In this document: one piece after another, positions 1 to 64,000 of the stretch
Position numbering within the stretch: position 1 is the first letter of the stretch
How the letters are laid out: each line of letters opens with the position of its first letter
Assembly (NCBI GenBank): GCA_934102355.1
Contig: CAKOSO010000001.1
Location: forward strand, 229,620-293,619
Source of the DNA: an uncultured Bacilli bacterium
GTDB taxonomy: Bacteria; Bacillota_I; Bacilli_A; RF39; UBA660
DNA: 64,000 bases
Direction of reading: 5' to 3'
Made by a program: the position numbers and the translations under genes
The notes under the pieces: model-generated
Told to the model about the DNA's origin: nothing
Database searches by the model: none
Seen by the model: only the letters and a program-made list of their open reading frames with translations

Positions 1-94
1 TAAGTAATTATCTTCTCTTGATTTAACTATAATTAAACTATCTTCATTATGAGATCTTACAATACCAGTATCCGTCAAATAAAATGTCTTCACT

Positions 95-1114
95 TTATTC
101 CTCCTTTTTAGCTCTTAACTGCCCGCACGCAGCAGAGATCTTACTGCCAAACTCTCTCCTTATTGTTACATTCATACCTTCTTTTTTAATTATATCATAA
201 AACTTTAAAATAGTATCTTTTTTACTTCTTTTATACAAAATATTACTTGATTCATTATATGGAATTAAATTAATATAACAATTCATTCCTTTTAAAAGAT
301 GAACAAGTTCTTTTGCACAAGAAGGAGAATCATTAATTCCATCTAACATTATATATTCAAAAGTAACTCTACGATTAGTTTTTGAAATATATTCCTTTAT
401 GCAAGGTATTAAAACATCAAGAGAATAAACTTTATCAACAGGCATTAATTCTTTTCTTAAATTATCATTTGGAGCATGAAGAGATATAGCTAGATTCACC
501 TGAAAAGGAAGTTCACTAAATTCTTTAATCTTAGGAACAATACCACATGTAGAAACAGTAATATGTCTAGAACCTAAATTAAGAGCTTTGTGATAATTTG
601 CGATCGTAATAAATTTAACAACATTACCATAATTATCAAAAGGTTCTCCAATACCCATAATAACAACATGTGTAATTCTTTTACTAATTAGCTTCTCAAT
701 AGTCATTATCTGAAGTAACATTTCAGAAGCATATAAATTTCTAACTTTTTTTAATCTTCCACTTTCACAAAAAGTACACCCCATATTACATCCAACTTGA
801 CTAGAAATACATAAACTTAAACCATAGTCATGATACATTAAAACAGCTTCTATATGGTTTTTATCATAAAGCTCAAATAAGTATTTACTTACATCAACAT
901 CATTTTGAGTTTTAATTATAGAAGGTCTTTCAATACTAAATTCATCACTAAGTTTTTTCTGTAAATCAGAAGATAAATTAGACATCAAATAAAAAGAGTC
1001 AACTCGCTTATCATATAACCACTCAAATATCTGTGTAGCACGAAACTTTTTTTCACCAATACTAATTAAGTATTCCGCTAACTCACCAATTGTCATATCA
1101 TATATACTTTTCAT
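95..1114 (-). CDS. rlmN: 23S rRNA m2A2503 / tRNA m2A37 methyltransferase RlmN (radical SAM)
   Basis: 339 aa with the CNMGCTFC radical-SAM Cys triad, the GIGEP motif and an RlmN/Cfr-family C-terminus. AGGAG RBS upstream of the ATG at 1114. Confidence 0.85.
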   Translation of the reverse strand: MKSIYDMTIGELAEYLISIGEKKFRATQIFEWLYDKRVDSFYLMSNLSSDLQKKLSDEFSIERPSIIKTQNDVDVSKYLFELYDKNHIEAVLMYHDYGLSLCISSQVGCNMGCTFCESGRLKKVRNLYASEMLLQIMTIEKLISKRITHVVIMGIGEPFDNYGNVVKFITIANYHKALNLGSRHITVSTCGIVPKIKEFSELPFQVNLAISLHAPNDNLRKELMPVDKVYSLDVLIPCIKEYISKTNRRVTFEYIMLDGINDSPSCAKELVHLLKGMNCYINLIPYNESSNILYKRSKKDTILKFYDIIKKEGMNVTIRREFGSKISAACGQLRAKKEE

Positions 1115-1189
1115 AATAAACTCCTAATAAAATTATATATTAAGTTTAAACAAAAAGAAAGAAAAAATAAAAAAGAAAAAACTAGAAAA

Positions 1190-1828
1190 CTAGTTTTGTA
1201 TATTCAAAGATAATTTCATTATATTATATATAATTTCATGCTTTTTATTAAAATCATTTTTTATACTATAAACAAGATCCTCATAAGCTTTTTTAATATC
1301 ACAGCAATCAACTCCAAAATACTCAAAATAATAATATGACAATTTATCACTAAAATTAAATCTATACAAATAATCTATTTCTTTAAGTAAAAAACTTCTT
1401 ACTGCTTTTTCATATCTTGTTAAATTCTCAAAAGAATATCTTTTCTTTATAATTTGGTAATTTAAATCTGTAAATTCCAATCTATCAATATGATCAATTA
1501 TATCTTGTTCTTCATCAATCAAAAGCCTAGATACTAAGGTTTTATTAGGTAAATACTTTACACCGATTACCATTTTACCATCACTAAATAAGTTAACATA
1601 TCTTATATAATCTTTATCATCATACAACTTTGTTTTACCATCAACTATTTCTAAAAATGATTTATCAATAATTATATCATTTTCTAATATATCAATTAAT
1701 GTATCAGTTTTTACTTTAAACAAAGGTACTTTCTTTATATATTTAATATCATCATTATCATTCCATTCAAAAAATTCATATGGATAATCTAAAAAGTTAA
1801 GTAAAATATCGTATATATATGCCATCAT
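1190..1828 (-). CDS. hypothetical protein (acidic, no recognisable domain)
   Basis: 212-aa ORF with a strong AAGGAGAA RBS before the ATG at 1828. No motif I can place. Confidence 0.5.
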   Translation of the reverse strand: MMAYIYDILLNFLDYPYEFFEWNDNDDIKYIKKVPLFKVKTDTLIDILENDIIIDKSFLEIVDGKTKLYDDKDYIRYVNLFSDGKMVIGVKYLPNKTLVSRLLIDEEQDIIDHIDRLEFTDLNYQIIKKRYSFENLTRYEKAVRSFLLKEIDYLYRFNFSDKLSYYYFEYFGVDCCDIKKAYEDLVYSIKNDFNKKHEIIYNIMKLSLNIQN

Positions 1829-1922
1829 TTTCTCCTTATATTTTTAGTATATACAAAGTATTTTTTTTAATGTATTGATATATTTTATTTTTAAAAGTAT
1901 AATTTAGAATAGAGGTGTTAAT

Positions 1923-2741
1923 ATGATAGACAAAACAATAAAACTATTACAATATATATTCTTAGGAATAGTTCAAGGATTTACAGAACCAATACCAGTA
2001 TCATCAAGTGGACACTTAGTAATTATTAAAAATCTAATTAAAGCTGATGCACTAAATGATTTAAACTTTGAAATAATAGTAAATTTTGGATCTTTACTTG
2101 CAATTGTATTCTTTTATAGAAAAACAATAATAAAAGTTATAAAAGACTTCTTCTTATATATAAAAACTAAAAAAGAAGAATATAAAACTAATTTCAAATA
2201 TTGTCTTTTAATTGTGGTAGCAACAATACCCGCAGGAATTGTTGGATTACTATTTAAAGATAAAATAGAAATGCTAGCGGGAAATCTAAAAATAATTGGA
2301 ATTGCACTACTAATAACTGCTTTAGCACTATTTGTAGTAAGGAAAATAGACGGACACAAAACTGAAAAAGATATAACATTCTGGGATGCAATAAAAATTG
2401 GTCTTTTTCAAACAGTTGCGCTATTTCCAGGAATATCAAGAAGTGGTTCAACAATAGTTGGAGGATTATTAAGTGATCTTAAAAAAGATACAGCAGTAAC
2501 ATTTTCATTTATGCTATACATTCCAATAAGCCTAGCAACAATGGCTCTCGGTGTAAAAGACTTAATTACAACACCAAATGTAAGCGATCTATTATTACCA
2601 TATTTACTTGGCATGATAGCATCAACAATAGTAACTTACTTCTCAATCAGATTATTTATTGATATTATAAAGAAAAAGAAATTAATTTACTTTGTAATAT
2701 ATTGTTTAATAGTAGGTACATTAGTACTAATATTTATGTAA
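1923..2741 (+). CDS. uppP: undecaprenyl-diphosphatase UppP/BacA
   Basis: 272 aa, polytopic, with the conserved PVSSSGH and SRSGSTI motifs of BacA/UppP. AGAGGTG RBS. Confidence 0.85.
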   Translation: MIDKTIKLLQYIFLGIVQGFTEPIPVSSSGHLVIIKNLIKADALNDLNFEIIVNFGSLLAIVFFYRKTIIKVIKDFFLYIKTKKEEYKTNFKYCLLIVVATIPAGIVGLLFKDKIEMLAGNLKIIGIALLITALALFVVRKIDGHKTEKDITFWDAIKIGLFQTVALFPGISRSGSTIVGGLLSDLKKDTAVTFSFMLYIPISLATMALGVKDLITTPNVSDLLLPYLLGMIASTIVTYFSIRLFIDIIKKKKLIYFVIYCLIVGTLVLIFM

Positions 2742-2759
2742 AAGTGCGAAAAGCTCTTT

Positions 2760-3614
2760 TTATTTTTTTGAAATTTGTTTTGTATTATCTACATACTCAT
2801 ATTCTAAATTATTAAAAGTAGATACTGCAGATCGTTTAGTTTCCTTTTCATACAAATCTCTTGCACCTTTTGCTACCCCTCCACCACGTCTTGCCACTTC
2901 AAGATTTTCTTTCAATCCCTTTGGTTTCTTTTCACGTGCAATATCTCTTGTAGTAATTTCACCAATATTACTTAAAGCAACTTCAATATCTGTCATATTA
3001 TCTCTTAATGATTCTTTTCTAAGCCCTTTATACGTTTTATACTCATCAGCCTTCATTCCACACCAGGTTTTATAAATTTCATTTGTTAACATTCCATATT
3101 CATAATTTTCATTAATTCCACCTTCTTTCCATATATCTGTTAATTTTTTACGATTAAGAATTCCTTTTAATCTTATACTAATCCAATCATCCGAATAACC
3201 TTTTTTACGATAATAATCAATAGCTCTATTAATTGCCTTTTCAGGATCAAAAACCTCATCAATTCGTTCTTTACCCAAGGAAGCTAACCACATTTTAAAT
3301 GGCTCAGCCTTAGGACTAGGAACAGATTCAATTAACCTAAATATTCCCTTCGTATCCAAAGTATCAGTAAGATAACTTTTACCATCCTTTTTTGATTTCA
3401 TTTTAAGTTGCACGATATTTTCGTGCAACTGACTTCCTTCTTCTGACAATTTTCTTTTTAAATCGCTCCAATAATTTCTTGGTATGTTAGAACCAGTCAA
3501 AGCACCAATAACATCAACCACACTAAAATAATAATCTTCCTTCTTGCTATCCCAAACACTTCTTATTTCACTACCTTCAAATAAATTAGAAATTGTTTTT
3601 AATTTGTTATTCAT
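2760..3614 (-). CDS. Bro-N domain protein (phage antirepressor / DNA-damage-inducible-protein-D-like N-terminus)
   Basis: The N-terminus FEGSEIRSVW...YYFSVVDVIGALTGS matches the Bro-N fold pattern. Strong GGGAGG RBS. Two TTACCAATT copies lie immediately upstream. Confidence 0.55.
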   Translation of the reverse strand: MNNKLKTISNLFEGSEIRSVWDSKKEDYYFSVVDVIGALTGSNIPRNYWSDLKRKLSEEGSQLHENIVQLKMKSKKDGKSYLTDTLDTKGIFRLIESVPSPKAEPFKMWLASLGKERIDEVFDPEKAINRAIDYYRKKGYSDDWISIRLKGILNRKKLTDIWKEGGINENYEYGMLTNEIYKTWCGMKADEYKTYKGLRKESLRDNMTDIEVALSNIGEITTRDIAREKKPKGLKENLEVARRGGGVAKGARDLYEKETKRSAVSTFNNLEYEYVDNTKQISKK

Positions 3615-3638
3615 ATAAAAATCCTCCCTTCAAAATAA

Positions 3639-3888
3639 TTACCAATTTTTACCAATTTATATTTTTAAAACAATTCAAATAATTTTTTCCTACATAATCT
3701 CACTCACCTTTCATATTAATTATTTTAAAAAAAAGGAAGAAATACCTGCTGGAAAAAATTACCAATTTAAACAATAAATAACAAATCAACTAATTTCCAT
3801 TTTTTACCAATTAAAAATATAATCAAATAAAAAATTTCCAAGTTTTACCAAAAATATAATTAAAATAAACTGGAAAATTTTACCAATT
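3639..3888. repeat. cluster of six TTACCAA(T/A)T motif copies
   Basis: Copies at 3639-3647, 3649-3657, 3759-3767, 3804-3812, 3845-3853 and 3880-3888. The first two are phased 10 bp apart. A longer unit CTGGAAAA(A/T)(A/T)TTACCAATT occurs twice. Confidence 0.7.
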
Positions 3889-3896
3889 ATAATAAA

Positions 3897-3929
3897 ATAA
3901 AAAAACTAATAAGTTTTTCCTTATTAGTT
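3897..3929 (-). terminator. rho-independent terminator of the serpin gene (bidirectional-looking)
   Basis: Perfect 10-bp stem AACTAATAAG/CTTATTAGTT with a TTTTTC loop, flanked by A/T runs, 10 nt downstream of the stop at 3940. Confidence 0.6.
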
Positions 3930-3939
3930 CTAAAAAATT

Positions 3940-4998
3940 TTATTTTTGAAACTTAGTTATATCATCAACAAGCAATGCAAAATATGGAACATCTCTATCT
4001 TTTTCTTTTAAGAAAAGTGCAAAAGTACTATCAACATCAAAATGTCTAACTTCATTTTCCACAATAGACATTTTCATTATATCAGCAGCGGCTTCACTCT
4101 TAATTCTTCCCCCTTTTTCATCCAAAGAAAAACTAATAGTTTGAATAGCTTTTTCAATAATAGCTGTACCATTATAAGTCTTAAATTCTTTATTTTCCAA
4201 TTCGTAGAATTCTTTTTTAATATTAAAATCAATCATTGGAGCTTTAAAAGAATCAACATCATTAAAATTCCTATCACCATTATATGCCTTTGTTTTAGAC
4301 ATCATATTATTATATATTTCATTAAAAGTTTCACCAGTTGGATTCTTATAAAAAATAACCTCATCATTATCTTTAGTAATTAATTTAACTGCAAAATCAT
4401 CACTAGAATTATAAAATAAAACTTTTATTTGATTAAAAACTTCACTATTACTTTTAGAATTAACGCCAAAATATTTTATATTCTTATATTCACCAAAAGA
4501 AGATTTATCTAAAATACTAAATTTAGTATTATATTGAAATTCCCTATAAAGCATTGTATAAAAGAAATACCTTTCTACATTATCACTAGTTAAAGCATCA
4601 TCACTCCAATCAATAGAATCTAAAATATCACTTTCCTGATTAAACTTATCTTTTATAGCTTTTTCTATTTCATTTTTAAGCTTTATTGTCTTAGGTCCAT
4701 AAGTTTTATAGTAATAAGAATCACTAATCATTGATTCATTAAAACTCTCCTTATTAAGATTTTTCACCATTTCTATCTGAGGAGCAAACACTATATCTTG
4801 CTTTACAACTTCATTTTTCATATCATTCCACACTAATTGAAAAGTAGAACACCAACTTGTATTAGAAGAAACCTTATCGTCTAAAGTTGGCACAACATTA
4901 ACTGAAGAAGAAAAAGAAATACTCTTTTTATTAAAAAATAAAACTAATACAATAACCAAACAAAATAATATAATAATTACAATCTTACCTTTTTTCAT
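3940..4998 (-). CDS. serpin-family serine protease inhibitor, signal-anchored/secreted
   Basis: 352 aa with an N-terminal hydrophobic anchor. The C-terminus LDEKGGRIKSEAAADIMKMSIVENEVRHFDVDSTFALFLKE...PYFALLVDDI aligns with the serpin hinge, reactive-centre loop and PF.F.I...P.F.G.V core (compare alpha-1-antitrypsin [37 protein letters not shown]). Confidence 0.6.
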   Translation of the reverse strand: MKKGKIVIIILFCLVIVLVLFFNKKSISFSSSVNVVPTLDDKVSSNTSWCSTFQLVWNDMKNEVVKQDIVFAPQIEMVKNLNKESFNESMISDSYYYKTYGPKTIKLKNEIEKAIKDKFNQESDILDSIDWSDDALTSDNVERYFFYTMLYREFQYNTKFSILDKSSFGEYKNIKYFGVNSKSNSEVFNQIKVLFYNSSDDFAVKLITKDNDEVIFYKNPTGETFNEIYNNMMSKTKAYNGDRNFNDVDSFKAPMIDFNIKKEFYELENKEFKTYNGTAIIEKAIQTISFSLDEKGGRIKSEAAADIMKMSIVENEVRHFDVDSTFALFLKEKDRDVPYFALLVDDITKFQK

Positions 4999-5054
4999 AT
5001 ACCCTCCAAAACTATTATAACCACATTATAACAAAAAAATTATAAAATGCAAAA

Positions 5055-5082
5055 TTACAAAAATTACCAATTTTTACCAATT
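5055..5082. repeat. TTACCAATTTTTACCAATT tandem motif (two copies 10 bp apart, plus a degenerate third)
   Basis: Identical 19-mer to 3639-3657. Located in the promoter region of the serpin gene. Confidence 0.7.
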
Positions 5083-5091
5083 ATCATTAAA

Positions 5092-5120
5092 AAGAAAACC
5101 ACTCAAATTTAATTGAGCGG
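5092..5120 (-). terminator. putative terminator after the DUF1292 gene
   Basis: Imperfect hairpin CCACTCAA/TTGAGCGG followed by a T-rich tract on the minus strand. Confidence 0.4.
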
Positions 5121-5125
5121 CCAAA

Positions 5126-5383
5126 TTATTCTTTTTCAATTTCCTCAAGATTCTTTAAAAACATTGGTAAAAGAACATTTAAAAGTTCTAAATCTGCTAC
5201 CCTATCCAATAACCCGGTCTGATAGTTAGCACACAATACTTCAAAATTTCCATCAACATCTGATTCATCTTTTGTCAAACCACAAACATATAAATACTCA
5301 GATCCTTCATGAATCAAAGATGTAAGTACTACCTGTTTACTACCATCATCAAAGGTAATTATATCATCTGTTTTAAAGCTCAT
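5126..5383 (-). CDS. DUF1292-family small acidic protein
   Basis: 85 aa. The pattern DIITFDDGSKQVV...EYLYV...DGNFEVL matches DUF1292 (~90 aa, Firmicutes). Confidence 0.5.
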   Translation of the reverse strand: MSFKTDDIITFDDGSKQVVLTSLIHEGSEYLYVCGLTKDESDVDGNFEVLCANYQTGLLDRVADLELLNVLLPMFLKNLEEIEKE

Positions 5384-5425
5384 AAAATTCCCCTTTCATT
5401 CTTCTTTTTATTCTTTAAATCTTAA

Positions 5426-6322
5426 TTATTTAGTTTTTCCTTTTCTACCATCATAGATCTGTTTAACAACATAACTTGCTAAACCAACCATACCAACAAG
5501 TACTAACCATTGTGGTGCTAATATTGCAGACATTCCAGCTGCACCTACTGCTGCACCAATTAAACCATATTGTAATTTAGTTTTTGGTAAAATTTTAGAA
5601 ATATTTCTTTTAACAAATCCAGGTTTATTTTCAACTGATGTTGGTTTCTTACTTTCTGTATCTTCGTTTTCTTGTTTTTCTTCATCACTTTTTGACTTTT
5701 CATCAGATTTTTTTAAAATCTCATCTTTACTAAAATCATCATTTTGAGGTTCATCTTTTTTCTCATCAGAATTATTTTTAAATGCATATGATGGTTTTGT
5801 TTTATCTTCAGCAACAGGATCTTTATCCACTTTTGCTTCTTTTTCTTTATCAGCCTTTAAAGCATCAAAATCAAGTCCAGATTCTCTAAATAATTGTTCA
5901 GATAATGAACTTGAATAGCTCAAAGTTTGAGCATATAAAGCTCTTTGTTTTGATATTTCACCTTTAGCATATTCATTATTAGGATTATTCTTTAATTCTT
6001 CTTGTAAGAACATAATATTTCTTTCATAGAAATCATTCATTTTAGTTTTTTCAGCAATCTTTTCTTGAACTTTCTTACATTCTTCTATTTTTTTAATTAA
6101 ATTATCTCTATTATCCATAGCATTTTTAATAAGAGTTAAGTCAGTATCAGTTCTTTCTGCACCGCTCTTATTCATAGTATCTTTAAATAGATCTTCACAA
6201 TATTTATTAGCTCTTACTAATGAATCTTCATAATGTTTAATAATTAAATCGTATTTTTCATTATTATTAGCTAATTTCTTAGAATATGTTTCCTTATATA
6301 ATTCGAATTCTTTATTATTCAT
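5426..6322 (-). CDS. coiled-coil protein with a C-terminal transmembrane tail anchor
   Basis: Start reassigned to the ATG at 6322 (MNNKEF...), which is preceded by an AAGGGAGTGG RBS. Long charged coiled-coil region and a C-terminal hydrophobic segment GLIGAAVGAAGMSAILAPQWLVLVGMVGLASYVV. Confidence 0.5.
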   Translation of the reverse strand: MNNKEFELYKETYSKKLANNNEKYDLIIKHYEDSLVRANKYCEDLFKDTMNKSGAERTDTDLTLIKNAMDNRDNLIKKIEECKKVQEKIAEKTKMNDFYERNIMFLQEELKNNPNNEYAKGEISKQRALYAQTLSYSSSLSEQLFRESGLDFDALKADKEKEAKVDKDPVAEDKTKPSYAFKNNSDEKKDEPQNDDFSKDEILKKSDEKSKSDEEKQENEDTESKKPTSVENKPGFVKRNISKILPKTKLQYGLIGAAVGAAGMSAILAPQWLVLVGMVGLASYVVKQIYDGRKGKTK

Positions 6323-6348
6323 AAAATCCACTCCCTTTAACGGCACAT

Positions 6349-6377
6349 ATTATAACATAATCAACACACTTTGTCAA
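6349..6377 (-). promoter_or_regulatory. consensus sigma-A promoter for the 6322/DUF1292 operon
   Basis: Minus-strand TTGACA (6372-6377), 17-nt spacer, TATAAT (6349-6354). TSS about 20 nt upstream of the RBS. Confidence 0.6.
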
Positions 6378-6441
6378 TCTATTGTCATTATACAATAAAA
6401 AATATTAAAAATAAATAATAAAAACAATATTTTCTTTTATT

Positions 6442-7233
6442 TTACATAATATTTTCTTCTGCTATTAACACATTTACCTTTTTAGAAACAATAGTACAAG
6501 CATCAATCATTATAACTTTACCATCTTTTCTTTTTAAAATTGAAAAATCATTTTTCTTTCCAACACCGTACATAAATCTTATATCACTTGTATTAAAATG
6601 ACCAACAACAACCGTTTTTTTAGTATTTTTAATTTTTCTACCAAAAAAACTACCATCATCCCAAAGAAGAACTTCCCAATCAATATCTGGTTTTCTAAAA
6701 TCATCACAAAAACCATCTATTGATGCATGAGTAAAAATATAATTTTCTGTTTCATAATAATAATAAAAACTTTTAATCCAATCTAAAAGATCAGGATACA
6801 TCTTATTTATCAAATCACTAACACACATATTCCATGCTTTAAATACTTTAGTTTTAGAACTATTAACAAAAGACTTGCTATTATAGTAATCTTCTAAAGT
6901 ACCCTTGTTATTTAAAAAACTATAAATAGTAGTTTTTAAACCATTATTATTAAAATTAAATAGATTATCAACCTTACAAGGATTTTCCAAAAAATCAATT
7001 AAAAATTGATCATGATTTCCTCTTAAAACTATAGCTTTTTCTTCATCAGTTAATCTTTTTAACCAAATATATATTTCTTTATTCTCTAGTCCTCTATCAA
7101 AGATATCACCAAGAACTAACAATAAATTATTATTATCATTTTCGTCATATCCAGCATCTTTTAAAGAATCAATAGTAATTTTATAATGTCCATGAAGATC
7201 AGATATAACAAACAACTTCTTTATGTTTTTCAT
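6442..7233 (-). CDS. metallophosphoesterase (PrpE/ApaH-like Ser/Thr or bis-nucleosyl phosphatase)
   Basis: DLHGH, GDIFDRG and GNHD motifs. Start at the ATG at 7233 (MKNIKK), preceded by an AGGAG RBS; the longer ORF-track start lacks an RBS. Confidence 0.7.
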   Translation of the reverse strand: MKNIKKLFVISDLHGHYKITIDSLKDAGYDENDNNNLLLVLGDIFDRGLENKEIYIWLKRLTDEEKAIVLRGNHDQFLIDFLENPCKVDNLFNFNNNGLKTTIYSFLNNKGTLEDYYNSKSFVNSSKTKVFKAWNMCVSDLINKMYPDLLDWIKSFYYYYETENYIFTHASIDGFCDDFRKPDIDWEVLLWDDGSFFGRKIKNTKKTVVVGHFNTSDIRFMYGVGKKNDFSILKRKDGKVIMIDACTIVSKKVNVLIAEENIM

Positions 7234-7264
7234 ATTACTGCTCCTAAAATAAATTATATAATAA

Positions 7265-7389
7265 TTACCATAAAAAAGCGATAAAAATAAATCAATAAAA
7301 TAATCAAATTGGTAATTTTTACCAAAAATACAATAAAACAAAAAACGTAAAACTTTTCCAATATAATAAATTGGAAAATATTGGAAATT
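7265..7389. repeat. motif cluster including the palindrome TTGGTAAtttTTACCAA (7309-7325)
   Basis: TTACCAT at 7265-7271; perfect 7-3-7 inverted repeat at 7309-7325; TTGGAAAATATTGGAAATT at 7371-7389. Confidence 0.65.
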
Positions 7390-7409
7390 ATTATAATTAA
7401 ATAATCAAA

Positions 7410-7441
7410 CAAAAAAATCACATATTTTTAAAATATGTGAT
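7410..7441 (-). terminator. rho-independent terminator of the 7475-8167 gene
   Basis: Hairpin ATCACATATTTTTAAAATATGTGAT with flanking A7/T runs. Confidence 0.6.
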
Positions 7442-7474
7442 TTAACCTAATTACAACAAATAGTAAAAATACTA

Positions 7475-8167
7475 TTATTTATTTCTTTTTCTAATTTTTG
7501 CAATATAACCATCAAAATCTTTTTCCATTGATTTTTTTGCTTTCAACGCATTTTGCTTTTCAAGTTCCTTTTTATTTTGTTCTTCTAAATAACGCAAACC
7601 ATTCCTATAAAGATTATCCCTAATCCTAGCCATATTCTTTTGATAATAAGATATATCTTTATCTAAGAATGTAGAGATATCATCTATCACATCCTGTTTT
7701 GAAACTCTTACTCTTTTATAATAATTTAATTCAAATTTAGGATAATCATCTTTCTCTCCATCATTAATAATTTCACCAGTTATAACATCAATCATTTCTC
7801 CATTTTTATACTGGGCATATATACGAAGCGGTTTACTCACATTTTCAAATATATTATCTTGCGTTGCTTTTCCCCAACTATCAGGTTTATGATTGTCTCT
7901 TAAATACAAATTATAAAAAGCCCCTTCTACTTTATTTTCTTTTTTTTCTGGTTTAATAACCTGTGGCTTTACCTTTCCAGATAAAACCTTTTGCCATTCA
8001 TTTTCAATCTTTTTATAAAGATTTTCATCGAATTTTTTCAAACTTTCTCTTTCTTCAGGTGTTGCAAACGAAATTTTTATCCCATCAGCTGTTATATAAT
8101 CAACACTAGAAACAACTTCTCCATCTTCCATTACTTTTTTCACATAAAAAACTATATCCTTATACAT
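7475..8167 (-). CDS. hypothetical protein (charged, no recognisable domain)
   Basis: 230-aa ORF with a GGAGGAG RBS before the ATG at 8167. Confidence 0.45.
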   Translation of the reverse strand: MYKDIVFYVKKVMEDGEVVSSVDYITADGIKISFATPEERESLKKFDENLYKKIENEWQKVLSGKVKPQVIKPEKKENKVEGAFYNLYLRDNHKPDSWGKATQDNIFENVSKPLRIYAQYKNGEMIDVITGEIINDGEKDDYPKFELNYYKRVRVSKQDVIDDISTFLDKDISYYQKNMARIRDNLYRNGLRYLEEQNKKELEKQNALKAKKSMEKDFDGYIAKIRKRNK

Positions 8168-8266
8168 AACTTCTCCTCCTTATAAACTAAACAACCCCTA
8201 TTATATAGTAAAATATTAAAAAATCAACATTAATATACAAAATATCAATTAATCAAACCATAATAA

Positions 8267-8276
8267 TTTTACCAAT
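8267..8276. repeat. single TTTTACCAAT copy
   Basis: Upstream of the 7475-8167 gene. Same motif family. Confidence 0.4.
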
Positions 8277-8311
8277 AACATACCTTATCAAACAATACAA
8301 TTTAACCACAC

Positions 8312-8337
8312 AAAAAAGCGTCTTATTAAACGCCTTT
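8312..8337 (-). terminator. terminator at the 3' end of the T4SS-like operon
   Basis: GCGTCTT...AAACGC hairpin abutting the stop codon at 8337, with an A6 run (T-run on minus). Confidence 0.45.
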
Positions 8338-16736: not shown

Positions 16737-18494
16737 CTAATTATCATTTTTATTTAAATAATCAATTAAACTTATAGCAACATCTTCTGGAATAATAGTT
16801 TTTAATTCATCAATACTTGCTTCTTTTATTTTATTTATTGATTTATATTTTTTTAATAATTCTTTTCTTCTTTTATCCCCTATTCCAGAAACATTTTCTA
16901 ATATACTAGAAAGACCGCCTTTTTGCTTTATATTTCTATGATATGTAATAACATATCTATGAACTTCATCTTGCATCTTAGTTAAATATAAAAATAAATT
17001 ATTATCTTTTGGTAATTTTATCTCTTCTAAATTACTATCTATTATTGAATTAGTTCTATGATGATCATCTTTCTTAAGACCAATTACTTTTATATCTAAA
17101 TTTAAGCTATCAAGTATTTCTTTAGTAGCATTTACTTGTAGTTCACCACCATCTACAATAATTAAATCAGGTTTTTTTAAACCATCTAATAAAACCCTGT
17201 AATATCTTCTATAAATAACCTCTTTCATAGCAGATAAGTCATCTTTTACATCAATAGATATCTTATATTTTCTATACTCACTTTTTTTCGGTTCAAAACC
17301 TTCAAAAACAACCATTGCACCAACATAATAAGTACCAAATAAATGTGAATTATCAAAAAGTTCTATTCTATTTAACTCATCCAAATTAAGAAGTTCTTTT
17401 AATGAATTAATAGCTATATTTTTTTCATTTTCATTTCTTTTAATTAAATTAATTTTTTCTTTACTAGCAATCTCTGCATTTAAATTTGCCATGTCAAGAA
17501 TTTTTTTAATATCACCTTTTTTAGGTATTAAAACATTAACATCTAAATACTCATTCAATACTTCATAATCATTTATATCATTAATAACAATTTCTTTTGG
17601 AATAGAAAACTTCTCATAGAAATCAATAATATATCTAATATAAATATCATTATCTATAACATTATTAAAAATCTTATTATACTTACCAGTAACTACACCA
17701 TTTCTTATAAATAAAGTTGATATAGACAAAAAATTGTCTTCCATGTATATACCAAATACATCAAAATTATATCTAATACTAGATACTATTACCTGCTTAT
17801 TTAATATATTCTTGATACTATCTATTTCATCTTTTAAATCTTTTGCTTTTTCATAATTTAAAGCTTCACTAGCTTTATACATTTCTTCTTCTAATCTCTT
17901 AGTTAATACTTTATAATCACCATTTAAAATAGAAGTAATTTCTCTTTCCATATTATCTAGTTTTTCTTTATCAACTTCATATTTACAATACCCTAAACAC
18001 TCATTTATATGATAGTATAAACAAACATCTTTCTTTAAAGTCCTACACTTCTTTAATGGATATATTCTATTAAGTAAATTAACTGTTCTTCTTGCATCAT
18101 TAACATTAGGAAAAGGACCAAATAATTTATCCTTCGTTCTTTTTCTAACTTTATATCTTTCAATAGTAAGAGTTGGAAACTTATCATTTTTTAAAACTAT
18201 ATATGGATATGTCTTATCATCCTTTAATAAAATATTATATTTAGGATTATACTTTTTAATTAAATTTATTTCTAATATTAAACACTCAACATTAGTATTA
18301 GTAACAATATAATCAAAATCATAAATATTATCAACCAATACCTTAGTCTTACCAGTATGTATCTTATTAAAATAAGAATTAACTCTATTTTTTAAATTTT
18401 TAGCCTTACCAACATAAATAATAACACCATCTTTATTTTTCATTAAATAACATCCTGGTTTCGTTGGTAATAATCTTAGTTTTTCCTTTAACAT
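16737..18494 (-). CDS. uvrC: excinuclease ABC subunit C
   Basis: 585 aa. N-terminal GIY-YIG (GCYLMKNKDGVIIYVGKAKNLKNR), a UvrBC-interaction region, and a C-terminal RNaseH-like/HhH region. Confidence 0.85.
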   Translation of the reverse strand: MLKEKLRLLPTKPGCYLMKNKDGVIIYVGKAKNLKNRVNSYFNKIHTGKTKVLVDNIYDFDYIVTNTNVECLILEINLIKKYNPKYNILLKDDKTYPYIVLKNDKFPTLTIERYKVRKRTKDKLFGPFPNVNDARRTVNLLNRIYPLKKCRTLKKDVCLYYHINECLGYCKYEVDKEKLDNMEREITSILNGDYKVLTKRLEEEMYKASEALNYEKAKDLKDEIDSIKNILNKQVIVSSIRYNFDVFGIYMEDNFLSISTLFIRNGVVTGKYNKIFNNVIDNDIYIRYIIDFYEKFSIPKEIVINDINDYEVLNEYLDVNVLIPKKGDIKKILDMANLNAEIASKEKINLIKRNENEKNIAINSLKELLNLDELNRIELFDNSHLFGTYYVGAMVVFEGFEPKKSEYRKYKISIDVKDDLSAMKEVIYRRYYRVLLDGLKKPDLIIVDGGELQVNATKEILDSLNLDIKVIGLKKDDHHRTNSIIDSNLEEIKLPKDNNLFLYLTKMQDEVHRYVITYHRNIKQKGGLSSILENVSGIGDKRRKELLKKYKSINKIKEASIDELKTIIPEDVAISLIDYLNKNDN

Positions 18495-18502
18495 AAAAAC
18501 CT

Positions 18503-19399
18503 CTATCTAAAACTATCTAAAATACTCATAAAAGTATCATCCGGTTCTATTTCAAAAAATAATTCCTTACCAGTTATTGGATGAATAAATCTAATTGATT
18601 TAGAAACAAGCATTTGTCCATAATCCTCATCAATAATCTTTCTATTTCCATACACTAAATCATTCACAATTGGATATCCAATATAGTTTAAATGAACCCT
18701 TATCTGATGTGTTCTACCTGTTTCTAACCTACATTTAATTAAAGTTACATCCTTAAATCTTTGAACAACACTAAAATGTGTAACAGCATCCTTACTATTT
18801 ATATCAGTAACAGTATACTTTTGTCTATTAGTTATACTTCTTCCTATAGGAGCATCAATTTTACCATTATCACACCTAACATTACCCCATACAAGCGCTA
18901 AATAAATTCTTTCAACTTCTTTATTTTTTATCATTTTACTAAGTAATTCATGGGTTTTATCATCTTTTGCAACAACCATTAAACCACTCGTATCTTTATC
19001 AAGTCTGTGAACAATACCAGGTCTTACATCATCTTTTTTACTAACTTTATTAAAGTGATATAATAAAGCATTAACTAAAGTATGATTCTTATTTCCAACA
19101 GCAGGATGGGTAACAATTCCAGACTTTTTATTTATGATTGCTAAATATTCATCTTCATAAACAATATCAATAGGAATATTCTCTTTTTCAATAACAATCT
19201 CATCATCTATATCATTTATAGAAATAATATCTTCATTTTTAACTTTATAACTTTTTTTAACAACTAAACCATTTACTAAAATATTGTCACTATCAATTAA
19301 ATTATTAATCTTACTTCTTGAAAAATCAGTATTTGAAGCAAGATAAACATCTAATCTTAAATTTTCATCATTATTTACTTTTATTTCCATCTTTACCAC
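18503..19399 (-). CDS. rluD: RluA-family 23S rRNA pseudouridine synthase (RluD-like)
   Basis: 298 aa. S4 domain plus the HRLDKDTSGLMVVAK catalytic motif. Confidence 0.8.
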   Translation of the reverse strand: MVKMEIKVNNDENLRLDVYLASNTDFSRSKINNLIDSDNILVNGLVVKKSYKVKNEDIISINDIDDEIVIEKENIPIDIVYEDEYLAIINKKSGIVTHPAVGNKNHTLVNALLYHFNKVSKKDDVRPGIVHRLDKDTSGLMVVAKDDKTHELLSKMIKNKEVERIYLALVWGNVRCDNGKIDAPIGRSITNRQKYTVTDINSKDAVTHFSVVQRFKDVTLIKCRLETGRTHQIRVHLNYIGYPIVNDLVYGNRKIIDEDYGQMLVSKSIRFIHPITGKELFFEIEPDDTFMSILDSFR

Positions 19400-19847
19400 C
19401 TCTTATAATAGATATAATAAACAAGAAGGTTCCAATACATATTGCTATATCAGCTATATTAAATATTGGGAAACTATAACCAAATATCTTAAATCCAATA
19501 AAATCAACCACATATAACCTAAAAACCCTATCAAATAGATTACCACTTATACCACCAATAAGTAAACTAAGAGAAAAACTTTCTAATTTAGACATATTAT
19601 TTTTAATCATTTTTTTATTTATATATATTAACATAATAATAGCAAGAATTATAAGAATAACTATACACCCACTAAAAAGTGAAAACGCAGCACCAGTATT
19701 TTTTACATAATATAAATAAAAGAAATTAGAAATTATATCATAAGATTTTCCAGGTACTAAATAATTAATAACTAAAAATTTAGATACTATATCTATTAAA
19801 AATACAATTAATGCGCCTATATAAACTTTAAGCTTCACTTCAATCAC
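19371..19847 (-). CDS. lspA: lipoprotein signal peptidase II
   Basis: 158 aa, 4 TM helices, conserved NTGAAFS and FNIAD motifs. Confidence 0.8.
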   Translation of the reverse strand: MIEVKLKVYIGALIVFLIDIVSKFLVINYLVPGKSYDIISNFFYLYYVKNTGAAFSLFSGCIVILIILAIIMLIYINKKMIKNNMSKLESFSLSLLIGGISGNLFDRVFRLYVVDFIGFKIFGYSFPIFNIADIAICIGTFLFIISIIRGGKDGNKSK

Positions 19848-19862
19848 CTACCAATATAATAT

Positions 19863-19896
19863 CAAAAAAAAATACTTAAAACCACCATTTTAAGTA
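19863..19896 (-). terminator. terminator after mscL
   Basis: Stem TACTTAAAA/TTTTAAGTA with loop CCACCA, preceded by A9 (T-run on minus). Confidence 0.55.
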
Positions 19897-19916
19897 TTTA
19901 ATAATTAAATTAACTC

Positions 19917-20324
19917 TTATTTACTTTCCTTTAGTAAATCTCTTATTTCCTCTAAAAGAACAACTTTTTCATCTTTTTTAACTTCTTTTACTTCTTCTTT
20001 CTTTTTAGATAGTTTATTTATAATTTTTACAAAAGTAAAAATACAAATAGCAATAATTAAAAAATCAATAACATTTTGTATAAACATACCATAAGAAATA
20101 GTAGCATCTTTTACTTTGATAGTTAAATTAGAAAAATCTATTCCTCCAATTATAATACCTAAAAGTGGCATAATAATATCATTTACTAATGAAGTAACAA
20201 TTTTACCAAAAGCACCACCAATAATTACACCAACAGATAAATCAACAATATTTCCTTTCGAAATAAAACTCTTAAACTCTTTAATTGTTTTATTTCCTTT
20301 TTCTAAAACTTCTTTCTTTTTCAT
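19917..20324 (-). CDS. mscL: large-conductance mechanosensitive channel
   Basis: [28 protein letters not shown] signature. Start chosen at the ATG at 20324 (MKKKEVL), which has a GGTGA RBS. Confidence 0.8.
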
Positions 20325-20370
20325 AAAATCACCAAAGAATATTTTAACACAAGATAATTTTTTAAACAAA

Positions 20371-20601
20371 TTATAATCTTACTAAAATAACATCTTCACC
20401 AATTTTTTCAATTTTATCCCAACTTATTTCAGATTCACTATCCTTGCTATTAAATTTAAAAAGTCTTTTACCATTTTCTATAACAAAAGATTCTAATTTA
20501 CCAGACATATCAAGTTTAACATCAATAATATTACCTATCTTTCTACCATTTAAATCAATAATATCTTTATGTTGAAGCTCTGATAATCTCATTAAAACCA
20601 C
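20371..20601 (-). CDS. YlmC/YmxH-family PRC-barrel sporulation protein
   Basis: 76 aa with the [24 protein letters not shown] pattern. Sits downstream of sigG, as in other sporeformers. Confidence 0.7.
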
Positions 20602-20637
20602 CTATTTAATTTTAGTAATAAATTATACTAATTATTC

Positions 20638-21408
20638 TTAAAGTTGTTTTCTAACTCTAGTTAAAGCATTTTTTTCAAGCCTTGATATTTGTGCCTGAGA
20701 AATACCTATTTCACTTGCTATCTCCATTTGTGTTTTACCTATTATAAATCTTTGATCAATTATATATCTATCCCTTTCAGATAAATTAGAAATTGCTTTA
20801 TTTAAAGCTATTTTAAGATCTAAATCTTCACTACACTTTTTGTCTTCAATTTGATCAAATAAATATATAGTATCACCACCATCATTATATATAGGTTCAA
20901 ATAAAGAAACTGTAGGTTTTAAAGATTCCAAAGCATTAATTATATCAAACTCATCAATTTCTAATAATTCTGCTAACTCTTTCACAGTAGGTTCCTTACC
21001 ATTTTGAAGAATTAACTCATCTTTTAGTTTTAAAACCTTATAAGCAATATCCTTAACACTTCTAGAAACCCTAATAGTATTATTATCTCTTAAATATCTT
21101 TTAATTTCACCAAGAACCATAGGAACACAATATGTAGAAAATTTAACTCCATAAGATAAATCAAAATTATCTATAGCTTTTAAAAGACCAATACATCCAA
21201 CTTGAAATAAATCATCTAAATTTTCATCTTTTCTATTAAACTTTTTAAGAATAGATAAAACTAGTTTCAAATTACCATCAACAAGAAGTGTTCTAGCATT
21301 CATATCACCATTTTTAAATCTTGTAAATAACTCTGTCATCTCTTCACTAGATAAAACCTTGATATCATTTGTATTAACACCAGTAATATCAACTTTATAT
21401 TTTGCCAT
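20638..21408 (-). CDS. sigG: sporulation sigma factor SigG
   Basis: 256 aa, near-colinear with B. subtilis SigG (DLFQVGCIGLLKAIDNFD, VSLFEPIYNDGGD, GISQAQISRLEK). Confidence 0.85.
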   Translation of the reverse strand: MAKYKVDITGVNTNDIKVLSSEEMTELFTRFKNGDMNARTLLVDGNLKLVLSILKKFNRKDENLDDLFQVGCIGLLKAIDNFDLSYGVKFSTYCVPMVLGEIKRYLRDNNTIRVSRSVKDIAYKVLKLKDELILQNGKEPTVKELAELLEIDEFDIINALESLKPTVSLFEPIYNDGGDTIYLFDQIEDKKCSEDLDLKIALNKAISNLSERDRYIIDQRFIIGKTQMEIASEIGISQAQISRLEKNALTRVRKQL

Positions 21409-21579
21409 AAAAATCTCCTTACACTTATTTATTGGTATAAAAATAAACTATTTATTCAAAAAGTAATAATTAATCTTATCTTTTTTATCAAAAAGTTTTA
21501 GACATATCTTCATCTATTTCCATTTGTATATATTATTTAACATCTCAACTACACATATAACACGAAAATACTAAAGATC

Positions 21580-21612
21580 TTAAAAAAATGCGTACAAAAT
21601 ACGCATTTTTCC
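21580..21612 (-). terminator. terminator after the M23 peptidase gene
   Basis: AATGCGTA-caaaa-TACGCATT with A7/T5 flanks. Confidence 0.6.
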
Positions 21613-21626
21613 TGTGTAAAGCTTAC

Positions 21627-22484
21627 TTATTTTTCATAATATAATGTTTCATCTTTTTTCATATTTATATAATAAATACCTTCTTTTGGAGCTTTAAATA
21701 ATTTATATTTATTTTCTATTGATTCATCAGGATTTGTAGGATCTATAGGAGGATCTATAATTGGTTCTACTTTATAAACCTCTATATCATCAGTATTAGC
21801 AACCCACTTATTATCATCAATCTTATACCAACTATAATCACCATTTAAAGTAACATCATAATAATTATAAATTCCTAAATCAATATATCCAAGAATTTCA
21901 CCATTTGGTTCTTTTCTACATCTTAAATATTTATTTTTTACAAGAATTTGATTTTTAGTAGTATCCCTATCTACTATCAAAGATGAACCAACAACTCTAA
22001 AAACCTTAGAAGAAGTCACATTATCATTAGACATTCCTTGATCATCAAATAAAAACACATACTGAGTTGGATCAACTCCATATTTCAGTCTGTCATAAGG
22101 ACTATAAACATAATCAATAGGACATTTCCACAATTCTAAATGTAAATGATTTCCAGTTGATGAACCAGTACTTCCCATAACCCCTATTGCAGTTCCTCTT
22201 GTAACAGCATCACCAACTTTATAAATAGATCTATTATTCATATGTAAATACTTATGAATCCACTTATATCCATCACCAATAGTTTCTATAGCAATGTAAT
22301 TACCAGCAGCTGAATCAAACCTTTCATCAACTACGACTCCATCATTTATAGCAAGTATAGAAGGATACATTCCACCACTTACACTACTCCAACCAAGATC
22401 AAGTCCGTAATGAACTCTATCATCAGTACTACCATATGGATCAGTAATTGCTACATAATTTAAAGGATACCTATTGTACTTCAT
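21627..22484 (-). CDS. M23/LytM-family peptidoglycan endopeptidase with a C-terminal SH3-like region
   Basis: HYGLDLG and GNHLHLE motifs. Start at the internal ATG at 22484 (MKYNRYPL) so as not to overlap the upstream gene. Confidence 0.65.
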   Translation of the reverse strand: MKYNRYPLNYVAITDPYGSTDDRVHYGLDLGWSSVSGGMYPSILAINDGVVVDERFDSAAGNYIAIETIGDGYKWIHKYLHMNNRSIYKVGDAVTRGTAIGVMGSTGSSTGNHLHLELWKCPIDYVYSPYDRLKYGVDPTQYVFLFDDQGMSNDNVTSSKVFRVVGSSLIVDRDTTKNQILVKNKYLRCRKEPNGEILGYIDLGIYNYYDVTLNGDYSWYKIDDNKWVANTDDIEVYKVEPIIDPPIDPTNPDESIENKYKLFKAPKEGIYYINMKKDETLYYEK

Positions 22485-22872
22485 TCGTACCGCCCTTAAT
22501 ATTATTATCAATAGGAACTGATACTACTTTTGTTTCTTCATCCTTTTTAGCAACAATACTTGTTGAAACATTTAATAACTCTTTTAATTTAACTAAATCT
22601 TTATATCCATAAACTATTATACTAGCAATAAATAATGTCTTAACAGCTTCCGCAAGATTCATACTTATCCCAGCAACATCAGCAACTATAATATCCGGAT
22701 TTAAAACTCCACATAAATACATAAGTCCAATACCTGTAACAATACAAAGCGACTTAAACATGCCTGCAAAAAGTCGCTTTAAACAAAACTCACATTTAAA
22801 CGTAGATATTGTAACTCCTAAAAAAGTGTTAGAAAGCATTACACACAAAAGGCCAATTACTATATTTTTCAT
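22471..22872 (-). CDS. small 3-TM protein, possible TcdE/UviB-type (phage_holin_4_1) holin
   Basis: 133 aa with 3 predicted TM helices and a charged C-terminus. Weak resemblance to TcdE-family holins. Directly upstream of a PG hydrolase gene. Confidence 0.35.
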   Translation of the reverse strand: MKNIVIGLLCVMLSNTFLGVTISTFKCEFCLKRLFAGMFKSLCIVTGIGLMYLCGVLNPDIIVADVAGISMNLAEAVKTLFIASIIVYGYKDLVKLKELLNVSTSIVAKKDEETKVVSVPIDNNIKGGTNEVQ

Positions 22873-22935
22873 TTTAATCTCCTTTCAATATAAATTATGA
22901 AAGAGATTAATTTTTGAATGTTTATGTAACCAAAA

Positions 22936-22966
22936 AATAAGAAATTACCATTTGAAATTTCTTATT
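22936..22966 (-). terminator. terminator overlapping the xfp stop codon
   Basis: Perfect 11-bp inverted repeat AATAAGAAATT/AATTTCTTATT spanning the stop at 22945, with an A-run on plus (T-run on minus). Confidence 0.55.
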
Positions 22967-25275
22967 TCTTCCATATCTATACCATTTTCTACAATATATG
23001 CTTCATGTTTTTCTAACATTTCATTGCAATATTTAATTAATTCTTCTTTTCCTTTTTTCTTATCAATATACTTTAAAGCATTTAAAATCAAATGATATCT
23101 ATCAATTTTATTTTTAACCCTCATATCAAACGGAGTTGTAATTGTTCCTTCTTCTATATAACCATGAACATGTAAATTTTTATTTGTTCTTTTATATGTT
23201 AACTGATGAATTAAATTAGGGTAACCATGAAATGCAAAAACAATTGGTTTCGTTTTAGTAAATAAAGCATCATAATCTTTATTTGACATTCCATGAGGAT
23301 GTTCAAGATCACTAACAAGTTTCATAAGATCAATAACATTAACAACCCTTACTTGTAAACTAGGCATATATTCATTAAGTATCTTTGTAGCAGCTAAAAC
23401 TTCTAAAGTTGGAGTATCTCCACAACAAGCAAGTACCAAATCAGGATTCTTTTCACTAGAAGCAAAGTTAAGAATTCCTATTCCCTTTTTACAATGTTCC
23501 TTAGCTTCTTTCATACTAAGCCATTGTAATTGTGGATGTTTTGATGCAACAATTACATTTATATAATCCTTAGTTTTTATACAATGGTCAAAAGTAGATA
23601 ATAATGTGTTAGTATCAATCGGTAAATAAATTCTAACAGTGTCAGCTTTCTTAGTAGCAACATGATTTAAAAACCCTGGATCTTGATGAGTATACCCATT
23701 ATGATCTTGTTGCCATATATGTGAAGTTAACACATAGTTTAAAGATGGAATCTCTTTTCTAAAAGGTATCTCCTTACTAACCTTTATCCATTTTGCATGT
23801 TGACTAGCCATTGAATCAATAATCCTAACAAATGCTTCATAACTATGCAAAAATCCATATCTACCTGTTAATATATATCCTTCTAATGCACCTTCACAAA
23901 CATGTTCAGATAAGAATGAATCAAAAACCCTACCATTAGGAGCTAAAAACTCATCATTTGGAAGAGTTCTCTTCTCCCACACTCTATTTGTTTTTTCGAA
24001 AACATGATTCAATCTATTAGATAAAGCTTCATCAGGTCCAAAAATTCTAAAATTCTTATTTTCATCATTTAATACAAATAAATCTCTAACATAACTACCA
24101 AGTTCCATCATATCAGAAGTACATTTCGTACCTCTTTTATTAAATTTAAATGCATAACAATCAACATTAGGAGTAATAATCTCATTACGAACTCCACCAT
24201 GACATATTTCCTTATTACTCATACATAATTCTTCTGGAGGAATAAGTTCTCTTAATTCTTCTATAAGACGCCCATTACTATCAAATAATTCTTCAGGATG
24301 ATAACTTCTTAACCAACTTTCTAATAAACTTATATTATCTTCAGTTACATTAATAGGTATTTGATGAGATCTAAAACTATCAACTATAGGTTTTCCATCA
24401 ACCTCTTTAGGACCTGTCCAACCTTTTGGAGTCTTTAAAATAAGCATTGGCCACTTTACATCACTAATATTCATATATTTAGCTTTTCTTTTATTTCTTT
24501 TGATGTTACGAACTATCTTCTTTAAAATACTCATCATTTCTTCATGCATATAATATGGATCATTACCTTCTAAATAATAAGGCTTCCATCCACATGCTGA
24601 AAAGAAATTCATAAGTTCTTCTTTACTCATTCTTCCAAATATTGTTGGATTAGAGATTTTATAACCATTAAGATGTAAAATCGGTAAAATAACACCATCA
24701 TTTTTTGGATTCAAAAACTTACCCAAATGCCATGAAGTCGCTAAAGGACCAGTTTCTGCTTCTCCGTCTCCAACAACACAACTAGCAATAAGATCTGGAT
24801 TATCTAAAACAGCCCCATAAGCATGAGAAAGACTATATCCAAGCTCCCCACCCTCATGGATAGAACCAGGAACCTCAGGAGAAACATGACTTGATACACC
24901 GCCAGGAAAACTAAATCTCTTAAAAAGTTTTTTCATTCCCTCTTTATCCATAGTAACTTCAGGATAATACTTACTATAAATACCTTCTAAATATGAATTA
25001 GCAATCATAGCTTCTCCACCATGACCAGGACCAGATAAATAAATCATATTAAGCTTATATTTTTTTATTATCCTATTTAAATGAACATAAATAAAGTTTT
25101 GTCCAGGAGCAGTACCCCAATGACCAACTAATTTCTTTTTTATATCAGTCATTTGAAGAGGTCTTTCAAGTAAAGGGTTATCAAGTAAATATAGTTGCCC
25201 TACTGACAAATAATTACAAGCTCTATAATACATATCAATTTTTTCAATTTCTAAATCTTTACTCATATCACACAC
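22945..25275 (-). CDS. xfp: xylulose-5-phosphate/fructose-6-phosphate phosphoketolase
   Basis: 776 aa. XFP N-terminal signature (GHWGTAPG), TPP-binding region, typical XFP length. Confidence 0.85.
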   Translation of the reverse strand: MCDMSKDLEIEKIDMYYRACNYLSVGQLYLLDNPLLERPLQMTDIKKKLVGHWGTAPGQNFIYVHLNRIIKKYKLNMIYLSGPGHGGEAMIANSYLEGIYSKYYPEVTMDKEGMKKLFKRFSFPGGVSSHVSPEVPGSIHEGGELGYSLSHAYGAVLDNPDLIASCVVGDGEAETGPLATSWHLGKFLNPKNDGVILPILHLNGYKISNPTIFGRMSKEELMNFFSACGWKPYYLEGNDPYYMHEEMMSILKKIVRNIKRNKRKAKYMNISDVKWPMLILKTPKGWTGPKEVDGKPIVDSFRSHQIPINVTEDNISLLESWLRSYHPEELFDSNGRLIEELRELIPPEELCMSNKEICHGGVRNEIITPNVDCYAFKFNKRGTKCTSDMMELGSYVRDLFVLNDENKNFRIFGPDEALSNRLNHVFEKTNRVWEKRTLPNDEFLAPNGRVFDSFLSEHVCEGALEGYILTGRYGFLHSYEAFVRIIDSMASQHAKWIKVSKEIPFRKEIPSLNYVLTSHIWQQDHNGYTHQDPGFLNHVATKKADTVRIYLPIDTNTLLSTFDHCIKTKDYINVIVASKHPQLQWLSMKEAKEHCKKGIGILNFASSEKNPDLVLACCGDTPTLEVLAATKILNEYMPSLQVRVVNVIDLMKLVSDLEHPHGMSNKDYDALFTKTKPIVFAFHGYPNLIHQLTYKRTNKNLHVHGYIEEGTITTPFDMRVKNKIDRYHLILNALKYIDKKKGKEELIKYCNEMLEKHEAYIVENGIDMEEIRNFKW

Positions 25276-25329
25276 ATCCTATTTTATATAAGTAGTATAT
25301 CAAAAATAAAATAAAATTAAAATACTAAC

Positions 25330-25680
25330 TTAATCTTTTGGTTTAAATATAAGAGCAAATATAAAGCTAAATACCAAAGCAGAAGTAATTCCTGCCGCAG
25401 TAAGATCAAACATCCCCATAGAAACACCCATAGCACCACTCTCTACACTTCTATGAAGTGCACCATGAGCTAGTAAATGCCCAAAACTTGTAATAGGAAC
25501 TAAAGCACCTCCACCAACCTTTTGAATAATTTTATCATAAATACTAAAAGTATCAAGCAAAGCCCCGATTACAACAAACATAGCAGTAATATGCCCAGCA
25601 GAAAGTTTAGTATTATCTATAATGATTTGAGCAATCAAACAAAGAGCACCTGCAAACAAAAATGAATATATATAAGTCAT
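25330..25680 (-). CDS. spoVAEB: stage V sporulation protein AEb
   Basis: Small polytopic SpoVAC/SpoVAEb-family protein. Start at 25680 (GGAGGTAGTGGA RBS), ATGA-coupled to spoVAD. Confidence 0.7.
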   Translation of the reverse strand: MTYIYSFLFAGALCLIAQIIIDNTKLSAGHITAMFVVIGALLDTFSIYDKIIQKVGGGALVPITSFGHLLAHGALHRSVESGAMGVSMGMFDLTAAGITSALVFSFIFALIFKPKD

Positions 25681-26672
25681 TCCACTACCTCCAAACAAAC
25701 AGCATTAGCAATTCCTAAAATATCTTGTTTTTGAAAAACCATCGTTGGATTAAATAAAGCACCAGTAGCTATTAATAAAACTTTTTTTAAATTTTTCTTT
25801 TTTAACATATCTAAAATATATCCGTAATTCACAAGTGCACTACAAACCGGACCTGATCCACCGGCCATAACCTCTTTTTGTATTTTTGTATCATATAGCA
25901 TTAAACCACAATCATTATATTTACGAGAAACTAATATATTATACTTTCTAGCCATTATATCTTTTAATATTTCTGCACCATAAATACCTAAATCACCAGA
26001 TAAAACTAAATCATAATCATCTAAAGTAGTATTAGTGTTATTTAAATGCCTAACTAATGTATCAGCACATGCAGGTGCCATAACTGCACCCATATGATTT
26101 ACATCAGTCTGATGCAAATTTATAACCCTACCAATAGTAGCAGAAGTAACTCTTATATCACTTTTCTTTCTAGAAAGCAAAATACTTGCACCACCAGTTG
26201 CAGTAAAAGTAGCAGTAGATGGTTTCAAAGCTCCATATTCTATTGGATTTCTAAACTGTTTTTCAGCAACCAAATTATGAGAAGAAGTTGTACAAATAAT
26301 ATTTTTAGCAAGTTTTGATTCTAAAAAAGAAGAACCGATAATTAAACCTTCAATACTAGTAGCACACGCCGTATATACCCCTAAAAAAGAAGCCTTATAA
26401 TCAGAAAATGCATAACAAGAAGAAGCTATCTGATTAGTTAAATCACCACCAATAAATATATCAACATTATCTTTAATAATTTTTTCTTTATCTAACAAAA
26501 TATTAATTGCATCCTTTTGCATCTTAACCTCTGATAGCTCAACAGATTTTTTGTCCATATAATAATCATTATAAACTTTATCAAAAAATTCTCTTAAAGG
26601 ACCATTTGCTTCAACCGGACCAGCTACAGTTGCAGAATTTAACACATAAACATTATCAAATTTTAAAGTCAT
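25677..26672 (-). CDS. spoVAD: stage V sporulation protein AD
   Basis: 331 aa with a thiolase-like fold (CATSIEGL... motif), between spoVAC and spoVAEb. Confidence 0.8.
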   Translation of the reverse strand: MTLKFDNVYVLNSATVAGPVEANGPLREFFDKVYNDYYMDKKSVELSEVKMQKDAINILLDKEKIIKDNVDIFIGGDLTNQIASSCYAFSDYKASFLGVYTACATSIEGLIIGSSFLESKLAKNIICTTSSHNLVAEKQFRNPIEYGALKPSTATFTATGGASILLSRKKSDIRVTSATIGRVINLHQTDVNHMGAVMAPACADTLVRHLNNTNTTLDDYDLVLSGDLGIYGAEILKDIMARKYNILVSRKYNDCGLMLYDTKIQKEVMAGGSGPVCSALVNYGYILDMLKKKNLKKVLLIATGALFNPTMVFQKQDILGIANAVCLEVVE

Positions 26673-26674
26673 AA

Positions 26675-27121
26675 TTAACCTCCCACAACCAAAGCAAATA
26701 AATACCTTATTATACTAAATACATAAGCTGAAATAACCCCATACAATATAACTGAACCAGCAAGTTTAAAAATATTACTTCCAATACCATATATTAAACC
26801 TTCTTTTTTATAATCTAGTGCAGCACTACAAACAGAATGAGCAAAACCTGTTATCGGTATAATAAATCCCATCTTTCCAAACTTAACAAAGTTATCAAAA
26901 ACACCAATTGCAGTAAGAAAACAAGCAATAAATATTAAAGTACTTATCATAAATACACTTGCATCATTACTACTTATTCTTAAAATATAAGAATAAAAAT
27001 TAATCAAAAAATTTGCTATGGCTCCAATAAGTCCACCAACAACAAAAGCAATAAAAGCATTATAAACTCTATGCTCCTTAGGTAAATGCTTTTTTACTAC
27101 CAAATCATAATTATTTTCCAT
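26675..27121 (-). CDS. spoVAC: stage V sporulation protein AC
   Basis: Polytopic SpoVAC-family protein. Start placed at the ATG at 27121 (MENNYDLVVKK), downstream of a forespore-type promoter. Confidence 0.7.
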   Translation of the reverse strand: MENNYDLVVKKHLPKEHRVYNAFIAFVVGGLIGAIANFLINFYSYILRISSNDASVFMISTLIFIACFLTAIGVFDNFVKFGKMGFIIPITGFAHSVCSAALDYKKEGLIYGIGSNIFKLAGSVILYGVISAYVFSIIRYLFALVVGG

Positions 27122-27135
27122 ACAATCACCATTTT

Positions 27136-27164
27136 TAGTATGGAAAAGCAAAAAATATTTATAC
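27136..27164 (-). promoter_or_regulatory. SigG/SigF-type forespore promoter of the spoVA operon
   Basis: Minus-strand GTATA (27160-27164), 17-nt spacer, CATACTA (27136-27142). This matches the GYATA-N17/18-CATNNTA consensus. Confidence 0.55.
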
Positions 27165-27171
27165 AACAAAA

Positions 27172-27190
27172 AAATGCACAATGTGCATTT
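27172..27190 (-). terminator. terminator of the coupling-protein gene
   Basis: Perfect 9-bp palindrome AAATGCACA-a-TGTGCATTT followed by T7 on the minus strand, between the T4CP stop (27196) and the spoVA promoter. Confidence 0.55.
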
Positions 27191-27195
27191 AATTA

Positions 27196-29322
27196 TTATT
27201 CATCAAAGAAATCATCAAAGAATTCATCTTCAGTAATCTTAATTTTCTTAGAATTATTAAAGATATTTGATACATCATCTTTTGCTTCATCAACAATTGA
27301 TTTTAATTCTGTTTTTTCAGTATTTTCAACTTCTTTAATTTCTTTTTCTTTTTCAAGTTTTTCCTTTTCTAATTTTTCTCTTTCTTCTTCCTCTTTTTCA
27401 AGTTCAGCAATCTTCTCATCAATTCTCTTAACTAGTTCATCTACATCAAAATCATTATCATTAGATCCACCAATTAATTTATCTATATCGTTTGAATTAT
27501 TATTAAATGGTAATGGATTAACAGGAGCTTGTGCAAAAGGATTTATTCCAGAACTTAATCCAGCAAAAGGATTATTATCCATTTGATTCATCATGCTATC
27601 TTGCTTTTTACTTTGAACAAAAGCCTTTAAATCAAATGTAGCAATTGGTTTTTTCTCGCGTTGAACAAATGGATCTGCTTCTGTCTTATTAATACCCCAA
27701 TCAGTTTTCCAGTTAGGATAAAGTTTTGTTTTATATGGACGACATCTAGTTTTAATAACAATTGCTTCGTTTTCTTTCATAAGTTGTAATTCTGAAACAG
27801 AAATTAAAGGCCTTGTTTCTTCATGTTCCTTATCGCCTTTACCAACTTTCACCTTTTTCTCACCACATAACTTTGAAATTTCTTCCAAAGCAGAAAGTTC
27901 AGTAGTAAGTAGATATAATAAATTATTACAGTTACTACGTATTGTTTGTGCAATCTCTTTAGAATAAGTAGCTTCAAGACCAGCAAAGTTTTGAATAATC
28001 ATTGTAAGTCTTATATGTCTTGATCTTGCAGCTGCAACCATTGTAGTAACATCTTTTAACGGAGGCATATTTTGGAACTCATCAAGTATAAAATTAGTTC
28101 TTATAGGTAATGCTCCATTTTGAGTATGTTGAGCAACATCAATCAAAGATTCATAACATTGTTTAATAAAAATAGTAGCTAGAGCATGATATGTTTTCTT
28201 TTCATCTTGTATAATCATAAATACTGCTGTTTTTTCTTTACCAATCATGTCCATATCAAAGTCACTAGTAGAAAGCATCTCAGATAAATTTTCACGAGAA
28301 GCAAAAATTCTTATCTTTTGTTTAAATGTAGAAAGTATTGAACCCTTTGTTTCTTCTGGAGCATAAACAGTACCACTAGCACATGTATAAGCAGCACTAG
28401 CAGGATTCTTTCCATTAAAGTATTCTTTTATATATGAACTTCTTGGTCCAAATCTTTCTTCACCAACTGATGCCATTACTGAAATACTATTAATATTTAC
28501 TTCCTCTTCTTTAGCATCCTCAAAAAGGCCTAAAGTAAGACCAGCGAAAAAATCAGCTGAAGTCTTTTCCCAGAAAGCATCTTTATTTCCGCCCTCTTCA
28601 TACAAGATATTAGAAGCAACGTCATCCAAAAGCTCCATTGCTTTATCAACATTACCACTTTTATATAACTTATAAGGTAAAGCTAAAGGATTCCAAGAAT
28701 TTCCTCTTTGGGGTTCACGGAAGTTTAATACAACAATCTTATAACCTCTTTCTTTTAATAATCCAGCACTTTCTTTGTATATTTCACCTTTTGGATCGGT
28801 GATAATCATTGATTCACCTTTTTTAATTAAAATCTTAACAAGTGGATGTACAACATCTTGCGTCTTACCAGCACCAGTAGATCCAATAACTAAGTTATGT
28901 GATTCACCATTATCAAGCCATATTTTTTTACCATCATTTATAAGTGGAAAACCAGCAACATTATAATATGGTTCTTTAATATCTACACAATCAAGTTTTT
29001 GTTTCATTTCTTTAGTTGTAGCAAATCTAGAATAACCACCTTTATCAGTTTCACCAAAACTTATTCCAAATCCCTTTTCTTTATCATAAAAATGAGAAGA
29101 AACACTAACAAATAAAAATATTAATACAACAAAATAAAATACAAGTACCATAGATATATATTTAGGACCAAATCCTATAAATGGATTAAGTCCAGCAAAA
29201 CTACCAGTAGTAGCAAAAGTATTAATATTAACAACTAAAATTGATACAGCAAAAAGTAAAACAACCGCAAATATTGCAAAAATAAACCAATCTTTTGGTG
29301 TAGCCTTCAACTTAAACTTCAT
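27196..29322 (-). CDS. VirD4/TraG-type type IV coupling protein (T4CP) ATPase
   Basis: 708 aa. 2 N-terminal TM helices, Walker A VIGSTGAGKTQ, Walker B FILDEF, and an RSRHIRLTMIIQNFAGLEATYSKE tail motif typical of the TraG/VirD4 family. Low-complexity E/K-rich C-terminus. Confidence 0.7.
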   Translation of the reverse strand: MKFKLKATPKDWFIFAIFAVVLLFAVSILVVNINTFATTGSFAGLNPFIGFGPKYISMVLVFYFVVLIFLFVSVSSHFYDKEKGFGISFGETDKGGYSRFATTKEMKQKLDCVDIKEPYYNVAGFPLINDGKKIWLDNGESHNLVIGSTGAGKTQDVVHPLVKILIKKGESMIITDPKGEIYKESAGLLKERGYKIVVLNFREPQRGNSWNPLALPYKLYKSGNVDKAMELLDDVASNILYEEGGNKDAFWEKTSADFFAGLTLGLFEDAKEEEVNINSISVMASVGEERFGPRSSYIKEYFNGKNPASAAYTCASGTVYAPEETKGSILSTFKQKIRIFASRENLSEMLSTSDFDMDMIGKEKTAVFMIIQDEKKTYHALATIFIKQCYESLIDVAQHTQNGALPIRTNFILDEFQNMPPLKDVTTMVAAARSRHIRLTMIIQNFAGLEATYSKEIAQTIRSNCNNLLYLLTTELSALEEISKLCGEKKVKVGKGDKEHEETRPLISVSELQLMKENEAIVIKTRCRPYKTKLYPNWKTDWGINKTEADPFVQREKKPIATFDLKAFVQSKKQDSMMNQMDNNPFAGLSSGINPFAQAPVNPLPFNNNSNDIDKLIGGSNDNDFDVDELVKRIDEKIAELEKEEEEREKLEKEKLEKEKEIKEVENTEKTELKSIVDEAKDDVSNIFNNSKKIKITEDEFFDDFFDE

Positions 29323-29400
29323 ATAAAAATCACCTCAGTAATATTCTCCTTAATTATATCAAAAGGCATATTAATAAACAAGTAATAACAAAAATATTTA

Positions 29401-29862
29401 TTAACGTCCCTTCTTACCCTTTTTCTCTTCTAAATAAAACTCTTCTTGATATACATAATTCATTTTATTCTTAACTTCTTGTTCTAATATTTCTAATTTT
29501 TTTATAAGAATATTATATTCTTTTTTATCCATAAACTCTTTATATTTAAACATTATTAACTGTCTAAATTTTTCTATTTCATTTAAAGCCAACATAAATG
29601 AAGATGGATCAGTATTATCACTATCAAATAATAACTTTAAAAGTTTTAAAATTCTATCCATGTTTCTCTTGCTTTTCTTTGAAACATAATTTTTAATTAA
29701 AATAGGATTATAAAGTGTAACTTTAGACACATTGATCATACCATCAAGTTTAAAATCCTTCTTAGGACTGACACTAAGTCCTTTTAAATTTTCAAATTCA
29801 CAAGCAGTAATTTTATTTTTTTTAGCTTTTTTGCAAACAGTAAATTTTGTAAATTCAGACAT
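29401..29862 (-). CDS. hypothetical basic protein
   Basis: 153-aa ORF occupying the position where rplS usually follows trmD. Confidence 0.4.
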   Translation of the reverse strand: MSEFTKFTVCKKAKKNKITACEFENLKGLSVSPKKDFKLDGMINVSKVTLYNPILIKNYVSKKSKRNMDRILKLLKLLFDSDNTDPSSFMLALNEIEKFRQLIMFKYKEFMDKKEYNILIKKLEILEQEVKNKMNYVYQEEFYLEEKKGKKGR

Positions 29863-29872
29863 ATTAACACCT

Positions 29873-30535
29873 CTATTTTAATAAGTCCCCTCTTTTTTCT
29901 TTTGTAATTCTAATTTGTTCTTGGTGCCTATATTCATTTATCTTTTTGTGATCACCACTAAGCAAAACATCAGGTACTTTCATACCTCTAAAATCTCTAG
30001 GTTTTGTATAAGTAGGATAATCTAATAAATTATCATTAAATGATTCACTTTCAAGAGACTCAACTGATATAACTCCATCTAAAAGTCTAATTATAGAGTC
30101 ACTTATAGCCATTGCAGGAATTTCTCCACCTGTAAGTATAAAATCTCCAATAGAGACTTCAAAATCTGCTAACGACCTTATTCTATCATCAAAGCCCTCA
30201 TAATGTCCACAAATAATAATTAATTCTTTTATATTTTTAAAATCATTTGCCATCTTTTGATTATAAGTTTTTCCATCAGGAGTAAGTAATATAACCTTAG
30301 AATCAGCTGTTCTTACAGATTCAACTGCATCAAAAATAGGTTGAGGTGTTAATACCATACCAGCACCACCCCCAAAAGGTGTATCATCAACCTTCTTATG
30401 TGGATCCTTACTAAAATCTCTAAAATTAATTATATTTACTTCAACTAATCCATTATTTATTGCCCTTTTAATAATTGATTCATTTAAAAAACCAGTAAAC
30501 ATTTCAGGAAAAAGCGTCAAAATATTTATTTTCAT
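29873..30535 (-). CDS. trmD: tRNA (guanine37-N1)-methyltransferase
   Basis: 220 aa, SPOUT fold, conserved TrmD motifs (ILTLFPEMF, GGGAGMV). Confidence 0.85.
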   Translation of the reverse strand: MKINILTLFPEMFTGFLNESIIKRAINNGLVEVNIINFRDFSKDPHKKVDDTPFGGGAGMVLTPQPIFDAVESVRTADSKVILLTPDGKTYNQKMANDFKNIKELIIICGHYEGFDDRIRSLADFEVSIGDFILTGGEIPAMAISDSIIRLLDGVISVESLESESFNDNLLDYPTYTKPRDFRGMKVPDVLLSGDHKKINEYRHQEQIRITKEKRGDLLK

Positions 30536-31026
30536 ACCAATCCCTCCACATTTTTTAAAAGTAAAATATTATTTTTTAAATCAACCACATTAATAAAATT
30601 ATCATTTTTAGGAACATATATAGTTTTATTTCTATCTTTTATAACAAATACATCATTACCATTTCCCATATCATTAATACTAACAACAGTACCAATAAAA
30701 TTATTATTAAAATATACTGACATATTAATAAAATCTTCATTAACATATTGATTATAAGAAAGTTTAAGTTGATCTTTAGATACAAACACAAGTAAATTTT
30801 TATAAGGAATAACTTTATCAATATCATCTAAACCATTAAGCATAACCATATCATAATCCTTATGAACTCTATAAGATAATATTTTTCGTTCCTCATAATT
30901 TTTACCAATATATAAAGTATTACCAACAACAAATACTTTATCTTTATACTTAAAATTAGAACGTATCTTAATCTCACCCTTAATGCCATGAGTAGTAATT
31001 ATTCTACCAATATAAACATACTCCAT
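30532..31026 (-). CDS. rimM: 16S rRNA processing protein RimM
   Basis: Start at the ATG at 31026 (MEYVYIGRIITTHGIKGEIKI), preceded by a GGAGGAG RBS. PRC-barrel C-terminus. ATGA-coupled to trmD. Confidence 0.8.
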   Translation of the reverse strand: MEYVYIGRIITTHGIKGEIKIRSNFKYKDKVFVVGNTLYIGKNYEERKILSYRVHKDYDMVMLNGLDDIDKVIPYKNLLVFVSKDQLKLSYNQYVNEDFINMSVYFNNNFIGTVVSINDMGNGNDVFVIKDRNKTIYVPKNDNFINVVDLKNNILLLKNVEGLV

Positions 31027-31112
31027 AAAACTCCTCCAAACAATCAAAATATACGTATATATTATAAATTAAATTTCAAAAAAATAAAAGAAAAAAAGAT
31101 ATATAAATATCT

Positions 31113-31721
31113 TTATCTAATACCTCTACCAGAAGCACTTTCTCCATAGTAATCATTAAGCTTATCCATCCACATTTTATCTATCATATTCTGCGGATTA
31201 TCTTCAGACCTAACAAAACCAAGTCTAACATTATAATCAACATATGAATTAAGTACACTAAATGCTAAATGCTCACTTTGATTTTCAGCAATACTTCTAT
31301 TTGGATTTTGAAAATCAACATTTTTTCCATCAGCAACAAATAAACTCATACCAGTTAATAATTGATTTTTTAATGTACTAATATTATTGCTTTTTATTGA
31401 TTCCATACAGTACATAACCCATGTTTTTGCATCATTAGTTATGCTTCCAGGATTACTATGTTCATAATTGCTTAATCTCACCATATTTTTTAGTAATGCT
31501 TTTGTAATTTGTTCTCCGTCCAAACAGCAAACCATAGCTCTCGCATCATTATTTCTCGTAAATCCATTATAATTACCATGTGTTGCTGCAGAAGCAATTG
31601 CATAAGAAATATTTAAATTTATATCATCTTGTTTAGATGCCATATGTCTATTAAAAGTCTCGATTGCAGCATATTCTAAAACTTGTTCATCATTCATAAT
31701 TTGACTCATTCTAATCACCAT
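31113..31721 (-). CDS. hypothetical protein
   Basis: 202-aa ORF with no recognisable motif. Confidence 0.4.
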   Translation of the reverse strand: MVIRMSQIMNDEQVLEYAAIETFNRHMASKQDDINLNISYAIASAATHGNYNGFTRNNDARAMVCCLDGEQITKALLKNMVRLSNYEHSNPGSITNDAKTWVMYCMESIKSNNISTLKNQLLTGMSLFVADGKNVDFQNPNRSIAENQSEHLAFSVLNSYVDYNVRLGFVRSEDNPQNMIDKMWMDKLNDYYGESASGRGIR

Positions 31722-31757
31722 TCCTACCTTAAATTATACAATATATACTTTAATTTT

Positions 31758-32477
31758 TCAATTCATTATTTCATACATAATAATACTAGTTGCAACACCA
31801 ACATTTAAACTCTCAACATTATTTGTTTTTATATAAAGATTACCATCAACAAGTTCTTTAACCTTCTTGTTTACCCCATTACCTTCACTACCCATAACAA
31901 CAGCAATTCTTTCACATTCAACATTTCTTATATCAATTCCACAAGTAACATCAGTTCCATAAACAAAAACACCATTATCCTTCAAATACAATATAACATT
32001 TTCCAAATTATCAAAAACTATATTCATTTTAAAAATAGCACCTTCAGTAGCTCTTATCACTTTATCATTATATAAATCACAACAATTATCACCAATTACT
32101 AAAGTATCTATATCAAATGCAAGAGCACTTCTTATAATAGTGCCAAGATTCCCCGGATCACTTACCTCATCTAAAAGAATATATTTATTTCCTTTTAAAA
32201 CACCATTTCCCGGTTTTTTTATAACACCAATAACATTAGTAACAGGTAAAGTTTTTATCTTATTTAAAACTTCACAAGATACATTATCATAGTTAAAATT
32301 TATATCAAAAGAAAAACCATCTTTTATATATAACTCTTTCAATAACCCATTTTTATAAGCTTCTTCTATAACATTAGGAATCTCAACTACAAATAAACCC
32401 TCTTCATCACGATATTTTTTATTTCTTAATTTAACAATATGTTTAATCTTTTTATTATCCAAACTAGTTATTAACAT
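31758..32477 (-). CDS. SpoU/TrmH-family RNA 2'-O-methyltransferase
   Basis: 239 aa with the SPOUT motifs NLGTIIRSA and VVMGSEGNGV. Confidence 0.75.
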   Translation of the reverse strand: MLITSLDNKKIKHIVKLRNKKYRDEEGLFVVEIPNVIEEAYKNGLLKELYIKDGFSFDINFNYDNVSCEVLNKIKTLPVTNVIGVIKKPGNGVLKGNKYILLDEVSDPGNLGTIIRSALAFDIDTLVIGDNCCDLYNDKVIRATEGAIFKMNIVFDNLENVILYLKDNGVFVYGTDVTCGIDIRNVECERIAVVMGSEGNGVNKKVKELVDGNLYIKTNNVESLNVGVATSIIMYEIMN

Positions 32478-32486
32478 AACATCACC

Positions 32487-33167
32487 TCATAAAATATTTT
32501 TCATTTCTTTTCTTATAATTTTATAATTAGGAGAATACTTAGAAACCACATTCCAAAATGCCTTTGAATGATTAGATTCAATAAGATGCGAAAGTTCATG
32601 AATTATTACATAATCCAAATACTTAACATCAAGTTTAATTAAATTAAGATTTAAAGTAATAACACATCTAGTAACATTACAAACACCCCATTTACTAGTC
32701 ATTTTTCTAATATTAAGCGAAGGATATGGTATATTCTCTCTAAACAAAGCATAACAATAATTAAGCCTTTCAAGAAATAAAATTTTTGCTTGTTTCTTAT
32801 AGAAATTATCAATATTCATATTTCTATTAATAAATACTTTATCATTAGTAAAAATAACTTTTTTATTTTCTATATAATTTATTTCATAATATTTACCCAA
32901 ATAAAATATTTTATTATATCCTTTTTTATTTCTTTCAGAAATGGTATTAATCATCTTAGTTATACTACTAATATTATCATTAATAAACTTTTCTACTTGA
33001 CTATTTCTAATATATTTAGGTGCTGTTACATAAATAGTTAAATCATCTTTAACTCTTAAATACATATTCTTATTACTCTTATACACTATATCAACATTAT
33101 AATCATTACCATTTATGTTAACTACCATAAAACCACCTAAAAATATTATAACATCTTTAAAAAACAA
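32487..33167 (-). CDS. YgjP/DUF45-family (M48-like) metallopeptidase
   Basis: HELSHL...NHS..FW motif near the C-terminus. Confidence 0.65.
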   Translation of the reverse strand: MFFKDVIIFLGGFMVVNINGNDYNVDIVYKSNKNMYLRVKDDLTIYVTAPKYIRNSQVEKFINDNISSITKMINTISERNKKGYNKIFYLGKYYEINYIENKKVIFTNDKVFINRNMNIDNFYKKQAKILFLERLNYCYALFRENIPYPSLNIRKMTSKWGVCNVTRCVITLNLNLIKLDVKYLDYVIIHELSHLIESNHSKAFWNVVSKYSPNYKIIRKEMKNIL

Positions 33168-33245
33168 ATCATATATAAATTTACTTTGACAAAAACAAAT
33201 AAATTGCTATAAACTATAATTATAAAGACACTTCCAGGAGGATTT

Positions 33246-34172
33246 ATGAAAAGAAGTACACAAGAAAAAATTATAAACACTATAAATCATTATACCGATA
33301 ATTTACAAATAGCTGATGAAACATTCATAGCAAAAATATATCTAATATTATTGGATGATGATAAAAGTATAAAACCATATTTACAAAGAATAATAATAGA
33401 TTCTAAAGAACAACACATAATTACAAAAAAGGCATGTCAATATTCACCAGAATATAATACTATAGGAATAGATTTTCAAAAGCTAGATAAAAACATTTCA
33501 GAAAATATTTATGAATTTTTTAAAAGTGATATCGAAAAAGAAAATATATTACTATATAACATTGAAGTAGTAAGATTAATACTAGGAGAATATGAACAAG
33601 CAAAACTTCTAAAAGAATGCACTGAACAAGAAAGTTTTGAAAATAAACTTCTAAAATTTTCATTTGAATGTGATTTGCACAAAAGAAACCAAACAATAAA
33701 GCCAGATAACATAACACACGAAAAATATGTTGATTACATTCTATCAGAAGAAGACTTAAATTATATGACAAATGTAGAATATATAAGTCCAAAATCAAGA
33801 ATTGCATTTGCAAAATCATACTTTGAAATTAAAAAGATTCTAAAAATCTATAACAACGATAAAATAGATGACTATGAAAAATTCATTTATCATAGCGCTA
33901 TGTTAAATGATTACTATAATCAATATAAATTAGAAAACTCACCAATCAAAAACTTTATAAGAGCTAAAAAAACACTTATGAGAAATTTTGGTATTGAAAA
34001 TGATGATTTTGAAAAGTTAATAAAAGAAGAACAACAAATAGAAAAAGAATTAGATCTTAAAGAGAGATTAATATATGGAATGGATATCACACCAGAAGAA
34101 TACGACTACACTCTATATAAATGTGCAACAACAAATGCATGTAAAAAATCAAACGCAAGAATAAGAATATAA
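33246..34172 (+). CDS. hypothetical protein
   Basis: 308-aa ORF with a GGAGGA RBS. It is the only plus-strand gene in a 30-kb minus-strand stretch. Confidence 0.45.
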   Translation: MKRSTQEKIINTINHYTDNLQIADETFIAKIYLILLDDDKSIKPYLQRIIIDSKEQHIITKKACQYSPEYNTIGIDFQKLDKNISENIYEFFKSDIEKENILLYNIEVVRLILGEYEQAKLLKECTEQESFENKLLKFSFECDLHKRNQTIKPDNITHEKYVDYILSEEDLNYMTNVEYISPKSRIAFAKSYFEIKKILKIYNNDKIDDYEKFIYHSAMLNDYYNQYKLENSPIKNFIRAKKTLMRNFGIENDDFEKLIKEEQQIEKELDLKERLIYGMDITPEEYDYTLYKCATTNACKKSNARIRI

Positions 34173-34197
34173 AAAAATTCCCAAATCAATGGGAATT

Positions 34198-36045
34198 TTA
34201 TTTTACTAAATTAGATATATCTGAAGAGAAATCTTTTCGATTTTTATGCAAGTCAATAAATCCTTTAAAACCTAACTTAAGATAACCTTGTATTTCGATA
34301 TCAGATGTATCTTTTGTTAAAACATAAACCGGTATCTTAAAATTATCTAAAGCTTGTAATTTTTTAAGAGTTGTAACACCACTAAGTTTATCCATATCAT
34401 CTTTCATAAGAATAAGATCAAAATTTTCACCTTTTCTTACCTTAGCAAGACAAGACTCTCCGCTTTTTGAAACAATAAGTTCAATATCCTTTGGCTTTAA
34501 AATTTTAGTAATTGATTTAACTTCATTTAAATTATCATCCACTAAAAGAATTCTTTTACTTGCACTATATTTATTTAAAAGACCTTCTTCTGGAACAATT
34601 TTTTGATCAAGAACTATAGTAATTTTTGTACCTTCATTTAATCTACTATCAATAATTAACTTTCCACCAATTAAATCAATTATTGTTTTAGCAAGTTTTA
34701 AATGTTGATTATGTGCTTCAATTTTTTCAAACTCTTGTTCAGAAATATCACTTGCGCTTTCTAATACATCATTAACTTGATCAGCACTCATTCCACATCC
34801 AGTATCTTCAACTACAATTAAAATCCTACAAATATCACCTTTATTAATAAAGCTTGCTCTATATGAAATAGACCCTTTGTCAGTATATTTTACTGCATTA
34901 TTTAAAATAATACTAAGAGCTTGTTTTAATCTAAGACCGTCACCATAAAGATTCTGTGGAATATTATTTGAAATATCAACATTAAGTTCAACATCTTTAT
35001 TAACTAAGTTACTGCTTAATATTTTTGATGTTTGCTTAAATATTGTACTAATATTATATTTATTATATTTAACATCAAGTTTTGATGAAGCAATAGATGA
35101 TATATCTAAAGCATCATTAATTATATTCATAACTTTTCTAGATGAAAGTTTAATATCATTAGCAATTTCCTTAGCTTCATCTAAACTAGTAGCATCATCA
35201 ATATAACTACACAAATCATATATCTCACTAGTAGGTTTTTTAATATTCTGAGTTATATTAAATAAAAACATAGATTTTTCAGTATTAGAACTAGTAGAAA
35301 TTTCTCTAGATCTTTTTAATTCTTCAATTATTTTTACATCCGGATTTTCAATAGTAAAATACATTATAAATGTTACTAAAAATAATGATATAGATATAAC
35401 TAAAAATCCTGGATTTATAATTCTTACAACTAAAGCAAAAAAAACACAACCAATCAAAGAAAATAACGGAATATATTTTTTCCATTGTATATTCTTAAAA
35501 TTCAAAACAACAGACAAGATCCAAGAAATAATACATCCACCGGCAATTATTGCTATAAAATCAGTACTAATACCATAAGAATACACAACATTATTTTCGT
35601 AGTAATAATATAAAGGTAAAGTACATACAATTAAAACGCTTAAAATATAGCTAAATATAAACAACATCATAGCAATTTTAGCAACTTTTTGACTAACATT
35701 AACAAATGATATCTGATATATATAAAAAGTAAATATAAACAACCAACTTACTATATGAACCAACCATAATCTATTAATGATTACTACTGAAATTGGAAAC
35801 AATTCCTTATTTGCAGTAAAATAGCAACACAAAAGCTCTATAATAAGTCCGCAAAAACTTAAAACTATCAAAATATTATATATCTTTGTTTCAACAGTGT
35901 TAACACGTTTTTTAGAAAAGTATGAAATTAAAATTACTAATCCAAAAAGCATACAACAAATCATACTTCCAATAGCTTGATACAAAACAATCACTCCTTC
36001 TATTCTATATAAGAAAAGTATAACACAATAATAAAAAGTAAACAA
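34198..36045 (-). CDS. hybrid sensor kinase-like protein (7-TM sensor + HisKA-like + HATPase_c + receiver) with degenerate phospho-sites
   Basis: 615 aa. The HATPase N-box NNAVKYT, G1 DTGCGM and G2 GGKL are intact. The H-box reads FLFNITQNIKKPTSEI (Gln where His is expected). The receiver has LLVDDN but LILMKDD where LILMD is expected. Confidence 0.6.
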   Translation of the reverse strand: MFTFYYCVILFLYRIEGVIVLYQAIGSMICCMLFGLVILISYFSKKRVNTVETKIYNILIVLSFCGLIIELLCCYFTANKELFPISVVIINRLWLVHIVSWLFIFTFYIYQISFVNVSQKVAKIAMMLFIFSYILSVLIVCTLPLYYYYENNVVYSYGISTDFIAIIAGGCIISWILSVVLNFKNIQWKKYIPLFSLIGCVFFALVVRIINPGFLVISISLFLVTFIMYFTIENPDVKIIEELKRSREISTSSNTEKSMFLFNITQNIKKPTSEIYDLCSYIDDATSLDEAKEIANDIKLSSRKVMNIINDALDISSIASSKLDVKYNKYNISTIFKQTSKILSSNLVNKDVELNVDISNNIPQNLYGDGLRLKQALSIILNNAVKYTDKGSISYRASFINKGDICRILIVVEDTGCGMSADQVNDVLESASDISEQEFEKIEAHNQHLKLAKTIIDLIGGKLIIDSRLNEGTKITIVLDQKIVPEEGLLNKYSASKRILLVDDNLNEVKSITKILKPKDIELIVSKSGESCLAKVRKGENFDLILMKDDMDKLSGVTTLKKLQALDNFKIPVYVLTKDTSDIEIQGYLKLGFKGFIDLHKNRKDFSSDISNLVK

Positions 36046-36065
36046 TTAAGTTTACTTTTTTTAAA

Positions 36066-37892
36066 TTATTTTCTTACTCTTACCACCGAATTACTAGAAC
36101 TAGCCTCTTCTGCTTCTTCTCCTTGAACCTTAAAAGCATCAATTTTACCAATAGAAGTAAGTGGTAATTTATCATCAAATTTAAATTTTACTGGTTGTTC
36201 ATATTCAGCAAGTTTTTCCTTACATACTTTTTTAATTTTTTCTAAAGCAGAAGCTTGATTGCTTCTATATTGTTCCTTTAACACAATATGTAAAGCTGGA
36301 AGACTTCCTTGTGCTTCACTTCTATCTGGTGTAGCAACAGCAACACAGTTTTCAACTACTTCACATGAGTTAACAGCACTTTCTATTTTAGATGGAAATA
36401 CTTTAAATCCATCTGCTCTAATTATAACTCTCTTAATTCTATCCATTATATATAAAAGACCGTTCTCGTCTATATAACCTATATCACCAGTATGAATCCA
36501 ACCTTCACTATCAATCATATCATTAGTTGCTTTTTCATTTTCATAATAGCCAAGCATAGTATTAGGTCCTTTAATTTCAACTTCACCAGTTAAACCCTTT
36601 CCATATGGAAGTTCTTCACGAGTAGTAGGATCTACTATTCTAACAATTGTATTAGCAAAAGGAATACCTACACTACCAATTGCATTAGTACCATCAACAT
36701 GAGTAGAAACATTTGAAGCAGCAGCATACTCGCTTAATCCATAACCCTTAATGACAGTTGAATCACATCCAGATTTCTTTAAGAACTCATTAACTTTAAC
36801 TTCTAATTCCTTATTCATAGCATCTCCACCAACAATTGGGGATTTTAAGAAGTATAAATCTCCTGGTTTAATCTTTTTATTACCCAGTAAATGGCCATAA
36901 TGAGATGGAACACCAGTTAAATGATTTGGTTTTTCCTTCATTAAATAATCTCCAAATTTTCTAGGATCAAAAGCAGGAACTAAAGTAACTTGCATTCCCA
37001 TAGTAAGTGGAAGATGAAGACCGTTACCAACACCATATGCAATAAATGGAGGCATAATGTTTAACCATTTATCTCCCCTTTTAAAATCAAGTCCACACAA
37101 TTCACATTGTAATGCAGAAGCATTAAGATTAAGGTTAGATAACATAACTCCCTTAGGTGTTCCAGTAGTACCGCCAGTATGAACTATTGCAACAGAAGCA
37201 TTTTCATCATATGGTGCTTTAACAGTGCCTTTACCAATTGCATTTTCTAACAAATCTTTCCATTTATGATATTTTTTAGCTTTAATTAAATTAGAAAAAT
37301 TCTTAATATTATAGGCCTTTTTCATAAATGGTGGCAATGAATCAGCTGCTGATGAAACAATTACATCTTCAACAGTAGAATTATTCTTTATATCTTTAAC
37401 CTTATCAACATATAAATCAATAATAACAAACAACTTAGAATTTGCTTCATTTGCATATTCTTCCATTTCTTTTGCGCTCTTTCTTGGATCAATCATATTA
37501 GCAGTTGCACCAAGCATACTAAGAGCATAAAACATGTAAACTGTATCAGGAGTAGTTGGCATAGATATTGTTACAATATCACCTTTTTTAACTCCCAAAT
37601 TTTGAAATATTTCTGCTGACTTATTTATATTATCAAATAATTCTTTATAAGTTATCAATCTGCCATAATAATTTAAAGCTACTCTATCTAATCTATCTTT
37701 ATTTCTCTCCCATAAATAATCATAAATTGTCATATTAGGCATCATAGCATTCTTTGCTTTTTCACTATGAAACTTCATCCAAGGTTTATCTATTGAAGCT
37801 AACCCTGTTAATTTTTTTTCATTACAATCCAAAACGATCTTTTTTCCTTCTACATTTTCAGGAAAAACATTAATATTTTCGATATTGAACAT
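36066..37892 (-). CDS. AMP-dependent synthetase/ligase (long-chain acyl-CoA synthetase-like)
   Basis: 608 aa with the AMP-binding motifs HTGGTTGTPKGV, GYGLSE, GWIHTGDIG. Confidence 0.75.
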   Translation of the reverse strand: MFNIENINVFPENVEGKKIVLDCNEKKLTGLASIDKPWMKFHSEKAKNAMMPNMTIYDYLWERNKDRLDRVALNYYGRLITYKELFDNINKSAEIFQNLGVKKGDIVTISMPTTPDTVYMFYALSMLGATANMIDPRKSAKEMEEYANEANSKLFVIIDLYVDKVKDIKNNSTVEDVIVSSAADSLPPFMKKAYNIKNFSNLIKAKKYHKWKDLLENAIGKGTVKAPYDENASVAIVHTGGTTGTPKGVMLSNLNLNASALQCELCGLDFKRGDKWLNIMPPFIAYGVGNGLHLPLTMGMQVTLVPAFDPRKFGDYLMKEKPNHLTGVPSHYGHLLGNKKIKPGDLYFLKSPIVGGDAMNKELEVKVNEFLKKSGCDSTVIKGYGLSEYAAASNVSTHVDGTNAIGSVGIPFANTIVRIVDPTTREELPYGKGLTGEVEIKGPNTMLGYYENEKATNDMIDSEGWIHTGDIGYIDENGLLYIMDRIKRVIIRADGFKVFPSKIESAVNSCEVVENCVAVATPDRSEAQGSLPALHIVLKEQYRSNQASALEKIKKVCKEKLAEYEQPVKFKFDDKLPLTSIGKIDAFKVQGEEAEEASSSNSVVRVRK

Positions 37893-38019
37893 AACATCAC
37901 CCCAGAATAATCATACAATTATTTTACATTTTTTGCAAACATTTTTGTAAACTTTACGACAAAAACACATAAAATTTAACAAATTACGCATTTTATACGA
38001 AATCTATATGCAAATATAA

Positions 38020-39111
38020 CTAATTGAAATCATTTTTAATCAAATCAACCAAGTCTTTACATGAATTTTTGTTAATATATTTTTCCTGATTTTTAATCAT
38101 TGAATCCTGTAATTTATAATCATTAAGTAACTTTTTTAAATTAGTAACTATATCATTTTCAGATTCACATTTAATACTCATACCATGACTTTCGAAAAAA
38201 TCAGTATTATATGTTTCAATTCCAGGTATAGGAAAAATATGTAGAAGAGGCTTACGAATAGAAGTAATCTCAGTTGAAGAAAGGCCACCCGGTTTTGATA
38301 AAACAATATCAGAAGAATAAATCAAATCATTAATATTATTAACAAACCCAAAAACCTTAAGCTTAGAATTATTAATTTGATTTAAATTATCATATAACCT
38401 TTTATTATTTCCACAAACCACTAAAACTTTAACATTATCAAATCTTAAAATATCATCTATTATTTTATTAATTTTTCCAAACCCCATGCTACCAAGCATA
38501 ATTAAAATTACTTTTTCATTTTTTATTTTCAATTCATCTCTAATATTTTTTGCACCATATACAAAGCAACTTGAAACTGGTATTCCAGAGTTAAATAAAA
38601 CATCACTAGAAATTCCCTTTTTTATAAATTTATCTTCAAGTCCTTTTTGCATAATAAAATAATTTGGTTTACATTCTTCTAAAAATGGACAAGGTTCATA
38701 ATCAGTAGCAATTGTTATAAAATTAATTTTCTTATGTCTTTTATCTTTATTTATTGCAGTAAGAGTAAGAGATGGAAAAAGATGAGTTGCAATAACTAAA
38801 TCAATTTTATTAGAAATTATATAATTATAAAGAGCTTTTTTATGAAATTTATTAACTAAGTAAACAGGACTTTTAATTTTAGTTTTACTATATAATTCTC
38901 CCAGTTTATAAACATTTTTAAAAACTCCACCATTTCCACCAAGCATAGATAAATATACTTTGGAAGACATCTCTTTCATACCTGTATTAACGATATCGTA
39001 AAAATCACTAAAAACAGCTTCTATATTGTTTTTTTCAAGTTCATTTAAAACATATCTAGCACAAGAATTATGTCCACCACCTGTACTACAAGATAATATT
39101 AATACTTTCAT
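38020..39111 (-). CDS. MGDG-synthase/UgtP-type diacylglycerol glycosyltransferase (GT28)
   Basis: N-terminus MKVLILSCSTGGGHNSCARYV, typical of UgtP/YpfP. Start at the ATG at 39111, preceded by an AGGAAGG RBS. Confidence 0.65.
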   Translation of the reverse strand: MKVLILSCSTGGGHNSCARYVLNELEKNNIEAVFSDFYDIVNTGMKEMSSKVYLSMLGGNGGVFKNVYKLGELYSKTKIKSPVYLVNKFHKKALYNYIISNKIDLVIATHLFPSLTLTAINKDKRHKKINFITIATDYEPCPFLEECKPNYFIMQKGLEDKFIKKGISSDVLFNSGIPVSSCFVYGAKNIRDELKIKNEKVILIMLGSMGFGKINKIIDDILRFDNVKVLVVCGNNKRLYDNLNQINNSKLKVFGFVNNINDLIYSSDIVLSKPGGLSSTEITSIRKPLLHIFPIPGIETYNTDFFESHGMSIKCESENDIVTNLKKLLNDYKLQDSMIKNQEKYINKNSCKDLVDLIKNDFN

Positions 39112-39210
39112 TATCTCATTCCTTCCTACATGTAATATCATAAGTATAACATAGTAAAATCATTATTACAAAAAACGACAAATAAAAAAATCTCTGTTTA
39201 CAAAGATTCT

Positions 39211-39873
39211 TTATTTTTCCACCATATTAGCATAATATTTTTTCAAGAAATCATCTGCATAATACCTATCATATAGTTGTCCTACAAAAGTTTTAGGTGG
39301 ATAACCCCTACGCCTAAAATCTTGTCTAATAAGTGCCGTCCAAGAAATAAACATGTCAAGTGATAAGAATACTAAAAATCCAACATATAACACCTTACGT
39401 AAGTCTGGTTGCATGCGTTCAACAAGTAAAGAAACTTTAGGATATATAAACTTCATAAGTCCAACACAAGCAAGTCCCCAGAAAAACATAATTGGAAGAG
39501 TTGTCCTACCATTTATATTAAGAGGTAAATTACTATAATCCCATGAAGTAGTCCCAACAAACACTTCTTGTAGCAAACTAACTAAATACTCAAAAGATCC
39601 TCCTATTATAGAGCCCTTCAAAAAAATTTTATACCAAGATTGATCTGTATGAGATAATAAATAAACCATTAGCACCGCACCTGCGCCATATATTATATTA
39701 AAAGGTCCATATATTACTCCTCTATGAACATTAAAACTAAAAACACCAGTATCGCCAAGATTTCTAAACCCTTCTAATAAATCTTCATAAATTGCTCCAA
39801 TAACACTACCAATAACAAACAAAAACAAATATTTTTCTCTTACTAAAGATTTTACTTTAACCATTTCTACCAC
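39211..39873 (-). CDS. polytopic membrane protein, PF06541-like (putative ABC-transporter type IV family)
   Basis: 220 aa. FVIGSVIGAIYEDLLEG...GVIYGPFNIIYGAGAV signature, shared with the 47512 gene. Confidence 0.45.
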   Translation of the reverse strand: MVEMVKVKSLVREKYLFLFVIGSVIGAIYEDLLEGFRNLGDTGVFSFNVHRGVIYGPFNIIYGAGAVLMVYLLSHTDQSWYKIFLKGSIIGGSFEYLVSLLQEVFVGTTSWDYSNLPLNINGRTTLPIMFFWGLACVGLMKFIYPKVSLLVERMQPDLRKVLYVGFLVFLSLDMFISWTALIRQDFRRRGYPPKTFVGQLYDRYYADDFLKKYYANMVEK

Positions 39874-39939
39874 CTATCCATAATTAAAGATACTAAGATA
39901 AAACAATTATATTACAAAAAGGAAATATATACTACTATT

Positions 39940-40938
39940 TTAATTTTTTTCCTTAAGCCACTTTATAGTATCTTTAATCGTATCATTCATATCTCTGTTT
40001 TTATACCCCAATTCTTTTTTTGCTTTTTTATTACTAAAATTGGAGTTAGATGACAACGTATACAAAGAATATTTAGTAAATAAAGGTGTTTGCTTTTTAA
40101 AATTATAATACATTTCACAAAAAGGAGACACTAATTTTGCCAGCCAAATTGGTAACACTATCTTAATTCTTTTTAGTCCTTGTAAATCACAAATCATATC
40201 AGTTAACTCCTTAATAGTAATATACTTATTAGACAAAATATAACATTCTCCTTTATTATTTTTTTCACAAGCACTAATAATACCATCTACAACATCTCTA
40301 ACGTCTACAAAATCATATCCTCCTTTTACACAAGCAAAAAGCTTTCCATTAGAAACTTCTTTTATTAATTGCGTTAAATGACTGTTTCCAAAATCATTTG
40401 GGCCAACAATTCCAGAAGGATGAACAATACAAGCATTTAAATTATTATTTTTTATCGCATTCATAACATATTTTGCAGCTTCTGCTTTTGTTTTTGCATA
40501 TAATCCCTTTACTTTGTCTGAATCAAAATTATTAATTTCAGTCATTAATTCATTATTAGGTTTTTCTGTAATAGCATGCACACTACTAACGTAAATAAGT
40601 TTAGCATTTATTTCTAAAACCTTATCCACAATATTTTTAGTACCATTAACATTAACATCATATACTAAAGGATTATATTTTGATTTTATATATACAATTG
40701 CGGCACAATGAATCACAAAAACTTCTTTTCCTTCAGTTTTTTCAAAAATTGAAAACAAACTGTCTTTTTTAGTAACATCTCCATAATAAATTTTGCAATT
40801 TAAGTGTTCTAATGACTTTTTAGATTCACCAGGCAATAAAAATGCTCTTATTTCATTATTTTGATCCTGCTGTAATTTTCTTATAATATTATTCCCTAAA
40901 AATCCATTTGCACCTGTTATTATAAATATTTTTTTCAT
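39940..40938 (-). CDS. NAD(P)-dependent epimerase/dehydratase-family oxidoreductase
   Basis: Rossmann motif ITGANGFLG and YxxxK catalytic region. Start at the ATG at 40938, preceded by a GGAGG RBS. Confidence 0.7.
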   Translation of the reverse strand: MKKIFIITGANGFLGNNIIRKLQQDQNNEIRAFLLPGESKKSLEHLNCKIYYGDVTKKDSLFSIFEKTEGKEVFVIHCAAIVYIKSKYNPLVYDVNVNGTKNIVDKVLEINAKLIYVSSVHAITEKPNNELMTEINNFDSDKVKGLYAKTKAEAAKYVMNAIKNNNLNACIVHPSGIVGPNDFGNSHLTQLIKEVSNGKLFACVKGGYDFVDVRDVVDGIISACEKNNKGECYILSNKYITIKELTDMICDLQGLKRIKIVLPIWLAKLVSPFCEMYYNFKKQTPLFTKYSLYTLSSNSNFSNKKAKKELGYKNRDMNDTIKDTIKWLKEKN

Positions 40939-41161
40939 ACTATTTATACCTCCATCTTTATTATTTATCAAAATCAAAAGCTTAGCGTTTGCAAATTCCA
41001 ATAAAAGAATGACACTAAAATATTATTAGAAAACATAAAAAATATTATCACTGATAAAGCAACAAATATTCTTAATAAATACTAATAAATAACTAAAAAC
41101 AATCATACAATAAACATTTAATCATCTTACTTATAAGTATATCATATCTTTAATATGCTTA

Positions 41162-41192
41162 AAACAAAAAAACTAACCGTTTCTAGTTAGTT
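41162..41192 (-). terminator. terminator downstream of tRNA-Gly
   Basis: AACTAAC-cgtttcta-GTTAGTT hairpin preceded by an A-run (T-run on minus). Confidence 0.5.
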
Positions 41193-41238
41193 AACATTTA
41201 TTACACTCAGAAGTCAAATTCCGAGTTTCCTATCAATT

Positions 41239-41313
41239 TGGAGCAAATGACCGGGATCGAACCGGCATCCCAACCTTGGCAAGGTTGTATACTAACCATT
41301 GTACTACATCTGC
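41239..41313 (-). tRNA. tRNA-Gly (anticodon GCC), CCA encoded
   Basis: Minus-strand read GCAGATGTAGTACAATGGTTAGTATACAACCTTGCCAAGGTTGGGATGCCGGTTCGATCCCGGTCATTTGCTCCA. It has a 7-bp acceptor stem, anticodon stem CAACC/GGTTG with loop TTGCCAA, and a GGTTCGATCC T-loop. Confidence 0.85.
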
Positions 41314-41379
41314 AAATAAATTATATTGTAATATTATCACTTTTAAAAAATAATTGCAATATAATTTAATTCATTTAAA

Positions 41380-42225
41380 TCAAATAATTTTCTTTATACT
41401 TAATGATGCATTATAAATATCATTTTTAGACAAATCACTATTTTCTTTTTTTATTCCACTTATTGCTTCTTTTAAAGAAACATTGTTTTTAACCATATAA
41501 TCAATAAGCATCGCTTCAATAGAAATACTATTTTCCTTATTTTCTTCTACATAATCCTTTTCAATAATAAATGTATATTCACCAAGATTACTATTTTCAA
41601 AAGACTCTAAATCCTTAATTACCCTACTTATATTACCAAAATAATTCTTCTCATGAATCTTTGTTAAATCAGAAGAAACACTTATGTTTACTTCCCCAAA
41701 AGAATCATAAATATATTTTAGAGTTTTTATAATTCTTTTTGGTGACTCATAAAATATATATGTTTTTATATCACTTTTTTTGATATTTTTAATTAAAATC
41801 TCTTTATCTTTATTCTCTCTTGGAAAAAAACCATAAAAAGTAAAACTAGATGAATCAATTCCACTAACAGATAAAGCAGTGATACAAGCAGATATTCCCC
41901 CTACTCCAATAACCTCAATACCATTCTCTTTTGCTTCTTTAACAAGAATATATCCCGGATCAGAAATACAAGGAGAGCCAGCATCGGTAATTATTGCAAC
42001 ATCATTATTTTTTAATATATTTAATACTTCCTTACATCTTTCGTTTTCATTAAATTTATGATAACTCATAAGTTTATTTTTTATATTATAATAATTTAGC
42101 AATTTCAAACTATGTCTTGTATCTTCACAAAGTATTAATTGAACACTTTCAAGAACTTCAAGAGCCCTTTTTGAAATATCTGATAAATTTCCAATTGGAG
42201 TTGCAACCACATATAACTTTTTCAT
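41380..42225 (-). CDS. rsmI: 16S rRNA (cytidine1402-2'-O)-methyltransferase RsmI
   Basis: 281 aa, tetrapyrrole-methylase fold, with the N-terminus LYVVATPIGNLSDIS...LCEDTRHS. Confidence 0.8.
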   Translation of the reverse strand: MKKLYVVATPIGNLSDISKRALEVLESVQLILCEDTRHSLKLLNYYNIKNKLMSYHKFNENERCKEVLNILKNNDVAIITDAGSPCISDPGYILVKEAKENGIEVIGVGGISACITALSVSGIDSSSFTFYGFFPRENKDKEILIKNIKKSDIKTYIFYESPKRIIKTLKYIYDSFGEVNISVSSDLTKIHEKNYFGNISRVIKDLESFENSNLGEYTFIIEKDYVEENKENSISIEAMLIDYMVKNNVSLKEAISGIKKENSDLSKNDIYNASLSIKKII

Positions 42226-42233
42226 AAAATTAT

Positions 42234-44783
42234 CTAACTCTCCTTATTATTTGATTCTACTTCTTTTTTCAAATCATACAAAATATTTAAAGCATCTAAA
42301 GGTGTAATTTCAAGAGGATTTAAATCTTTTAATTTCTTTTCTATCTTATTTTCTTCCTCTTTAAACTCAAAATTTAATGAAGTCTGTTCAAATACTTCTT
42401 TTTTATCTTTATTATTTTCATATAAATTTAATATTTCTTCTGCTCTGGTTATTATTTTTTTAGGTAAATTAACCAAAGAAGCAACATGAATACCATAACT
42501 TTTATCAACTGGGCCATTTTGTATTTTATGTAAAAATGTTATACTTCCATTACTTTCTTTAGCACTAACATGAACATTCTTTAAATTTCTTAAATTCTTA
42601 TCGAGAACTGTTAATTCATGATAATGAGTAGAAAATAATGTTTTAGCCCTTACTTCATCATGAATATATTCCAAAATACTTTGAGCAAGGCTCATTCCAT
42701 CATATGTCGCAGTACCTCTTCCTAACTCATCAAATAAAATCAAACTATTTTGAGTAGCAAATGTAACAGCATTATTAGCTTCCTTCATCTCAACCATAAA
42801 AGTAGATTCACCACTAACCAAATCATCACTTGCACCAATTCTTGTAAATATCTTATCGAAAATAGGAAGTCTTGCTTCTTTACACGGAACAAAAGAACCC
42901 ATCTGAGCCATAATTACTATAATAGCAAGCATTCTCATATAAGTAGATTTACCACTCATATTAGGACCTGTAATAAGCAAGATATTAGTCTTTTCATTCA
43001 TGATAACATCATTTGGAACATACTCACTATCCATAACTTTCTCTACTACTGGATGTCTACCATCTTTAATATAAATATCTCTTTCATCAACAATAGTAGG
43101 TCTTACATAATTATTTTCTTCAGCAACAACAGCTAAAGAAGATAAAACGTCAACCTCGCTAACAACATTAGCGATCTTTTGAATTCTAGAAATATACCCT
43201 CTTACTTCGTCTCTAATATTAATAAATAGTTCGTATTCTAAATTAATACTTTTCTCTTCAGCATTTAAAATTAAATCTTCTTTTTCTTTAAGTTCATTAG
43301 TTATATATCTTTCACCATTTGCTAAAGTTTGTTTTCTCATATACCCAAATTCATCTTTAACATCTTTGATATTTCCCTTAGAAACCTCAATATAATAACC
43401 AAATACTTTATTAAATCCAACTCTTAAATTCTTTATACCTGTTCTTTCTTTTTCTCTTTTTTCAAGTTCTAATATAAAATCTTTTCCACCGCTAGATAAA
43501 CTCCTTAAATTATCAAGATCTTCATTATAACCTTTTTTAATTATTCCGCCTTCTTTAATAGTAATTGGTGCATCATCATTTATTGACCTATCAAGCAATG
43601 AATAAAGTTCATCTAATGTTTCAATTTGTTTATCATACTTTATTTCTTTAAGTATCCTAGATATTTCTGGCAAAACAGACAAACTATTTTTAAGTTGTAA
43701 TAAATCTCTTGCATTTAAATTACCATAACTTATTCTTCCAGATAATCTTTCCAAATCATAAACATTATTTAAAGCATCTCTTAATTCTTCTTTTAAAATA
43801 AATTCAGTAAGAAAATTAGAAATAATATCATAACGCCTTTCTATTTCTTTCTTTTCTATTAAAGGATTCTCTATATAATGCTTTAAAAGTCTTGCACCCA
43901 TTGCAGTTTTAGTTTTATCTAAAAGCCATAAAAGTGAATAAGTTCTCTCTTTAAGCCTTAATGTTTCAACAAGTTCCAAATTTCTTTTAGAATATACATC
44001 AAGTTCTAAAACTTTTCTTTTATCTATTACTTCCCCTTCTTTAATATGAGATAAGTTTCCCTTTTTAGTATCATTTAGATAATATAATAAATGTTTAAGA
44101 GAAGTAGCAATTCTAAGATCACTAATATTTTTATAAACATATTGATAACTTTTATCCTCTAACAAACCATCACTTATCGTAATAAGAACACCATAATTTT
44201 TTCTTAAAATTTCAATAATTTTTCTATCTATTATATTGTTTACTATTAATTCCCTAATATTTAATCTTATTACTTCATTTATTAATTTATCTTCATTAAA
44301 ATCAATTAACTCAGTATAAATATCCCCAGTAGAAATATCAGCATAACTAAGTGCATAACAATGATTAAAATCATATATACTACCAATATAATTATTATCT
44401 TTTTCATTCAAAGAAGAAGCATCCATTACAGTTCCTTTTGTAATAATTTGAATAACTCCTCTTTCAACAACGCCTTTTTTATCCGGAGGAGTTAACTGTT
44501 CACAAATTGCAACTTTATATCCATTATTAACAAGTTTTTCAGCATAAGGTAAATACGCATGGAAAGGCACACCACACATAGGAACTCTTTCTTCTAAAGA
44601 ACAACTTTTTCCTGTTAAAGTCAATTCTAAAAGATTAGATGCAGTAAGTGCATCTTCAAAAAACATTTCATAAAAATCCCCAACTCTATAAAAAACTATT
44701 GTATCTTCATATTTATCTTTAATTTCCATATATTGTCTCATCATTGGAGACAACTTATCTCTTAAAACTTCGCTGCGTTTCAT
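42234..44783 (-). CDS. mutS: DNA mismatch repair protein MutS
   Basis: 849 aa. N-terminal TPMMRQYxEIK, GPNMSGKSTYMR Walker A, and full MutS domain order. Confidence 0.9.
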   Translation of the reverse strand: MKRSEVLRDKLSPMMRQYMEIKDKYEDTIVFYRVGDFYEMFFEDALTASNLLELTLTGKSCSLEERVPMCGVPFHAYLPYAEKLVNNGYKVAICEQLTPPDKKGVVERGVIQIITKGTVMDASSLNEKDNNYIGSIYDFNHCYALSYADISTGDIYTELIDFNEDKLINEVIRLNIRELIVNNIIDRKIIEILRKNYGVLITISDGLLEDKSYQYVYKNISDLRIATSLKHLLYYLNDTKKGNLSHIKEGEVIDKRKVLELDVYSKRNLELVETLRLKERTYSLLWLLDKTKTAMGARLLKHYIENPLIEKKEIERRYDIISNFLTEFILKEELRDALNNVYDLERLSGRISYGNLNARDLLQLKNSLSVLPEISRILKEIKYDKQIETLDELYSLLDRSINDDAPITIKEGGIIKKGYNEDLDNLRSLSSGGKDFILELEKREKERTGIKNLRVGFNKVFGYYIEVSKGNIKDVKDEFGYMRKQTLANGERYITNELKEKEDLILNAEEKSINLEYELFINIRDEVRGYISRIQKIANVVSEVDVLSSLAVVAEENNYVRPTIVDERDIYIKDGRHPVVEKVMDSEYVPNDVIMNEKTNILLITGPNMSGKSTYMRMLAIIVIMAQMGSFVPCKEARLPIFDKIFTRIGASDDLVSGESTFMVEMKEANNAVTFATQNSLILFDELGRGTATYDGMSLAQSILEYIHDEVRAKTLFSTHYHELTVLDKNLRNLKNVHVSAKESNGSITFLHKIQNGPVDKSYGIHVASLVNLPKKIITRAEEILNLYENNKDKKEVFEQTSLNFEFKEEENKIEKKLKDLNPLEITPLDALNILYDLKKEVESNNKES

Positions 44784-44850
44784 ACTACCACCTAAAAAAT
44801 ATTATACAAAAAAAGGATCAAAAAAGCTATTTTTTTAACCCTTTATTTTA

Positions 44851-47442
44851 CTATTTTAAAATATCATCTATCTTACGCAATTCATCATCTATTTCTAATA
44901 ATGATATTTGATGAGGCTTTTCTATTATTTCTGGTTTTTTAACCTCTTCAGTAACTACTTTTTCTTCCTTTGCTGTTACTGTTTTTTCATCTAAAACTTC
45001 TTTATCATCTTTTTTATCTTCTTTATCATTAATAACAGAACCATCAGTTAAACCAACTTTTAAGAATATTGATACAACATCCTTTTTAGAAATAGTCATT
45101 CCTGTTTTATATCTATCTGAAATTGATATCTCCGTATTTTTAATATAATCAATATCAGAAGAAGTCTTAATTCCAAAATAAGAATTATTCTTAGTTAAGA
45201 TAACATTTATTATTTCATACGGATTAGTCTTAACATCCCTTAATAACAATAAACCACGTTTAGCTCTAGATTGCTTTTCAAATTCTTGAATCTTAACCCT
45301 TTTAGCAGTATTCTTATTTGTAAAAATAGTAACATACTCTATATCATTATCAAAATTATTAACTGCTACTACTTCATCACCCTTTAAATTAATAGATTTT
45401 ACCCCAGATGATTTTATACCTGATTCTGGTATATCTGACTGATCAAACCATAAACCATAACACTTATTAGTAGCTATGAATATATTATCATAATTATTTA
45501 TAAATGCTCCAACTACTTCATCACCATCTTTTAATTTCATACAAGATATTGGTTTTGAATAACGACTAACTTTAAAATCACTAACTTTAGTCTTTTTAAT
45601 CATTCCACCCTTAGATGCAATAATTATTGATCTATCAACATTAAAATCATTTATAGGTATTGCAGCAACTATCTTCTCATCTTCACCTATTTTAATTATA
45701 TTACTTATATGTTTTCCAAGTTGTTTCCATTTAATATCAGGTATTTCATAAACAGGTAAATACAAATAATTACCAAGATTAGTAAATATTAACATTGTAT
45801 CAATAGTATTTTGTTTAAACAATCCAAGTAAATAGTCATTTTCTTTTATAACAGGTTCTTCATTATTAGCAAGATATGCCCTTTTACTAGTTCTTTTTAC
45901 ATATCCATCTTTTGTTATTAAAGTAACAACATCTTCTCTTGGTATCATTTCTTCAGTATCAATTTTAATCTCTGCATCCATATCAAATATAGCAGTTTTT
46001 CTTGGAACATCATAATCTTTCTTGATATTTTTAAGTTCATCTTTCATTGTCTTATGAAGTTCATCTTCATCATTTAATATCTTATTTAACTGAGCAATAA
46101 TAAACTCTAGATTCTTTAACTCTTCTTGAAGTAAAGTAACATCAGTATTAGTTAAACGATATAATTGTAAAGTAACAATTGCATCTGCCTGTTCCATAGT
46201 AAATTGATACTCTTTAACTAAATTTTCCTTAGCATCACTCTTATTTTTACTTCTTCTAATTGTTTTTATAACATCATCCAATATTGATATAGCTTTAATT
46301 AATCCTTCAACTATATGATATCTAGATGAAGCATGTGCCAAATCAAACTGAGTTCTTTTTATAATTATTTCTTTATAATGTGCAATATAAGCGTCAATTA
46401 TTTCAATCAAAGATAAAAGTTTAGGTCTTCTATTTACTATCGCAACCATATTATAATTATATGCTGATTGTAATTCTGTATTTTTATATAAATAATTTAA
46501 TATTAAATCTTCCTTTGCTTCTTTCTTTAATTCAACTACTATTCTTAATCCTTCTTTATCAGATTCATCCCTTACTTCAATAATTCCATCTATCTTTTTA
46601 TCTATTCTTATTTCATCTATTTTTTTAACAATATTTGTTTTTAATACATCAAAAGGAATTTCAGTAACTACTATTAAAGTTTTATTCTTTTCTTTTACAA
46701 TTTCAACTTTAGAACGAACAACTACTTTACCCTTTCCAGTAGTAAGAGCATTTCTTATGTCTTGATGATTTAACGCAATACCACCAGTAGGAAAATCAGG
46801 ACCTTTTACAATGTCCAAAATAGTATCAAGATGACAATTTGGAGAATCAATTCTTTTAATTGTTGCATCTATTATTTCTCCTAAATTATGAGGAGGTATA
46901 TTAGTAGCATAACCAGCACTAATTCCAGTAGTACCATTAACTAAAAGATTAGGAAACTTAGCAGGTAAAACTGTCGGTTCCCAAATACTATCATCAAAAT
47001 TTAAAGCAAATTTTACAGTATCTTTATCTATTTCTTTTAATAATTCATTAGATATTTTAGAAAGTCTAGCTTCAGTATAACGATATGCAGCTGGACTATC
47101 ACCATCTATTGAACCATTATTACCATGCATATCTATAAGAGGATTTTTCATCTTCCATTCTTGAGACATACGAACCATCGCATCATATATTGATGTATCT
47201 CCATGTGGATGGAAAGAACCAATTACATCCCCTACTGTCTTAGCGCTCTTACGATAAGGTTTATCACAAGTATTATGGCCAATATACATTGCATACAAAA
47301 TTCTTCTTTGAACAGGTTTCAATCCATCCCTAACATCAGGAATAGCACGATCTTGAATAATATATTTTGAATATTTTCCAAACCTTTCACCCATGATTTC
47401 TTCCAATGAATAGTTGCTAATTTTTTCTAATATGTCTTTCAT
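44851..47442 (-). CDS. parC: type IIA topoisomerase subunit A (ParC-like; GyrA not excluded)
   Basis: 863 aa. Active-site region RAIPDVRDGLKPVQRR and catalytic Tyr context. No gyrB adjacent. Confidence 0.7.
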   Translation of the reverse strand: MKDILEKISNYSLEEIMGERFGKYSKYIIQDRAIPDVRDGLKPVQRRILYAMYIGHNTCDKPYRKSAKTVGDVIGSFHPHGDTSIYDAMVRMSQEWKMKNPLIDMHGNNGSIDGDSPAAYRYTEARLSKISNELLKEIDKDTVKFALNFDDSIWEPTVLPAKFPNLLVNGTTGISAGYATNIPPHNLGEIIDATIKRIDSPNCHLDTILDIVKGPDFPTGGIALNHQDIRNALTTGKGKVVVRSKVEIVKEKNKTLIVVTEIPFDVLKTNIVKKIDEIRIDKKIDGIIEVRDESDKEGLRIVVELKKEAKEDLILNYLYKNTELQSAYNYNMVAIVNRRPKLLSLIEIIDAYIAHYKEIIIKRTQFDLAHASSRYHIVEGLIKAISILDDVIKTIRRSKNKSDAKENLVKEYQFTMEQADAIVTLQLYRLTNTDVTLLQEELKNLEFIIAQLNKILNDEDELHKTMKDELKNIKKDYDVPRKTAIFDMDAEIKIDTEEMIPREDVVTLITKDGYVKRTSKRAYLANNEEPVIKENDYLLGLFKQNTIDTMLIFTNLGNYLYLPVYEIPDIKWKQLGKHISNIIKIGEDEKIVAAIPINDFNVDRSIIIASKGGMIKKTKVSDFKVSRYSKPISCMKLKDGDEVVGAFINNYDNIFIATNKCYGLWFDQSDIPESGIKSSGVKSINLKGDEVVAVNNFDNDIEYVTIFTNKNTAKRVKIQEFEKQSRAKRGLLLLRDVKTNPYEIINVILTKNNSYFGIKTSSDIDYIKNTEISISDRYKTGMTISKKDVVSIFLKVGLTDGSVINDKEDKKDDKEVLDEKTVTAKEEKVVTEEVKKPEIIEKPHQISLLEIDDELRKIDDILK

Positions 47443-47511
47443 ATCATCACCACTTCAATTATATAATATTTCTAATTATTTTTCTATTTCAAATGACAAA
47501 TAATGTAAAGT

Positions 47512-48186
47512 TTACTTATCTCTAAATTTACTAAATTTATTTTTAATATTAGGGAAAGAATTCATAAGTCTGTTAATAGAAGGTTTCTTAAATATTGACT
47601 TAATCTTATCCTTTATTTCACCAGTATTATCCTTAACCAATTTACTTAGTTTATTTTTAAAACTAAAAATTATTTTTGATGAAACAATTAAATCAGTAAG
47701 AAAAATAACTGCCAAAACTCCTGCAATAATATATTTCACATTAGGAGATAAAAGATTAACAATACGAGATATAAAAGGATGAACTAAATATATAACTATT
47801 ACTCCACCAAGCCCAAAAGGAACAAGTGTCTCTAAACATATTCTCCCATTGATATTATATTTTCTTTTTGAATAATCCCACCATCTAGCATTAAATATTT
47901 TTTCCAAAATATAACTTGTAAAATATTCAAGAATTGAACAAATTATTAATGACATAAAAAATAAAACTAGTGGACTATCAGCATATCTTCCAAGAAGAAT
48001 AACTATAAAAACACAACCAAAACCATAAATAGGACAATAAGGTCCAATAAAAAATCCTCTATTACACCATTTACCAGTACCAATATAAATATATATAGTT
48101 TCAACAATCCATCCTAAAATAGAATAGAACATAAAATACAAAAAGTATTGAACAACAAGATTTAATATATCCATAAGTTTAATCAC
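47512..48186 (-). CDS. polytopic membrane protein, PF06541-like (paralog of 39211-39873)
   Basis: YSILGWIVETIY...GFFIGPYCPIYGFGCVF signature. Confidence 0.45.
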   Translation of the reverse strand: MIKLMDILNLVVQYFLYFMFYSILGWIVETIYIYIGTGKWCNRGFFIGPYCPIYGFGCVFIVILLGRYADSPLVLFFMSLIICSILEYFTSYILEKIFNARWWDYSKRKYNINGRICLETLVPFGLGGVIVIYLVHPFISRIVNLLSPNVKYIIAGVLAVIFLTDLIVSSKIIFSFKNKLSKLVKDNTGEIKDKIKSIFKKPSINRLMNSFPNIKNKFSKFRDK

Positions 48187-48259
48187 CTTAGTACATTATA
48201 TCATAATTATTTTTAAACTTTCAAAAAAGTTTACAACAAAAAAGTTTCAAAAATGAAAC

Positions 48260-49258
48260 TTAATTTATAGTTGTATTAGTCCTATCATTTATAACAGATG
48301 TAGTTTTTTTATTACAATCTTTTAATACATGAATAAAGCCCAGGAACTTTAATCCCTTCTTCTTTCCAGCAATCATATCTGAATAAAACTTAGTAGATTC
48401 AGTATGCGTACAACATTTATGAGCTGATGTATTACAGCCTGCTTTTGGATATCTATCAGTATTACATTCAAATATTGTGAGATTTCCTTTTCCGTCATTT
48501 GCTTCAACTACTTGAATATGTCCATATGAAGAGCCAGAAAACATATATACAATTAATGTTCCAGGTGTTATTTTACTAATATCACTATCCATTACAAAAC
48601 CATTTTCACCCAAATTAGCGTTATTATAATAATAATCTTTAGCATGCCCAGCTATAGAATCAAATTTTTTCCAAGCAGTTGGATCTGCAGAAGGTAAAAA
48701 GCTTTTAAAATAAGCATAAACTCCCTCAGCACATTGACCATTAGAAAGCTTTTTAGCAGTATACTTTCCTCCACATATCTTACTAGTGTATGTACCAGAT
48801 CCAGTTCCACCACTAGAACCTCCAGAACCACCAGAGCTACCAGATCCACCTGAACCACCATTACTATTACTTTGGTTTTTCTTTGCCTCTTCTTGTTTCT
48901 TTTTTTCCTCTTCAGCTTGATATTTATTAATATTTTCAATAGTAGCATTTTCTAAACAATCAGTGAAATTTTCACTTTCACCCATATTACCAATAGTAAT
49001 CATTAAAGTATTCACAATAGTAGGAACAAAGAAAATAAGTAAAGAATAAATAACTCTTTTAATAAGAAGTTTTACTGCTTTGTTCTTTTCTTTATCATCA
49101 GATGCAATTACTGCTTTAAATAAATCAATCATAGCAAGTACTACTAAGATTATTGGAACAGCAATTTTAATTATAATCACAATTATTTTTAAAAAATAAA
49201 TTACTTTTAAAATACTTGAATTAGTACAAACAGACATAAAACTCATAAATCTCACCAC
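48260..49258 (-). CDS. fusion of the small 2-TM pilin-like module (paralog 3), a Gly/Ser linker and a CHAP-domain peptidoglycan amidase/peptidase
   Basis: N-terminal IKIAVPIILVVLAMIDLFKAV...KLLIKRVIYSLLIFFVPTIVNTLM matches the 14641 and 15079 genes. Followed by (GGS)n-like low complexity, then a CHAP domain with Cys (GQCAEGVY) and His (GHIQVV) catalytic contexts. Confidence 0.65.
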   Translation of the reverse strand: MVRFMSFMSVCTNSSILKVIYFLKIIVIIIKIAVPIILVVLAMIDLFKAVIASDDKEKNKAVKLLIKRVIYSLLIFFVPTIVNTLMITIGNMGESENFTDCLENATIENINKYQAEEEKKKQEEAKKNQSNSNGGSGGSGSSGGSGGSSGGTGSGTYTSKICGGKYTAKKLSNGQCAEGVYAYFKSFLPSADPTAWKKFDSIAGHAKDYYYNNANLGENGFVMDSDISKITPGTLIVYMFSGSSYGHIQVVEANDGKGNLTIFECNTDRYPKAGCNTSAHKCCTHTESTKFYSDMIAGKKKGLKFLGFIHVLKDCNKKTTSVINDRTNTTIN

Positions 49259-49363
49259 TTTATGTTAAATCTAAAATTATTATACCCTAAAATTTAAAAA
49301 CTATCAATAACATAAAAGTATATAAACACTTAAAATGCCAATAATATAATATGAGGTGATATT

Positions 49364-50815
49364 TTGATAAATAGTAATATTAAAATAAATGAAAACATAA
49401 TAAAAGAAAACTATAATAACGCACCAGATATAACTTTAAGATATCTAGAAGAACAAAAAGAAAAAATAACTATAGTTTTTAATCAAAGTTTATGCAGTAC
49501 AAGTTCCATAAATGAATCTATTTTAAGAAATATAACCCTTCTTACAAATAAAAAAACCTTTTTTAAAAAAGATTTATACACTCTTCTTAAAAAAACATTA
49601 GCAGCAAATAACGTCAAAGAAGTAAATACATATAAAGAAATATATTCAAAATTAAGTAATGGTTTTACTATAATTTTATTTGATAAAAAAGATAAGGCCC
49701 TAGCTGTAGAAACAAAACAGGACTTATCAAGAGCTATATCAGAGCCTCTAACTGAACAAACAATAAGTGGACCAAAGGATGCGTTTAATGAAAACTACAT
49801 GACAAATATTGGATTAGTAAGAAAAAGAATAAAAACTGATAATTTAAAAATTAAAGAAAAAATACTCGGTAGAGAATCAAAAACAAAAGTAAGTATTATG
49901 TATATGGATAACATAATAGAAAAAAACTTATTAGATGAATTAAATAAAAAGCTAGAAAGCATAGACATCGATGGAATTATTGACAGTACTTACATAAAAG
50001 AACTAATTTTAAAAAAAGATAGCATATTTCCGCTTCTTGAAACAACCGAAAGACCTGATCACGCAACAATGAGTTTACTAGAAGGAAGAATCCTAATATT
50101 TGTTGAAAATAGTCCCTACGCTATAATAATTCCTACCTTCTTTTTTGATTTTTTTCATGCCCCAGAAGATAATTATCAAAATTATAAAAACGTCACATTT
50201 ACAAGACTTATAAGATTTTTTGCATTCTTTATTGCAACTCAGTTACCGGCCATATATGTTGCAGTAACAACATATAATCAAGAAGCTATACCAACAACTC
50301 TTATTACCAATTTTGCAGCTCAAAGAGCAGGAGTACCTTTTCCAGCCATAGTTGAAGCACTAGGAATGATCTTAATATTTGAAGTACTAAGAGAAAGTGA
50401 TATTAGAATGCCAAACTTTTCCGGTTCAGCAATATCTATATTAGGAGCAATCGTACTAGGAGATGCTGCAGTATCAGCTGGAATAGTTTCACCTATAATG
50501 TTAATAATGATAGCTACAAGTGCAATATGTTCATTAATGTATTCAAATGTAGGAATGATTAATGCCATAAGAATATGGAGAATAATATTTATGATATTTG
50601 CAACATTTTTTGGAATACCAGGAGTATTCCTAGCAGACTTTATCTTCATAATAAACCTATGCGAATTAAAATCCCTTGGTAAACCATATCTCTACCCTAT
50701 AACACCATTTAGTTTCAAATTCTTAAAAAGAAACGTTGGAAAATCAAGTATAAGAAAAGACAACGAAAGATCCCCTATTCTTACTGATAAAAATTACAAA
50801 AGGAGCAACTTATGA
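49364..50815 (+). CDS. gerA: spore germination protein GerA-family A subunit
   Basis: 483 aa. GerA N-domain plus C-terminal membrane region. TTG start with a GAGGTGA RBS. Confidence 0.75.
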   Translation: MINSNIKINENIIKENYNNAPDITLRYLEEQKEKITIVFNQSLCSTSSINESILRNITLLTNKKTFFKKDLYTLLKKTLAANNVKEVNTYKEIYSKLSNGFTIILFDKKDKALAVETKQDLSRAISEPLTEQTISGPKDAFNENYMTNIGLVRKRIKTDNLKIKEKILGRESKTKVSIMYMDNIIEKNLLDELNKKLESIDIDGIIDSTYIKELILKKDSIFPLLETTERPDHATMSLLEGRILIFVENSPYAIIIPTFFFDFFHAPEDNYQNYKNVTFTRLIRFFAFFIATQLPAIYVAVTTYNQEAIPTTLITNFAAQRAGVPFPAIVEALGMILIFEVLRESDIRMPNFSGSAISILGAIVLGDAAVSAGIVSPIMLIMIATSAICSLMYSNVGMINAIRIWRIIFMIFATFFGIPGVFLADFIFIINLCELKSLGKPYLYPITPFSFKFLKRNVGKSSIRKDNERSPILTDKNYKRSNL

Positions 50816-51954
50816 AAATAAAAAAATTACTTTTAATATTAATAATTTTGACTACTTTATTTTTTATGAGTGGTTGCAGTTATCAAGAATTAAACGATTT
50901 AGCAATTGCATCTGCAATAGGAATAGATTATGAAAACAACGAATTTATAGTAACTTCACAAATATTAAACTTCCAAAAAAATGAAGAATCATCTGAAGAA
51001 AACGTAATACTATATGAAGGAAAAGGAGAAACAATCGGAGAAGCAATAAGAAATACTTATCTACAATACCCAAATAAACTCCACATGGGTCATCTTGAAT
51101 TAATAGTATTAAACAAAAATGCTGCTAATGAAAAACTAACAGAAATAATTGATTACTTCATAAGAAGTCCAGAAGCAAGAAGTAATTGTTATTTTATGAT
51201 TTCAACAGAAGGTAGTGCAAAAGATATACTTACTCCATCAGAAGAATCAGAAGATACATTTACAGCAAATAAAATAGTAAAAATAGTAGAAGATACTAAA
51301 AAATATCAAGGAACAACAACATTAATGACATTGGACCAGGTATCAATGGCATTCCTATCAAAAGGAATATACCCAGTAATTACCTCTTTAAAATATGAAA
51401 AAGACGAAGAAAAATATAGCAATGTAATATCAACGGGTTTAGTAGTATTAAAAGAAAACAATAAAATTACAGATGAATTAACAAAAGAAGAAGCAACAGC
51501 ATATAACATCATAAATAAAAATTTCACTGATGTAATGCTTAGTTTTGAATATCAAGATAACAATTTAAACGTAATAATATTTAATCCAAGTTCAAAAATA
51601 GATGTAAGAATAAAAGAAAACAAACTAAAAGTTAGCATTAACTTAACACTAGAAGGACATATTTCAGTAATAAATAAAAAGATTAATTTACAAAAAAAAG
51701 AAAATATAAAAGATATTGAACACAAAACAGAAGAAGAAGTAAAAAAATATATTGACCACTTAATAAATTTTAATAAAGAAAATAATATTGATACACTAAA
51801 TATTAAAAATAAAATATATAAAAATTATTATAAAAAATACAAAGAATATGAAAATAAAAATATATATGAAATTGCAGAAATAAACACAAATATTACTGTT
51901 AATCTATATAGATATGGTAATACTTATAAAAGTATAGGTGATAAAAATGAATAA
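50812..51954 (+). CDS. gerC: spore germination protein Ger(x)C lipoprotein
   Basis: Lipobox MSGC. GerAC-family size, and position between the A and B subunits. Confidence 0.7.
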   Translation: MKIKKLLLILIILTTLFFMSGCSYQELNDLAIASAIGIDYENNEFIVTSQILNFQKNEESSEENVILYEGKGETIGEAIRNTYLQYPNKLHMGHLELIVLNKNAANEKLTEIIDYFIRSPEARSNCYFMISTEGSAKDILTPSEESEDTFTANKIVKIVEDTKKYQGTTTLMTLDQVSMAFLSKGIYPVITSLKYEKDEEKYSNVISTGLVVLKENNKITDELTKEEATAYNIINKNFTDVMLSFEYQDNNLNVIIFNPSSKIDVRIKENKLKVSINLTLEGHISVINKKINLQKKENIKDIEHKTEEEVKKYIDHLINFNKENNIDTLNIKNKIYKNYYKKYKEYENKNIYEIAEINTNITVNLYRYGNTYKSIGDKNE

Positions 51955-53041
51955 AATAGATACCAAAGAAATTCTTGCTATTACATTCTTTACATGTACA
52001 GCACTATATCCAGGATTTGGAATAAATTCAGTGCTAAACACCGGAAATACAACATCATTAATTACACTTATAGTGGCTTTTATAATTGGAATAATTCCGA
52101 TGTTTGCAATTACTTATTTAAATAAAAAAATGAAAGATAAAAATATATTTGAATACAACAAAGAAAAATTTAAAATGTTCGGAACAATTATTAACATAAT
52201 ATTGGTTCTAATAGGAATATACATACTATTTATAAACTCATGGACATTTTGTAATTTTGTAATAAGTCAATTTTTAACAAGAAATTCATACTATGTGTTA
52301 GCAACAACATACTTTCTCATTGTTTCATATTTAGTCACTAAAAATATAAATGTAATTTGTAAAACATCAACTGTATTATTAGTTTTCTTCTTTTTAATAA
52401 TAATTCCCGTATTCGGAATATTATTTACAAAAATCGATATAACAAATATAAAACCACTTTTTACTATATCTTCATCATCCTTTATAGGAACTGTTGTAAA
52501 AGTTTTAGCATTCACATCAACTCCAATTATTACGCTATTAGCTATTAAACCATCAGATTTAGATGATCAAAAAAAATTCAAAAAATTCATCATAATCGGT
52601 TATGTTTTAGCAGGAATAATACTTTTTATATATACATTTCTAATCATAACAACATATGGAATTGAATTTTCAAAAATTCTTGACTACCCAGGATACTATT
52701 TATATAAACAAGTAAAAGCATTAAATTTCATAGATAGAATTGAAAACTTTATCGTAATAGTATTTTTTGATTCCACATTTATAAACTTAACAATGACAAC
52801 ATTCTTTATAAATGAATTTATAAATACAGTATTTAAGATAAAAAAAGAGAATAAAAAAATAATTATAACTTACACATTTCCACTTGTTATATCATTGATA
52901 AGCATTTATGTTTTCAAACATTTTTACACATACAAAATACTTGCCATATTTCCAATAATTGCAACAATTGCCATAATAATAATTATCATATTAGCACTAC
53001 TTTCCAAAATAAAAAGAGATAGCAAAAATACTACCTCTTAA
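51938..53041 (+). CDS. gerB: spore germination protein Ger(x)B (APC-type permease)
   Basis: 367 aa, ~10 TM helices. Third gene of the gerA-C-B operon. Confidence 0.7.
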   Translation: MIKMNKIDTKEILAITFFTCTALYPGFGINSVLNTGNTTSLITLIVAFIIGIIPMFAITYLNKKMKDKNIFEYNKEKFKMFGTIINIILVLIGIYILFINSWTFCNFVISQFLTRNSYYVLATTYFLIVSYLVTKNINVICKTSTVLLVFFFLIIIPVFGILFTKIDITNIKPLFTISSSSFIGTVVKVLAFTSTPIITLLAIKPSDLDDQKKFKKFIIIGYVLAGIILFIYTFLIITTYGIEFSKILDYPGYYLYKQVKALNFIDRIENFIVIVFFDSTFINLTMTTFFINEFINTVFKIKKENKKIIITYTFPLVISLISIYVFKHFYTYKILAIFPIIATIAIIIIIILALLSKIKRDSKNTTS

Positions 53042-53044
53042 AAA

Positions 53045-55195
53045 CTATTTCTTCTTCTTTAACTTGCCCGAATAAACAAGATAAATCATTGATAAAATAC
53101 AAACTATTACGGAAATAATAAATATTGTACAAATAATTGCTATTGTATCTCCAGTAGGAGGATTATCACTATTAACAAGTTTATAATGATAATTTATTAC
53201 AATATTTTCACTAGATGCTGTTCCACTAGCACTTCCTTCAATTCTAAAAACTTTATACCCAATAGAAATAAGTCTATTAAGTGGTGATGTATTATATTCA
53301 TTCCCTACAAAAGTATTTATTGTTTCAGTTTCTACTTTATCGCCAGTACTATCTTTATAATAATGATTTACTGTAACTACTGCTTCTTTAGCAACATCAA
53401 AATCAACTGTAGATGATGCTAAGGAAGTTTTCTTTTCACCAGTTTGAGGTAATTCTAAAACTCCATTAGCAGAAACAGTCATAGATTTAATATTACTTAC
53501 ATCAGCATCTTCCTTTAATTTCACTGAAATATTTTTAGTATAATAAATATCAAAAGAACCACCATTTAAATTATTTATATTATTTAAACTAACATTCCAA
53601 GTAATTGTGTTATTAACACTATCATAATTTCCAGCATCAGCATTAGTACATGTAACATAAGATGGGAGTTGAACAACTATTTTGTAACCAACATCTCCAT
53701 AATATGATGATATTGATGACTTATAATCTATCGCATAATTTATTATTTGCTCTTTACTTGAAACCACTTTAGTATCAGTACTAATTTCTAAAACCGGATC
53801 AACAATAGTTGAATTATTAAGAGTATAATAATAATCAACATAAATTATTCCATTTGCATATACTCCCTTAGCATTGCTTGGAGAGGATTTTAGAGTATAT
53901 TTAGGTTCAAGATCTTTACTAGTTGTAGAATAATTAGTACCAATTAATCCACTCAACATATTATCAGAAGATACTTTCACAGAAGTAGCTTGATTCTTAA
54001 CTTTATCCCATAAATAATGACGAACAATGACACGCGAATCATCAAAATTAGTAATAAAATTCCACTTTACATCACCAGATAAACTTTGATATTCGTTACC
54101 CATTTTAGAATCGAGAGCTAATGTAACCTTTATCTTTTTACTACTACCAGATGGAACAGTAGCAAGTAAAATATCATTTACCATGTAAGAACCTTCTTCT
54201 TCATTCCAAACAGGTCCATTATACAAAACATTATTATCCTGATCCTTAACAGTAATAATTGCATATTCTTTTAATAACTTATTAACTTTTTCATCACTAC
54301 TATTAATAGGTTCTGCTCTTAAATAGAAAGTCTGACCATCTGTATCAGCATAATTATTATTTAAAGTAATTGTTTGATTTATAGTCATTCCAGGTTGTAA
54401 ATTTTTAAAGTTTTTAAATACACCAACATCAGATGGATCAACATCAAATCCAGAAGTAGAAGAATTAAATGTTACACTAACATCATCATAACTTTTTTCA
54501 TCATCTAAAGTAGTATTATTATATATATTAGATATCTGATCATCAGATAAACCCCATATAGATTTAGCAGCACCACTTGTTGCTTGAATCATTTCAACAT
54601 CAAATTTAACATCAATAGAATTAGAACCAAAAATAGAAGAAATTCCAGAATTAATTTCTATTTCATCAATTAAATTATCAGTAACTTCTCCTGGTTCCAA
54701 CACTTTCATATAATAAAAATATAAACTTAAATTTGGATTAGTAATATTTGGTCTTGCAGAAGTAATATTACCATTCTTATCATAAACTATATAATACCAA
54801 TTATTAATACCATTTGTCTTACTCCAAAGTTGCTTAGTATTACTACTTTTATCAACAACATTAAGTTTAATTCCAAGTGAAGAAACACCTTCAGGTGAAG
54901 TAATTTCACCAGATGAATTTCTTATTCCAAGAAGTCTAATTACTTTTACTCTTACTAAAGCATTAGTAGAACCAGTATTCTTAACTGCAATAGTTTTATC
55001 TATTTTACTTCCAGGATAAACATCACCATCAACTTTCCCACCAGTTTCTATAAGTTCTCCACTTAATGTCCCTGTTGAAATAGTATTTGTAAAACTACTA
55101 CCAACAGATTGAAGAGCATAACTTATTCCTAGATAAAGAGAAAAAACAAATAATGCTATACCAACAATAATATAATATACTTTCTTTCCTTTCAT
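53045..55195 (-). CDS. cell-wall-anchored surface protein with a sortase-B-type NPPTG sorting signal
   Basis: 716 aa. N-terminal signal peptide. C-terminus NPPTGD + hydrophobic helix + KKKK. The N-proximal SFTNTISTGTLSGEL weakly resembles SipW-cognate/TasA-camelysin leaders. Confidence 0.55.
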   Translation of the reverse strand: MKGKKVYYIIVGIALFVFSLYLGISYALQSVGSSFTNTISTGTLSGELIETGGKVDGDVYPGSKIDKTIAVKNTGSTNALVRVKVIRLLGIRNSSGEITSPEGVSSLGIKLNVVDKSSNTKQLWSKTNGINNWYYIVYDKNGNITSARPNITNPNLSLYFYYMKVLEPGEVTDNLIDEIEINSGISSIFGSNSIDVKFDVEMIQATSGAAKSIWGLSDDQISNIYNNTTLDDEKSYDDVSVTFNSSTSGFDVDPSDVGVFKNFKNLQPGMTINQTITLNNNYADTDGQTFYLRAEPINSSDEKVNKLLKEYAIITVKDQDNNVLYNGPVWNEEEGSYMVNDILLATVPSGSSKKIKVTLALDSKMGNEYQSLSGDVKWNFITNFDDSRVIVRHYLWDKVKNQATSVKVSSDNMLSGLIGTNYSTTSKDLEPKYTLKSSPSNAKGVYANGIIYVDYYYTLNNSTIVDPVLEISTDTKVVSSKEQIINYAIDYKSSISSYYGDVGYKIVVQLPSYVTCTNADAGNYDSVNNTITWNVSLNNINNLNGGSFDIYYTKNISVKLKEDADVSNIKSMTVSANGVLELPQTGEKKTSLASSTVDFDVAKEAVVTVNHYYKDSTGDKVETETINTFVGNEYNTSPLNRLISIGYKVFRIEGSASGTASSENIVINYHYKLVNSDNPPTGDTIAIICTIFIISVIVCILSMIYLVYSGKLKKKK

Positions 55196-55204
55196 AAAAA
55201 CCTC

Positions 55205-55876
55205 CTAATCAAGCTTTTTAAACGCATCAGAAGAAGAACTATATCCACCAGTTGAAACAACATCAACCTTAACTTCAATAGTAAAGCCTTTTATATCATC
55301 ATAATAAACCATATCAGAAGGAATAACAACATTAGTAAATAATGTAACCTTATCTCCTGCTTTTATTACTCCATCATTTCCAATATAAATAAATACAAAT
55401 TCACCATTATTACTATTACCATCTAACATAAATTCATCTTTATTATAAAAGCTATATAACTTATTAGAATTAACTAAGTAAAGTAACTCTTTTTCAGTAT
55501 AACTACTATTAACATTAATATTATAACTATCACTCTTATAAGCTTTATCATAATAAATAACATTTTTTATTTTATTTAAAGTCTTATCATCAGTTATAAG
55601 TTTACCATTTTTATCATAAAAACTAACTTTTAATCTAAAATAAGAATTTCCTTTCATAGCAATAATATTAGGATCATAAAAATACGTTTTTCCAGGTTTA
55701 ACATCAATCGAAGTTTCTCTATAAGGTTCAATATAAGTAACTAAAACATCCCCTATTATTCTTATATTTCTAGGTTCATTAACTTTTAAAAAACCATATA
55801 TACAAAAAATAACTGCTACAAAAGATACAACTAGTAAACAAATTGCAATCTTCTGTTTACTTTTTTTCTTTTTCAT
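55205..55876 (-). CDS. small signal-anchored secreted protein (possible accessory/minor subunit of the 53045 protein)
   Basis: 223 aa. N-terminal KKKKSKQK + TM helix. Immediately upstream and co-oriented. Confidence 0.4.
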   Translation of the reverse strand: MKKKKSKQKIAICLLVVSFVAVIFCIYGFLKVNEPRNIRIIGDVLVTYIEPYRETSIDVKPGKTYFYDPNIIAMKGNSYFRLKVSFYDKNGKLITDDKTLNKIKNVIYYDKAYKSDSYNINVNSSYTEKELLYLVNSNKLYSFYNKDEFMLDGNSNNGEFVFIYIGNDGVIKAGDKVTLFTNVVIPSDMVYYDDIKGFTIEVKVDVVSTGGYSSSSDAFKKLD

Positions 55877-55989
55877 AAACCATCACCTATTCTTTATAAT
55901 TACAAAAATATTATAACATACCAAATCGCAAAAAAAAATAACTTTTACATAAATTAAAAAAGTAATATAATTTATACAGGTGTATAAAT

Positions 55990-56886
55990 ATGACTGAAAA
56001 TATATATAAAAACTGTACATTATGTCCAAGAAACTGTAAAATCAACAGATACAAACGAAAAGGATTTTGTAATTCAAAAAATAAAATAAGAATAGCATAT
56101 GCAGATATGTATAAATATGAAGAACCAATTATAGAAAGTAAAAATAAGAAATCTGGAGCTATATTTTTTTCTGGATGCAATATGAAATGTATATTCTGTC
56201 AAAATTATGACATAAGTACATTAAATATAGGAAAAGAAATTTCTATAAAAAAGTTAAAAAATATCATGCTAAAACTACAAGAAAAAAATGCTTTAAATAT
56301 AAACCTTGTAACTCCTACCATATATGTTCCAAGTATTAAAAAAGCTATAAAAAAAGCCAAAAAAGAAGGATTAAAGATTCCAATAATATATAATACTTCA
56401 AGTTATGAAAACATAGAAACTATAGAAATGTTAAATAATGATATTGATATTTACTTACCTGATTTAAAATATTATGAAGATAATCTATCACAAAAATATT
56501 CAAATACAAAAGACTACTTTTATCACGCCACTAAAGCAATTGATGAAATGTATAAACAAGTTGGAAAACCAATAATTAAAAATAATATAATGGAAAAAGG
56601 AGTTATAGTAAGACATCTTCTATTACCAAGTCATTTAGAAGACTCAAAAAAAATAATAAAATACTTATATGATACATATAAAGACAATATCTACATCAGT
56701 ATAATGAATCAATATACTCCAATAAAAAAATTAAAATATGAAAATTTAAATAGAACAGTATCAAAAAAAGAATATGATGAATTAATTGATTATGCTATAG
56801 AATTAGGCATTAAAAATGCCTTTATTCAAGTAGGTGAAACACAAAAAAAGAGTTTTATTCCTGATTTTAAAATTCAGAAATTTTAG
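55990..56886 (+). CDS. radical SAM protein, PflA/PflX-type activating-enzyme family
   Basis: CTLCPRNC...GFC N-terminal cluster plus the second motif SGCNMKCIFCQNYD. Confidence 0.6.
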   Translation: MTENIYKNCTLCPRNCKINRYKRKGFCNSKNKIRIAYADMYKYEEPIIESKNKKSGAIFFSGCNMKCIFCQNYDISTLNIGKEISIKKLKNIMLKLQEKNALNINLVTPTIYVPSIKKAIKKAKKEGLKIPIIYNTSSYENIETIEMLNNDIDIYLPDLKYYEDNLSQKYSNTKDYFYHATKAIDEMYKQVGKPIIKNNIMEKGVIVRHLLLPSHLEDSKKIIKYLYDTYKDNIYISIMNQYTPIKKLKYENLNRTVSKKEYDELIDYAIELGIKNAFIQVGETQKKSFIPDFKIQKF

Positions 56887-57802
56887 CTCTTTTTTTATAT
56901 TCAATCAAATTATTAACAAGTCTATTTATTAAAAACTTAATCTCATCATTTATACTATCACGTTCTTCTTTTGTAATATTATAATTATTTTTTTTATTTT
57001 CAAGTATACAAGAATCATCAGCAAGTAATGACAATTCAGAAAATAAATCACTTTCTCCTTCATACTCATATATAAAATCAGCAGTATTTCCATTAATTTC
57101 ACAACAATCAAGTTTTTCTTTTAAACCTAATCTATCTTTTAAACATAGTGCAATACTTTTAGTATTTTGATAATCAAATGTTTCATAATTATCTCCAAGA
57201 ATAAGTTTTAAAATTTCTTGTTCATCATAACTATTAATTCCTTCTTCTATACCAACATTAACATAACTAGTTAAATTTAAGGTTATTTCATTTTGATTAA
57301 CAATCTTATAAAATCTCTTTTCTAATCCAGTCCTTTTTATAATAACATCATCCTTTAAAACAAATTCATTTTTATAACTCTTTATAAGTTTACAAAGCTG
57401 TGAAGTTAAAGAAGCAAGGCCTCTTGCAGAATCAAGATTATATGTATGAGATAAAATTATATATCTTCTAACACCATCAATAACATAACTATTTAAAATA
57501 TCATCATAATTAACTTTAGGTCTAGATAAATATATGCCACTTACATAATTTAAATCTTCCTTTATCAAAAATGTTGATTCATCTATATCAATTAAGTTAA
57601 GCCTTTTTATAACCATACCAATAGTACTATATGAATCACACATAATAATTTCACAATCAAGTAAAGCACTTTTAATAATATCCCATGAAAAATATCCATA
57701 ATATTTAGTCATACTTGGAAGTATTTTTCCTAAAGCTCTAGTAAGCTTATCATTATAATCATATTTATTCTTAAGTTCACATAAAAATGAATCTATGATC
57801 AT
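56867..57802 (-). CDS. hypothetical protein
   Basis: 311-aa ORF with no recognisable motif. Confidence 0.4.
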   Translation of the reverse strand: MIIDSFLCELKNKYDYNDKLTRALGKILPSMTKYYGYFSWDIIKSALLDCEIIMCDSYSTIGMVIKRLNLIDIDESTFLIKEDLNYVSGIYLSRPKVNYDDILNSYVIDGVRRYIILSHTYNLDSARGLASLTSQLCKLIKSYKNEFVLKDDVIIKRTGLEKRFYKIVNQNEITLNLTSYVNVGIEEGINSYDEQEILKLILGDNYETFDYQNTKSIALCLKDRLGLKEKLDCCEINGNTADFIYEYEGESDLFSELSLLADDSCILENKKNNYNITKEERDSINDEIKFLINRLVNNLIEYKKRAKISEF

Positions 57803-57857
57803 AAGCTCACCTCTTAGATAGTTATTATAACATAAAGCAATATATTTAAAAGAGTTT

Positions 57858-57921
57858 TTTAAAAAAAGAGATCAAATTCCAATTGATCTCTAATCTATAT
57901 AAACGTAAGTTAAAACTTACG
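57858..57921 (-). terminator. two tandem hairpins downstream of the dinD-like gene
   Basis: AGAGATCAA-attccaa-TTGATCTCT (57867-57891) flanked by T6/A7, plus CGTAAGTT..AACTTACG (57904-57921). Confidence 0.5.
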
Positions 57922-57983
57922 ATACACAATATATATTATGGTTAAAACTTAAAAATAGTTACACCTTTTTAACTAATATTAAA

Positions 57984-64000: not shown

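What the first reader, a model, noticed from the sequence alone, without database searches (positions are those of the whole stretch)
3639..8276. Recurrent TTACCAATT motif, often as TTACCAATTTTTACCAATT direct repeats with 10-bp phasing, confined to intergenic regions of the 2.7-8.3 kb block
At least 13 copies fall in ~1 kb of intergenic DNA (3639-3888, 5055-5082, 7265-7389, 8267-8276), against roughly 5-6 expected by base composition in the whole 128 kb of both strands. A 19-mer (3639-3657 = 5064-5082) and a 16-mer (3797-3812 = 16637-16650) are repeated exactly, and the unit CTGGAAAA(W)(W)TTACCAATT occurs twice. Helical-turn phasing suggests a dimeric or tandem-binding DNA-binding protein (operator sites for an island regulator) or a family of small repeat elements. 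The motif does not match LexA/Cheo, Spo0A, CodY, CcpA, Rex, parS or DnaA boxes as I recall them.
Basis: seen in the sequence. Interest (0 to 1): 0.7.

Follow-up and report, generated by a model that had tools for sequence, protein, structure and literature searches.

The report
AbrB-type paired operator sites
The recurring TTACCAATT words are real, highly non-random paired protein-binding sites (two TNCCA/TGGNA half-sites one DNA turn apart) at the control regions of a phage-derived cargo block in a gut spore-former. Their form matches the published operator of AbrB-type transition-state regulators, so this looks like a known kind of switch in a new place.

Summary
The unit is a ~20-bp bipartite site, not a 9-mer: two TTWCCAAT half-sites (core TNCCA, or TGGNA on the other strand), 5-bp AT-rich spacer, exactly 10 bp start to start, in direct or opposed orientation.

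- A strict scan finds 8 sites in 64 kb, all intergenic, all between uppP and uvrC. Expectation is 1.3 for the window and 0.06 for those intergenic regions. Three near-sites join them.
- They form a 5-site array upstream of the Bro-N gene, single or double sites upstream of two other cargo genes, and a 3-site array at 16.6 kb.
- This grammar is the published high-affinity AbrB consensus of Bacillus subtilis.
- The exact 19-mer, paired with a second strict site, flanks spo0A promoters in eight GC-rich Clostridia MAGs. The binder is therefore probably a conserved host factor.

Against an island regulator: Bro-N homologues (21 loci), serpin-like homologues and relatives' type IV secretion (T4SS) loci all lack the motif.

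Caveats: no AbrB-family gene lies in the window, nothing here shows binding, and the same site sits on phage-plasmids of C. difficile, which is reported to lack abrB.

Verdict: operators for an AbrB/SpoVT-family regulator, confidence about 0.5; a new member of a known kind.

The parts
3639..3657 (+). Site E: TTACCAATTTTTACCAATT (TACCA-5-TACCA, direct). On the gene strand it reads AATTGGTAAAAATTGGTAA and ends about 10 nt before the RBS of the Bro-N gene (ATG at 3614).
   Evidence: Invariant in L167 and L175 although the ~100 bp upstream of it carries about 12 changes in L175.
3749..3767 (+). Site D: CTGGAAAAAATTACCAATT (TGGAA-5-TACCA, opposed half-sites).
   Evidence: The TACCA half is invariant; the other half is mutated in L175.
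3793..3812 (+). Site C: ATTTCCATTTTTTACCAATT (TTCCA-5-TACCA, direct), identical to 16631-16650.
   Evidence: Invariant in L167 and L175.
3834..3853 (+). Site B (weak): TTCCA-AGTTT-TACCA, with a G in the spacer.
   Evidence: Not conserved: both halves are mutated in L167 and one in L175.
3870..3888 (+). Site A: CTGGAAAATTTTACCAATT (TGGAA-5-TACCA), just after the hairpin-plus-T-run terminator of the 3940-4998 gene that I read by eye at about 3905-3930.
   Evidence: The 15-bp core is invariant in L167 and L175.
5064..5082 (+). Exact 19-mer (direct pair). It lies between the terminator of the upstream gene (5122-5097) and the -35 of a predicted extended -10 promoter (5053-5025, TTTGCA-17-TGnTATAAT) for the 3940-4998 gene.
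   Evidence: Invariant in L167 and L175.
7307..7327 (.). Palindromic site AAATTGGTAATTTTTACCAAAAA (TGGTA-5-TACCA), upstream of the NinI-like phosphatase gene (6442-7236, minus strand).
   Evidence: Present in L134 and L167.
7356..7389 (-). TTTCCAAT half-site at 7356, plus the direct pair TGGAA-AATAT-TGGAA at 7372-7386 (TTCCA-5-TTCCA on the gene strand).
   Evidence: Present in L134 and L167.
8269..8277 (+). Isolated half-site TTACCAATA with no partner at 10 bp, about 40 bp upstream of the predicted -35 (8227) of the 7475-8167 gene. Membership is doubtful.
   Evidence: Flanking bases differ in L167.
16593..16688 (+). Right-hand array of three bipartite sites, 40 and 38 bp apart: TGCCA-ACATT-TTCCA (16593), TTCCA-TTTTT-TACCA (16633) and TACCG-AATTT-TACCA (16671). 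It lies between the terminator of the thioredoxin gene and the 3' end of uvrC, with no gene downstream.
2760..3614 (-). Bro-N domain gene (phage family phrog_15286), the gene downstream of the 5-site array.
   Evidence: Homologues sit on 21 viral contigs without the motif.
3940..4998 (-). Gene for a probably exported protein of 352 aa (I infer export from the hydrophobic N-terminal stretch of the translation). Its family is widespread in gut Firmicutes; 2 of the 120 listed homologues have a Pfam serpin hit. It lies downstream of the 5064 site.
6442..7236 (-). Metallophosphatase gene (NinI-like Ser/Thr phosphatase), downstream of the 7307-7389 sites.

Best explanation
The sites are high-affinity operators for a host-encoded AbrB-family regulator (AbrB/Abh/SpoVT type, swapped-hairpin DNA-binding domain).

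Proposed mechanism:
1. Each half-site ATTGGWAA (core TGGNA) is contacted by one N-terminal dimer of a tetramer. This puts two half-sites one helical turn apart and allows either half-site orientation.
2. A single pair sits at or just downstream of a promoter and blocks it: against the RBS of the Bro-N gene, and immediately upstream of the -35 of the 3940-4998 gene.
3. Arrays of 3-5 pairs about 35-45 bp apart would recruit several tetramers into a larger repressing complex.
4. The phage-derived cargo genes (Bro-N, the exported serpin-like protein, the NinI-like phosphatase) would then be silent during growth. They would be released when the regulator falls, in AbrB's case when Spo0A~P shuts off abrB at the transition to stationary phase or sporulation.

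Shown: the site grammar, its extreme enrichment, its placement, its conservation, and its match to the published consensus.

Inferred: the identity of the binder, the sign of regulation, and the timing.
For: 1. Grammar. All 11 sites are TNCCA/TGGNA pairs with a 5-bp spacer. The spacer is all A/T in 8 sites and has a single G or C in the other 3. Seven sites are direct and four are TGGNA-5-TNCCA. [quoted passage not shown]

2. Variation falls at the N position. In 22 window half-sites T, CC and A are essentially invariant, while N is A in 13, T in 8 and G in 1. Two C. difficile plasmid sub-families differ by TACCA versus TTCCA at that position, plus one flanking base.

3. Enrichment. There are 8 strict sites against 0.06 expected in the island's intergenic DNA. 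Background is about 1 per 100 kb in more than 500 kb of other Firmicute DNA.

4. A host factor is indicated.
- The exact 19-mer plus a second strict site 44-107 bp away flank the spo0A promoter or leader in 8 Clostridia MAGs of 47-57% GC. These fall into three unrelated sequence contexts and include the third orientation, TNCCA-5-TGGNA.
- AbrB negatively controls spo0A in B. subtilis and in C. tyrobutyricum (PMC9598496).

5. abrB promoters.
- Bacillus-like abrB promoters carry TGGGA-ATGCT-TGGTA, or a TGGTA-5-TGGTA-5-TGGAA triple, over their -10 region.
- Relaxed pairs are enriched upstream of 80 abrB genes most strongly at spacer 5 (5.7x) among spacers with adequate counts, then 4 (2.9x), against 1.1-1.4x at spacers 0-3. 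Spacer 9 gives 4.4x, but from only 8 hits.

6. Published B. thuringiensis AbrB footprints contain TGGAA-N6-TACCA and ATTTCC...TACAATT (PMC8552724).

7. The organism is an endospore former, with a sigG-like gene and a spoVA operon.

8. Conservation. The strong sites are invariant in three variants of the block, while a weak site and the flanking DNA change.
Against: - No AbrB- or SpoVT-like gene lies in the window or in 831 kb of fetched loci. Its presence in this genome is therefore assumed from the sporulation genes.
- Nothing here shows binding.
- The strict motif is upstream of only 1 of 80 abrB genes. Part of the TGGTA enrichment there comes from extended -10 boxes.
- AbrB is known for loose specificity, yet these sites share a 9-bp word and an identical 19-mer across distant taxa. 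That looks like a more sequence-specific protein.
- C. difficile phage-plasmids carry the same site. C. difficile was reported to have no abrB homologue (PMC3485338), although it has spoVT (PMC10294663).
- About 50 kb of the window outside the island and about 150 kb of relatives' DNA hold no strict 5-spaced site. That is few for a global regulator.
- The array at 16.6 kb has no promoter or gene to regulate.
Confidence: 0.5

Rival explanations
1. The sites are operators for a different, still uncharacterised, highly sequence-specific host regulator. It would be conserved across Clostridia and these low-GC 'Bacilli' MAGs, bind as a dimer of dimers, control spo0A, and be exploited by mobile elements. 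The resemblance to the AbrB consensus would be coincidental.
For: - The identical 19-mer occurs at spo0A in three unrelated contexts in GC-rich MAGs.
- The shared half-site (TTWCCAAT, 8 bp) is longer than TGGNA.
- The site is present in C. difficile phage-plasmids, and C. difficile is said to lack abrB.
- The strict motif is almost absent upstream of abrB genes.
- No paper in the library contains the 15-mer.
Against: - I know of no other DNA-binding family for which a fixed spacing with free half-site orientation is documented. That is from my own knowledge, not a test.
- The variable position coincides with the N of TGGNA.
- AbrB-spo0A regulation is documented.
- Experimental AbrB footprints contain TGGAA...TACCA pairs.
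Confidence: 0.25
2. The sites are operators for a regulator encoded by the island or cargo block itself: the Bro-N protein, the 230-aa orphan, or the 85-aa protein.
For: - The sites are confined to the block and its far end.
- Relatives' T4SS loci that lack the block also lack the sites.
- The strongest array precedes the Bro-N gene, and Bro-N is a DNA-binding domain.
- In L146 a 70%-identical Bro-N gene is also preceded by direct repeats, though of a different word, AAAAGTCCGGTT.
Against: - 21 Bro-N homologue loci lack the motif.
- No other block protein matches a DNA-binding family.
- The same 19-mer lies at housekeeping promoters of organisms without the block.
- In L175 the Bro-N gene appears disrupted, yet the sites are kept.
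- The 230-aa protein diverges fast (67-74% identity against 97% for its flanks) while the sites stay identical.
Confidence: 0.12
3. The sites are structural or recombinational rather than transcriptional: arm-type or accessory sites for a recombinase or excisionase, iterons, or a partition centromere of a decayed mobile element. This would explain arrays near both ends of the 14-kb island.
For: - Arrays of 5 and 3 sites with roughly 40-bp spacing lie near the two ends of the uppP-uvrC island, in the same strand orientation.
- The 16.6-kb array has no gene to regulate.
- The block is variable among relatives.
- A Bro-N homologue sits next to a serine recombinase in L146.
Against: - None of the Pfam-scanned ORFs of the island matches a recombinase, relaxase, Rep or Par family.
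- Internal sites sit at promoters.
- I saw no flanking direct repeats or target duplications among the 20 largest repeat families shown.
- The same site at spo0A leaders in other taxa has no recombination context.
Confidence: 0.08
4. This is a chance or compositional artefact of AT-rich intergenic DNA, or copies of a small repeat element (MITE).
For: The window is 26% GC, and the one-mismatch count of the 9-mer is barely above chance (72 against 58.6).
Against: - 8 strict pairs against 0.06 expected with composition-matched shuffles.
- Exact 10-bp phasing.
- Zero hits in coding DNA.
- Similarity ends at about 20-25 bp, with no terminal inverted repeats.
- The same 19-mer recurs in 47-57% GC genomes.
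Confidence: 0.02

Closest known systems
AbrB/Abh operators of Bacillus subtilis (bipartite TGGNA; SELEX of Xu and Strauch as cited in PMC3025583; ChAP-chip PMC3025583; GeF-seq PMC3738160)
   Same: - Two TGGNA pentamers with a 4-5 bp AT-rich spacer.
- Direct, inverted and everted arrangements are all used.
- Sites sit in AT-rich promoter regions.
- Long bound regions are made of several motifs.
- There is a link to spo0A and the transition state.
   Different: - Here the half-site is a longer, nearly invariant word (TTWCCAAT) and the spacer is always 5.
- Natural B. subtilis sites are mostly degenerate.
- The binder is unidentified.
- The sites are concentrated on one phage-derived cargo block, not spread through the 64 kb.
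Host Spo0A boxes on phage phi29/Nf genomes (PMC2731898)
   Same: A mobile or phage-derived element carries binding sites for a host developmental regulator, which ties its expression to the host's sporulation state.
   Different: The motif (TGTCGAA) and the protein are different. Here the element is a chromosomal cargo block, not an infecting phage.
Omega (RHH) repressor heptads of inc18 plasmids and MraZ box arrays (from my own knowledge, not tested here)
   Same: Short half-sites are repeated at a fixed phase, each bound by a symmetric dimer. For omega the relative orientation is free. MraZ has an AbrB-like fold and binds phased direct repeats.
   Different: - Omega uses a 7-bp period with the word WATCACW.
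- MraZ uses direct-only GTG-type repeats upstream of the dcw operon.
- Neither word matches TTWCCAAT.
PhoP/OmpR-family direct repeats (TTAACA-N5) and the PdhR/GntR box (ATTGGT-N3-ACCAAT; PMC7660256 surfaced)
   Same: TTACCA differs from TTAACA by one base and is directly repeated about one turn apart. The PdhR half-site ATTGGT equals the half-site here.
   Different: - PhoP boxes are head-to-tail only, with an 11-bp period. Here four sites have opposed halves and the period is 10.
- GntR palindromes have a 3-bp spacer. Here TTGGT-N7-ACCAA is found, and most sites are direct.

Membership tests
AbrB-type bipartite TGGNA operator | Two TGGNA/TNCCA pentamers per site | tested here: met
   8 strict sites plus 3 near-sites (one mismatch in a half-site, or one G or C in the spacer). 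In 22 half-sites T and CC are invariant and the final A is kept in 21.
AbrB-type bipartite TGGNA operator | Spacer of 4-5 bp, AT-rich | tested here: met
   All 11 sites have a 5-bp spacer. Eight spacers are pure A/T and three have a single G or C.
AbrB-type bipartite TGGNA operator | Half-sites tolerated in direct, inverted and everted orientation at the same spacing | tested here: met
   The window has 7 direct sites and 4 TGGNA-5-TNCCA sites. TNCCA-5-TGGNA occurs at the spo0A loci L007, L015 and L027.
AbrB-type bipartite TGGNA operator | Located in promoter or leader regions; extended regions made of several motifs | tested here: met
   All sites are intergenic. There is a 5-site array at 3639-3888 and a 3-site array at 16593-16688. 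Sites abut an RBS or a -35 element.
AbrB-type bipartite TGGNA operator | An AbrB/Abh/SpoVT-family protein is encoded by the same genome | not testable with these tools
   None is found in the 64-kb window or in related loci. The sigG-like gene and spoVA operon show an endospore former.
AbrB-type bipartite TGGNA operator | The same motif occurs at abrB's own promoter (autoregulation) | tested here: inconclusive
   The strict motif is upstream of 1 of 80 abrB genes. Relaxed pairs are enriched 5.7x at spacer 5 and 2.9x at spacer 4, against 1.1-1.4x at spacers 0-3. TGGGA-5-TGGTA overlaps the -10 box in Bacillus-like loci, which partly confounds the count.
AbrB-type bipartite TGGNA operator | Physical binding by the protein | not testable with these tools
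   Needs EMSA, footprinting or DAP-seq.
OmpR/PhoB-type (PhoP box) direct repeats | Head-to-tail repeats only, with an 11-bp period | tested here: not met
   Four sites have opposed half-sites. The period is 10 bp in all 9 exact pairs.
GntR/FadR-type PdhR box | Palindrome TGGT-N3-ACCA | tested here: not met
   The only palindrome is TTGGTA-ATTTT-TACCAA, in which TGGT and ACCA are 7 bp apart. Most sites are direct repeats.
IS/MITE terminal repeats or other small repeat element | A conserved unit longer than a protein site, with terminal inverted repeats and target duplications | tested here: not met
   Similarity between copies is limited to about 20-25 nt, and beyond that it is only AT-richness.
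Iterons or partition centromere | Adjacent rep or par gene; a regular tandem array | tested here: not met
   No island ORF matches a rep or par family. Site-to-site spacings are irregular: 110, 45, 41 and 35 bp, then 40 and 38 bp.
Sigma-70-type promoter elements | Two hexamers 16-18 bp apart, in a fixed orientation relative to the gene | tested here: not met
   The half-sites are 5 bp apart. Orientation relative to the downstream gene differs between loci: the window and L006 against L002, L005 and L046. At spo0A the site lies downstream of a good promoter.

The most novel reading that the evidence does not exclude
(TTWCCAAT)-N2-(TTWCCAAT) is the operator of a conserved, highly specific regulator of endospore-forming Firmicutes that has not been characterised. 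It could be SpoVT, whose DNA motif is not defined in the papers I read, or a wholly unknown protein. It would act directly on spo0A in many uncultured Clostridia, and phage-plasmids and phage-derived cargo blocks would have copied its site to couple themselves to the host's developmental state.
Probability: 0.27. Interest if true: 0.65.

Novelty: new member of a known kind. Interest (0 to 1): 0.4.

Why it matters
If the reading is right, a phage-derived cargo block carrying three genes (a Bro-N protein, an exported serpin-like protein and a NinI-like phosphatase), sitting next to a chromosomal type IV secretion cluster in an uncultured human-gut spore-former, is wired to the host's transition-state and sporulation circuit through near-consensus AbrB-type operators.

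- It gives a concrete, testable site model (TTWCCAAT-N2-TTWCCAAT, any orientation) for AbrB-family regulons in uncultured gut Firmicutes, where almost no regulatory sites are known.
- The side observation may be worth more than the island itself. The same paired sites flank spo0A promoters in eight Clostridia MAGs, which predicts a direct AbrB-family-to-spo0A feedback in those lineages.
- If the binder turns out not to be AbrB, the sites mark an unknown conserved regulator of sporulation entry.

Tried and rejected
- **Bro-N as binder.** 21 viral loci with 41-70% identical Bro-N genes have no motif upstream.
- **Motif tied to the T4SS.** About 150 kb from relatives with 82-89% identical VirB4 has no 5-spaced strict site.
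- **Motif tied to the serpin-like gene family.** Loci with about 60% identical homologues have none.
- **Block-encoded regulator.** Pfam, PHROGs, NCBIfam and PDB sequence searches of the block proteins gave no DNA-binding family apart from Bro-N. The 230-aa orphan has only 4 homologues, and its AlphaFold model has pLDDT 52, so I did not run a fold search on it.
- **RNA element.** Rfam found only the tRNA. The site occurs in both orientations relative to downstream genes.
- **MITE/IS.** Similarity ends at about 20-25 nt.
- **Promoter for an alternative sigma factor.** The spacing and the variable orientation do not fit.
- **Autoregulation test on 80 metagenomic abrB loci.** The strict motif is nearly absent. 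The relaxed analysis is suggestive but confounded by TGGTA in extended -10 boxes.
- **Literature search for the exact words.** No paper contains the 15-mers. The 9-mer hits are primers, or the PdhR box.
- **Source contig.** The Bro-N protein is not indexed. VirB4 places the sequence in human-gut (Hadza) metagenomes.
- **Viral scan of the 19-mer.** It returned mostly the C. difficile phage-plasmid family and one jumbo-phage triple repeat, which was not informative.

Full report
**1. The observation**

Exact TTACCAATT occurs 12 times in the window against 2.4 expected; none of 100 dinucleotide shuffles reaches 12. Eight copies lie in 3639-7315 and one at 16642. The three others (37231, 40147, 50304) are isolated and lie in coding DNA. 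With one mismatch allowed the 9-mer is barely enriched (72 against 58.6), so the signal is in how the words are paired.

Reading all TACCAA occurrences with their flanks shows the real unit. It is two half-sites TTWCCAAT (core TNCCA, or TGGNA when inverted), separated by five mostly A/T bases, 10 bp start to start. Nine half-site pairs in the island's intergenic DNA are exactly 10 bp apart.

A strict scan (TNCCA or TGGNA, a spacer of 4 or 5 A/T bases, all orientations) gives 8 hits in the 64 kb. All are intergenic, all lie between 2742 and 16736, and all have a 5-bp spacer. Whole-window shuffles give 1.33, maximum 5. Shuffling only the island's 1.5 kb of intergenic DNA gives 0.06, maximum 2 in 2000 shuffles. 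A relaxed scan adds 3836, 16593 and 16671.

In 22 aligned half-sites T, CC and A are essentially invariant. The N position is A in 13, T in 8 and G in 1, and the flanks give TT-W-CCA-ATT. Copies resemble each other for only about 20-25 nt, so they are sites, not copies of an element.

**2. Context**

The window is 22-31% GC and comes from an endospore former, with a spoVA operon and a sigG-like gene. The closest matches are contigs from human-gut metagenomes, and the few named homologues are labelled 'Bacilli bacterium'.

A 14-kb island lies between uppP (1923-2741) and uvrC (16737-18494). It holds a type IV secretion cluster: thioredoxin/TraF, two small membrane proteins, a pilin, a TrbL-like protein and VirB4. 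Downstream of that is a cargo block at 2760-8167:
- a 230-aa orphan protein;
- a NinI-like metallophosphatase;
- a two-gene operon of unknown function;
- a 352-aa probably exported protein from a widespread family, in which 2 of the 120 listed homologues have a serpin hit;
- a phage-type Bro-N protein.

The sites are placed as follows:
- Five sites lie in the 325-bp gap upstream of the Bro-N gene. The last one ends about 10 nt before its RBS.
- One exact 19-mer lies between a terminator and the -35 of a predicted extended -10 promoter of the 352-aa gene.
- Two to three sites lie upstream of the phosphatase gene.
- Three sites, 40 and 38 bp apart, lie in the convergent gap between the thioredoxin gene and uvrC.

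The T4SS structural genes, and the middle operon with its perfect TTGACA-17-TGnTATAAT promoter at 6377-6349, have no sites.

**3. Comparative evidence**

- *Same block, other samples.* L167/L168 (97% identical) and the more divergent L175 keep the strong sites unchanged. The weak site at 3836 and one half of site D decay, and about 12 changes accumulate in the ~100 bp next to site E.
- *Relatives' T4SS loci.* Relatives with 82-89% identical VirB4 carry the T4SS cluster in other neighbourhoods, without this block. They have no 5-spaced strict site in about 150 kb.
- *Bro-N homologues.* Those on 21 viral contigs lack the motif.
- *Serpin-like homologues.* Those in housekeeping contexts lack it.

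So the sites travel with this particular block, not with any of its gene families.

Scanning one genome per species for the exact 19-mer gave 53 loci. Twelve are Firmicute MAGs of 47-57% GC, where such an AT-rich word is not expected by chance.

In eight of them the 19-mer lies in the promoter or leader of spo0A, confirmed by Pfam Spo0A_C. These fall into three unrelated sequence contexts. Each has a second strict site 44-107 bp away, including the third orientation, TNCCA-5-TGGNA. Others lie between mnmE and mnmG, between parB and serS, and upstream of murC and secA.

C. difficile phage-plasmids carry one such site 83 bp upstream of a BlaI-like regulator gene: 16 PLSDB records and 10 IMG/VR contigs. 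Two sub-families differ there by TACCA versus TTCCA, which is the N position, plus one flanking base.

**4. What it most likely is**

The reverse complement of the 19-mer is AATTGGTAAAAATTGGTAA, which is TGGTA-AAAAT-TGGTA. This matches the published high-affinity consensus of B. subtilis AbrB: bipartite TGGNA, a 4-5 bp AT-rich spacer, direct, reverse-direct, inverted or everted, with long footprints built of several motifs (PMC3738160; PMC3025583).

The mixture of orientations at one fixed spacing is unusual. From my own knowledge it fits a tetramer whose two symmetric N-terminal dimers each read one half-site.

Further support:
- AbrB lowers spo0A expression in B. subtilis and in C. tyrobutyricum (PMC9598496).
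- Bacillus-type abrB promoters carry TGGGA-5-TGGTA or a TGGTA-5-TGGTA-5-TGGAA triple.
- Among spacers with adequate counts, relaxed pairs upstream of 80 abrB genes are most enriched at spacers 5 and 4.
- Two published B. thuringiensis AbrB footprints contain TGGAA-N6-TACCA and ATTTCC...TACAATT (PMC8552724).

The proposed mechanism is repression by promoter occlusion or roadblock at single pairs and cooperative multi-tetramer binding at the arrays. Repression would be relieved when the regulator's level falls at the transition to stationary phase or sporulation. The grammar, placement and conservation are shown. The binder, the sign of regulation and the timing are inferred.

**5. Reasons for caution**

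- No AbrB-family gene is in the window or in the fetched loci.
- The strict motif is nearly absent upstream of abrB genes.
- The sites are far more uniform than natural AbrB sites.
- C. difficile, whose phage-plasmids carry the site, is reported to lack abrB (PMC3485338), though it has spoVT. The C. difficile sporulation study I read reports no SpoVT binding motif (PMC3789822).
- The array at 16.6 kb has nothing obvious to regulate.

I therefore assign the sites to the AbrB/SpoVT family at about 0.5. An unknown conserved host regulator gets 0.25, a block-encoded regulator 0.12, a recombinational or structural role 0.08, and artefact 0.02.

**6. Novelty and score**

The site type is known. Its near-perfect, clustered use on a phage-derived cargo block beside a chromosomal T4SS in an uncultured gut spore-former is a new instance. 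The more interesting by-product is the conserved pair of identical sites at spo0A in many uncultured Clostridia, which predicts direct control of spo0A by the same factor. Interest is 0.4.

Noticed in passing
L002 2419-2544; L005 2000-2094; L007 3598-3656; also L011, L015, L024, L027, L042: In eight Clostridia MAGs of 47-57% GC, the exact 19-mer lies in the spo0A promoter or leader (Pfam Spo0A_C confirmed in the five scanned). In seven of the eight a second strict TGGNA/TNCCA pair lies 44-107 bp away. They fall into three unrelated sequence contexts. This predicts direct control of spo0A by the factor that binds the window's sites.
   Followed up: partly
L176 4001-4020 (NZ_CP020425.2 30224-30243); L178 1501-1517: C. 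difficile ~45-kb phage-plasmids carry one TWCCA-5-TACCA site 83 bp upstream of a BlaI/MecI/CopY-family regulator gene. Two plasmid sub-families differ by TACCA versus TTCCA, plus one flanking base. C. difficile is reported to lack abrB.
   Followed up: partly
window 8337-16553 and 27196-29322; L135-L145: The T4SS cluster (thioredoxin, pilin, TrbL-like, TraC-like, VirB4) is widespread in low-GC gut MAGs: VirB4 is 72-89% identical among the 120 listed homologues and has more than 7000 homologues. It sits in different housekeeping neighbourhoods, with no relaxase or integrase among the genes called. In relatives the coupling protein follows VirB4, in some next to a Fic protein. In the window it is 17 kb away, beside spoVA.
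   Followed up: partly
window 7475-8167: This is a 230-aa orphan protein directly downstream of VirB4. It has only 4 homologues in the 5.8-billion-protein set. It is 67-74% identical between strains whose flanking DNA is about 97% identical, so it evolves fast. The AlphaFold model was too poor to use (pLDDT 52).
   Followed up: partly
window 3940-4998: This 352-aa protein has a hydrophobic N-terminus and belongs to a large gut-Firmicute family (1864 homologues). Elsewhere the family sits beside S41 and M18 peptidase genes. Two of the 120 listed homologues carry a Pfam serpin hit, but the window protein itself has no Pfam or PDB match.
   Followed up: partly
window 6349-6377 (minus strand): A perfect sigma-A consensus promoter (TTGACA-17-TATAAT with a TG extension) precedes the 5426-6346 / 5126-5383 operon. 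This is the only cargo transcription unit without any TNCCA pair.
   Followed up: no
L146 2690-2790: A 70%-identical Bro-N gene on a viral contig lies next to a large serine recombinase. It is preceded by three copies of a different repeat, AAAAAGTCCG(G/T)TT. The layout is the same as in the window but the word is different.
   Followed up: no
window 6442-7236: The metallophosphatase is NinI-like (phage Ser/Thr phosphatase). It has a weak match, far below the family cut-off (E = 0.001), to the Legionella Dot/Icm T4SS effector Wip. That is suggestive given its position beside a T4SS.
   Followed up: no
window 16554-16736: The three-site array lies between two convergent gene ends, downstream of a terminator, with no ORF to regulate. 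It may be a relic of a lost control region, a boundary element, or an antisense control region.
   Followed up: no
L180, L185, L190, L194 (IMG/VR contigs of 63-266 kb): Large phage contigs (63-266 kb; three exceed 180 kb) share a triple phased repeat, TTACCAATTTTTACCAATTTTTACCAC, in an AT-rich intergenic stretch.
   Followed up: no

Follow-up and report, generated by a model that had tools for sequence, protein, structure and literature searches.

The gene located directly upstream of the spoVA operon in the genome of an uncultured bacterium of the RF39 group of Bacilli very probably encodes the intact VirD4/TraG-type coupling ATPase (T4CP) of a chromosomally fixed, Gram-positive-type type IV secretion system (T4SS), and its adjacency to spoVA appears to have arisen through species-specific reshuffling. 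The sequence analyzed (hereafter the window) is a 64-kb stretch of a single contig. The order of ORF, terminator, promoter and spoVAC agrees with the first-pass annotation of this DNA, which described the T4CP gene as wedged directly upstream of spoVA. The region comprises the following features:

25330-27121, minus strand: spoVA operon, with spoVAC (26675-27121), spoVAD (25677-26672) and a spoVAE-type gene (25330-25698)
27136-27164, minus strand: predicted SigG/SigF-type promoter of spoVA
27165-27190, minus strand: intrinsic terminator of the T4CP unit, with an 8-bp stem, a 3-nt loop and a T-run
27196-29322, minus strand: T4CP gene, a full-length ORF of 708 aa, assigned from HMMs and motifs
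29353-29381, minus strand: candidate sigma-A promoter of the T4CP gene, a consensus reading of the sequence
29401-31047, minus strand: rimM-trmD-hyp153 unit, with rimM (30532-31047), trmD (29873-30535) and the gene for a conserved 153-aa protein (29401-29862)

Four independent metagenome contigs encode an identical T4CP protein in the same trmD-hyp-T4CP-spoVAC order, which rules out an assembly artefact. The assignment to the VirD4 type, made earlier from the letters of the sequence, is confirmed by HMM searches, with a score of 310.2 bits (model positions 16-433 of 442; curated cutoff, 250 bits) against the NCBIfam model NF045973 ("VirD4-like, CD1115 family") and with Pfam matches to T4SS-DNA_transf (1.3e-54), TrwB_AAD_bind (1.4e-23) and TraG-D_C (4.3e-23). 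The Walker A (GSTGAGKT, residues 147-154) and Walker B (ILDEF, residues 412-416) motifs are both retained across 24 orthologs. Two hydrophobic stretches near the N-terminus (residues ~12-34 and ~55-76) are predicted transmembrane helices, and in the AlphaFold2 model this part folds into helices at residues 9-38 and 56-81 (pLDDT 77-86); the model as a whole, built on an alignment of 16 sequences that is shallow because these were restricted to 63-99% identity, has a mean pLDDT of 51 and is too poor to use. A search of the PDB with the single sequence gave no match, and a profile of 16 orthologs gave weak matches to TrwB (1e9r, E=1.1e-5) and DotL (6sz9, 1.5e-3). Residues 541-698 form a variable, acidic coiled-coil tail, and the C-terminus, EDEFFDDFFDE, is invariant, with FFDDFF closing every full-length ortholog. 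An antisense ORF (27086-27586, plus strand) was rejected as a gene, being a low-complexity shadow of this tail.

The other recognizable components of the T4SS, together with two landmark genes, are encoded elsewhere in the window:

95-1114, minus strand: rlmN, which directly follows the T4CP gene in the sister species and here lies ~7 kb from the VirB4 gene
8337-15480, minus strand: main T4SS module, recognized by T4SS_pilin, TrbL_4 and TraG P-loop/CagE matches and by synteny
8337-10124, minus strand: VirB4 ATPase of 595 aa, covering positions 298-891 of the Mycoplasma-ICE VirB4 model
10121-10897, minus strand: VirB4 N-domain as a separate ORF (p258), covering positions 90-277 of the same model
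10848-11174, minus strand: VirB3-like protein with two TM segments, identified by inspection of the sequence
11190-14630, minus strand: VirB6-like protein of 1146 aa
14641-14988 and 15079-15480, minus strand: pilin paralogs, the former matching Pfam T4SS_pilin (PF18895) with 33 bits (cutoff, 26.6)
16107-16553, plus strand: PedC-like thioredoxin (trx), the conserved left-hand neighbor of the T4SS operon in the subclade
48260-49258, minus strand: VirB2-like pilin hairpin fused to a CHAP peptidoglycan hydrolase, recognized by the CHAP domain and by matches of the pilin paralogs to residues ~35-105

In the related genomes, these components are for the most part encoded together. A T4CP ortholog is located within, or ~3 kb behind, one T4SS operon in 19 of the 25 genomes examined (18 of 23 genome loci with the T4CP within ~3 kb of p108-p258-VirB4, plus the locus L041). 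The usual operon encodes one to three VirB2-like pilins, VirB6-like and VirB3-like proteins, a split VirB4, in most relatives a SpoIID/CHAP hydrolase, a lipoprotein/TM protein and the T4CP; the closed 1.26-Mb chromosome L009 carries the full operon, hydrolase included. Among the conserved neighbor families, f10 consists of lipoproteins and the 342-aa f11 looks ParA-like by eye only; Pfam searches with f7, f10, f11 and f15 gave no informative domains. The two nearest relatives share the order trx, pilins-VirB6-VirB3-VirB4, T4CP, followed by rlmN or ftsY: in the sister species (L028), the cluster is complete and uninterrupted, flanked by trx/proS and rlmN, and L041 matches it, with ftsY downstream. 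Of this arrangement, the window still has trx, the VirB4 module and rlmN, with the T4CP gene moved off as its own unit and the gap between rlmN and VirB4 filled with unrelated genes, one of which encodes a Bro-N domain protein. In this species, the operon has been broken by rearrangement into the VirB4 module beside trx (8.3-15.5 kb), the pilin-CHAP gene at 48.3 kb and the T4CP gene before spoVA; the pilin-CHAP fusion, as the third dispersed piece, likely provides the system with its VirB1-type wall hydrolase. The earlier suggestion that the T4CP serves a dispersed T4SS-like system is favored, given that in relatives the orthologous gene physically belongs to the VirB4 operon.

The first-pass annotation also raised the possibility that the gene is a fragment of an old insertion. 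On that account, an orphan, decaying T4CP would remain between trmD and spoVA from an integrative and conjugative element (ICE) or a conjugative plasmid, as might be suspected from its solitary position, ~17 kb from any VirB4, from the fact that mobile elements typically carry T4CPs, the best curated family here (CD1115) being borne by plasmids and ICEs, and from genes for Bro-N domain proteins at other places in the window, a hint of past mobile DNA. However, the ORF is full-length with intact catalytic motifs, differences within the species amount to 15 synonymous and 0 nonsynonymous changes, and orthologs with 49-80% identity are present in at least 24 other genomes, mostly within a complete T4SS operon. 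The T4SS proteins have diverged from those of the sister species about as far as core proteins have (identity of 75% for T4CP and 89% for VirB4, with a range of 57-80% among seven housekeeping proteins), and in GC content (~30%) the T4CP gene is similar to neighbors with core functions, the phosphoketolase gene (xfp) for example. A search for att-like flanking repeats around 26900-30000 yielded only AT-rich noise; no relaxase was detected in the scanned ORFs of the window, the L009 operon with its flanks, the conserved neighbors or the annotated neighborhoods (+/-10 kb per locus), no oriT in the 64-kb window or within +/-10 kb of each locus, and no integrase or transposase in the window ORFs scanned, among conserved neighbors or in the loci within +/-10 kb. 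Judging from the Walker motifs, the synonymous-only differences, the core-like divergence and the conserved tail, the T4CP gene is a functional, selected gene and no relic, and an insertion remnant is the least credible of the explanations considered here.

A different possibility is that the entire T4SS is a currently mobile element of the Mycoplasma ICE type, such that the differing flanks would reflect transposition rather than rearrangement of the host genome. The VirB4 and VirB6-like proteins find their best matches among Mycoplasma ICE models, the flanks vary among lineages, and the f10 lipoproteins and f11 echo CDS14 and CDSG of these elements, which insert without site preference via a DDE transposase and have no recognizable relaxase (PMC6030558). 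Yet no DDE transposase or integrase was found in or near any cluster, and the components are separated by housekeeping genes in the window and in three other lineages while remaining under purifying selection. The flanks of the operon are housekeeping genes everywhere, identical on both sides in six species, and the left neighbor trx is conserved across four species, the same divergent gene adjoining the T4SS operon in L028, L041 and L032. Together with divergence that follows that of core genes, this makes current mobility unlikely, and rearrangement of a fixed chromosomal T4SS is the preferred reading.

The separated T4CP gene seems to be monocistronic, transcribed from a sigma-A promoter of the extended -10 type up to a terminator of its own. 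The latter, already recognized in the first-pass annotation, is a hairpin (27190-27172, minus strand) that starts 5 nt past the TAA stop and reads AAATGCACAttgTGCATTT, then TTTTGTTG; its arms span 9 nt about one central base, effectively an 8-bp stem with a 3-nt loop, and the folding energy is -13.6 kcal/mol (z = -2.8). The sister-species gene likewise ends in a hairpin terminator, but a different one. The candidate promoter consists of TTGTTT (29381-29376), a 17-nt spacer and the extended -10 element TGATATAAT (29361-29353), and is followed by the ribosome-binding site GAGGTGA (29336-29330). A sigma-A promoter scan of the window did not list it because its -35 element matches at only 3 of 6 positions. 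TGnTAxAAT elements are found upstream of the detached T4CP orthologs of L030 and L006 and are lacking before the operonic ones of L016, L010 and L028; sigma-A-type promoters, as consensus readings, are carried by T4SS genes. The T4CP gene now abuts the upstream rimM-trmD-hyp153 unit, and since hyp153 has no terminator after it, transcripts of the trmD operon could also extend into the gene. The proposal that a hypothetical gene replaces rplS at this position does not hold: a homolog of ~150 aa with 39-58% identity directly follows trmD in all three relatives examined (L035, L036 and L037). The gene rplS is absent from the 64-kb window. An origin of hyp153 as a degenerate rplS was rejected, as there is no similarity and the ~150-aa protein coexists with a true rplS in L036.

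On the other side of the terminator, spoVAC starts with the ATG at 27121, preceded by a GGTGA ribosome-binding site, and its product matches positions 2-140 of 141 of the NCBIfam model spore_V_AC; an alternative TTG start at 27181 was rejected because it overlaps the terminator and homology favors the ATG. The SigG/SigF consensus, that of Bacillus subtilis promoters, combines a -35 element of the G-ATA type with a CATA-TA -10 element 17-18 nt apart. The spoVA promoter, GTATA-N17-CATACTA, is the sole such match in the window, which alone is not significant (0.38 matches expected per window; at least one in 30% of shuffles), and a relaxed scan of the window for the motif revealed no further gene-proximal copy. 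In L032, L033 and L034, spoVAC is preceded in the same register, downstream of different genes, by GTAT[A/G/T]-N17-CATAATA-AAAATGGTGAT-N3-ATG, and this conservation in three genomes identifies the motif as a real element that travels with spoVA. The predicted promoter has the expected elements and spacing, a forespore gene downstream and a cognate sigma factor, SigG, encoded ~5 kb away (20638-21408, 367 bits); with just 14 nt between its -10 element and the ATG, it would give a very short leader. The forespore-type promoter predicted in the first-pass annotation thus gains support from comparative data, and by the same comparison it is ancestral to spoVA and independent of the upstream gene.

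The adjacency implied a link to sporulation, in which the T4CP would have been recruited to act with SpoVA in the forespore or mother cell, or as a SpoIIIE-like DNA pump. T4CPs indeed belong to the FtsK/SpoIIIE superfamily (PMC12857230), the gene directly adjoins a SigG-type operon with sigG itself nearby, and L032 provides a second spoVA/T4SS neighborhood, with spoVA directly beside the trx-T4SS locus, a linkage that we assume to be due to chance. Nevertheless, the two transcription units, each with its own promoter, are insulated by the terminator, the T4CP upstream region has the sigma-A extended -10 and no CATA-type -10 element, and the spoVA promoter is conserved whatever gene lies upstream. 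Furthermore, neither the sister species nor any of the 23 genome loci shows this adjacency (in relatives, sigF or an epimerase gene is found upstream of spoVAC), and most T4CP orthologs are operonic with VirB4. Synteny in relatives showed neither contiguity of trmD, rplS and spoVA nor an ICE boundary. A sporulation role is therefore very improbable; the adjacency appears to be a species-specific by-product of genome rearrangement that is devoid of functional meaning, a negative but useful result in that no new link between sporulation and secretion has to be sought here.

The T4SS is very probably a fixed chromosomal feature of an uncultured, AT-rich, small-genome, spore-forming clade of gut Bacilli. 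In this system, the two N-terminal helices may hold a hexameric, FtsK/TrwB-like T4CP motor in the membrane, the flexible acidic tail with its FFDDFF end could dock an adaptor or substrate, and ATP hydrolysis would drive the substrate into the VirB4/VirB6 channel. By analogy with the Mycoplasma ICEs, we lean slightly towards DNA as the substrate, in a conjugation-like transfer of chromosomal or element DNA; a repurposed, non-conjugative role of the kind known in Patescibacteria is a possible, less favored alternative. RF39-like Bacilli have small genomes, have never been cultured and show numerous reported auxotrophies. A widespread order of uncultured bacteria from the human and animal gut keeps a pilin-bearing, relaxase-less T4SS as ordinary chromosomal genes, and the system survives scattering around the genome. 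Our literature search found no paper that links RF39 to a T4SS or describes a relaxase-less, pilin-bearing chromosomal T4SS in RF39-like Bacilli.

Among known coupling proteins, the window T4CP shares its domain set, N-terminal anchor and Walker motifs with the CD1115-family T4CPs of plasmids and conjugative transposons from Clostridioides, Clostridium, Planococcus and Exiguobacterium. However, the plasmid copies are only 27-33% identical to it, belong to conjugation operons on mobile replicons, whereas the window gene is chromosomal, fixed and solitary, and lack the FFDDFF C-terminus in both copies checked. The tail resembles that of F-plasmid TraD in being a variable, acidic, probably disordered C-terminal extension with a short conserved acidic/aromatic end in a T4CP that carries TraG-D_C. 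The TraD tail binds TraM, and substrate recruitment depends on TraD-TraM contacts (PMC12857230); the two tails share no sequence homology, and the parallel would be an analogy.

For VirB4 and the VirB6-like protein, too, the closest curated relatives are conjugative, namely the Mycoplasma ICEs, and RF39 groups with Mycoplasmatales-related orders (PMC10868615). The best curated match of the window VirB4 is NF045975 (342 bits), below the 590-bit equivalog cutoff of this Mbov_0397 family, and the VirB6-like protein best matches the Mbov_0396 and MMCAP2_0566 models. The elements of M. agalactiae (ICEA) and M. bovis (ICEB) encode TraG/VirD4 (CDS5), TraE/VirB4 (CDS17), CDS16, a lipoprotein (CDS14), CDSG and a DDE transposase (CDS22), and the RF39-like loci likewise represent a minimal monoderm T4SS with no recognizable relaxase, a lipoprotein and a seemingly partition-like gene (PMC6030558). 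In contrast to these 27-kb mobile units, the T4SS genes of the window are dispersed among core genes and its VirB4 is split into two ORFs; the RF39-like loci encode VirB2-like pilins and a CHAP/SpoIID hydrolase, in hosts predicted to be walled and sporulating, and CDS22 was not seen in any RF39-like locus examined.

In architecture only, the system is similar to the T4SS of Patescibacteria/Saccharibacteria (Wang et al., 2023, PMC10633639; Quinonero-Coronel et al., 2025, PMC12102498), which is likewise of the monoderm MPF_FATA type, chromosomal and without a relaxase nearby, combines arrays of VirB2-like pilins (PF18895) with VirB1, B3, B4, B6 and D4, and resides in uncultured hosts with reduced genomes; the RF39-like loci share the chromosomal location, the lack of a relaxase and the pilin paralogs (1-3 per locus) beside VirB4/B6. 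The hosts differ, Patescibacteria being another phylum and the RF39-like bacteria spore-forming Bacillota. The patescibacterial T4SS is essential to the epibiotic lifestyle of its hosts, and no other monoderm T4SS is known to have VirB2-like pilins, these being otherwise unknown in Gram-positive T4SSs (2025 review). Nearly all known T4SSs of Gram-positive bacteria are part of mobile elements and transfer DNA; the only exceptions listed in a review are the 89K island of Streptococcus suis and the patescibacterial system. We tentatively suggest that the T4CP could receive the substrate for a T4SS that is inherited vertically, lacks a relaxase, bears a pilus and forms a core organelle in RF39-like gut Bacilli. 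Such a system would be a second case, independent of the essential T4SS of epibiotic Saccharibacteria, and may serve cell-to-cell acquisition or exchange of DNA or other neighbor molecules rather than the spread of a mobile element, with FFDDFF docking a clade-specific adaptor. If so, the system would offer a lead on the lifestyle and cultivation resistance of these reduced-genome, reportedly auxotrophic bacteria and a possible route of chromosomal gene flow in the gut, and would form a bridge between the machinery of the Mycoplasma ICEs and the T4SS of Patescibacteria.

The gene at the center of this analysis encodes a VirD4-type coupling ATPase (T4CP) and lies in a window of approximately 26% GC, with nearly all genes on the minus strand. 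The features in and around its immediate surroundings are the following.

29401-29862, minus strand: 153-aa ORF of a lysine-rich family of ~150 aa, directly after trmD; lies upstream of T4CP, as do trmD and rimM
27196-29322, minus strand: T4CP, 708 aa; Pfam T4SS-DNA_transf (1.3e-54), TrwB_AAD_bind (1.4e-23) and TraG-D_C (4.3e-23)
27190-27172: terminator, AAATGCACAttgTGCATTT followed by a T-run, 5 nt past the T4CP stop codon
27164-27136: promoter GTATA-N17-CATACTA; a GGTGA ribosome-binding site separates it from the spoVAC start codon (ATG, 27121), with spoVAD and a spoVAE-type gene downstream
20638-21408: SigG gene (367 bits)

The Pfam domains, together with a score of 310 bits against the NCBIfam model NF045973 ("VirD4-like conjugal transfer protein, CD1115 family"; curated cutoff 250 bits), bear out the coupling-ATPase identity proposed in the first-pass annotation, and the T4CP clearly belongs to an established protein family. 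It has two hydrophobic helices at the N-terminus, Walker A (GSTGAGKT) and Walker B (ILDEF) motifs, and a low-complexity, acidic, coiled-coil C-terminal part of ~170 residues. The terminator attributed to the gene also stands: the hairpin folds at -13.6 kcal/mol (z = -2.8), and a hairpin terminator closes the T4CP transcription unit in the sister species as well, although the two hairpin sequences are not alike. Because four independent metagenome contigs share the gene order and an identical T4CP, the arrangement is confirmed and is no assembly artefact. Opposite the T4CP tail, a Ser/Phe-rich antisense ORF of 166 aa (27086-27586, plus strand) was rejected as a gene and is considered a low-complexity shadow ORF.

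Scanning a single genome for each species yielded 23 ortholog loci with 49-75% identity to the T4CP, one of them on a closed 1.26-Mb chromosome (L009, OZ006994.1); every locus came from a MAG carrying the label uncultured Bacilli, "Tenericutes", Mycoplasmatota or "Mycoplasma sp. CAG:611". Given that the GTDB order RF39 includes family CAG-611 (PMC8035907), the labels point indirectly to RF39 as the clade. In 18 of the 23 loci, T4CP lies no more than ~3 kb downstream of the genes for a two-TM VirB3-like protein (p108), a separate VirB4 N-domain (p258) and VirB4. The consensus operon consists of one to three VirB2-like pilins, VirB6-like, two-TM VirB3-like and VirB4 genes, followed by a hydrolase (SpoIID+CHAP or NlpC/P60), a lipoprotein or TM protein and, in the last position, T4CP. 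The sister species (L028; T4CP 75% identical) has proS and the thioredoxin gene trx (minus strand), then VirB6L, p107, p243, VirB4, two pilins and T4CP, followed by rlmN, prpC and prkC, and the other closest relative (L041; 64% identical) has trx (minus strand), two pilins, VirB6L, p106, p218, VirB4 and T4CP, followed by ftsY. The sole disrupted copy among 25 is in L021 (10001-12405), where the T4CP ortholog is broken into ORFs of 426 and 384 aa, through either a pseudogenizing frameshift or faulty assembly. In two relatives (L032, 10434-16370; L040, 2241-12031), T7SS-type genes, encoding WXG100 proteins and an EssC-like ATPase (1517-1538 aa, FHA and FtsK/SpoIIIE domains), are found among or beside the T4SS or T4CP genes; the order in L040 is EssC-like, 236 aa, Mbeg1-like, 84 aa, ParA-like, T4CP, gdpP-rplI-dnaC, and these regions may represent a T7SS/T4SS hybrid locus.

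In the window, parts of this locus are kept and others are scattered.

16107-16553: trx
15480-8337: pilins, VirB6L, p108, p258 and VirB4
8337-10897, minus strand: split VirB4, two overlapping ORFs
1114-95: rlmN
48260-49258, minus strand: pilin-CHAP fusion, 332 aa, a third scattered T4SS piece
2760-3614 and 57984-58811, both minus strand: Bro-N domain proteins (Pfam about 1.5e-10 each)
29381-29353: candidate T4CP promoter, TTGTTT-N17-TGATATAAT, with an extended -10 element

The T4CP is orthologous to the operon-embedded T4CPs and has been relocated in the window species, to ~17 kb from the VirB4 module; it is likewise detached in CAG-611, L007 and L012. Its ancestral site, between VirB4 and rlmN, is occupied by ~7 kb of unrelated genes, and the Bro-N gene among these may be a vestige of the T4CP displacement. 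The extended -10 element is found upstream of detached T4CPs, whereas none precedes the operonic ones, and TTGACA-type promoters are predicted at the other T4SS genes of the window. The fusion protein combines a VirB2-like pilin membrane hairpin, a Gly/Ser linker and a CHAP peptidoglycan hydrolase; relatives instead have an in-operon SpoIID+CHAP hydrolase of 620-865 aa. The VirB4 split (p258 covering positions 90-277 and the 595-aa ATPase positions 298-891 of the NF045975 model) is kept in all relatives seen, as ORFs of 160-258 and 594-600 aa.

The T4CP gene is read as neither part of a mobile element nor a relic, and the suggestion that it is a fragment of an old insertion is not borne out. 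Integrase, transposase and relaxase domains were found neither in the scanned ORFs of the window nor in the operon and flanks of a related locus (L009), the conserved neighbour families or the Pfam-annotated neighbourhoods, the absence of a relaxase applying to this examined sequence only, and no att-like repeats flanking T4CP were found. The gene is intact and under purifying selection: all 15 sites that differ between the window and three same-species contigs are synonymous. Identity to the sister species is 89% for VirB4 and 75% for T4CP, compared with 80% for trmD, 76% for rlmN and mutS, 74% for the TP-methylase, 64% for spoU, 62% for ygjP and 57% for rimM, and drops to 48-61% for the pilins and 36% for the VirB6-like protein; the divergence of the ATPases has thus kept pace with that of the core genome, whereas the exposed parts evolve fast.

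On the trmD side, the 153-aa protein, which had been taken for a hypothetical replacing rplS, matches nothing in Pfam or NCBIfam. It has homologs (39-58% identity) immediately after trmD in all three relatives examined (L035, 9676-10140; L036, 4204-4647; L037, 9666-10127), and behaves as a member of the rimM-trmD operon in the clade. There is no rplS in the window, and contiguity of trmD, rplS and spoVA was seen in none of the three relatives. Beyond the homolog lie mutS in L035, ddl-rplS-lepB in L036 and pfkB-smr-sspI in L037; the genes differ every time, and there is thus a recurrent rearrangement breakpoint just after this gene, not a spot at which this strain exchanged rplS for something else.

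On the other side, the GTATA-N17-CATACTA motif alone is not significant, with 0.38 chance matches expected per 64 kb. A matching motif in exactly this register precedes spoVAC in three further genomes (GTAT[A/G/T]-N17-CATAATA-AAAATGGTGAT-N3-ATG), where it follows an epimerase gene (L032) or sigF (L033 and L034, which keep the canonical spoIIAA-sigF-spoVACDE-scpAB neighbourhood), and this finding, along with the SigG gene in the window, upholds the assignment of a forespore-type promoter. The promoter belongs to spoVA, which in the window species moved together with it, and the adjacency of T4CP and spoVA is a by-product of rearrangement. A second spoVA/T4SS neighbourhood, arranged unlike that of the window, is present in L032 (7570-9798), where the spoVACDE operon adjoins trx, the left-end marker of the T4SS locus; it is provisionally put down to chance or to common descent of a region prone to rearrangement. 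A holin/endolysin-like pair, which could function in sporulation (SpoIIQ-like) or in wall remodelling, occupies 21627-22872 (minus strand), with sigG on one side and the phosphoketolase gene on the other: the ORF of a 133-aa multi-TM protein runs into the start of that of an M23 peptidase, which carries a C-terminal extension.

The C-terminus of every full-length ortholog (window 27196-27230; L001-L030) carries [DE][DE]xFF[DN]DFF and a few acidic residues (the final ~15 residues of the T4CP are …ITEDEFFDDFFDE), preceded by ~150 residues that are hypervariable among orthologs. By analogy with the TraD tail, which binds TraM according to a 2025 T4SS review (PMC12857230), this motif probably serves as a short linear element on which an adaptor or substrate docks. 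In a library-wide HMMER search, the T4CP type comprises ~18 full-length clusters at 50% identity, and a 50%-identity representative (P0376) carries the motif; below 50% are outgroups with other N- and C-termini. Neither the outgroups with at most 49% identity nor the two CD1115-family plasmid T4CPs checked have the motif; identity to the closest plasmid T4CPs is only 27-33%. In the nearest outgroup, two metagenome proteins (P0383 and P0389; 46-48% identical to the T4CP core) are soluble T4CP-like ATPases with an N-terminal DUF4062 (Pfam 2.8e-26 and 1.1e-29) in place of the membrane anchor, and others have Sel1-like or long unknown C-terminal domains; all these are probably not secretion proteins.

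In the proposed mechanism, the T4CP would act as a membrane-anchored hexameric motor, its tail and all-alpha domain would recruit the substrate, and the substrate would be passed to a VirB4/VirB6 channel bearing VirB2-like pilins, which would cross the wall where the CHAP hydrolase has made an opening. DNA is our leading guess for the substrate, favored by a modest margin over even chances, because nearly all Gram-positive T4SSs move DNA (PMC12857230), the closest curated relatives are conjugative, Mycoplasma ICEs move DNA without a recognisable relaxase (PMC6030558), and RmuC and UvrD-like helicase genes follow T4CP in several relatives. The main alternative, a rather doubtful one, is a repurposed role as in Patescibacteria, whose T4SS is chromosomal and relaxase-less, has pilin arrays, occurs in reduced genomes and is essential for epibiotic growth (PMC12102498, PMC10633639).

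Whatever its substrate, this T4SS is unusual in that it is a fixed component of the chromosome in Bacilli that have small genomes and form spores, has VirB2-like pilins with no relaxase nearby in the examined sequence, and tolerates dispersal around the genome. Full-text literature searches found no mention of such a system in this lineage, nor is there one in the consulted passages of the 2025 review (PMC12857230), which describe VirB2 pilins as unknown in Gram-positive T4SSs except those of Patescibacteria. Among known systems, the VirB6-like protein weakly matches membrane-protein models of Mycoplasma ICEs, and the window VirB4 matches the Mycoplasma ICE model NF045975, but as two ORFs and with 342 bits, under the cutoff of 590.

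Follow-up and report, generated by a model that had tools for sequence, protein, structure and literature searches.

The locus lies in a window of 64,000 nucleotides (the whole stretch of DNA that was analysed) from an uncultured Bacilli bacterium, and centres on a minus-strand gene for a pseudo hybrid histidine kinase (pseudo-HK) of 595 aa (34198..35985, stop included), whose product is 100% identical to the database protein P0001. The original prediction gave this open reading frame as 34198..36045(-); the gene does exist, but its 5' end had been set at 36045, 60 nt beyond where it belongs, and translation almost certainly begins at the TTG at 35985, 8 nt past a Shine-Dalgarno AGGAG that can be read directly from the sequence (35994..35998, minus strand). 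Directly 3' of the gene, a bidirectional terminator-like hairpin (34174..34199), shared with a convergent 308-aa orphan gene, marks the end of the transcription unit. Upstream, co-directional and 80 nt from the pseudo-HK start, is an ANL-superfamily gene (AMP-binding, acyl-CoA-synthetase-like; 36066..37892, minus strand) with intact catalytic motifs A3, A5, A7, A8 and A10; no terminator-like site was found between the two genes, which are probably co-transcribed. Screening of the 64-kb window with HMMs derived from the family, covering its TM, DHp, CA and REC parts, returned no other HK, REC or Hpt gene.

Residues 1-214 (35344..35985, minus strand) form an N-terminal membrane sensor domain without a Pfam match, which AF2 models with seven TM helices plus a single short beta-hairpin on the extracellular side (pLDDT 80-94). 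Its relatives, 893 at E<=1e-3 among 1.84e9 representatives, are always N-terminal in proteins of ~600 aa. The motif FTIENPD (35338..35358, minus strand), invariant in alignments A1 and A2, sits where the final TM helix meets helix 1 of the DHp, and the gene fits the FTIENPD family in that its 7-TM domain ends in this motif and runs directly into the DHp. All four domains are folded in the AF2 model (mean pLDDT 81), with the HK fold kept as a DHp hairpin and a CA alpha/beta sandwich (Foldseek E 1e-13 to HK853, GacS, WalK, DivL and RetS); the matches obtained with the whole model were HK cores only.

The pseudo-HK belongs to a large uncharacterised family from uncultured gut Bacilli MAGs, defined by the 7-TM sensor ending in FTIENPD. 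This pattern occurs in at least 590 copies in GTDB genomes, and among the matches listed the relatives from the GTDB scan share no more than 37% identity and all derive from 'uncultured Bacilli/Tenericutes' gut MAGs. Among 284 full-length members, 103 are fully canonical, with each catalytic residue 100% invariant, and 181 are degenerate in that they lack the G2 box; 159 of these 181 have also lost the His, and G2 is retained by no His-less member. About two thirds of the sequence diversity of the family is kinase-dead. The genomic context of 93 family genes (52 canonical, 41 degenerate) follows the same division, as an Hpt is fused or adjacent at 39/52 canonical loci against 0/41 degenerate ones and a receiver gene is nearby at 25/52 against 0/41, and across the family, loss of the His is strictly correlated with loss of the ATP lid and of the Hpt and receiver partner genes. 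In a crude NJ tree the canonical members form one tight clade, and an H/F sister clade is also present. A dedicated phosphatase function was considered for the degenerate members and rejected, with the H+1 Glu / H+4 Thr(Asn) motif not conserved among them and a partner RR missing.

The catalytic columns of the pseudo-HK were set by phmmer against solved structures, BLASTP against a canonical paralogue and family alignments (MAFFT). The DHp-like helical hairpin (residues 215-301; 35083..35343, minus strand; AF2 helices 215-263 and 268-301) aligns with the DHp of GacS, RetS and HK853. Its degenerate H-box FLFNITQNIKKP (35233..35268, minus strand) pairs residue for residue with FLANMSHEIRTP of GacS, as well as with RetS and HK853, in phmmer, and without gaps with FLSSMSHEIRTP of the canonical paralogue P0059 in BLASTP; because of this residue-for-residue pairing, Gln246 (CAG, 35248..35250) is assigned to the phospho-His column, which bears out the His-to-Gln replacement that had been predicted and is also seen in the family alignments. 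No His is present in residues 236-330 of the DHp, H+1 is Asn instead of Glu and H+4 is Lys instead of Thr, while the Pfam HisKA match stays below threshold (E 0.16) and covers only the C-terminal half of that model. The protein thus lacks the phospho-His of a functional HisKA-type histidine kinase.

The CA (HATPase_c) domain (residues 308-463; 34597..35064, minus strand; Pfam PF02518 E 7.6e-14) is modelled as an alpha/beta sandwich and had been described as an intact ATP-binding domain with the N, G1 and G2 boxes preserved. This description holds for the N box LSIILNNAVKYT (LNNAVKYT, with Asn363; 34882..34917, minus strand) and for the G1 box DTGCG (D394, G396 and G398; 34792..34806, minus strand; invariant in A1 and A2), but fails for G2, where EAHNQHL (34699..34719, minus strand) stands in place of the canonical EGTGLGL with every glycine gone. 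In the phmmer and BLASTP alignments EAHNQHL pairs with GGTGLGL of GacS and EGTGLGL of P0059, and the F box 5' of the G2 site has likewise disappeared, its Phe residues being replaced. Of the elements expected in a functional HisKA-type kinase, the N and G1 boxes are therefore present and the ATP lid formed by the F box and the G2 box (GxGxGL) is not; the lid segment has low AF2 confidence. The 'GGKL' that was apparently taken for G2 pairs with a later 'MGGE/MGGK' motif.

GacS is the best solved relative of the pseudo-HK. It has been demonstrated that replacing two of its G2 glycines by Ala (G472A/G474A) abolishes ATP binding (PMC8498467), and by analogy ATP binding and autophosphorylation would be expected to be lost here too; some binding of an adenine nucleotide through the invariant N-box Asn and G1 DxGxG might nevertheless occur. 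These observations bear on the suggestion that the protein is an ATP-binding-competent pseudo-kinase whose scaffold or switch function depends on ATP. Between 90 and 95% of the degenerate members retain the N-box Asn and G1 DxGxG, which show no variation in A1 (29 family members of 595-613 aa without a G2 box), the G1 Asp is found in 172/181 degenerate members of the 284-sequence set, and in a 206-sequence set the D and first G of G1 are present in 206/206 and the second G in 205/206; moreover, CA is the most constrained domain of the pseudo-HK (dN/dS 0.08). These features speak for a bound nucleotide, but the loss of the G2 and F boxes in 181/181 degenerate members, the GacS precedent and the poorly defined lid in the AF2 model make an ATP-dependent scaffold improbable, and the suggestion loses its footing as originally worded, since it rested on an intact ATP-binding domain.

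The C-terminal pseudo-receiver (residues 476-595; 34201..34560, minus strand) retains the receiver fold (PF00072 E 2e-11; (beta/alpha)5 in AF2) and aligns with RR468, SLN1 and P0059. The segment DLILMKDDMDKLSG pairs with DLIVLDIMMPVMDG of RR468, NMIFMDVQMPKVDG of SLN1 and DIILLDDMMPKMSG of P0059, and because these alignments are free of indels Lys528 (AAA, 34402..34404, minus strand) is placed on the phospho-Asp column, again as predicted. In addition, GFIDLH pairs with GFLSKP, which replaces the conserved beta5 Lys by Leu579 (34249..34251, minus strand). In terms of the receiver quintet (DD, D, T/S, K), the DD pair (34534..34539, minus strand) and Thr557 (34315..34317, minus strand) are kept, and the D and K of a phosphorylatable receiver have become K528 and L579. 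With gapless alignments through both sites, Q and K occupy the two catalytic columns and no neighbouring His or Asp falls on them. Lys at the D position is uncommon, being found in 10/181 degenerate family members.

It was also proposed that the protein signals through a non-canonical residue, in which case another kinase would phosphorylate, for instance, Asp529, the neighbour of Lys528, or else a Ser, Thr or Tyr. Every member of the Q/K clade has an acidic residue at D+1 (K-[DE]-[DE]), and a CheY D57N variant is known to be phosphorylated at the alternative site Ser56. However, the DHp offers no His donor, the beta5 Lys is lost too, Hpt or HK partner genes are missing nearby (none in the window, and Hpt or receiver genes near none of the 41 degenerate loci), and acidic residues at D+1/D+2 are a general trait of the FTIENPD family and of pseudo-receivers (PMC12632262), all of which leaves this proposal without support and very improbable.

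The comparison with orthologues showed that both replacements are conserved, as Q and K are present in 7/7 database sequences of at least 90% identity and in orthologues at 86, 45, 40 and 39% identity. The overall dN/dS of the pseudo-HK gene is 0.12 (TM 0.105, DHp 0.105, CA 0.082, REC 0.227); the ANL gene next to it is equally low (0.137), and SpoU is higher (0.258). Purifying selection acts on every domain and the gene is not decaying: its catalytic residues have been lost while the gene is kept by selection, with dN/dS below 0.23 in all domains. The view that this is a pseudo-kinase fused to a pseudo-receiver is therefore well supported, with Q and K on the His and Asp columns, their conservation in orthologues and the low dN/dS. 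That the gene might instead be a decaying pseudogene, or that the Q and K reflect a sequencing error or a misalignment, finds a point in its favour in the Q codon CAG, one base away from His (CAT/CAC), but is already contradicted by the unbroken frame of 595 codons with RBS and terminator, the dN/dS of 0.12, the identical Q and K in independent assemblies and distant orthologues and the gapless alignments, and its likelihood is close to nil. HisKA domains without the His account for ~0.9% and PF00072 domains without the Asp for ~2% (PMC12632262).

With regard to the enzyme partner, the co-directional AMP-binding gene found here directly upstream of the pseudo-HK is a recurrent feature of the family: an ANL gene occupies the -1 position on the same strand at 61/93 family genes, including 30/41 degenerate ones. 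The ANL partners differ strongly from one another (mean identity 28-34%). In a mirror-tree comparison, ANL and kinase distances were only weakly related (Mantel test: Pearson r 0.21 with p 0.001, Spearman 0.03 and not significant), too little to show tight ANL-HK co-evolution as a physical complex. The orthologue P0005 has no ANL neighbour, and ANL adjacency is equally typical of canonical members, so it may merely reflect production or removal of the signal by the enzyme, rather than a role of the enzyme as the output. No relevant literature was found on ANL/hybrid-HK pairing in uncultured gut Bacilli.

Taken together, the sequence shows the pseudo-HK to be a hybrid histidine kinase paralogue, embedded in the membrane, whose catalytic machinery is dead. 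It keeps the 7-TM sensor, DHp hairpin and CA-like and receiver-like domains of its family and has lost every phosphotransfer element: the phospho-His, the F and G2 lid boxes, the receiver Asp, the beta5 Lys and the downstream Hpt and receiver genes. With all of these gone, the sequence indicates that it could neither autophosphorylate nor relay phosphate, and it would act through conformation and protein contacts. The partnership that selection seems to have kept is that with the upstream ANL enzyme, and for this reason the most likely role would be that of a phosphorylation-independent membrane sensor or scaffold acting with the ANL enzyme. For example, the enzyme could be tethered or gated at the membrane when the TM domain detects a cue of lipid or carboxylate type, and contacts between DHp domains might possibly let the protein modulate canonical paralogues too. 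An adenine nucleotide may still bind to the N and G1 boxes that remain, as an allosteric ligand and not as a phosphodonor. We give this reading, a dead hybrid-HK paralogue that serves as a phosphorylation-independent sensor or scaffold with the ANL enzyme and possibly also modulates canonical paralogues, a probability of about 0.5. A pure scaffold role would leave the near-invariant N-box Asn and G1 DxGxG of the dead kinases unexplained.

Modulation of the canonical paralogues could also be the whole function of the protein. As a modulator of the RetS/DivL type, it would form DHp heteromers with canonical FTIENPD kinases of the same cell and thereby block or tune their trans-autophosphorylation or phosphorelay, and, having the TM sensor in common with them, it could compete for their signal or integrate it. 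Some genomes carry several family copies (L010/L070, L007/L073, L011/L075 and tandem pairs), and the pseudo-HK has its whole architecture in common with canonical paralogues, as illustrated by P0059, which has the same domain order and 34% identity over ~570 residues. The DHp is strongly constrained (omega 0.105), precedents exist in the RetS-GacS DHp heterodimers and in DivL (PMC8498467, PMC9491836), and RetS, GacS and DivL are among the best structural and sequence relatives (Foldseek, phmmer). On the other hand, the 64-kb window holds no canonical paralogue, the loci examined included no tandem pair of a canonical with a degenerate member, and the attachment of the ANL gene to dead copies would be left unexplained, so that we regard this alternative as rather unlikely, although worth bearing in mind.

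A bolder version of the sensor/scaffold reading, to which we attach a low likelihood, is that the ANL enzyme and the 7-TM pseudo-kinase form a phosphorylation-independent signalling module of their own, common across uncultured gut Bacilli, in which the dead HK core has been put to a new use: the CA domain would sense the enzyme's adenylate or nucleotide, or the pseudo-HK would regulate the enzyme at the membrane. The CA domain would then have kept its adenine- and Mg2+-binding half (N and G1) and dropped the lid that handles the gamma-phosphate, and its ligand could be AMP, acyl-AMP or ADP. If this were true, the family would span a natural series with a complete phosphorelay at one end and a sensor free of phosphate at the other.

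Among known systems, canonical HPK1b hybrid kinases of the TorS/BarA/GacS/LuxQ/ArcB type have the same order of TM sensor, DHp, CA and REC, and the best NCBIfam matches of the pseudo-HK are TorS, LuxQ, BarA and ArcB, all far below cut-offs; in contrast to these kinases, it lacks the phospho-His, F and G2 boxes, phospho-Asp, beta5 Lys and an Hpt domain or gene, together with the phosphatase motif (H+1 Glu, H+4 Thr). The combination of a pseudo-HK with a pseudo-receiver is already known; the FTIENPD family itself is undescribed. In Caulobacter DivL, and in RetS acting kinase-independently on GacS, the HK fold is likewise kept with the kinase chemistry dispensable or absent (PMC9491836, PMC8498467, PMC12632262), and function runs via protein contacts of the DHp/CA core. 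Both proteins are among the top Foldseek matches of the pseudo-HK, and the G2 region of RetS is also degenerate (LGSHLGL in the alignment). However, in DivL a Tyr takes the place of the His and the sensors are PAS domains, RetS has kept its His and possesses a periplasmic sensor and two receivers, neither has a sensor homologous to that of the pseudo-HK or is paired with an ANL enzyme, and here the His, lid and receiver site have been lost together, across a whole radiation of paralogues. The pseudo-receivers of CikA and ShkA similarly combine a PF00072-type fold without the phospho-Asp with an HK core, and pseudo-receivers carry negatively charged residues after the D position, as does the FTIENPD family (PMC12632262); their kinase core, however, is active and regulated by the PsR, whereas that of the pseudo-HK is dead too.

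A functional analogy, and no more than that, can be drawn with the Rpf/DSF system of Xanthomonas, in which the membrane-embedded hybrid kinase RpfC (TM-HisKA-CA-REC-Hpt) is genetically linked to the fatty acyl-CoA ligase RpfB, which turns over the fatty-acid signal (bioRxiv 10.1101/2022.01.03.474871, PMC9040794). Canonical FTIENPD members share this order of domains and likewise have an ANL gene next to them, but the sensors are unrelated in sequence, the phylum is another one and the pseudo-HK lacks all phosphotransfer residues. Neither an RpfF-type DSF synthase nor an RpfG HD-GYP regulator was found in the window or in recurrent neighbour clusters, and no RpfC model is among the best 25 of 63 NCBIfam matches.

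Pseudo-HKs and pseudo-receivers are recognised but rare (~1% of HisKA and ~2% of receiver domains), with mechanisms known from a handful of proteobacterial and cyanobacterial cases only. The FTIENPD family stands apart by its scale, and in having the sensor, the N and G1 boxes and the enzyme partner held under strong selection. Its graded series, from canonical members through those without His and lid but with an intact receiver to fully dead ones such as the pseudo-HK, offers a way of asking what the HK scaffold does without phosphotransfer, and the family hints that these abundant uncultured gut Bacilli have a sensory module, so far unstudied, that is linked to carboxylates or lipids. Finally, orthologues of the pseudo-HK adjoin sigG-ylmC, spoVA and xfp, and in the window the gene lies ~13 kb from sigG; a link to sporulation was considered and set aside, because the whole block is syntenic and the proximity to sigG and spoVA is read as shared ancestry.

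The gene is listed in the window as a 615-codon open reading frame on the minus strand (34198..36045), but since an AGGAG stands 8 nt before a TTG at codon 21 and the identical database protein P0001 (100% identity) has 595 residues, it was taken as 34198..35985(-) with a TTG start, and residues of its product, here called pseudo-HK, are numbered accordingly. Directly 3' of its stop codon lies a bidirectional terminator-like hairpin (34174..34199), shared with a convergent plus-strand gene (33246..34172) encoding a 308-aa orphan without any Pfam or NCBIfam match; this orphan evolves fast (56% identity, dN/dS 0.31, relative to a strain whose neighbouring genes stand at 81-95% identity). No terminator-like site was found in the 80 nt between pseudo-HK and the upstream co-directional gene (36066..37892(-)).

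A Pfam profile check confirmed the receiver (Response_reg, E 2e-11) and the ATPase domain (HATPase_c, E 7.6e-14), whereas only the C-terminal half of HisKA was matched, below threshold (E 0.16). In phmmer comparison with solved structures, FLFNITQNIKKP of pseudo-HK pairs with FLANMSHEIRTP of GacS and in the same way with RetS and HK853, while in BLASTP it pairs gaplessly with FLSSMSHEIRTP of P0059, a canonical paralogue keeping all catalytic residues; these alignments place Gln246 (CAG, 35248..35250) in the phospho-His column, and no His occurs anywhere in the DHp segment. Likewise, DLILMKDDMDKLSG of the receiver matches, without indels, DLIVLDIMMPVMDG of RR468, NMIFMDVQMPKVDG of SLN1 and DIILLDDMMPKMSG of P0059, and thus Lys528 (AAA, 34402..34404) occupies the phospho-Asp column, so that both substitutions in the original prediction are borne out. 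It has been reported that His is missing in ~0.9% of HisKA domains and Asp in ~2.0% of PF00072 domains (PMC12632262). The receiver retains the acidic pair D483 and D484 and Thr557, and its beta5 Lys has become Leu579 (GFIDLH vs GFLSKP). Read from sequence, canonical His-Asp chemistry is closed to this protein; signalling by an alternative residue is very unlikely.

The CA domain possesses, as predicted, an N box (LNNAVKYT) and a G1 box (DTGCG), but the G2 box, also said to be preserved, is lost: EAHNQHL stands where GacS has GGTGLGL and P0059 has EGTGLGL, and the 'GGKL' evidently miscounted as G2 pairs with the MGGE/MGGK motif beyond it. The F-box phenylalanines are likewise substituted in the alignments to GacS and P0059, so the claim of an intact ATP-binding domain fails, and the ATP-dependent scaffold proposed on its basis is weakened but keeps a low probability, since N and G1 hardly vary and no part of the protein is under tighter constraint than the CA domain. 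GacS no longer bound ATP once two G2 glycines had been replaced by alanine (PMC8498467).

That these losses reflect gene decay or error is scarcely credible. Both Gln and Lys are found in 7/7 database sequences of at least 90% identity from independent assemblies, and orthologue comparison showed them to be kept in P0002, P0003, P0005 and P0019 (86, 45, 40 and 39% identity, respectively). Relative to the 86% orthologue (locus L088), dN/dS (Nei-Gojobori) is 0.12 over the full gene and 0.105, 0.105, 0.082 and 0.227 for the TM, DHp, CA and REC domains, compared with 0.137, 0.258 and 0.060 for the flanking ANL, SpoU methylase and trmD genes, demonstrating that purifying selection maintains all four domains. 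In the AlphaFold2 model (75-sequence alignment, mean pLDDT 81) the membrane part has seven TM helices and a single short hairpin outside the cell, the DHp consists of two long helices (215-263 and 268-301), the CA domain is a sandwich with an ill-defined lid (412-425), and the receiver has a (beta/alpha)5 fold. Foldseek matched the model to histidine kinase cores, among them those of DivL and RetS, both atypical kinases.

Pseudo-HK belongs to a family of hybrid histidine kinases whose N-terminal 7-TM sensor ends in FTIENPD. The 120 best homologues share this membrane domain, its invariant FTIENPD end and a directly continuous DHp, with H 57, Q 33, N 28 and E 2 in the His column and D 95, F 15, K 5 and others in the Asp column. 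A motif scan of GTDB species representatives confirmed at least 590 copies, the best-scoring 80 loci of which all (80/80) derive from animal or human gut metagenome assemblies, nearly all labelled uncultured Bacilli, Tenericutes, Mollicutes or Firmicutes, and a few bearing other labels. The TM domain alone retrieved 893 cluster representatives among 1.84 billion (E <= 1e-3), N-terminal without exception in proteins of ~600 aa.

A census of 284 non-redundant full-length members comprised 103 canonical and 181 degenerate proteins. In the former the His, H+1 Glu, H+4 Thr, Pro, N-box Asn, G1 Asp, EGTGLGL G2 box and receiver quintet (DD, D, T, K) are all invariant. In degenerate members the G2 box is never present (0/181), the His column holds Q 99, N 38, H 22, E 7, A 4, K 4, T 2 and otherwise single residues, and H+4 Thr/Asn is mostly lost, while 90% keep the N-box Asn and 95% the G1 Asp; the receiver Asp is kept in 124, the whole quintet in 58, and Lys replaces the Asp in 10 (canonical, 0). 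No His-less member with a G2 box was found among the 284. In the NJ tree canonical members form a single tight clade with short branches and degenerate ones are diverse and long-branched; the sister of the query's Q/K clade has His, Phe at the Asp column and no G2. These counts and the tree mark pseudo-HK as the extreme of a gradient, every phosphotransfer element being lost. The sister clade (P0004, P0006-P0018, P0065) bears a good-looking H-box, LSHEVREP. Nine of the 10 Lys-at-Asp members, which represent only ~5 independent lineages, also lack the beta5 Lys (now L, I or N), a possible shift of charge from one position of the former active site to another. Tandem degenerate genes occur at four loci (L070, L035, L038, L013), often with unlike Asp columns (D/N, N/K, D/E), and already-dead copies appear to be still duplicating.

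Canonical members have a complete relay: 39/52 of their loci include an Hpt, either as part of the kinase itself (proteins of ~750 aa) or immediately downstream of it, where an Hpt-REC gene or an Hpt and a single-domain REC follow; at 0/41 degenerate loci was an Hpt or receiver gene found within three genes, and the 64-kb window holds no further HK, receiver or Hpt gene. Pseudo-HK lacks both ATP-lid elements and nearby relay partners. Examples at canonical loci are an Hpt-REC fusion of ~261 aa (L014:11814-12596) and a separate Hpt (~118 aa, L068:7509-7862) and receiver (~127 aa, L068:7875-8255); these genes, which have no output domain, form a complete four-step relay with the kinase.

The commonest neighbour in 88 fetched loci is an ANL-superfamily (AMP-binding) gene, on the same strand and directly upstream, as in the window (36066..37892(-)). 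It precedes 61/93 family genes (31/52 canonical, 30/41 degenerate), several of the other 32 lying at contig ends, and is also present at the 86% orthologue and 2/3 distant Q/K orthologues. The partners, whose closest relatives are 4-coumarate-CoA and fatty-acid-CoA ligases, retain core motifs A3, A5, A7, A8 and A10, and in at least 26 of them the N-terminal part carries the motif ...SIDKPWLKYY... They diverge strongly among themselves (~28-34% identity), the kinases far less so, which could mean separate substrates for each module. Their distances track kinase distances only weakly. Loci combining an ANL gene with a canonical or dead kinase include L002, L007, L043, L082 and L086.

Pseudo-HK is very probably a pseudo-enzyme, and would act through conformation and protein contacts. 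Preservation of the sensor domain and ANL gene around dead copies favours a pseudo-enzyme that acts independently of phosphorylation, as a membrane sensor or scaffold linked to the ANL enzyme, a statement to which, as a whole, we assign a probability of about 0.5. The main rival, modulation of canonical paralogues through DHp heteromers as in RetS or DivL, is more doubtful, and both may hold. Pseudo-histidine kinases (DivL, the kinase-independent action of RetS, an evolved ChrS pseudokinase) and pseudo-receivers (CikA, ShkA and many more) are established (PMC12632262, PMC9491836, PMC8498467), and the concept is not new. In contrast to described cases, pseudo-HK has jointly lost the His, ATP lid and receiver site, is one of a large group of dead paralogues that radiated from a full HK-REC-Hpt-REC relay, carries an undescribed 7-TM sensor, belongs to a family consistently paired with an ANL enzyme and comes from Bacilli of the gut that are uncultured. 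A membrane hybrid kinase and an acyl-CoA ligase are also partnered in the DSF system, as RpfC and RpfB (bioRxiv 10.1101/2022.01.03.474871, PMC9040794); the resemblance is one of analogy only, because RpfF, RpfG and sensor homology are absent here.

The remaining window genes are housekeeping or sporulation genes. The latter include a SigG-like sporulation sigma factor gene followed by ylmC/ymxH (20374..21408(-); score 367 against a cut-off of 372) and, near it, the xfp phosphoketolase gene with spoVAC-spoVAD-spoVAEb (22945..27181(-)), on which basis the host (26% GC) is probably a spore former. This block also flanks the Q/K orthologues (sigG-ylmC, spoVAC/D/Eb, xfp); since sigG lies ~13 kb off in the window and the entire block is syntenic, the neighbourhood is read as shared ancestry and does not speak for a sporulation role of pseudo-HK. 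In one orthologous locus an insertion between the pseudo-kinase and sigG (L082:11895-14276) encodes a PARCEL-repeat surface protein of 793 aa. A TraG/VirD4-like type IV coupling protein (708 aa, 27196..29322(-)), between the spoVA genes and a 153-aa orphan downstream of trmD, may be the leftover of an integrated conjugative element; TrbL-, TraC- and TraG-like genes lie near the same block in L086. In the stretches examined between ~16.7 and 49.3 kb, the long ORFs listed are mostly on the minus strand and GC skew is strongly negative, and a plus-strand gene block follows (49364..53041), where near-zero skew (about 49300..53100) suggests a local inversion or insertion.

Follow-up and report, generated by a model that had tools for sequence, protein, structure and literature searches.

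Membrane-anchored CHAP hydrolases are established parts of Gram-positive T4SS, as exemplified by PrgK and by TraG of pIP501 (PMC12102498). In PrgK (pCF10), TraG (pIP501), and VirB1-89K (S. suis), an N-terminal anchor carries an extracytoplasmic CHAP domain whose presumed role is to open the wall locally for a VirB4/VirB6/VirD4 machine (PMC12102498). These enzymes are operon-encoded and held in the membrane by one TM segment that has no relation to pilins, and in most of them CHAP is accompanied by SLT or LytM. The protein that we describe here resembles them in arrangement and presumed role, but it is anchored by a pilin paralogue, its only enzyme module is CHAP, without a glycosidase, and its gene lies 19-38 kb from the T4SS genes.

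According to published descriptions, Gram-positive T4SS lack pili, those of Patescibacteria being the sole exception (PMC12857230, PMC10633639). The VirB2-like pilins of Patescibacteria (Ca. Southlakia epibionticum, TM7x) belong to the same PF18895 family as one protein encoded at our locus (gene 14641), and the two T4SS are alike in being chromosomal, with several divergent pilin paralogues per genome and no relaxase seen. While reviews call the patescibacterial pilins unique among monoderms, the host of our locus is a sporulating member of the Bacillota, and a VirD4 is present here whereas none has been recognized in Southlakia (PMC10633639). Pilus formation by any PF18895-type member is only predicted, even in Patescibacteria (PMC10633639), and the papers that we consulted make no mention of enzyme-fused pilins.

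When compared with NCBIfam, the VirB6-like and VirB4 proteins of our locus best match the Mycoplasma ICE TM protein Mbov_0396/MMCAP2_0566 and the VirB4 Mbov_0397 (342 bits), respectively, and there is a weak match between the pilin modules and positions ~50-125, in the N-terminal part, of the Mbov_0396/MMCAP2_0566 models; none of these scores reaches the curated cut-off. The Mycoplasma conjugation genes are ICE-borne, whereas the T4SS genes studied here are dispersed among core genes. The catalytic domain is the same as in CHAP phage lysins and endolysins (PlyPy, LytN/LysK-type), which, unlike the fusion, have no membrane hairpin and depend on a virion or a holin. Modular type IV pilins, such as PilB and PilC of Streptococcus sanguinis, have a functional domain grafted on the pilin C terminus and displayed on the filament. 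Type IV pili, however, belong to another filament superfamily, and the fusion has a VirB2-type hairpin and neither a class III signal peptide nor a PilD site.

The Fusion Gene and Its Neighborhood

We analyzed a 64,000-nt stretch (hereafter the window) of the low-GC chromosome of a spore-forming gut Bacillota, in which a first-pass annotation had placed, at 48260-49258, a pilin-like module fused through a Gly/Ser linker to a CHAP hydrolase. This ORF indeed exists, on the minus strand, and in its maximal form encodes 332 aa from GTG 49258. The CDS likely starts either at ATG 49237, which matches database entry P0001 (100% identical) and the N termini of homologues P0002, P0003, P0011, and P0012, or at ATG 49246 (328 aa), which lies 4-5 nt after an RBS-like GGTGAG (49251-49256). 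The gene has the following features.

48260..49237, minus strand: pilin-module/CHAP fusion CDS, 325 aa plus stop, likely start ATG 49237
48947..49237, minus strand: pilin-like module, aa 1-97, with conserved Cys4, TM1, basic loop, TM2, Cys94, and connector motif
48875..48946, minus strand: E/K-rich helical spacer, aa 98-121, ATIENINKYQAEEEKKKQEEAKKN (AF2 helix 103-126 in 328-aa numbering)
48794..48874, minus strand: Gly/Ser-rich flexible linker, aa ~122-149, 27 residues (from sequence; AF2 pLDDT ~30)
48308..48793, minus strand: CHAP domain, aa ~149-310 (from Pfam, motifs, and Foldseek)
48731-48733, minus strand: catalytic Cys169, motif NGQC169
48518-48520, minus strand: catalytic His240, motif YGH240IQVVE
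48467-48469, minus strand: Glu257, motif FE257CN259
48461-48463, minus strand: Asn259, motif FE257CN259
49279..49307, minus strand: sigma-A-type promoter of the fusion gene, TTGATA-17-TATAAT, 11/12 matches

The gene has its own sigma-A-like promoter, and it looks monocistronic, the downstream CmpB gene having a separate 11/12 promoter at 48195-48224. It sits between parC/CmpB and gerA, the latter transcribed divergently ~100 bp away, in a segment that we refer to as locus L001 (window 46620-59237). Its remoteness from the operon is as first annotated: ~33 kb separate the gene from the pair of pilin genes, the distance to VirB4 is 38 kb and that to VirD4 19 kb, and housekeeping genes (mutS, parC, rsmI, spoVA, and others) lie between it and the T4SS operon. 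Inspecting by eye the sequences upstream of the fusion gene and of the scattered T4SS genes, we saw no regulatory motif in common, and an Rfam search for regulatory RNA in the window returned one tRNA and nothing else.

The T4SS Genes of the Window and of Related Loci

The T4SS genes of the window comprise an operon and a detached coupling protein gene, which lies between spoVA and trmD/rimM.

15079..15480, minus strand: 133-aa pilin-like paralogue of the stand-alone type, within the T4SS operon (lineage HMM 114.6 bits)
14641..14988, minus strand: 115-aa pilin-like paralogue of the stand-alone type, immediately upstream of the VirB6-like gene (PF18895 33.2 bits)
8337..14630, minus strand: T4SS core, composed of VirB6/TrbL-like, VirB3-like, and split VirB4
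11190-14630, minus strand: VirB6/TrbL-like protein, 1146 aa, part of the core
10848-11174, minus strand: VirB3-like 2-TM protein, part of the core
10121-10897, minus strand: VirB4 N-domain ORF, one half of the split VirB4
8337-10124, minus strand: VirB4 ATPase ORF, the other half
27196..29322, minus strand: VirD4-type coupling protein, CD1115 family, 310 bits versus a cut-off of 250

The window also encodes a thioredoxin/TraF-like protein (16107-16553). We saw no integrase, relaxase, or transposase with this T4SS. In nine related loci, stand-alone pilin-like genes likewise lie directly upstream of VirB6-like/VirB3-like/VirB4, and in seven of the nine a TM-anchored hydrolase follows VirB4, as in these two cases.

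L037 14921-16231: classical TM-anchored VirB1-like hydrolase after VirB4, related locus
L033 15760-16953: classical TM-anchored VirB1-like hydrolase after VirB4, related locus

The VirB4 cluster of the window has no classical TM-anchored hydrolase after VirB4. The fusion gene is the sole window homologue of the VirB1-like CHAP of L037, and among the loci that we fetched this same CHAP is the closest non-orthologous relative of the fusion CHAP (27.7% over 141 aa, E=2e-8). An M23 gene at 21627-22511 was considered as a relocated VirB1 and rejected, only its generic M23 domain aligning to the L033 enzyme; since it comes after a holin-like ORF and its end looks SH3b-like by eye, it resembles a lysis cassette. 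Similarly, unk230 (7475-8167) was rejected as the counterpart of the lipoprotein following VirB1 in L037, with which it has no similarity.

The N-Terminal Pilin-Like Module

The module consists of a helix/TM1 (~aa 10-40) with an invariant Pro28, a basic loop (KAVIASDDKEKNKAVKLLIKR) with seven K/R, a helix/TM2 (~aa 59-83) with an IFFVPT motif, the conserved Cys94, and a connector motif, C-x3-AT-x-ENI. AF2 models two helices spanning residues 10-48 and 51-86 (39 and 36 residues) with a pLDDT of 76-85. The kinship with the 14641 and 15079 genes that had been claimed for this region holds by BLASTP, HMM, and shuffling alike. By BLASTP, the module shares 48% identity with the 14641 protein over 63 aa (E=1e-15) and 40% with the 15079 protein over 106 aa (E=6e-21). 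A lineage HMM built from 30 stand-alone pilins, all from other genomes, scores the N terminus of the fusion at 87 bits (E=1.8e-26) and finds exactly three module copies in the window, the next best protein being MscL with 17.5 bits, which is the level reached by TM composition alone. In a shuffle control, the real sequence scored 90.2 bits, as compared with maxima of 18.7 for full and 21.8 for segment-preserving shuffles (2000 each). The concern, raised by the first-pass annotation itself, that the similarity might be mere TM composition bias is further countered by a profile-profile alignment of 95 fusion N-modules with the 30 stand-alone pilins, for which hhalign gives a probability of 99.8% (E=1.4e-29, 99 columns). 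Judged from these sequence comparisons, the region of aa 1-97 is genuinely paralogous to the 14641 and 15079 genes and makes up the third member of the set.

The Pfam family of T4SS pilins (PF18895, T4SS_pilin) is matched less clearly. The fusion protein scores 18.2 bits, below the cut-off of 26.6, and 14641 alone among the three copies in the window exceeds it; the cut-off is also passed by a fusion relative, P0008 (27.0), and 37 of the 150 best family members match at E<=1e-3. With PHROGs, the module weakly matches only two families of unknown function (E ~1e-5). A Foldseek search of the PDB produced no VirB2/TraA structural match for the hairpin, which says little, given how simple a fold two paired helices are.

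As for topology, relatives at L017, L036, and L040 exhibit a cleavable-looking signal peptide just ahead of the conserved Cys, and N-extended relatives display a signal peptide and a large ectodomain ahead of the module, which argues that the N terminus is outside. An outside N terminus, together with the seven K/R in the loop between the helices, would place the C-terminal enzyme outside as well. We therefore infer a hairpin whose two long helices are hydrophobic, whose connecting loop is short and basic, and whose N and C termini are both external.

The Spacer, the Linker, and the CHAP Domain

The module is followed by the E/K-rich spacer and, as the first-pass annotation had it, by a Gly/Ser linker, SNSNGGSGGSGSSGGSGGSSGGTGSGT; in the AF2 model, aa 128-172 (328-aa numbering) are disordered, with no secondary structure. 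The CHAP assignment was equally sound, since PF05257 matches with 35.3 bits (cut-off 26; E=1.6e-8) and aligns from position 7 to position 81 of the 81-position profile, and Cys169, His240, Glu257, and Asn259 are all in place. The NGQC169, YGH240IQVVE, and FE257CN259 motifs are conserved in P0002, P0003, P0007, P0160, and P0161, and the spacing of Glu and Asn at His+17 and His+19 is presumably that of LysK. The region contains six further Cys, in keeping with an extracytoplasmic domain. The AF2 model of the whole fusion is of moderate quality (pLDDT 64), with values of 52-90 in the CHAP region, for which the best Foldseek match in the PDB is the endolysin PlyPy (5udm; E=5e-3, probability 0.99, TM 0.23-0.32), the further top matches being other papain-like proteases. 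By sequence, the best PDB matches are the CHAP domains of LytN and phage lysins. When the CHAP domain by itself was used as the query, only two more proteins were found, too few for a deep CHAP alignment. On this evidence, aa ~149-310 are a CHAP peptidoglycan amidase/endopeptidase domain with intact catalytic residues and predicted activity.

In a related strain (locus L051), a phage tail (tape-measure) gene is linked, at a putative junction, to a CHAP that shares 99% identity with the CHAP of orthologue P0003, which suggests that the CHAP of the fusion is active on the wall type of its own species. A phage or plasmid origin of the fusion was considered and rejected, as nothing was found by tblastn against phages and plasmids or in a scan of IMG/VR.

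A Family of Module-Enzyme Fusions

The architecture of the fusion is common in its family. The module profile is matched by over 10,000 representative clusters (none of ten clusters looked up carried a name), the family is widespread in MAGs labeled Tenericutes/Mollicutes, and a C-terminal extension is present in 106 of the 150 best-scoring representatives. The C-modules identifiable among these 150 are mostly wall hydrolases, namely C39-like (9), M23 (8), NlpC/P60, CHAP, and M15/VanY (4 each), and glucosaminidase (1), alongside GDSL (12), S9 (4), and esterase. Single-linkage clustering of the C-terminal tails lumped 63 proteins, probably via the common helical connector, and was discarded. 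For the C-domain of P0004-P0006, called X, there was no match in Pfam, no sequence match in the PDB, and no relative among the top 150, and its AF2 model (pLDDT 46) was unusable; a SleB-like identity was a guess without support and was dropped. All four combinations of N-type and C-type exist among the fusions, and one metagenome sample contains at least two fusions whose 5' ends are 97.9% identical over 377 nt while their C-domains are unrelated.

None of the fusion genes examined is adjacent to VirB4/VirB6. Since fusion genes are in most cases found at a distance from VirB4, the 33-kb gap in the window is typical of them, and the word unusual, which the first-pass annotation used of this dislocation, calls for qualification. 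It had also called the architecture unusual, which is fair to the extent that we found no description of a pilin-enzyme fusion in the literature searched, but not with regard to databases, where such proteins are common. The surroundings of the fusions vary. A T4CP gene lies ~10 kb from the P0009 fusion. The P0011 and P0014 fusions share their operon with genes for TasA/camelysin-like proteins and for a SipW-like peptidase, and some C39-like fusions have such a TasA/SipW-like operon, and not a T4SS, as their context. The downstream gene is CmpB in the window (L001), a convergent leuS in L002, and rimP in L003; a gene of 231-235 aa follows P0008, P0011, and P0014, its L008 and L007 versions showing no obvious likeness by eye.

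Discussion

Our preferred reading, which we put forward tentatively, is that the fusion could be a membrane-tethered extracytoplasmic CHAP peptidoglycan hydrolase, targeted to the T4SS by its pilin-paralogue anchor and opening the cell's own wall. The 97-residue helical hairpin would insert with both ends outside and the basic loop in the cytoplasm and, being a pilin paralogue, might join the membrane pool of the stand-alone pilins and their VirB6/VirB4-dependent handling site. The E/K helix and Gly/Ser linker (~50 residues) would let CHAP reach into the wall, where Cys169 and His240 would cleave the stem peptides or the cross-bridges in peptidoglycan of the type that the species itself makes, and the resulting local gap would let the machine or a pilus cross, which is the role of VirB1, PrgK, and TraG.

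A VirB1-like role is favored by the paralogy of the module to operon-encoded pilin-like genes, by the prevalence of wall hydrolases among the identifiable C-modules, and by the missing post-VirB4 hydrolase in the window, which 7 of 9 related loci possess. Set against it are the isolation of the gene, which looks monocistronic, has a separate promoter, and lies at a distance of 19-38 kb from the T4SS genes, the GDSL, S9, and esterase modules that are not obviously hole-making, the location of some C39-like fusions in a TasA/SipW-like operon, and the subthreshold PF18895 score (18.2 versus 26.6). Since the classical enzyme is already present in relatives whose operon is intact, the fusions may supplement VirB1 and not be its counterpart. 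The equivalence to VirB1/CwlT/TcpG/PrgK first proposed for this gene is therefore plausible insofar as the window has no post-VirB4 hydrolase and the CHAP is nearest to that of L037, and weakened insofar as relatives keep a separate hydrolase and the module also carries other enzymes.

The fusion might instead be polymerized as a minor subunit in a VirB2-type filament, with the enzyme on its linker cutting the wall of a contacted cell, be it a conspecific mating partner or a prey or host, and with the C-modules forming a toolkit for breaching foreign envelopes. In F/T-type pilins both termini face the outside of the pilus, and peptides can be displayed at the C terminus of F-pilin. Although we consider this doubtful, it would fit a single conserved module and connector that bears many unrelated enzymes, including lipase/esterase-type ones, the near-identical 5' ends with unrelated C-domains in one sample, the four N/C combinations, the classical VirB1-like enzymes already present in related operons, and the occurrence of the same CHAP on a phage tail protein, which works from outside. 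The modeled helices, too, would be pilin-like in length, unlike simple TM anchors. However, no polymerizing VirB2-type pilin with a folded ~230-residue C-terminal domain is known, pilus formation by the module family is only predicted, and Foldseek returned no VirB2/TraA match for the hairpin. The broader proposition, that a relaxase-less chromosomal T4SS builds a pilus armed with interchangeable enzymes that breaches the envelopes of contacted bacteria, strikes us as unlikely.

It is improbable that the fusion is a T4SS-independent autolysin, for which the hairpin would be a generic N-out/C-out anchor, acting in wall turnover, cell separation, or surface-protein processing. The sigma-A-like promoter, the housekeeping surroundings, the distance of the fusion genes examined from VirB4/VirB6, and the TasA/camelysin-like and SipW-like operon of P0011/P0014 are what such an enzyme might show, but the module is conserved beyond the needs of an anchor (invariant Pro, Cys pair, connector, HMM scores of 87-122 bits), all taxa with the module belong to a lineage with a conserved T4SS, and P0009 has its T4CP gene nearby.

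The constant N terminus, variable C termini, and cassette-like recombination boundaries also recall a polymorphic antibacterial toxin, in which the N-module would be a trafficking domain and the C-enzymes delivered toxins with cognate immunity, and the wall- and lipid-degrading repertoire resembles the effector sets of T6SS, T7SS, and the Xanthomonas T4SS. We nevertheless regard this as very improbable, given that there is no conserved small downstream gene (CmpB, leuS on the opposite strand, and rimP are found instead) and that the module is an integral membrane hairpin rather than a soluble secretion signal. A sporulation/germination wall enzyme or prophage lysin remnant, which might be suggested by the divergent gerA ~100 bp away and by the L051 strain, whose fusion locus combines phage tail genes with this CHAP, is scarcely credible in view of a near-consensus sigma-A promoter not of a sporulation sigma type, the broad distribution of the module family in Tenericutes/Mollicutes-labeled MAGs, the lack of matches in phage, plasmid, and IMG/VR collections, and an N-module that is a T4SS pilin paralogue.

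The wall-opening enzymes described for Gram-positive T4SS are operon-encoded, single-TM, multidomain hydrolases. The fusion would be a different solution, in which the wall hydrolase is carried by a module paralogous to the pilin-like subunits of the system itself. If such fusions work with the T4SS, they would explain how a pilin-bearing machine without an operon-encoded VirB1 crosses the wall or, in the more interesting alternative, they would make the pilus an enzyme-display device attacking neighbor cells. Were the latter true, it would reveal a contact-dependent attack, feeding, or mating device in Bacillota, which would parallel the essential pilin-bearing T4SS of epibiotic Patescibacteria and imply, contrary to current reviews, that there are T4SS pilins in Bacillota. 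The fusion offers testable handles, namely Cys169, the Cys4/Cys94 pair, and the connector, on a conserved T4SS of abundant uncultured gut Bacilli.

Architecture of the fusion protein

At 48260-49258, the positions given by the first-pass annotation, an ORF is present on the minus strand. Its GTG at 49258 falls within the RBS, and the real start is therefore either the ATG at 49246 (328 aa) or the ATG at 49237 (325 aa); P0001, an identical database protein, begins at the latter, which aligns with the N termini of homologues. Our residue numbers follow the 325-aa version, in which the Gly/Ser linker described between module and CHAP is indeed present.

49307-49279, minus strand: promoter TTGATA-17-TATAAT, near-consensus sigma-A (11/12 matches)
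49256-49251, minus strand: RBS-like GGTGAG, upstream of the fusion gene
aa 1-97: two-helix hydrophobic hairpin
aa 98-121: E/K-rich helix
aa 122-148/149: Gly/Ser linker
After the linker: CHAP domain
C-terminal end, after CHAP: short N/T-rich tail

The claim of a CHAP domain with Cys/His catalytic contexts is borne out, since PF05257 scores 35.3 bits against a cut-off of 26, and the motifs NGQC169, GH240IQVVE and FE257CN259 are kept in close CHAP homologues. The LysK CHAP has the same His/+17 Glu/+19 Asn spacing. The AlphaFold2 model of the fusion protein is moderate (mean pLDDT 64; hairpin 76-85, linker ~30, CHAP 52-90), and in the PDB it most closely matches the CHAP endolysin PlyPy, along with other papain-like enzymes. 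PDB sequence matches of the CHAP are weak and are likewise to CHAP lysins.

The N-terminal moiety is a T4SS pilin-like module

BLASTP, HMM and profile-profile comparisons place the N terminus in the same family as two stand-alone pilin-like genes of the window's T4SS operon, as originally proposed. By BLASTP it is 40% identical to the 15079 gene over 106 aa (E=6e-21) and 48% identical to the 14641 gene over 63 aa (E=1e-15). A lineage HMM of 30 stand-alone pilin-like ORFs, all from other genomes, scores it at 87 bits and finds exactly three module copies in the window; the top unrelated membrane protein, MscL, reaches 17.5 bits only. In a shuffle control the real sequence scores 90.2 bits, with maxima of 18.7 for 2000 full and 21.8 for 2000 segment-preserving shuffles. 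Nor is the similarity a matter of TM composition bias, since in profile-profile comparison 95 fusion-type modules match 30 stand-alone pilins at 99.8% probability (E=1.4e-29 over 99 columns). Pfam T4SS_pilin (PF18895) scores the fusion protein at 18.2 bits, below its cut-off of 26.6, and paralogue 14641 at 33.2 bits, above it; membership of the fusion protein in PF18895 is therefore via transitive homology.

The loop between the module helices holds seven K/R, in several stand-alone relatives the conserved first Cys directly follows a classical signal peptide, and another subgroup carries a signal peptide and an ectodomain of ~200-550 residues ahead of the module. We therefore infer an N-out/C-out module, with a cytoplasmic loop and an extracytoplasmic enzyme. 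Cys4 and Cys94 flank the hairpin, show no or almost no variation in 150 family members and are both predicted to be extracytoplasmic. As a speculation, a disulfide between them may staple the pilin ends, loosely like the cyclised T-pilin. A membrane-anchored thioredoxin/TraF-like gene (16107-16553, plus strand) is divergent from the pilin operon. N-extended pilin genes lie directly upstream of VirB6-like genes in three loci of relatives.

L021 7760-9685: N-extended pilin
L033 9056-10891: N-extended pilin
L037 8663-10231: N-extended pilin

Behind the signal peptide they carry ~430-550 aa of Cys-rich ectodomain, followed by a C-terminal pilin module, to which the window gene at 14641-14988, itself without ectodomain, is closest.

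The module is coupled to many enzymes

An exhaustive HMMER search with a module profile yields 10,289 representative proteins at E<=1e-3, of which 6,158 also pass E<=1e-10. Among the best 150 of the 10,289, a slice biased by a profile mostly from fusion members, 106 have at least 70 residues beyond the module, 35 are stand-alone and 9 are N-extended. Of the module-family clusters, 10 were looked up, and no source names any of them.

Pfam domains in the best 150 of 10,289 module proteins
GDSL lipase/acylhydrolase: 12
Peptidase_C39_2: 9
M23: 8
NlpC/P60: 4
CHAP: 4
S9: 4
M15_4: 3
VanY: 1
Glucosaminidase: 1
NAGPA: 1

A word-seeded search returned only 12 proteins. Database proteins P0004-P0006 have a module >90% identical to that of the fusion protein and an unrelated C-domain; the C-domain of P0008 is NlpC/P60, and that of P0009, P0011 and P0012 is Peptidase_C39_2. 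In a locus scan with each species represented by one genome, the module occurs at 39 loci, each from an uncultured gut MAG labelled 'Bacilli', 'Tenericutes', Erysipelotrichales or Mollicutes (a few of the taxonomic labels are inconsistent). Most of these module proteins are stand-alone (108-148 aa), five are N-extended and four are C-terminal enzyme fusions (NlpC/P60, M23, two C39-like).

A further gene indicates how C-domains may be exchanged.

L002 10001-10990: fourth pilin-module gene, between the rpsL-tuf operon and leuS

L001, the contig with the window's own sequence, comes from the metagenome sample that also yielded L002. L002 matches window 49230-48854 with 97.9% nucleotide identity and has nothing else in common with it. 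Past that stretch the L002 gene switches to an unrelated ~185-aa domain, which has no Pfam or PDB match and an unusable AF2 model. Two N-terminal variants and two C-domains occur in all four combinations among P0001-P0006, a pattern suggestive of exchange at the linker by recombination or gene conversion.

L051, the orthologous locus of a related strain, is homologous to the window's chromosomal sequence from the catalytic Cys codon (48736) onward, through CmpB into parC.

L051 661-3888: phage tape-measure gene (phrog_58, E=7e-32) and a gene for a 367-aa protein, preceding CmpB/parC

Over its last 175 residues the 367-aa protein matches the CHAP of P0003, the orthologue of the fusion protein, at 99% identity. 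Either a prophage truly joins the chromosome inside the gene here, or the assembly is chimeric at a CHAP that a phage shares; in both cases the population has a phage with essentially the same CHAP, which argues that the enzyme cuts peptidoglycan of the species' own type.

A dispersed chromosomal T4SS

The window (G+C 26%) carries core, sporulation and germination genes (spoVA, gerA, uvrC, mutS, parC, trmD, comEA/EC, ftsW/rodA-type), and its ORFs of at least 100 aa contain no relaxase, integrase or transposase domain. Its T4SS genes, PF18895-type pilin paralogues included, are chromosomal and scattered among core genes.

15993 down to 8337: T4SS operon (unk141, pilin 15079, pilin 14641, VirB6/TrbL-like, VirB3-like, VirB4 N-domain ORF, VirB4 ATPase ORF)
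11190-14630, minus strand: VirB6/TrbL-like, very large (1146 aa)
10121-10897, minus strand: VirB4 N-domain ORF, matching Mbov_0397 VirB4 model positions 90-277
8337-10124, minus strand: VirB4 ATPase ORF, matching positions 298-891 of the same model
27196-29322: VirD4, between spoVA and trmD
48260-49237, minus strand: fusion gene, between parC/CmpB and gerA
47512-48186 and 39211-39873, minus strand: CmpB-like (PF06541) membrane protein paralogues
2760-3614 and 57984-58811, minus strand: two Bro-N domain proteins, in otherwise housekeeping surroundings

For VirB4 and the VirB6-like protein, the closest NCBIfam models are Mycoplasma ICE proteins, all below cut-off. VirB4 is encoded by two adjacent, slightly overlapping ORFs, a split found in all related operon loci (L020-L037). 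The VirB6/TrbL-like protein has a long Cys-rich region between its N-terminal TM helices and TrbL_4 core, and a long, Gly/Ala-rich, charged tail at the C terminus. In L001 and L051-L053, the orthologous loci, the fusion gene is always directly followed by one of the CmpB-like genes, which has its own promoter. The Bro-N genes may be mobile-element remnants.

In nine loci, stand-alone or N-extended module genes are directly followed by VirB6-like, VirB3-like and split VirB4 genes, and the VirB4 of these divergent MAGs is 68-72% identical to that of the window, which suggests a conserved, vertically kept machine. The fusion gene does lie far from the operon, as noted in the first pass, which called this unusual. 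However, all fusion-gene loci examined lack VirB4/VirB6 within 10 kb, and a T4CP lies ~10 kb from the P0009 fusion; 'dislocation' is therefore the normal state of the fusion subfamily. The P0011 and P0014 fusions lie in a conserved five-gene operon whose context is not obviously T4SS.

L007 2682-6342 and L048-L050 8104-11735: P0011/P0014 pilin-module/C39-like fusion operon

The other operon genes are for secreted TasA/camelysin-like proteins (two), a SipW-like signal peptidase and a membrane protein of 235 aa, and ~10 kb upstream there is a TraX-family gene.

Operon hydrolases and the role of the fusion

M23 or CHAP matches occur directly downstream of VirB4 in 7/9 operon loci. Immediately after VirB4, L037 has a TM-anchored protein of 436 aa with a middle region SpoIID-like by eye and a CHAP at its end; in L033 the same place is taken by an M23 protein of 397 aa, also TM-anchored, whose C-terminal region is uncharacterised. 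No TM-anchored hydrolase gene follows the window's VirB4. The sole window relative of the L037 operon CHAP is the fusion CHAP (27.7% over 141 aa, E=2e-8), which matches it far better than any PDB CHAP. The window M23 gene at 21627-22511 (minus strand) was rejected as a T4SS hydrolase, sharing only the generic M23 domain and following a holin-like ORF. This 133-aa membrane ORF (22471-22872, minus strand) overlaps its start, and by eye the M23 C-terminal region resembles SH3b; together the two genes resemble a lysis cassette.

The most defensible reading is a pilin-paralogue-anchored, extracytoplasmic CHAP hydrolase working with the chromosomal T4SS. That it acts on the cell's own wall, in a VirB1 role, we put forward tentatively, because TM-anchored CHAP enzymes have precedents in Gram-positive T4SS (PMC12102498) and because the operon hydrolase is missing in this genome. 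The fusion is of the same kind as these known enzymes, except that here the carrier is a pilin paralogue. The proposed equivalence to VirB1/CwlT/TcpG/PrgK is plausible, favored by the missing operon hydrolase and the likeness to the L037 CHAP, but countered by the classical enzymes of relatives and the wider C-modules. These same two points, the C-modules including esterase/lipase types, agree with a modular pilin built into the pilus and acting on the partner's wall, as do the several fusions per population and the long, pilin-like helices; we regard this as less likely than the VirB1 role. A T4SS-independent autolysin, with which the TasA/SipW-like setting of the P0011/P0014 fusions would agree, seems improbable. 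A toxin-immunity system, which lacks a conserved downstream gene, is very improbable, and a sporulation or prophage role, at odds with the sigma-A promoter and the distribution, is scarcely credible.

PF18895 is treated in the Patescibacteria T4SS survey, which, together with a December 2025 review, describes Gram-positive T4SS classes as without VirB2-type pilins, except in Patescibacteria, and Wang et al. 2023 state the same (PMC10633639). No account of enzymes fused to VirB2-type pilins was found in the literature searched; the fusion belongs to a modular pilin-enzyme family of which that literature describes no member. A more important lead may lie in the T4SS around it, which is chromosomal, dispersed and pilin-bearing, apparently lacks a relaxase and belongs to a spore-former.
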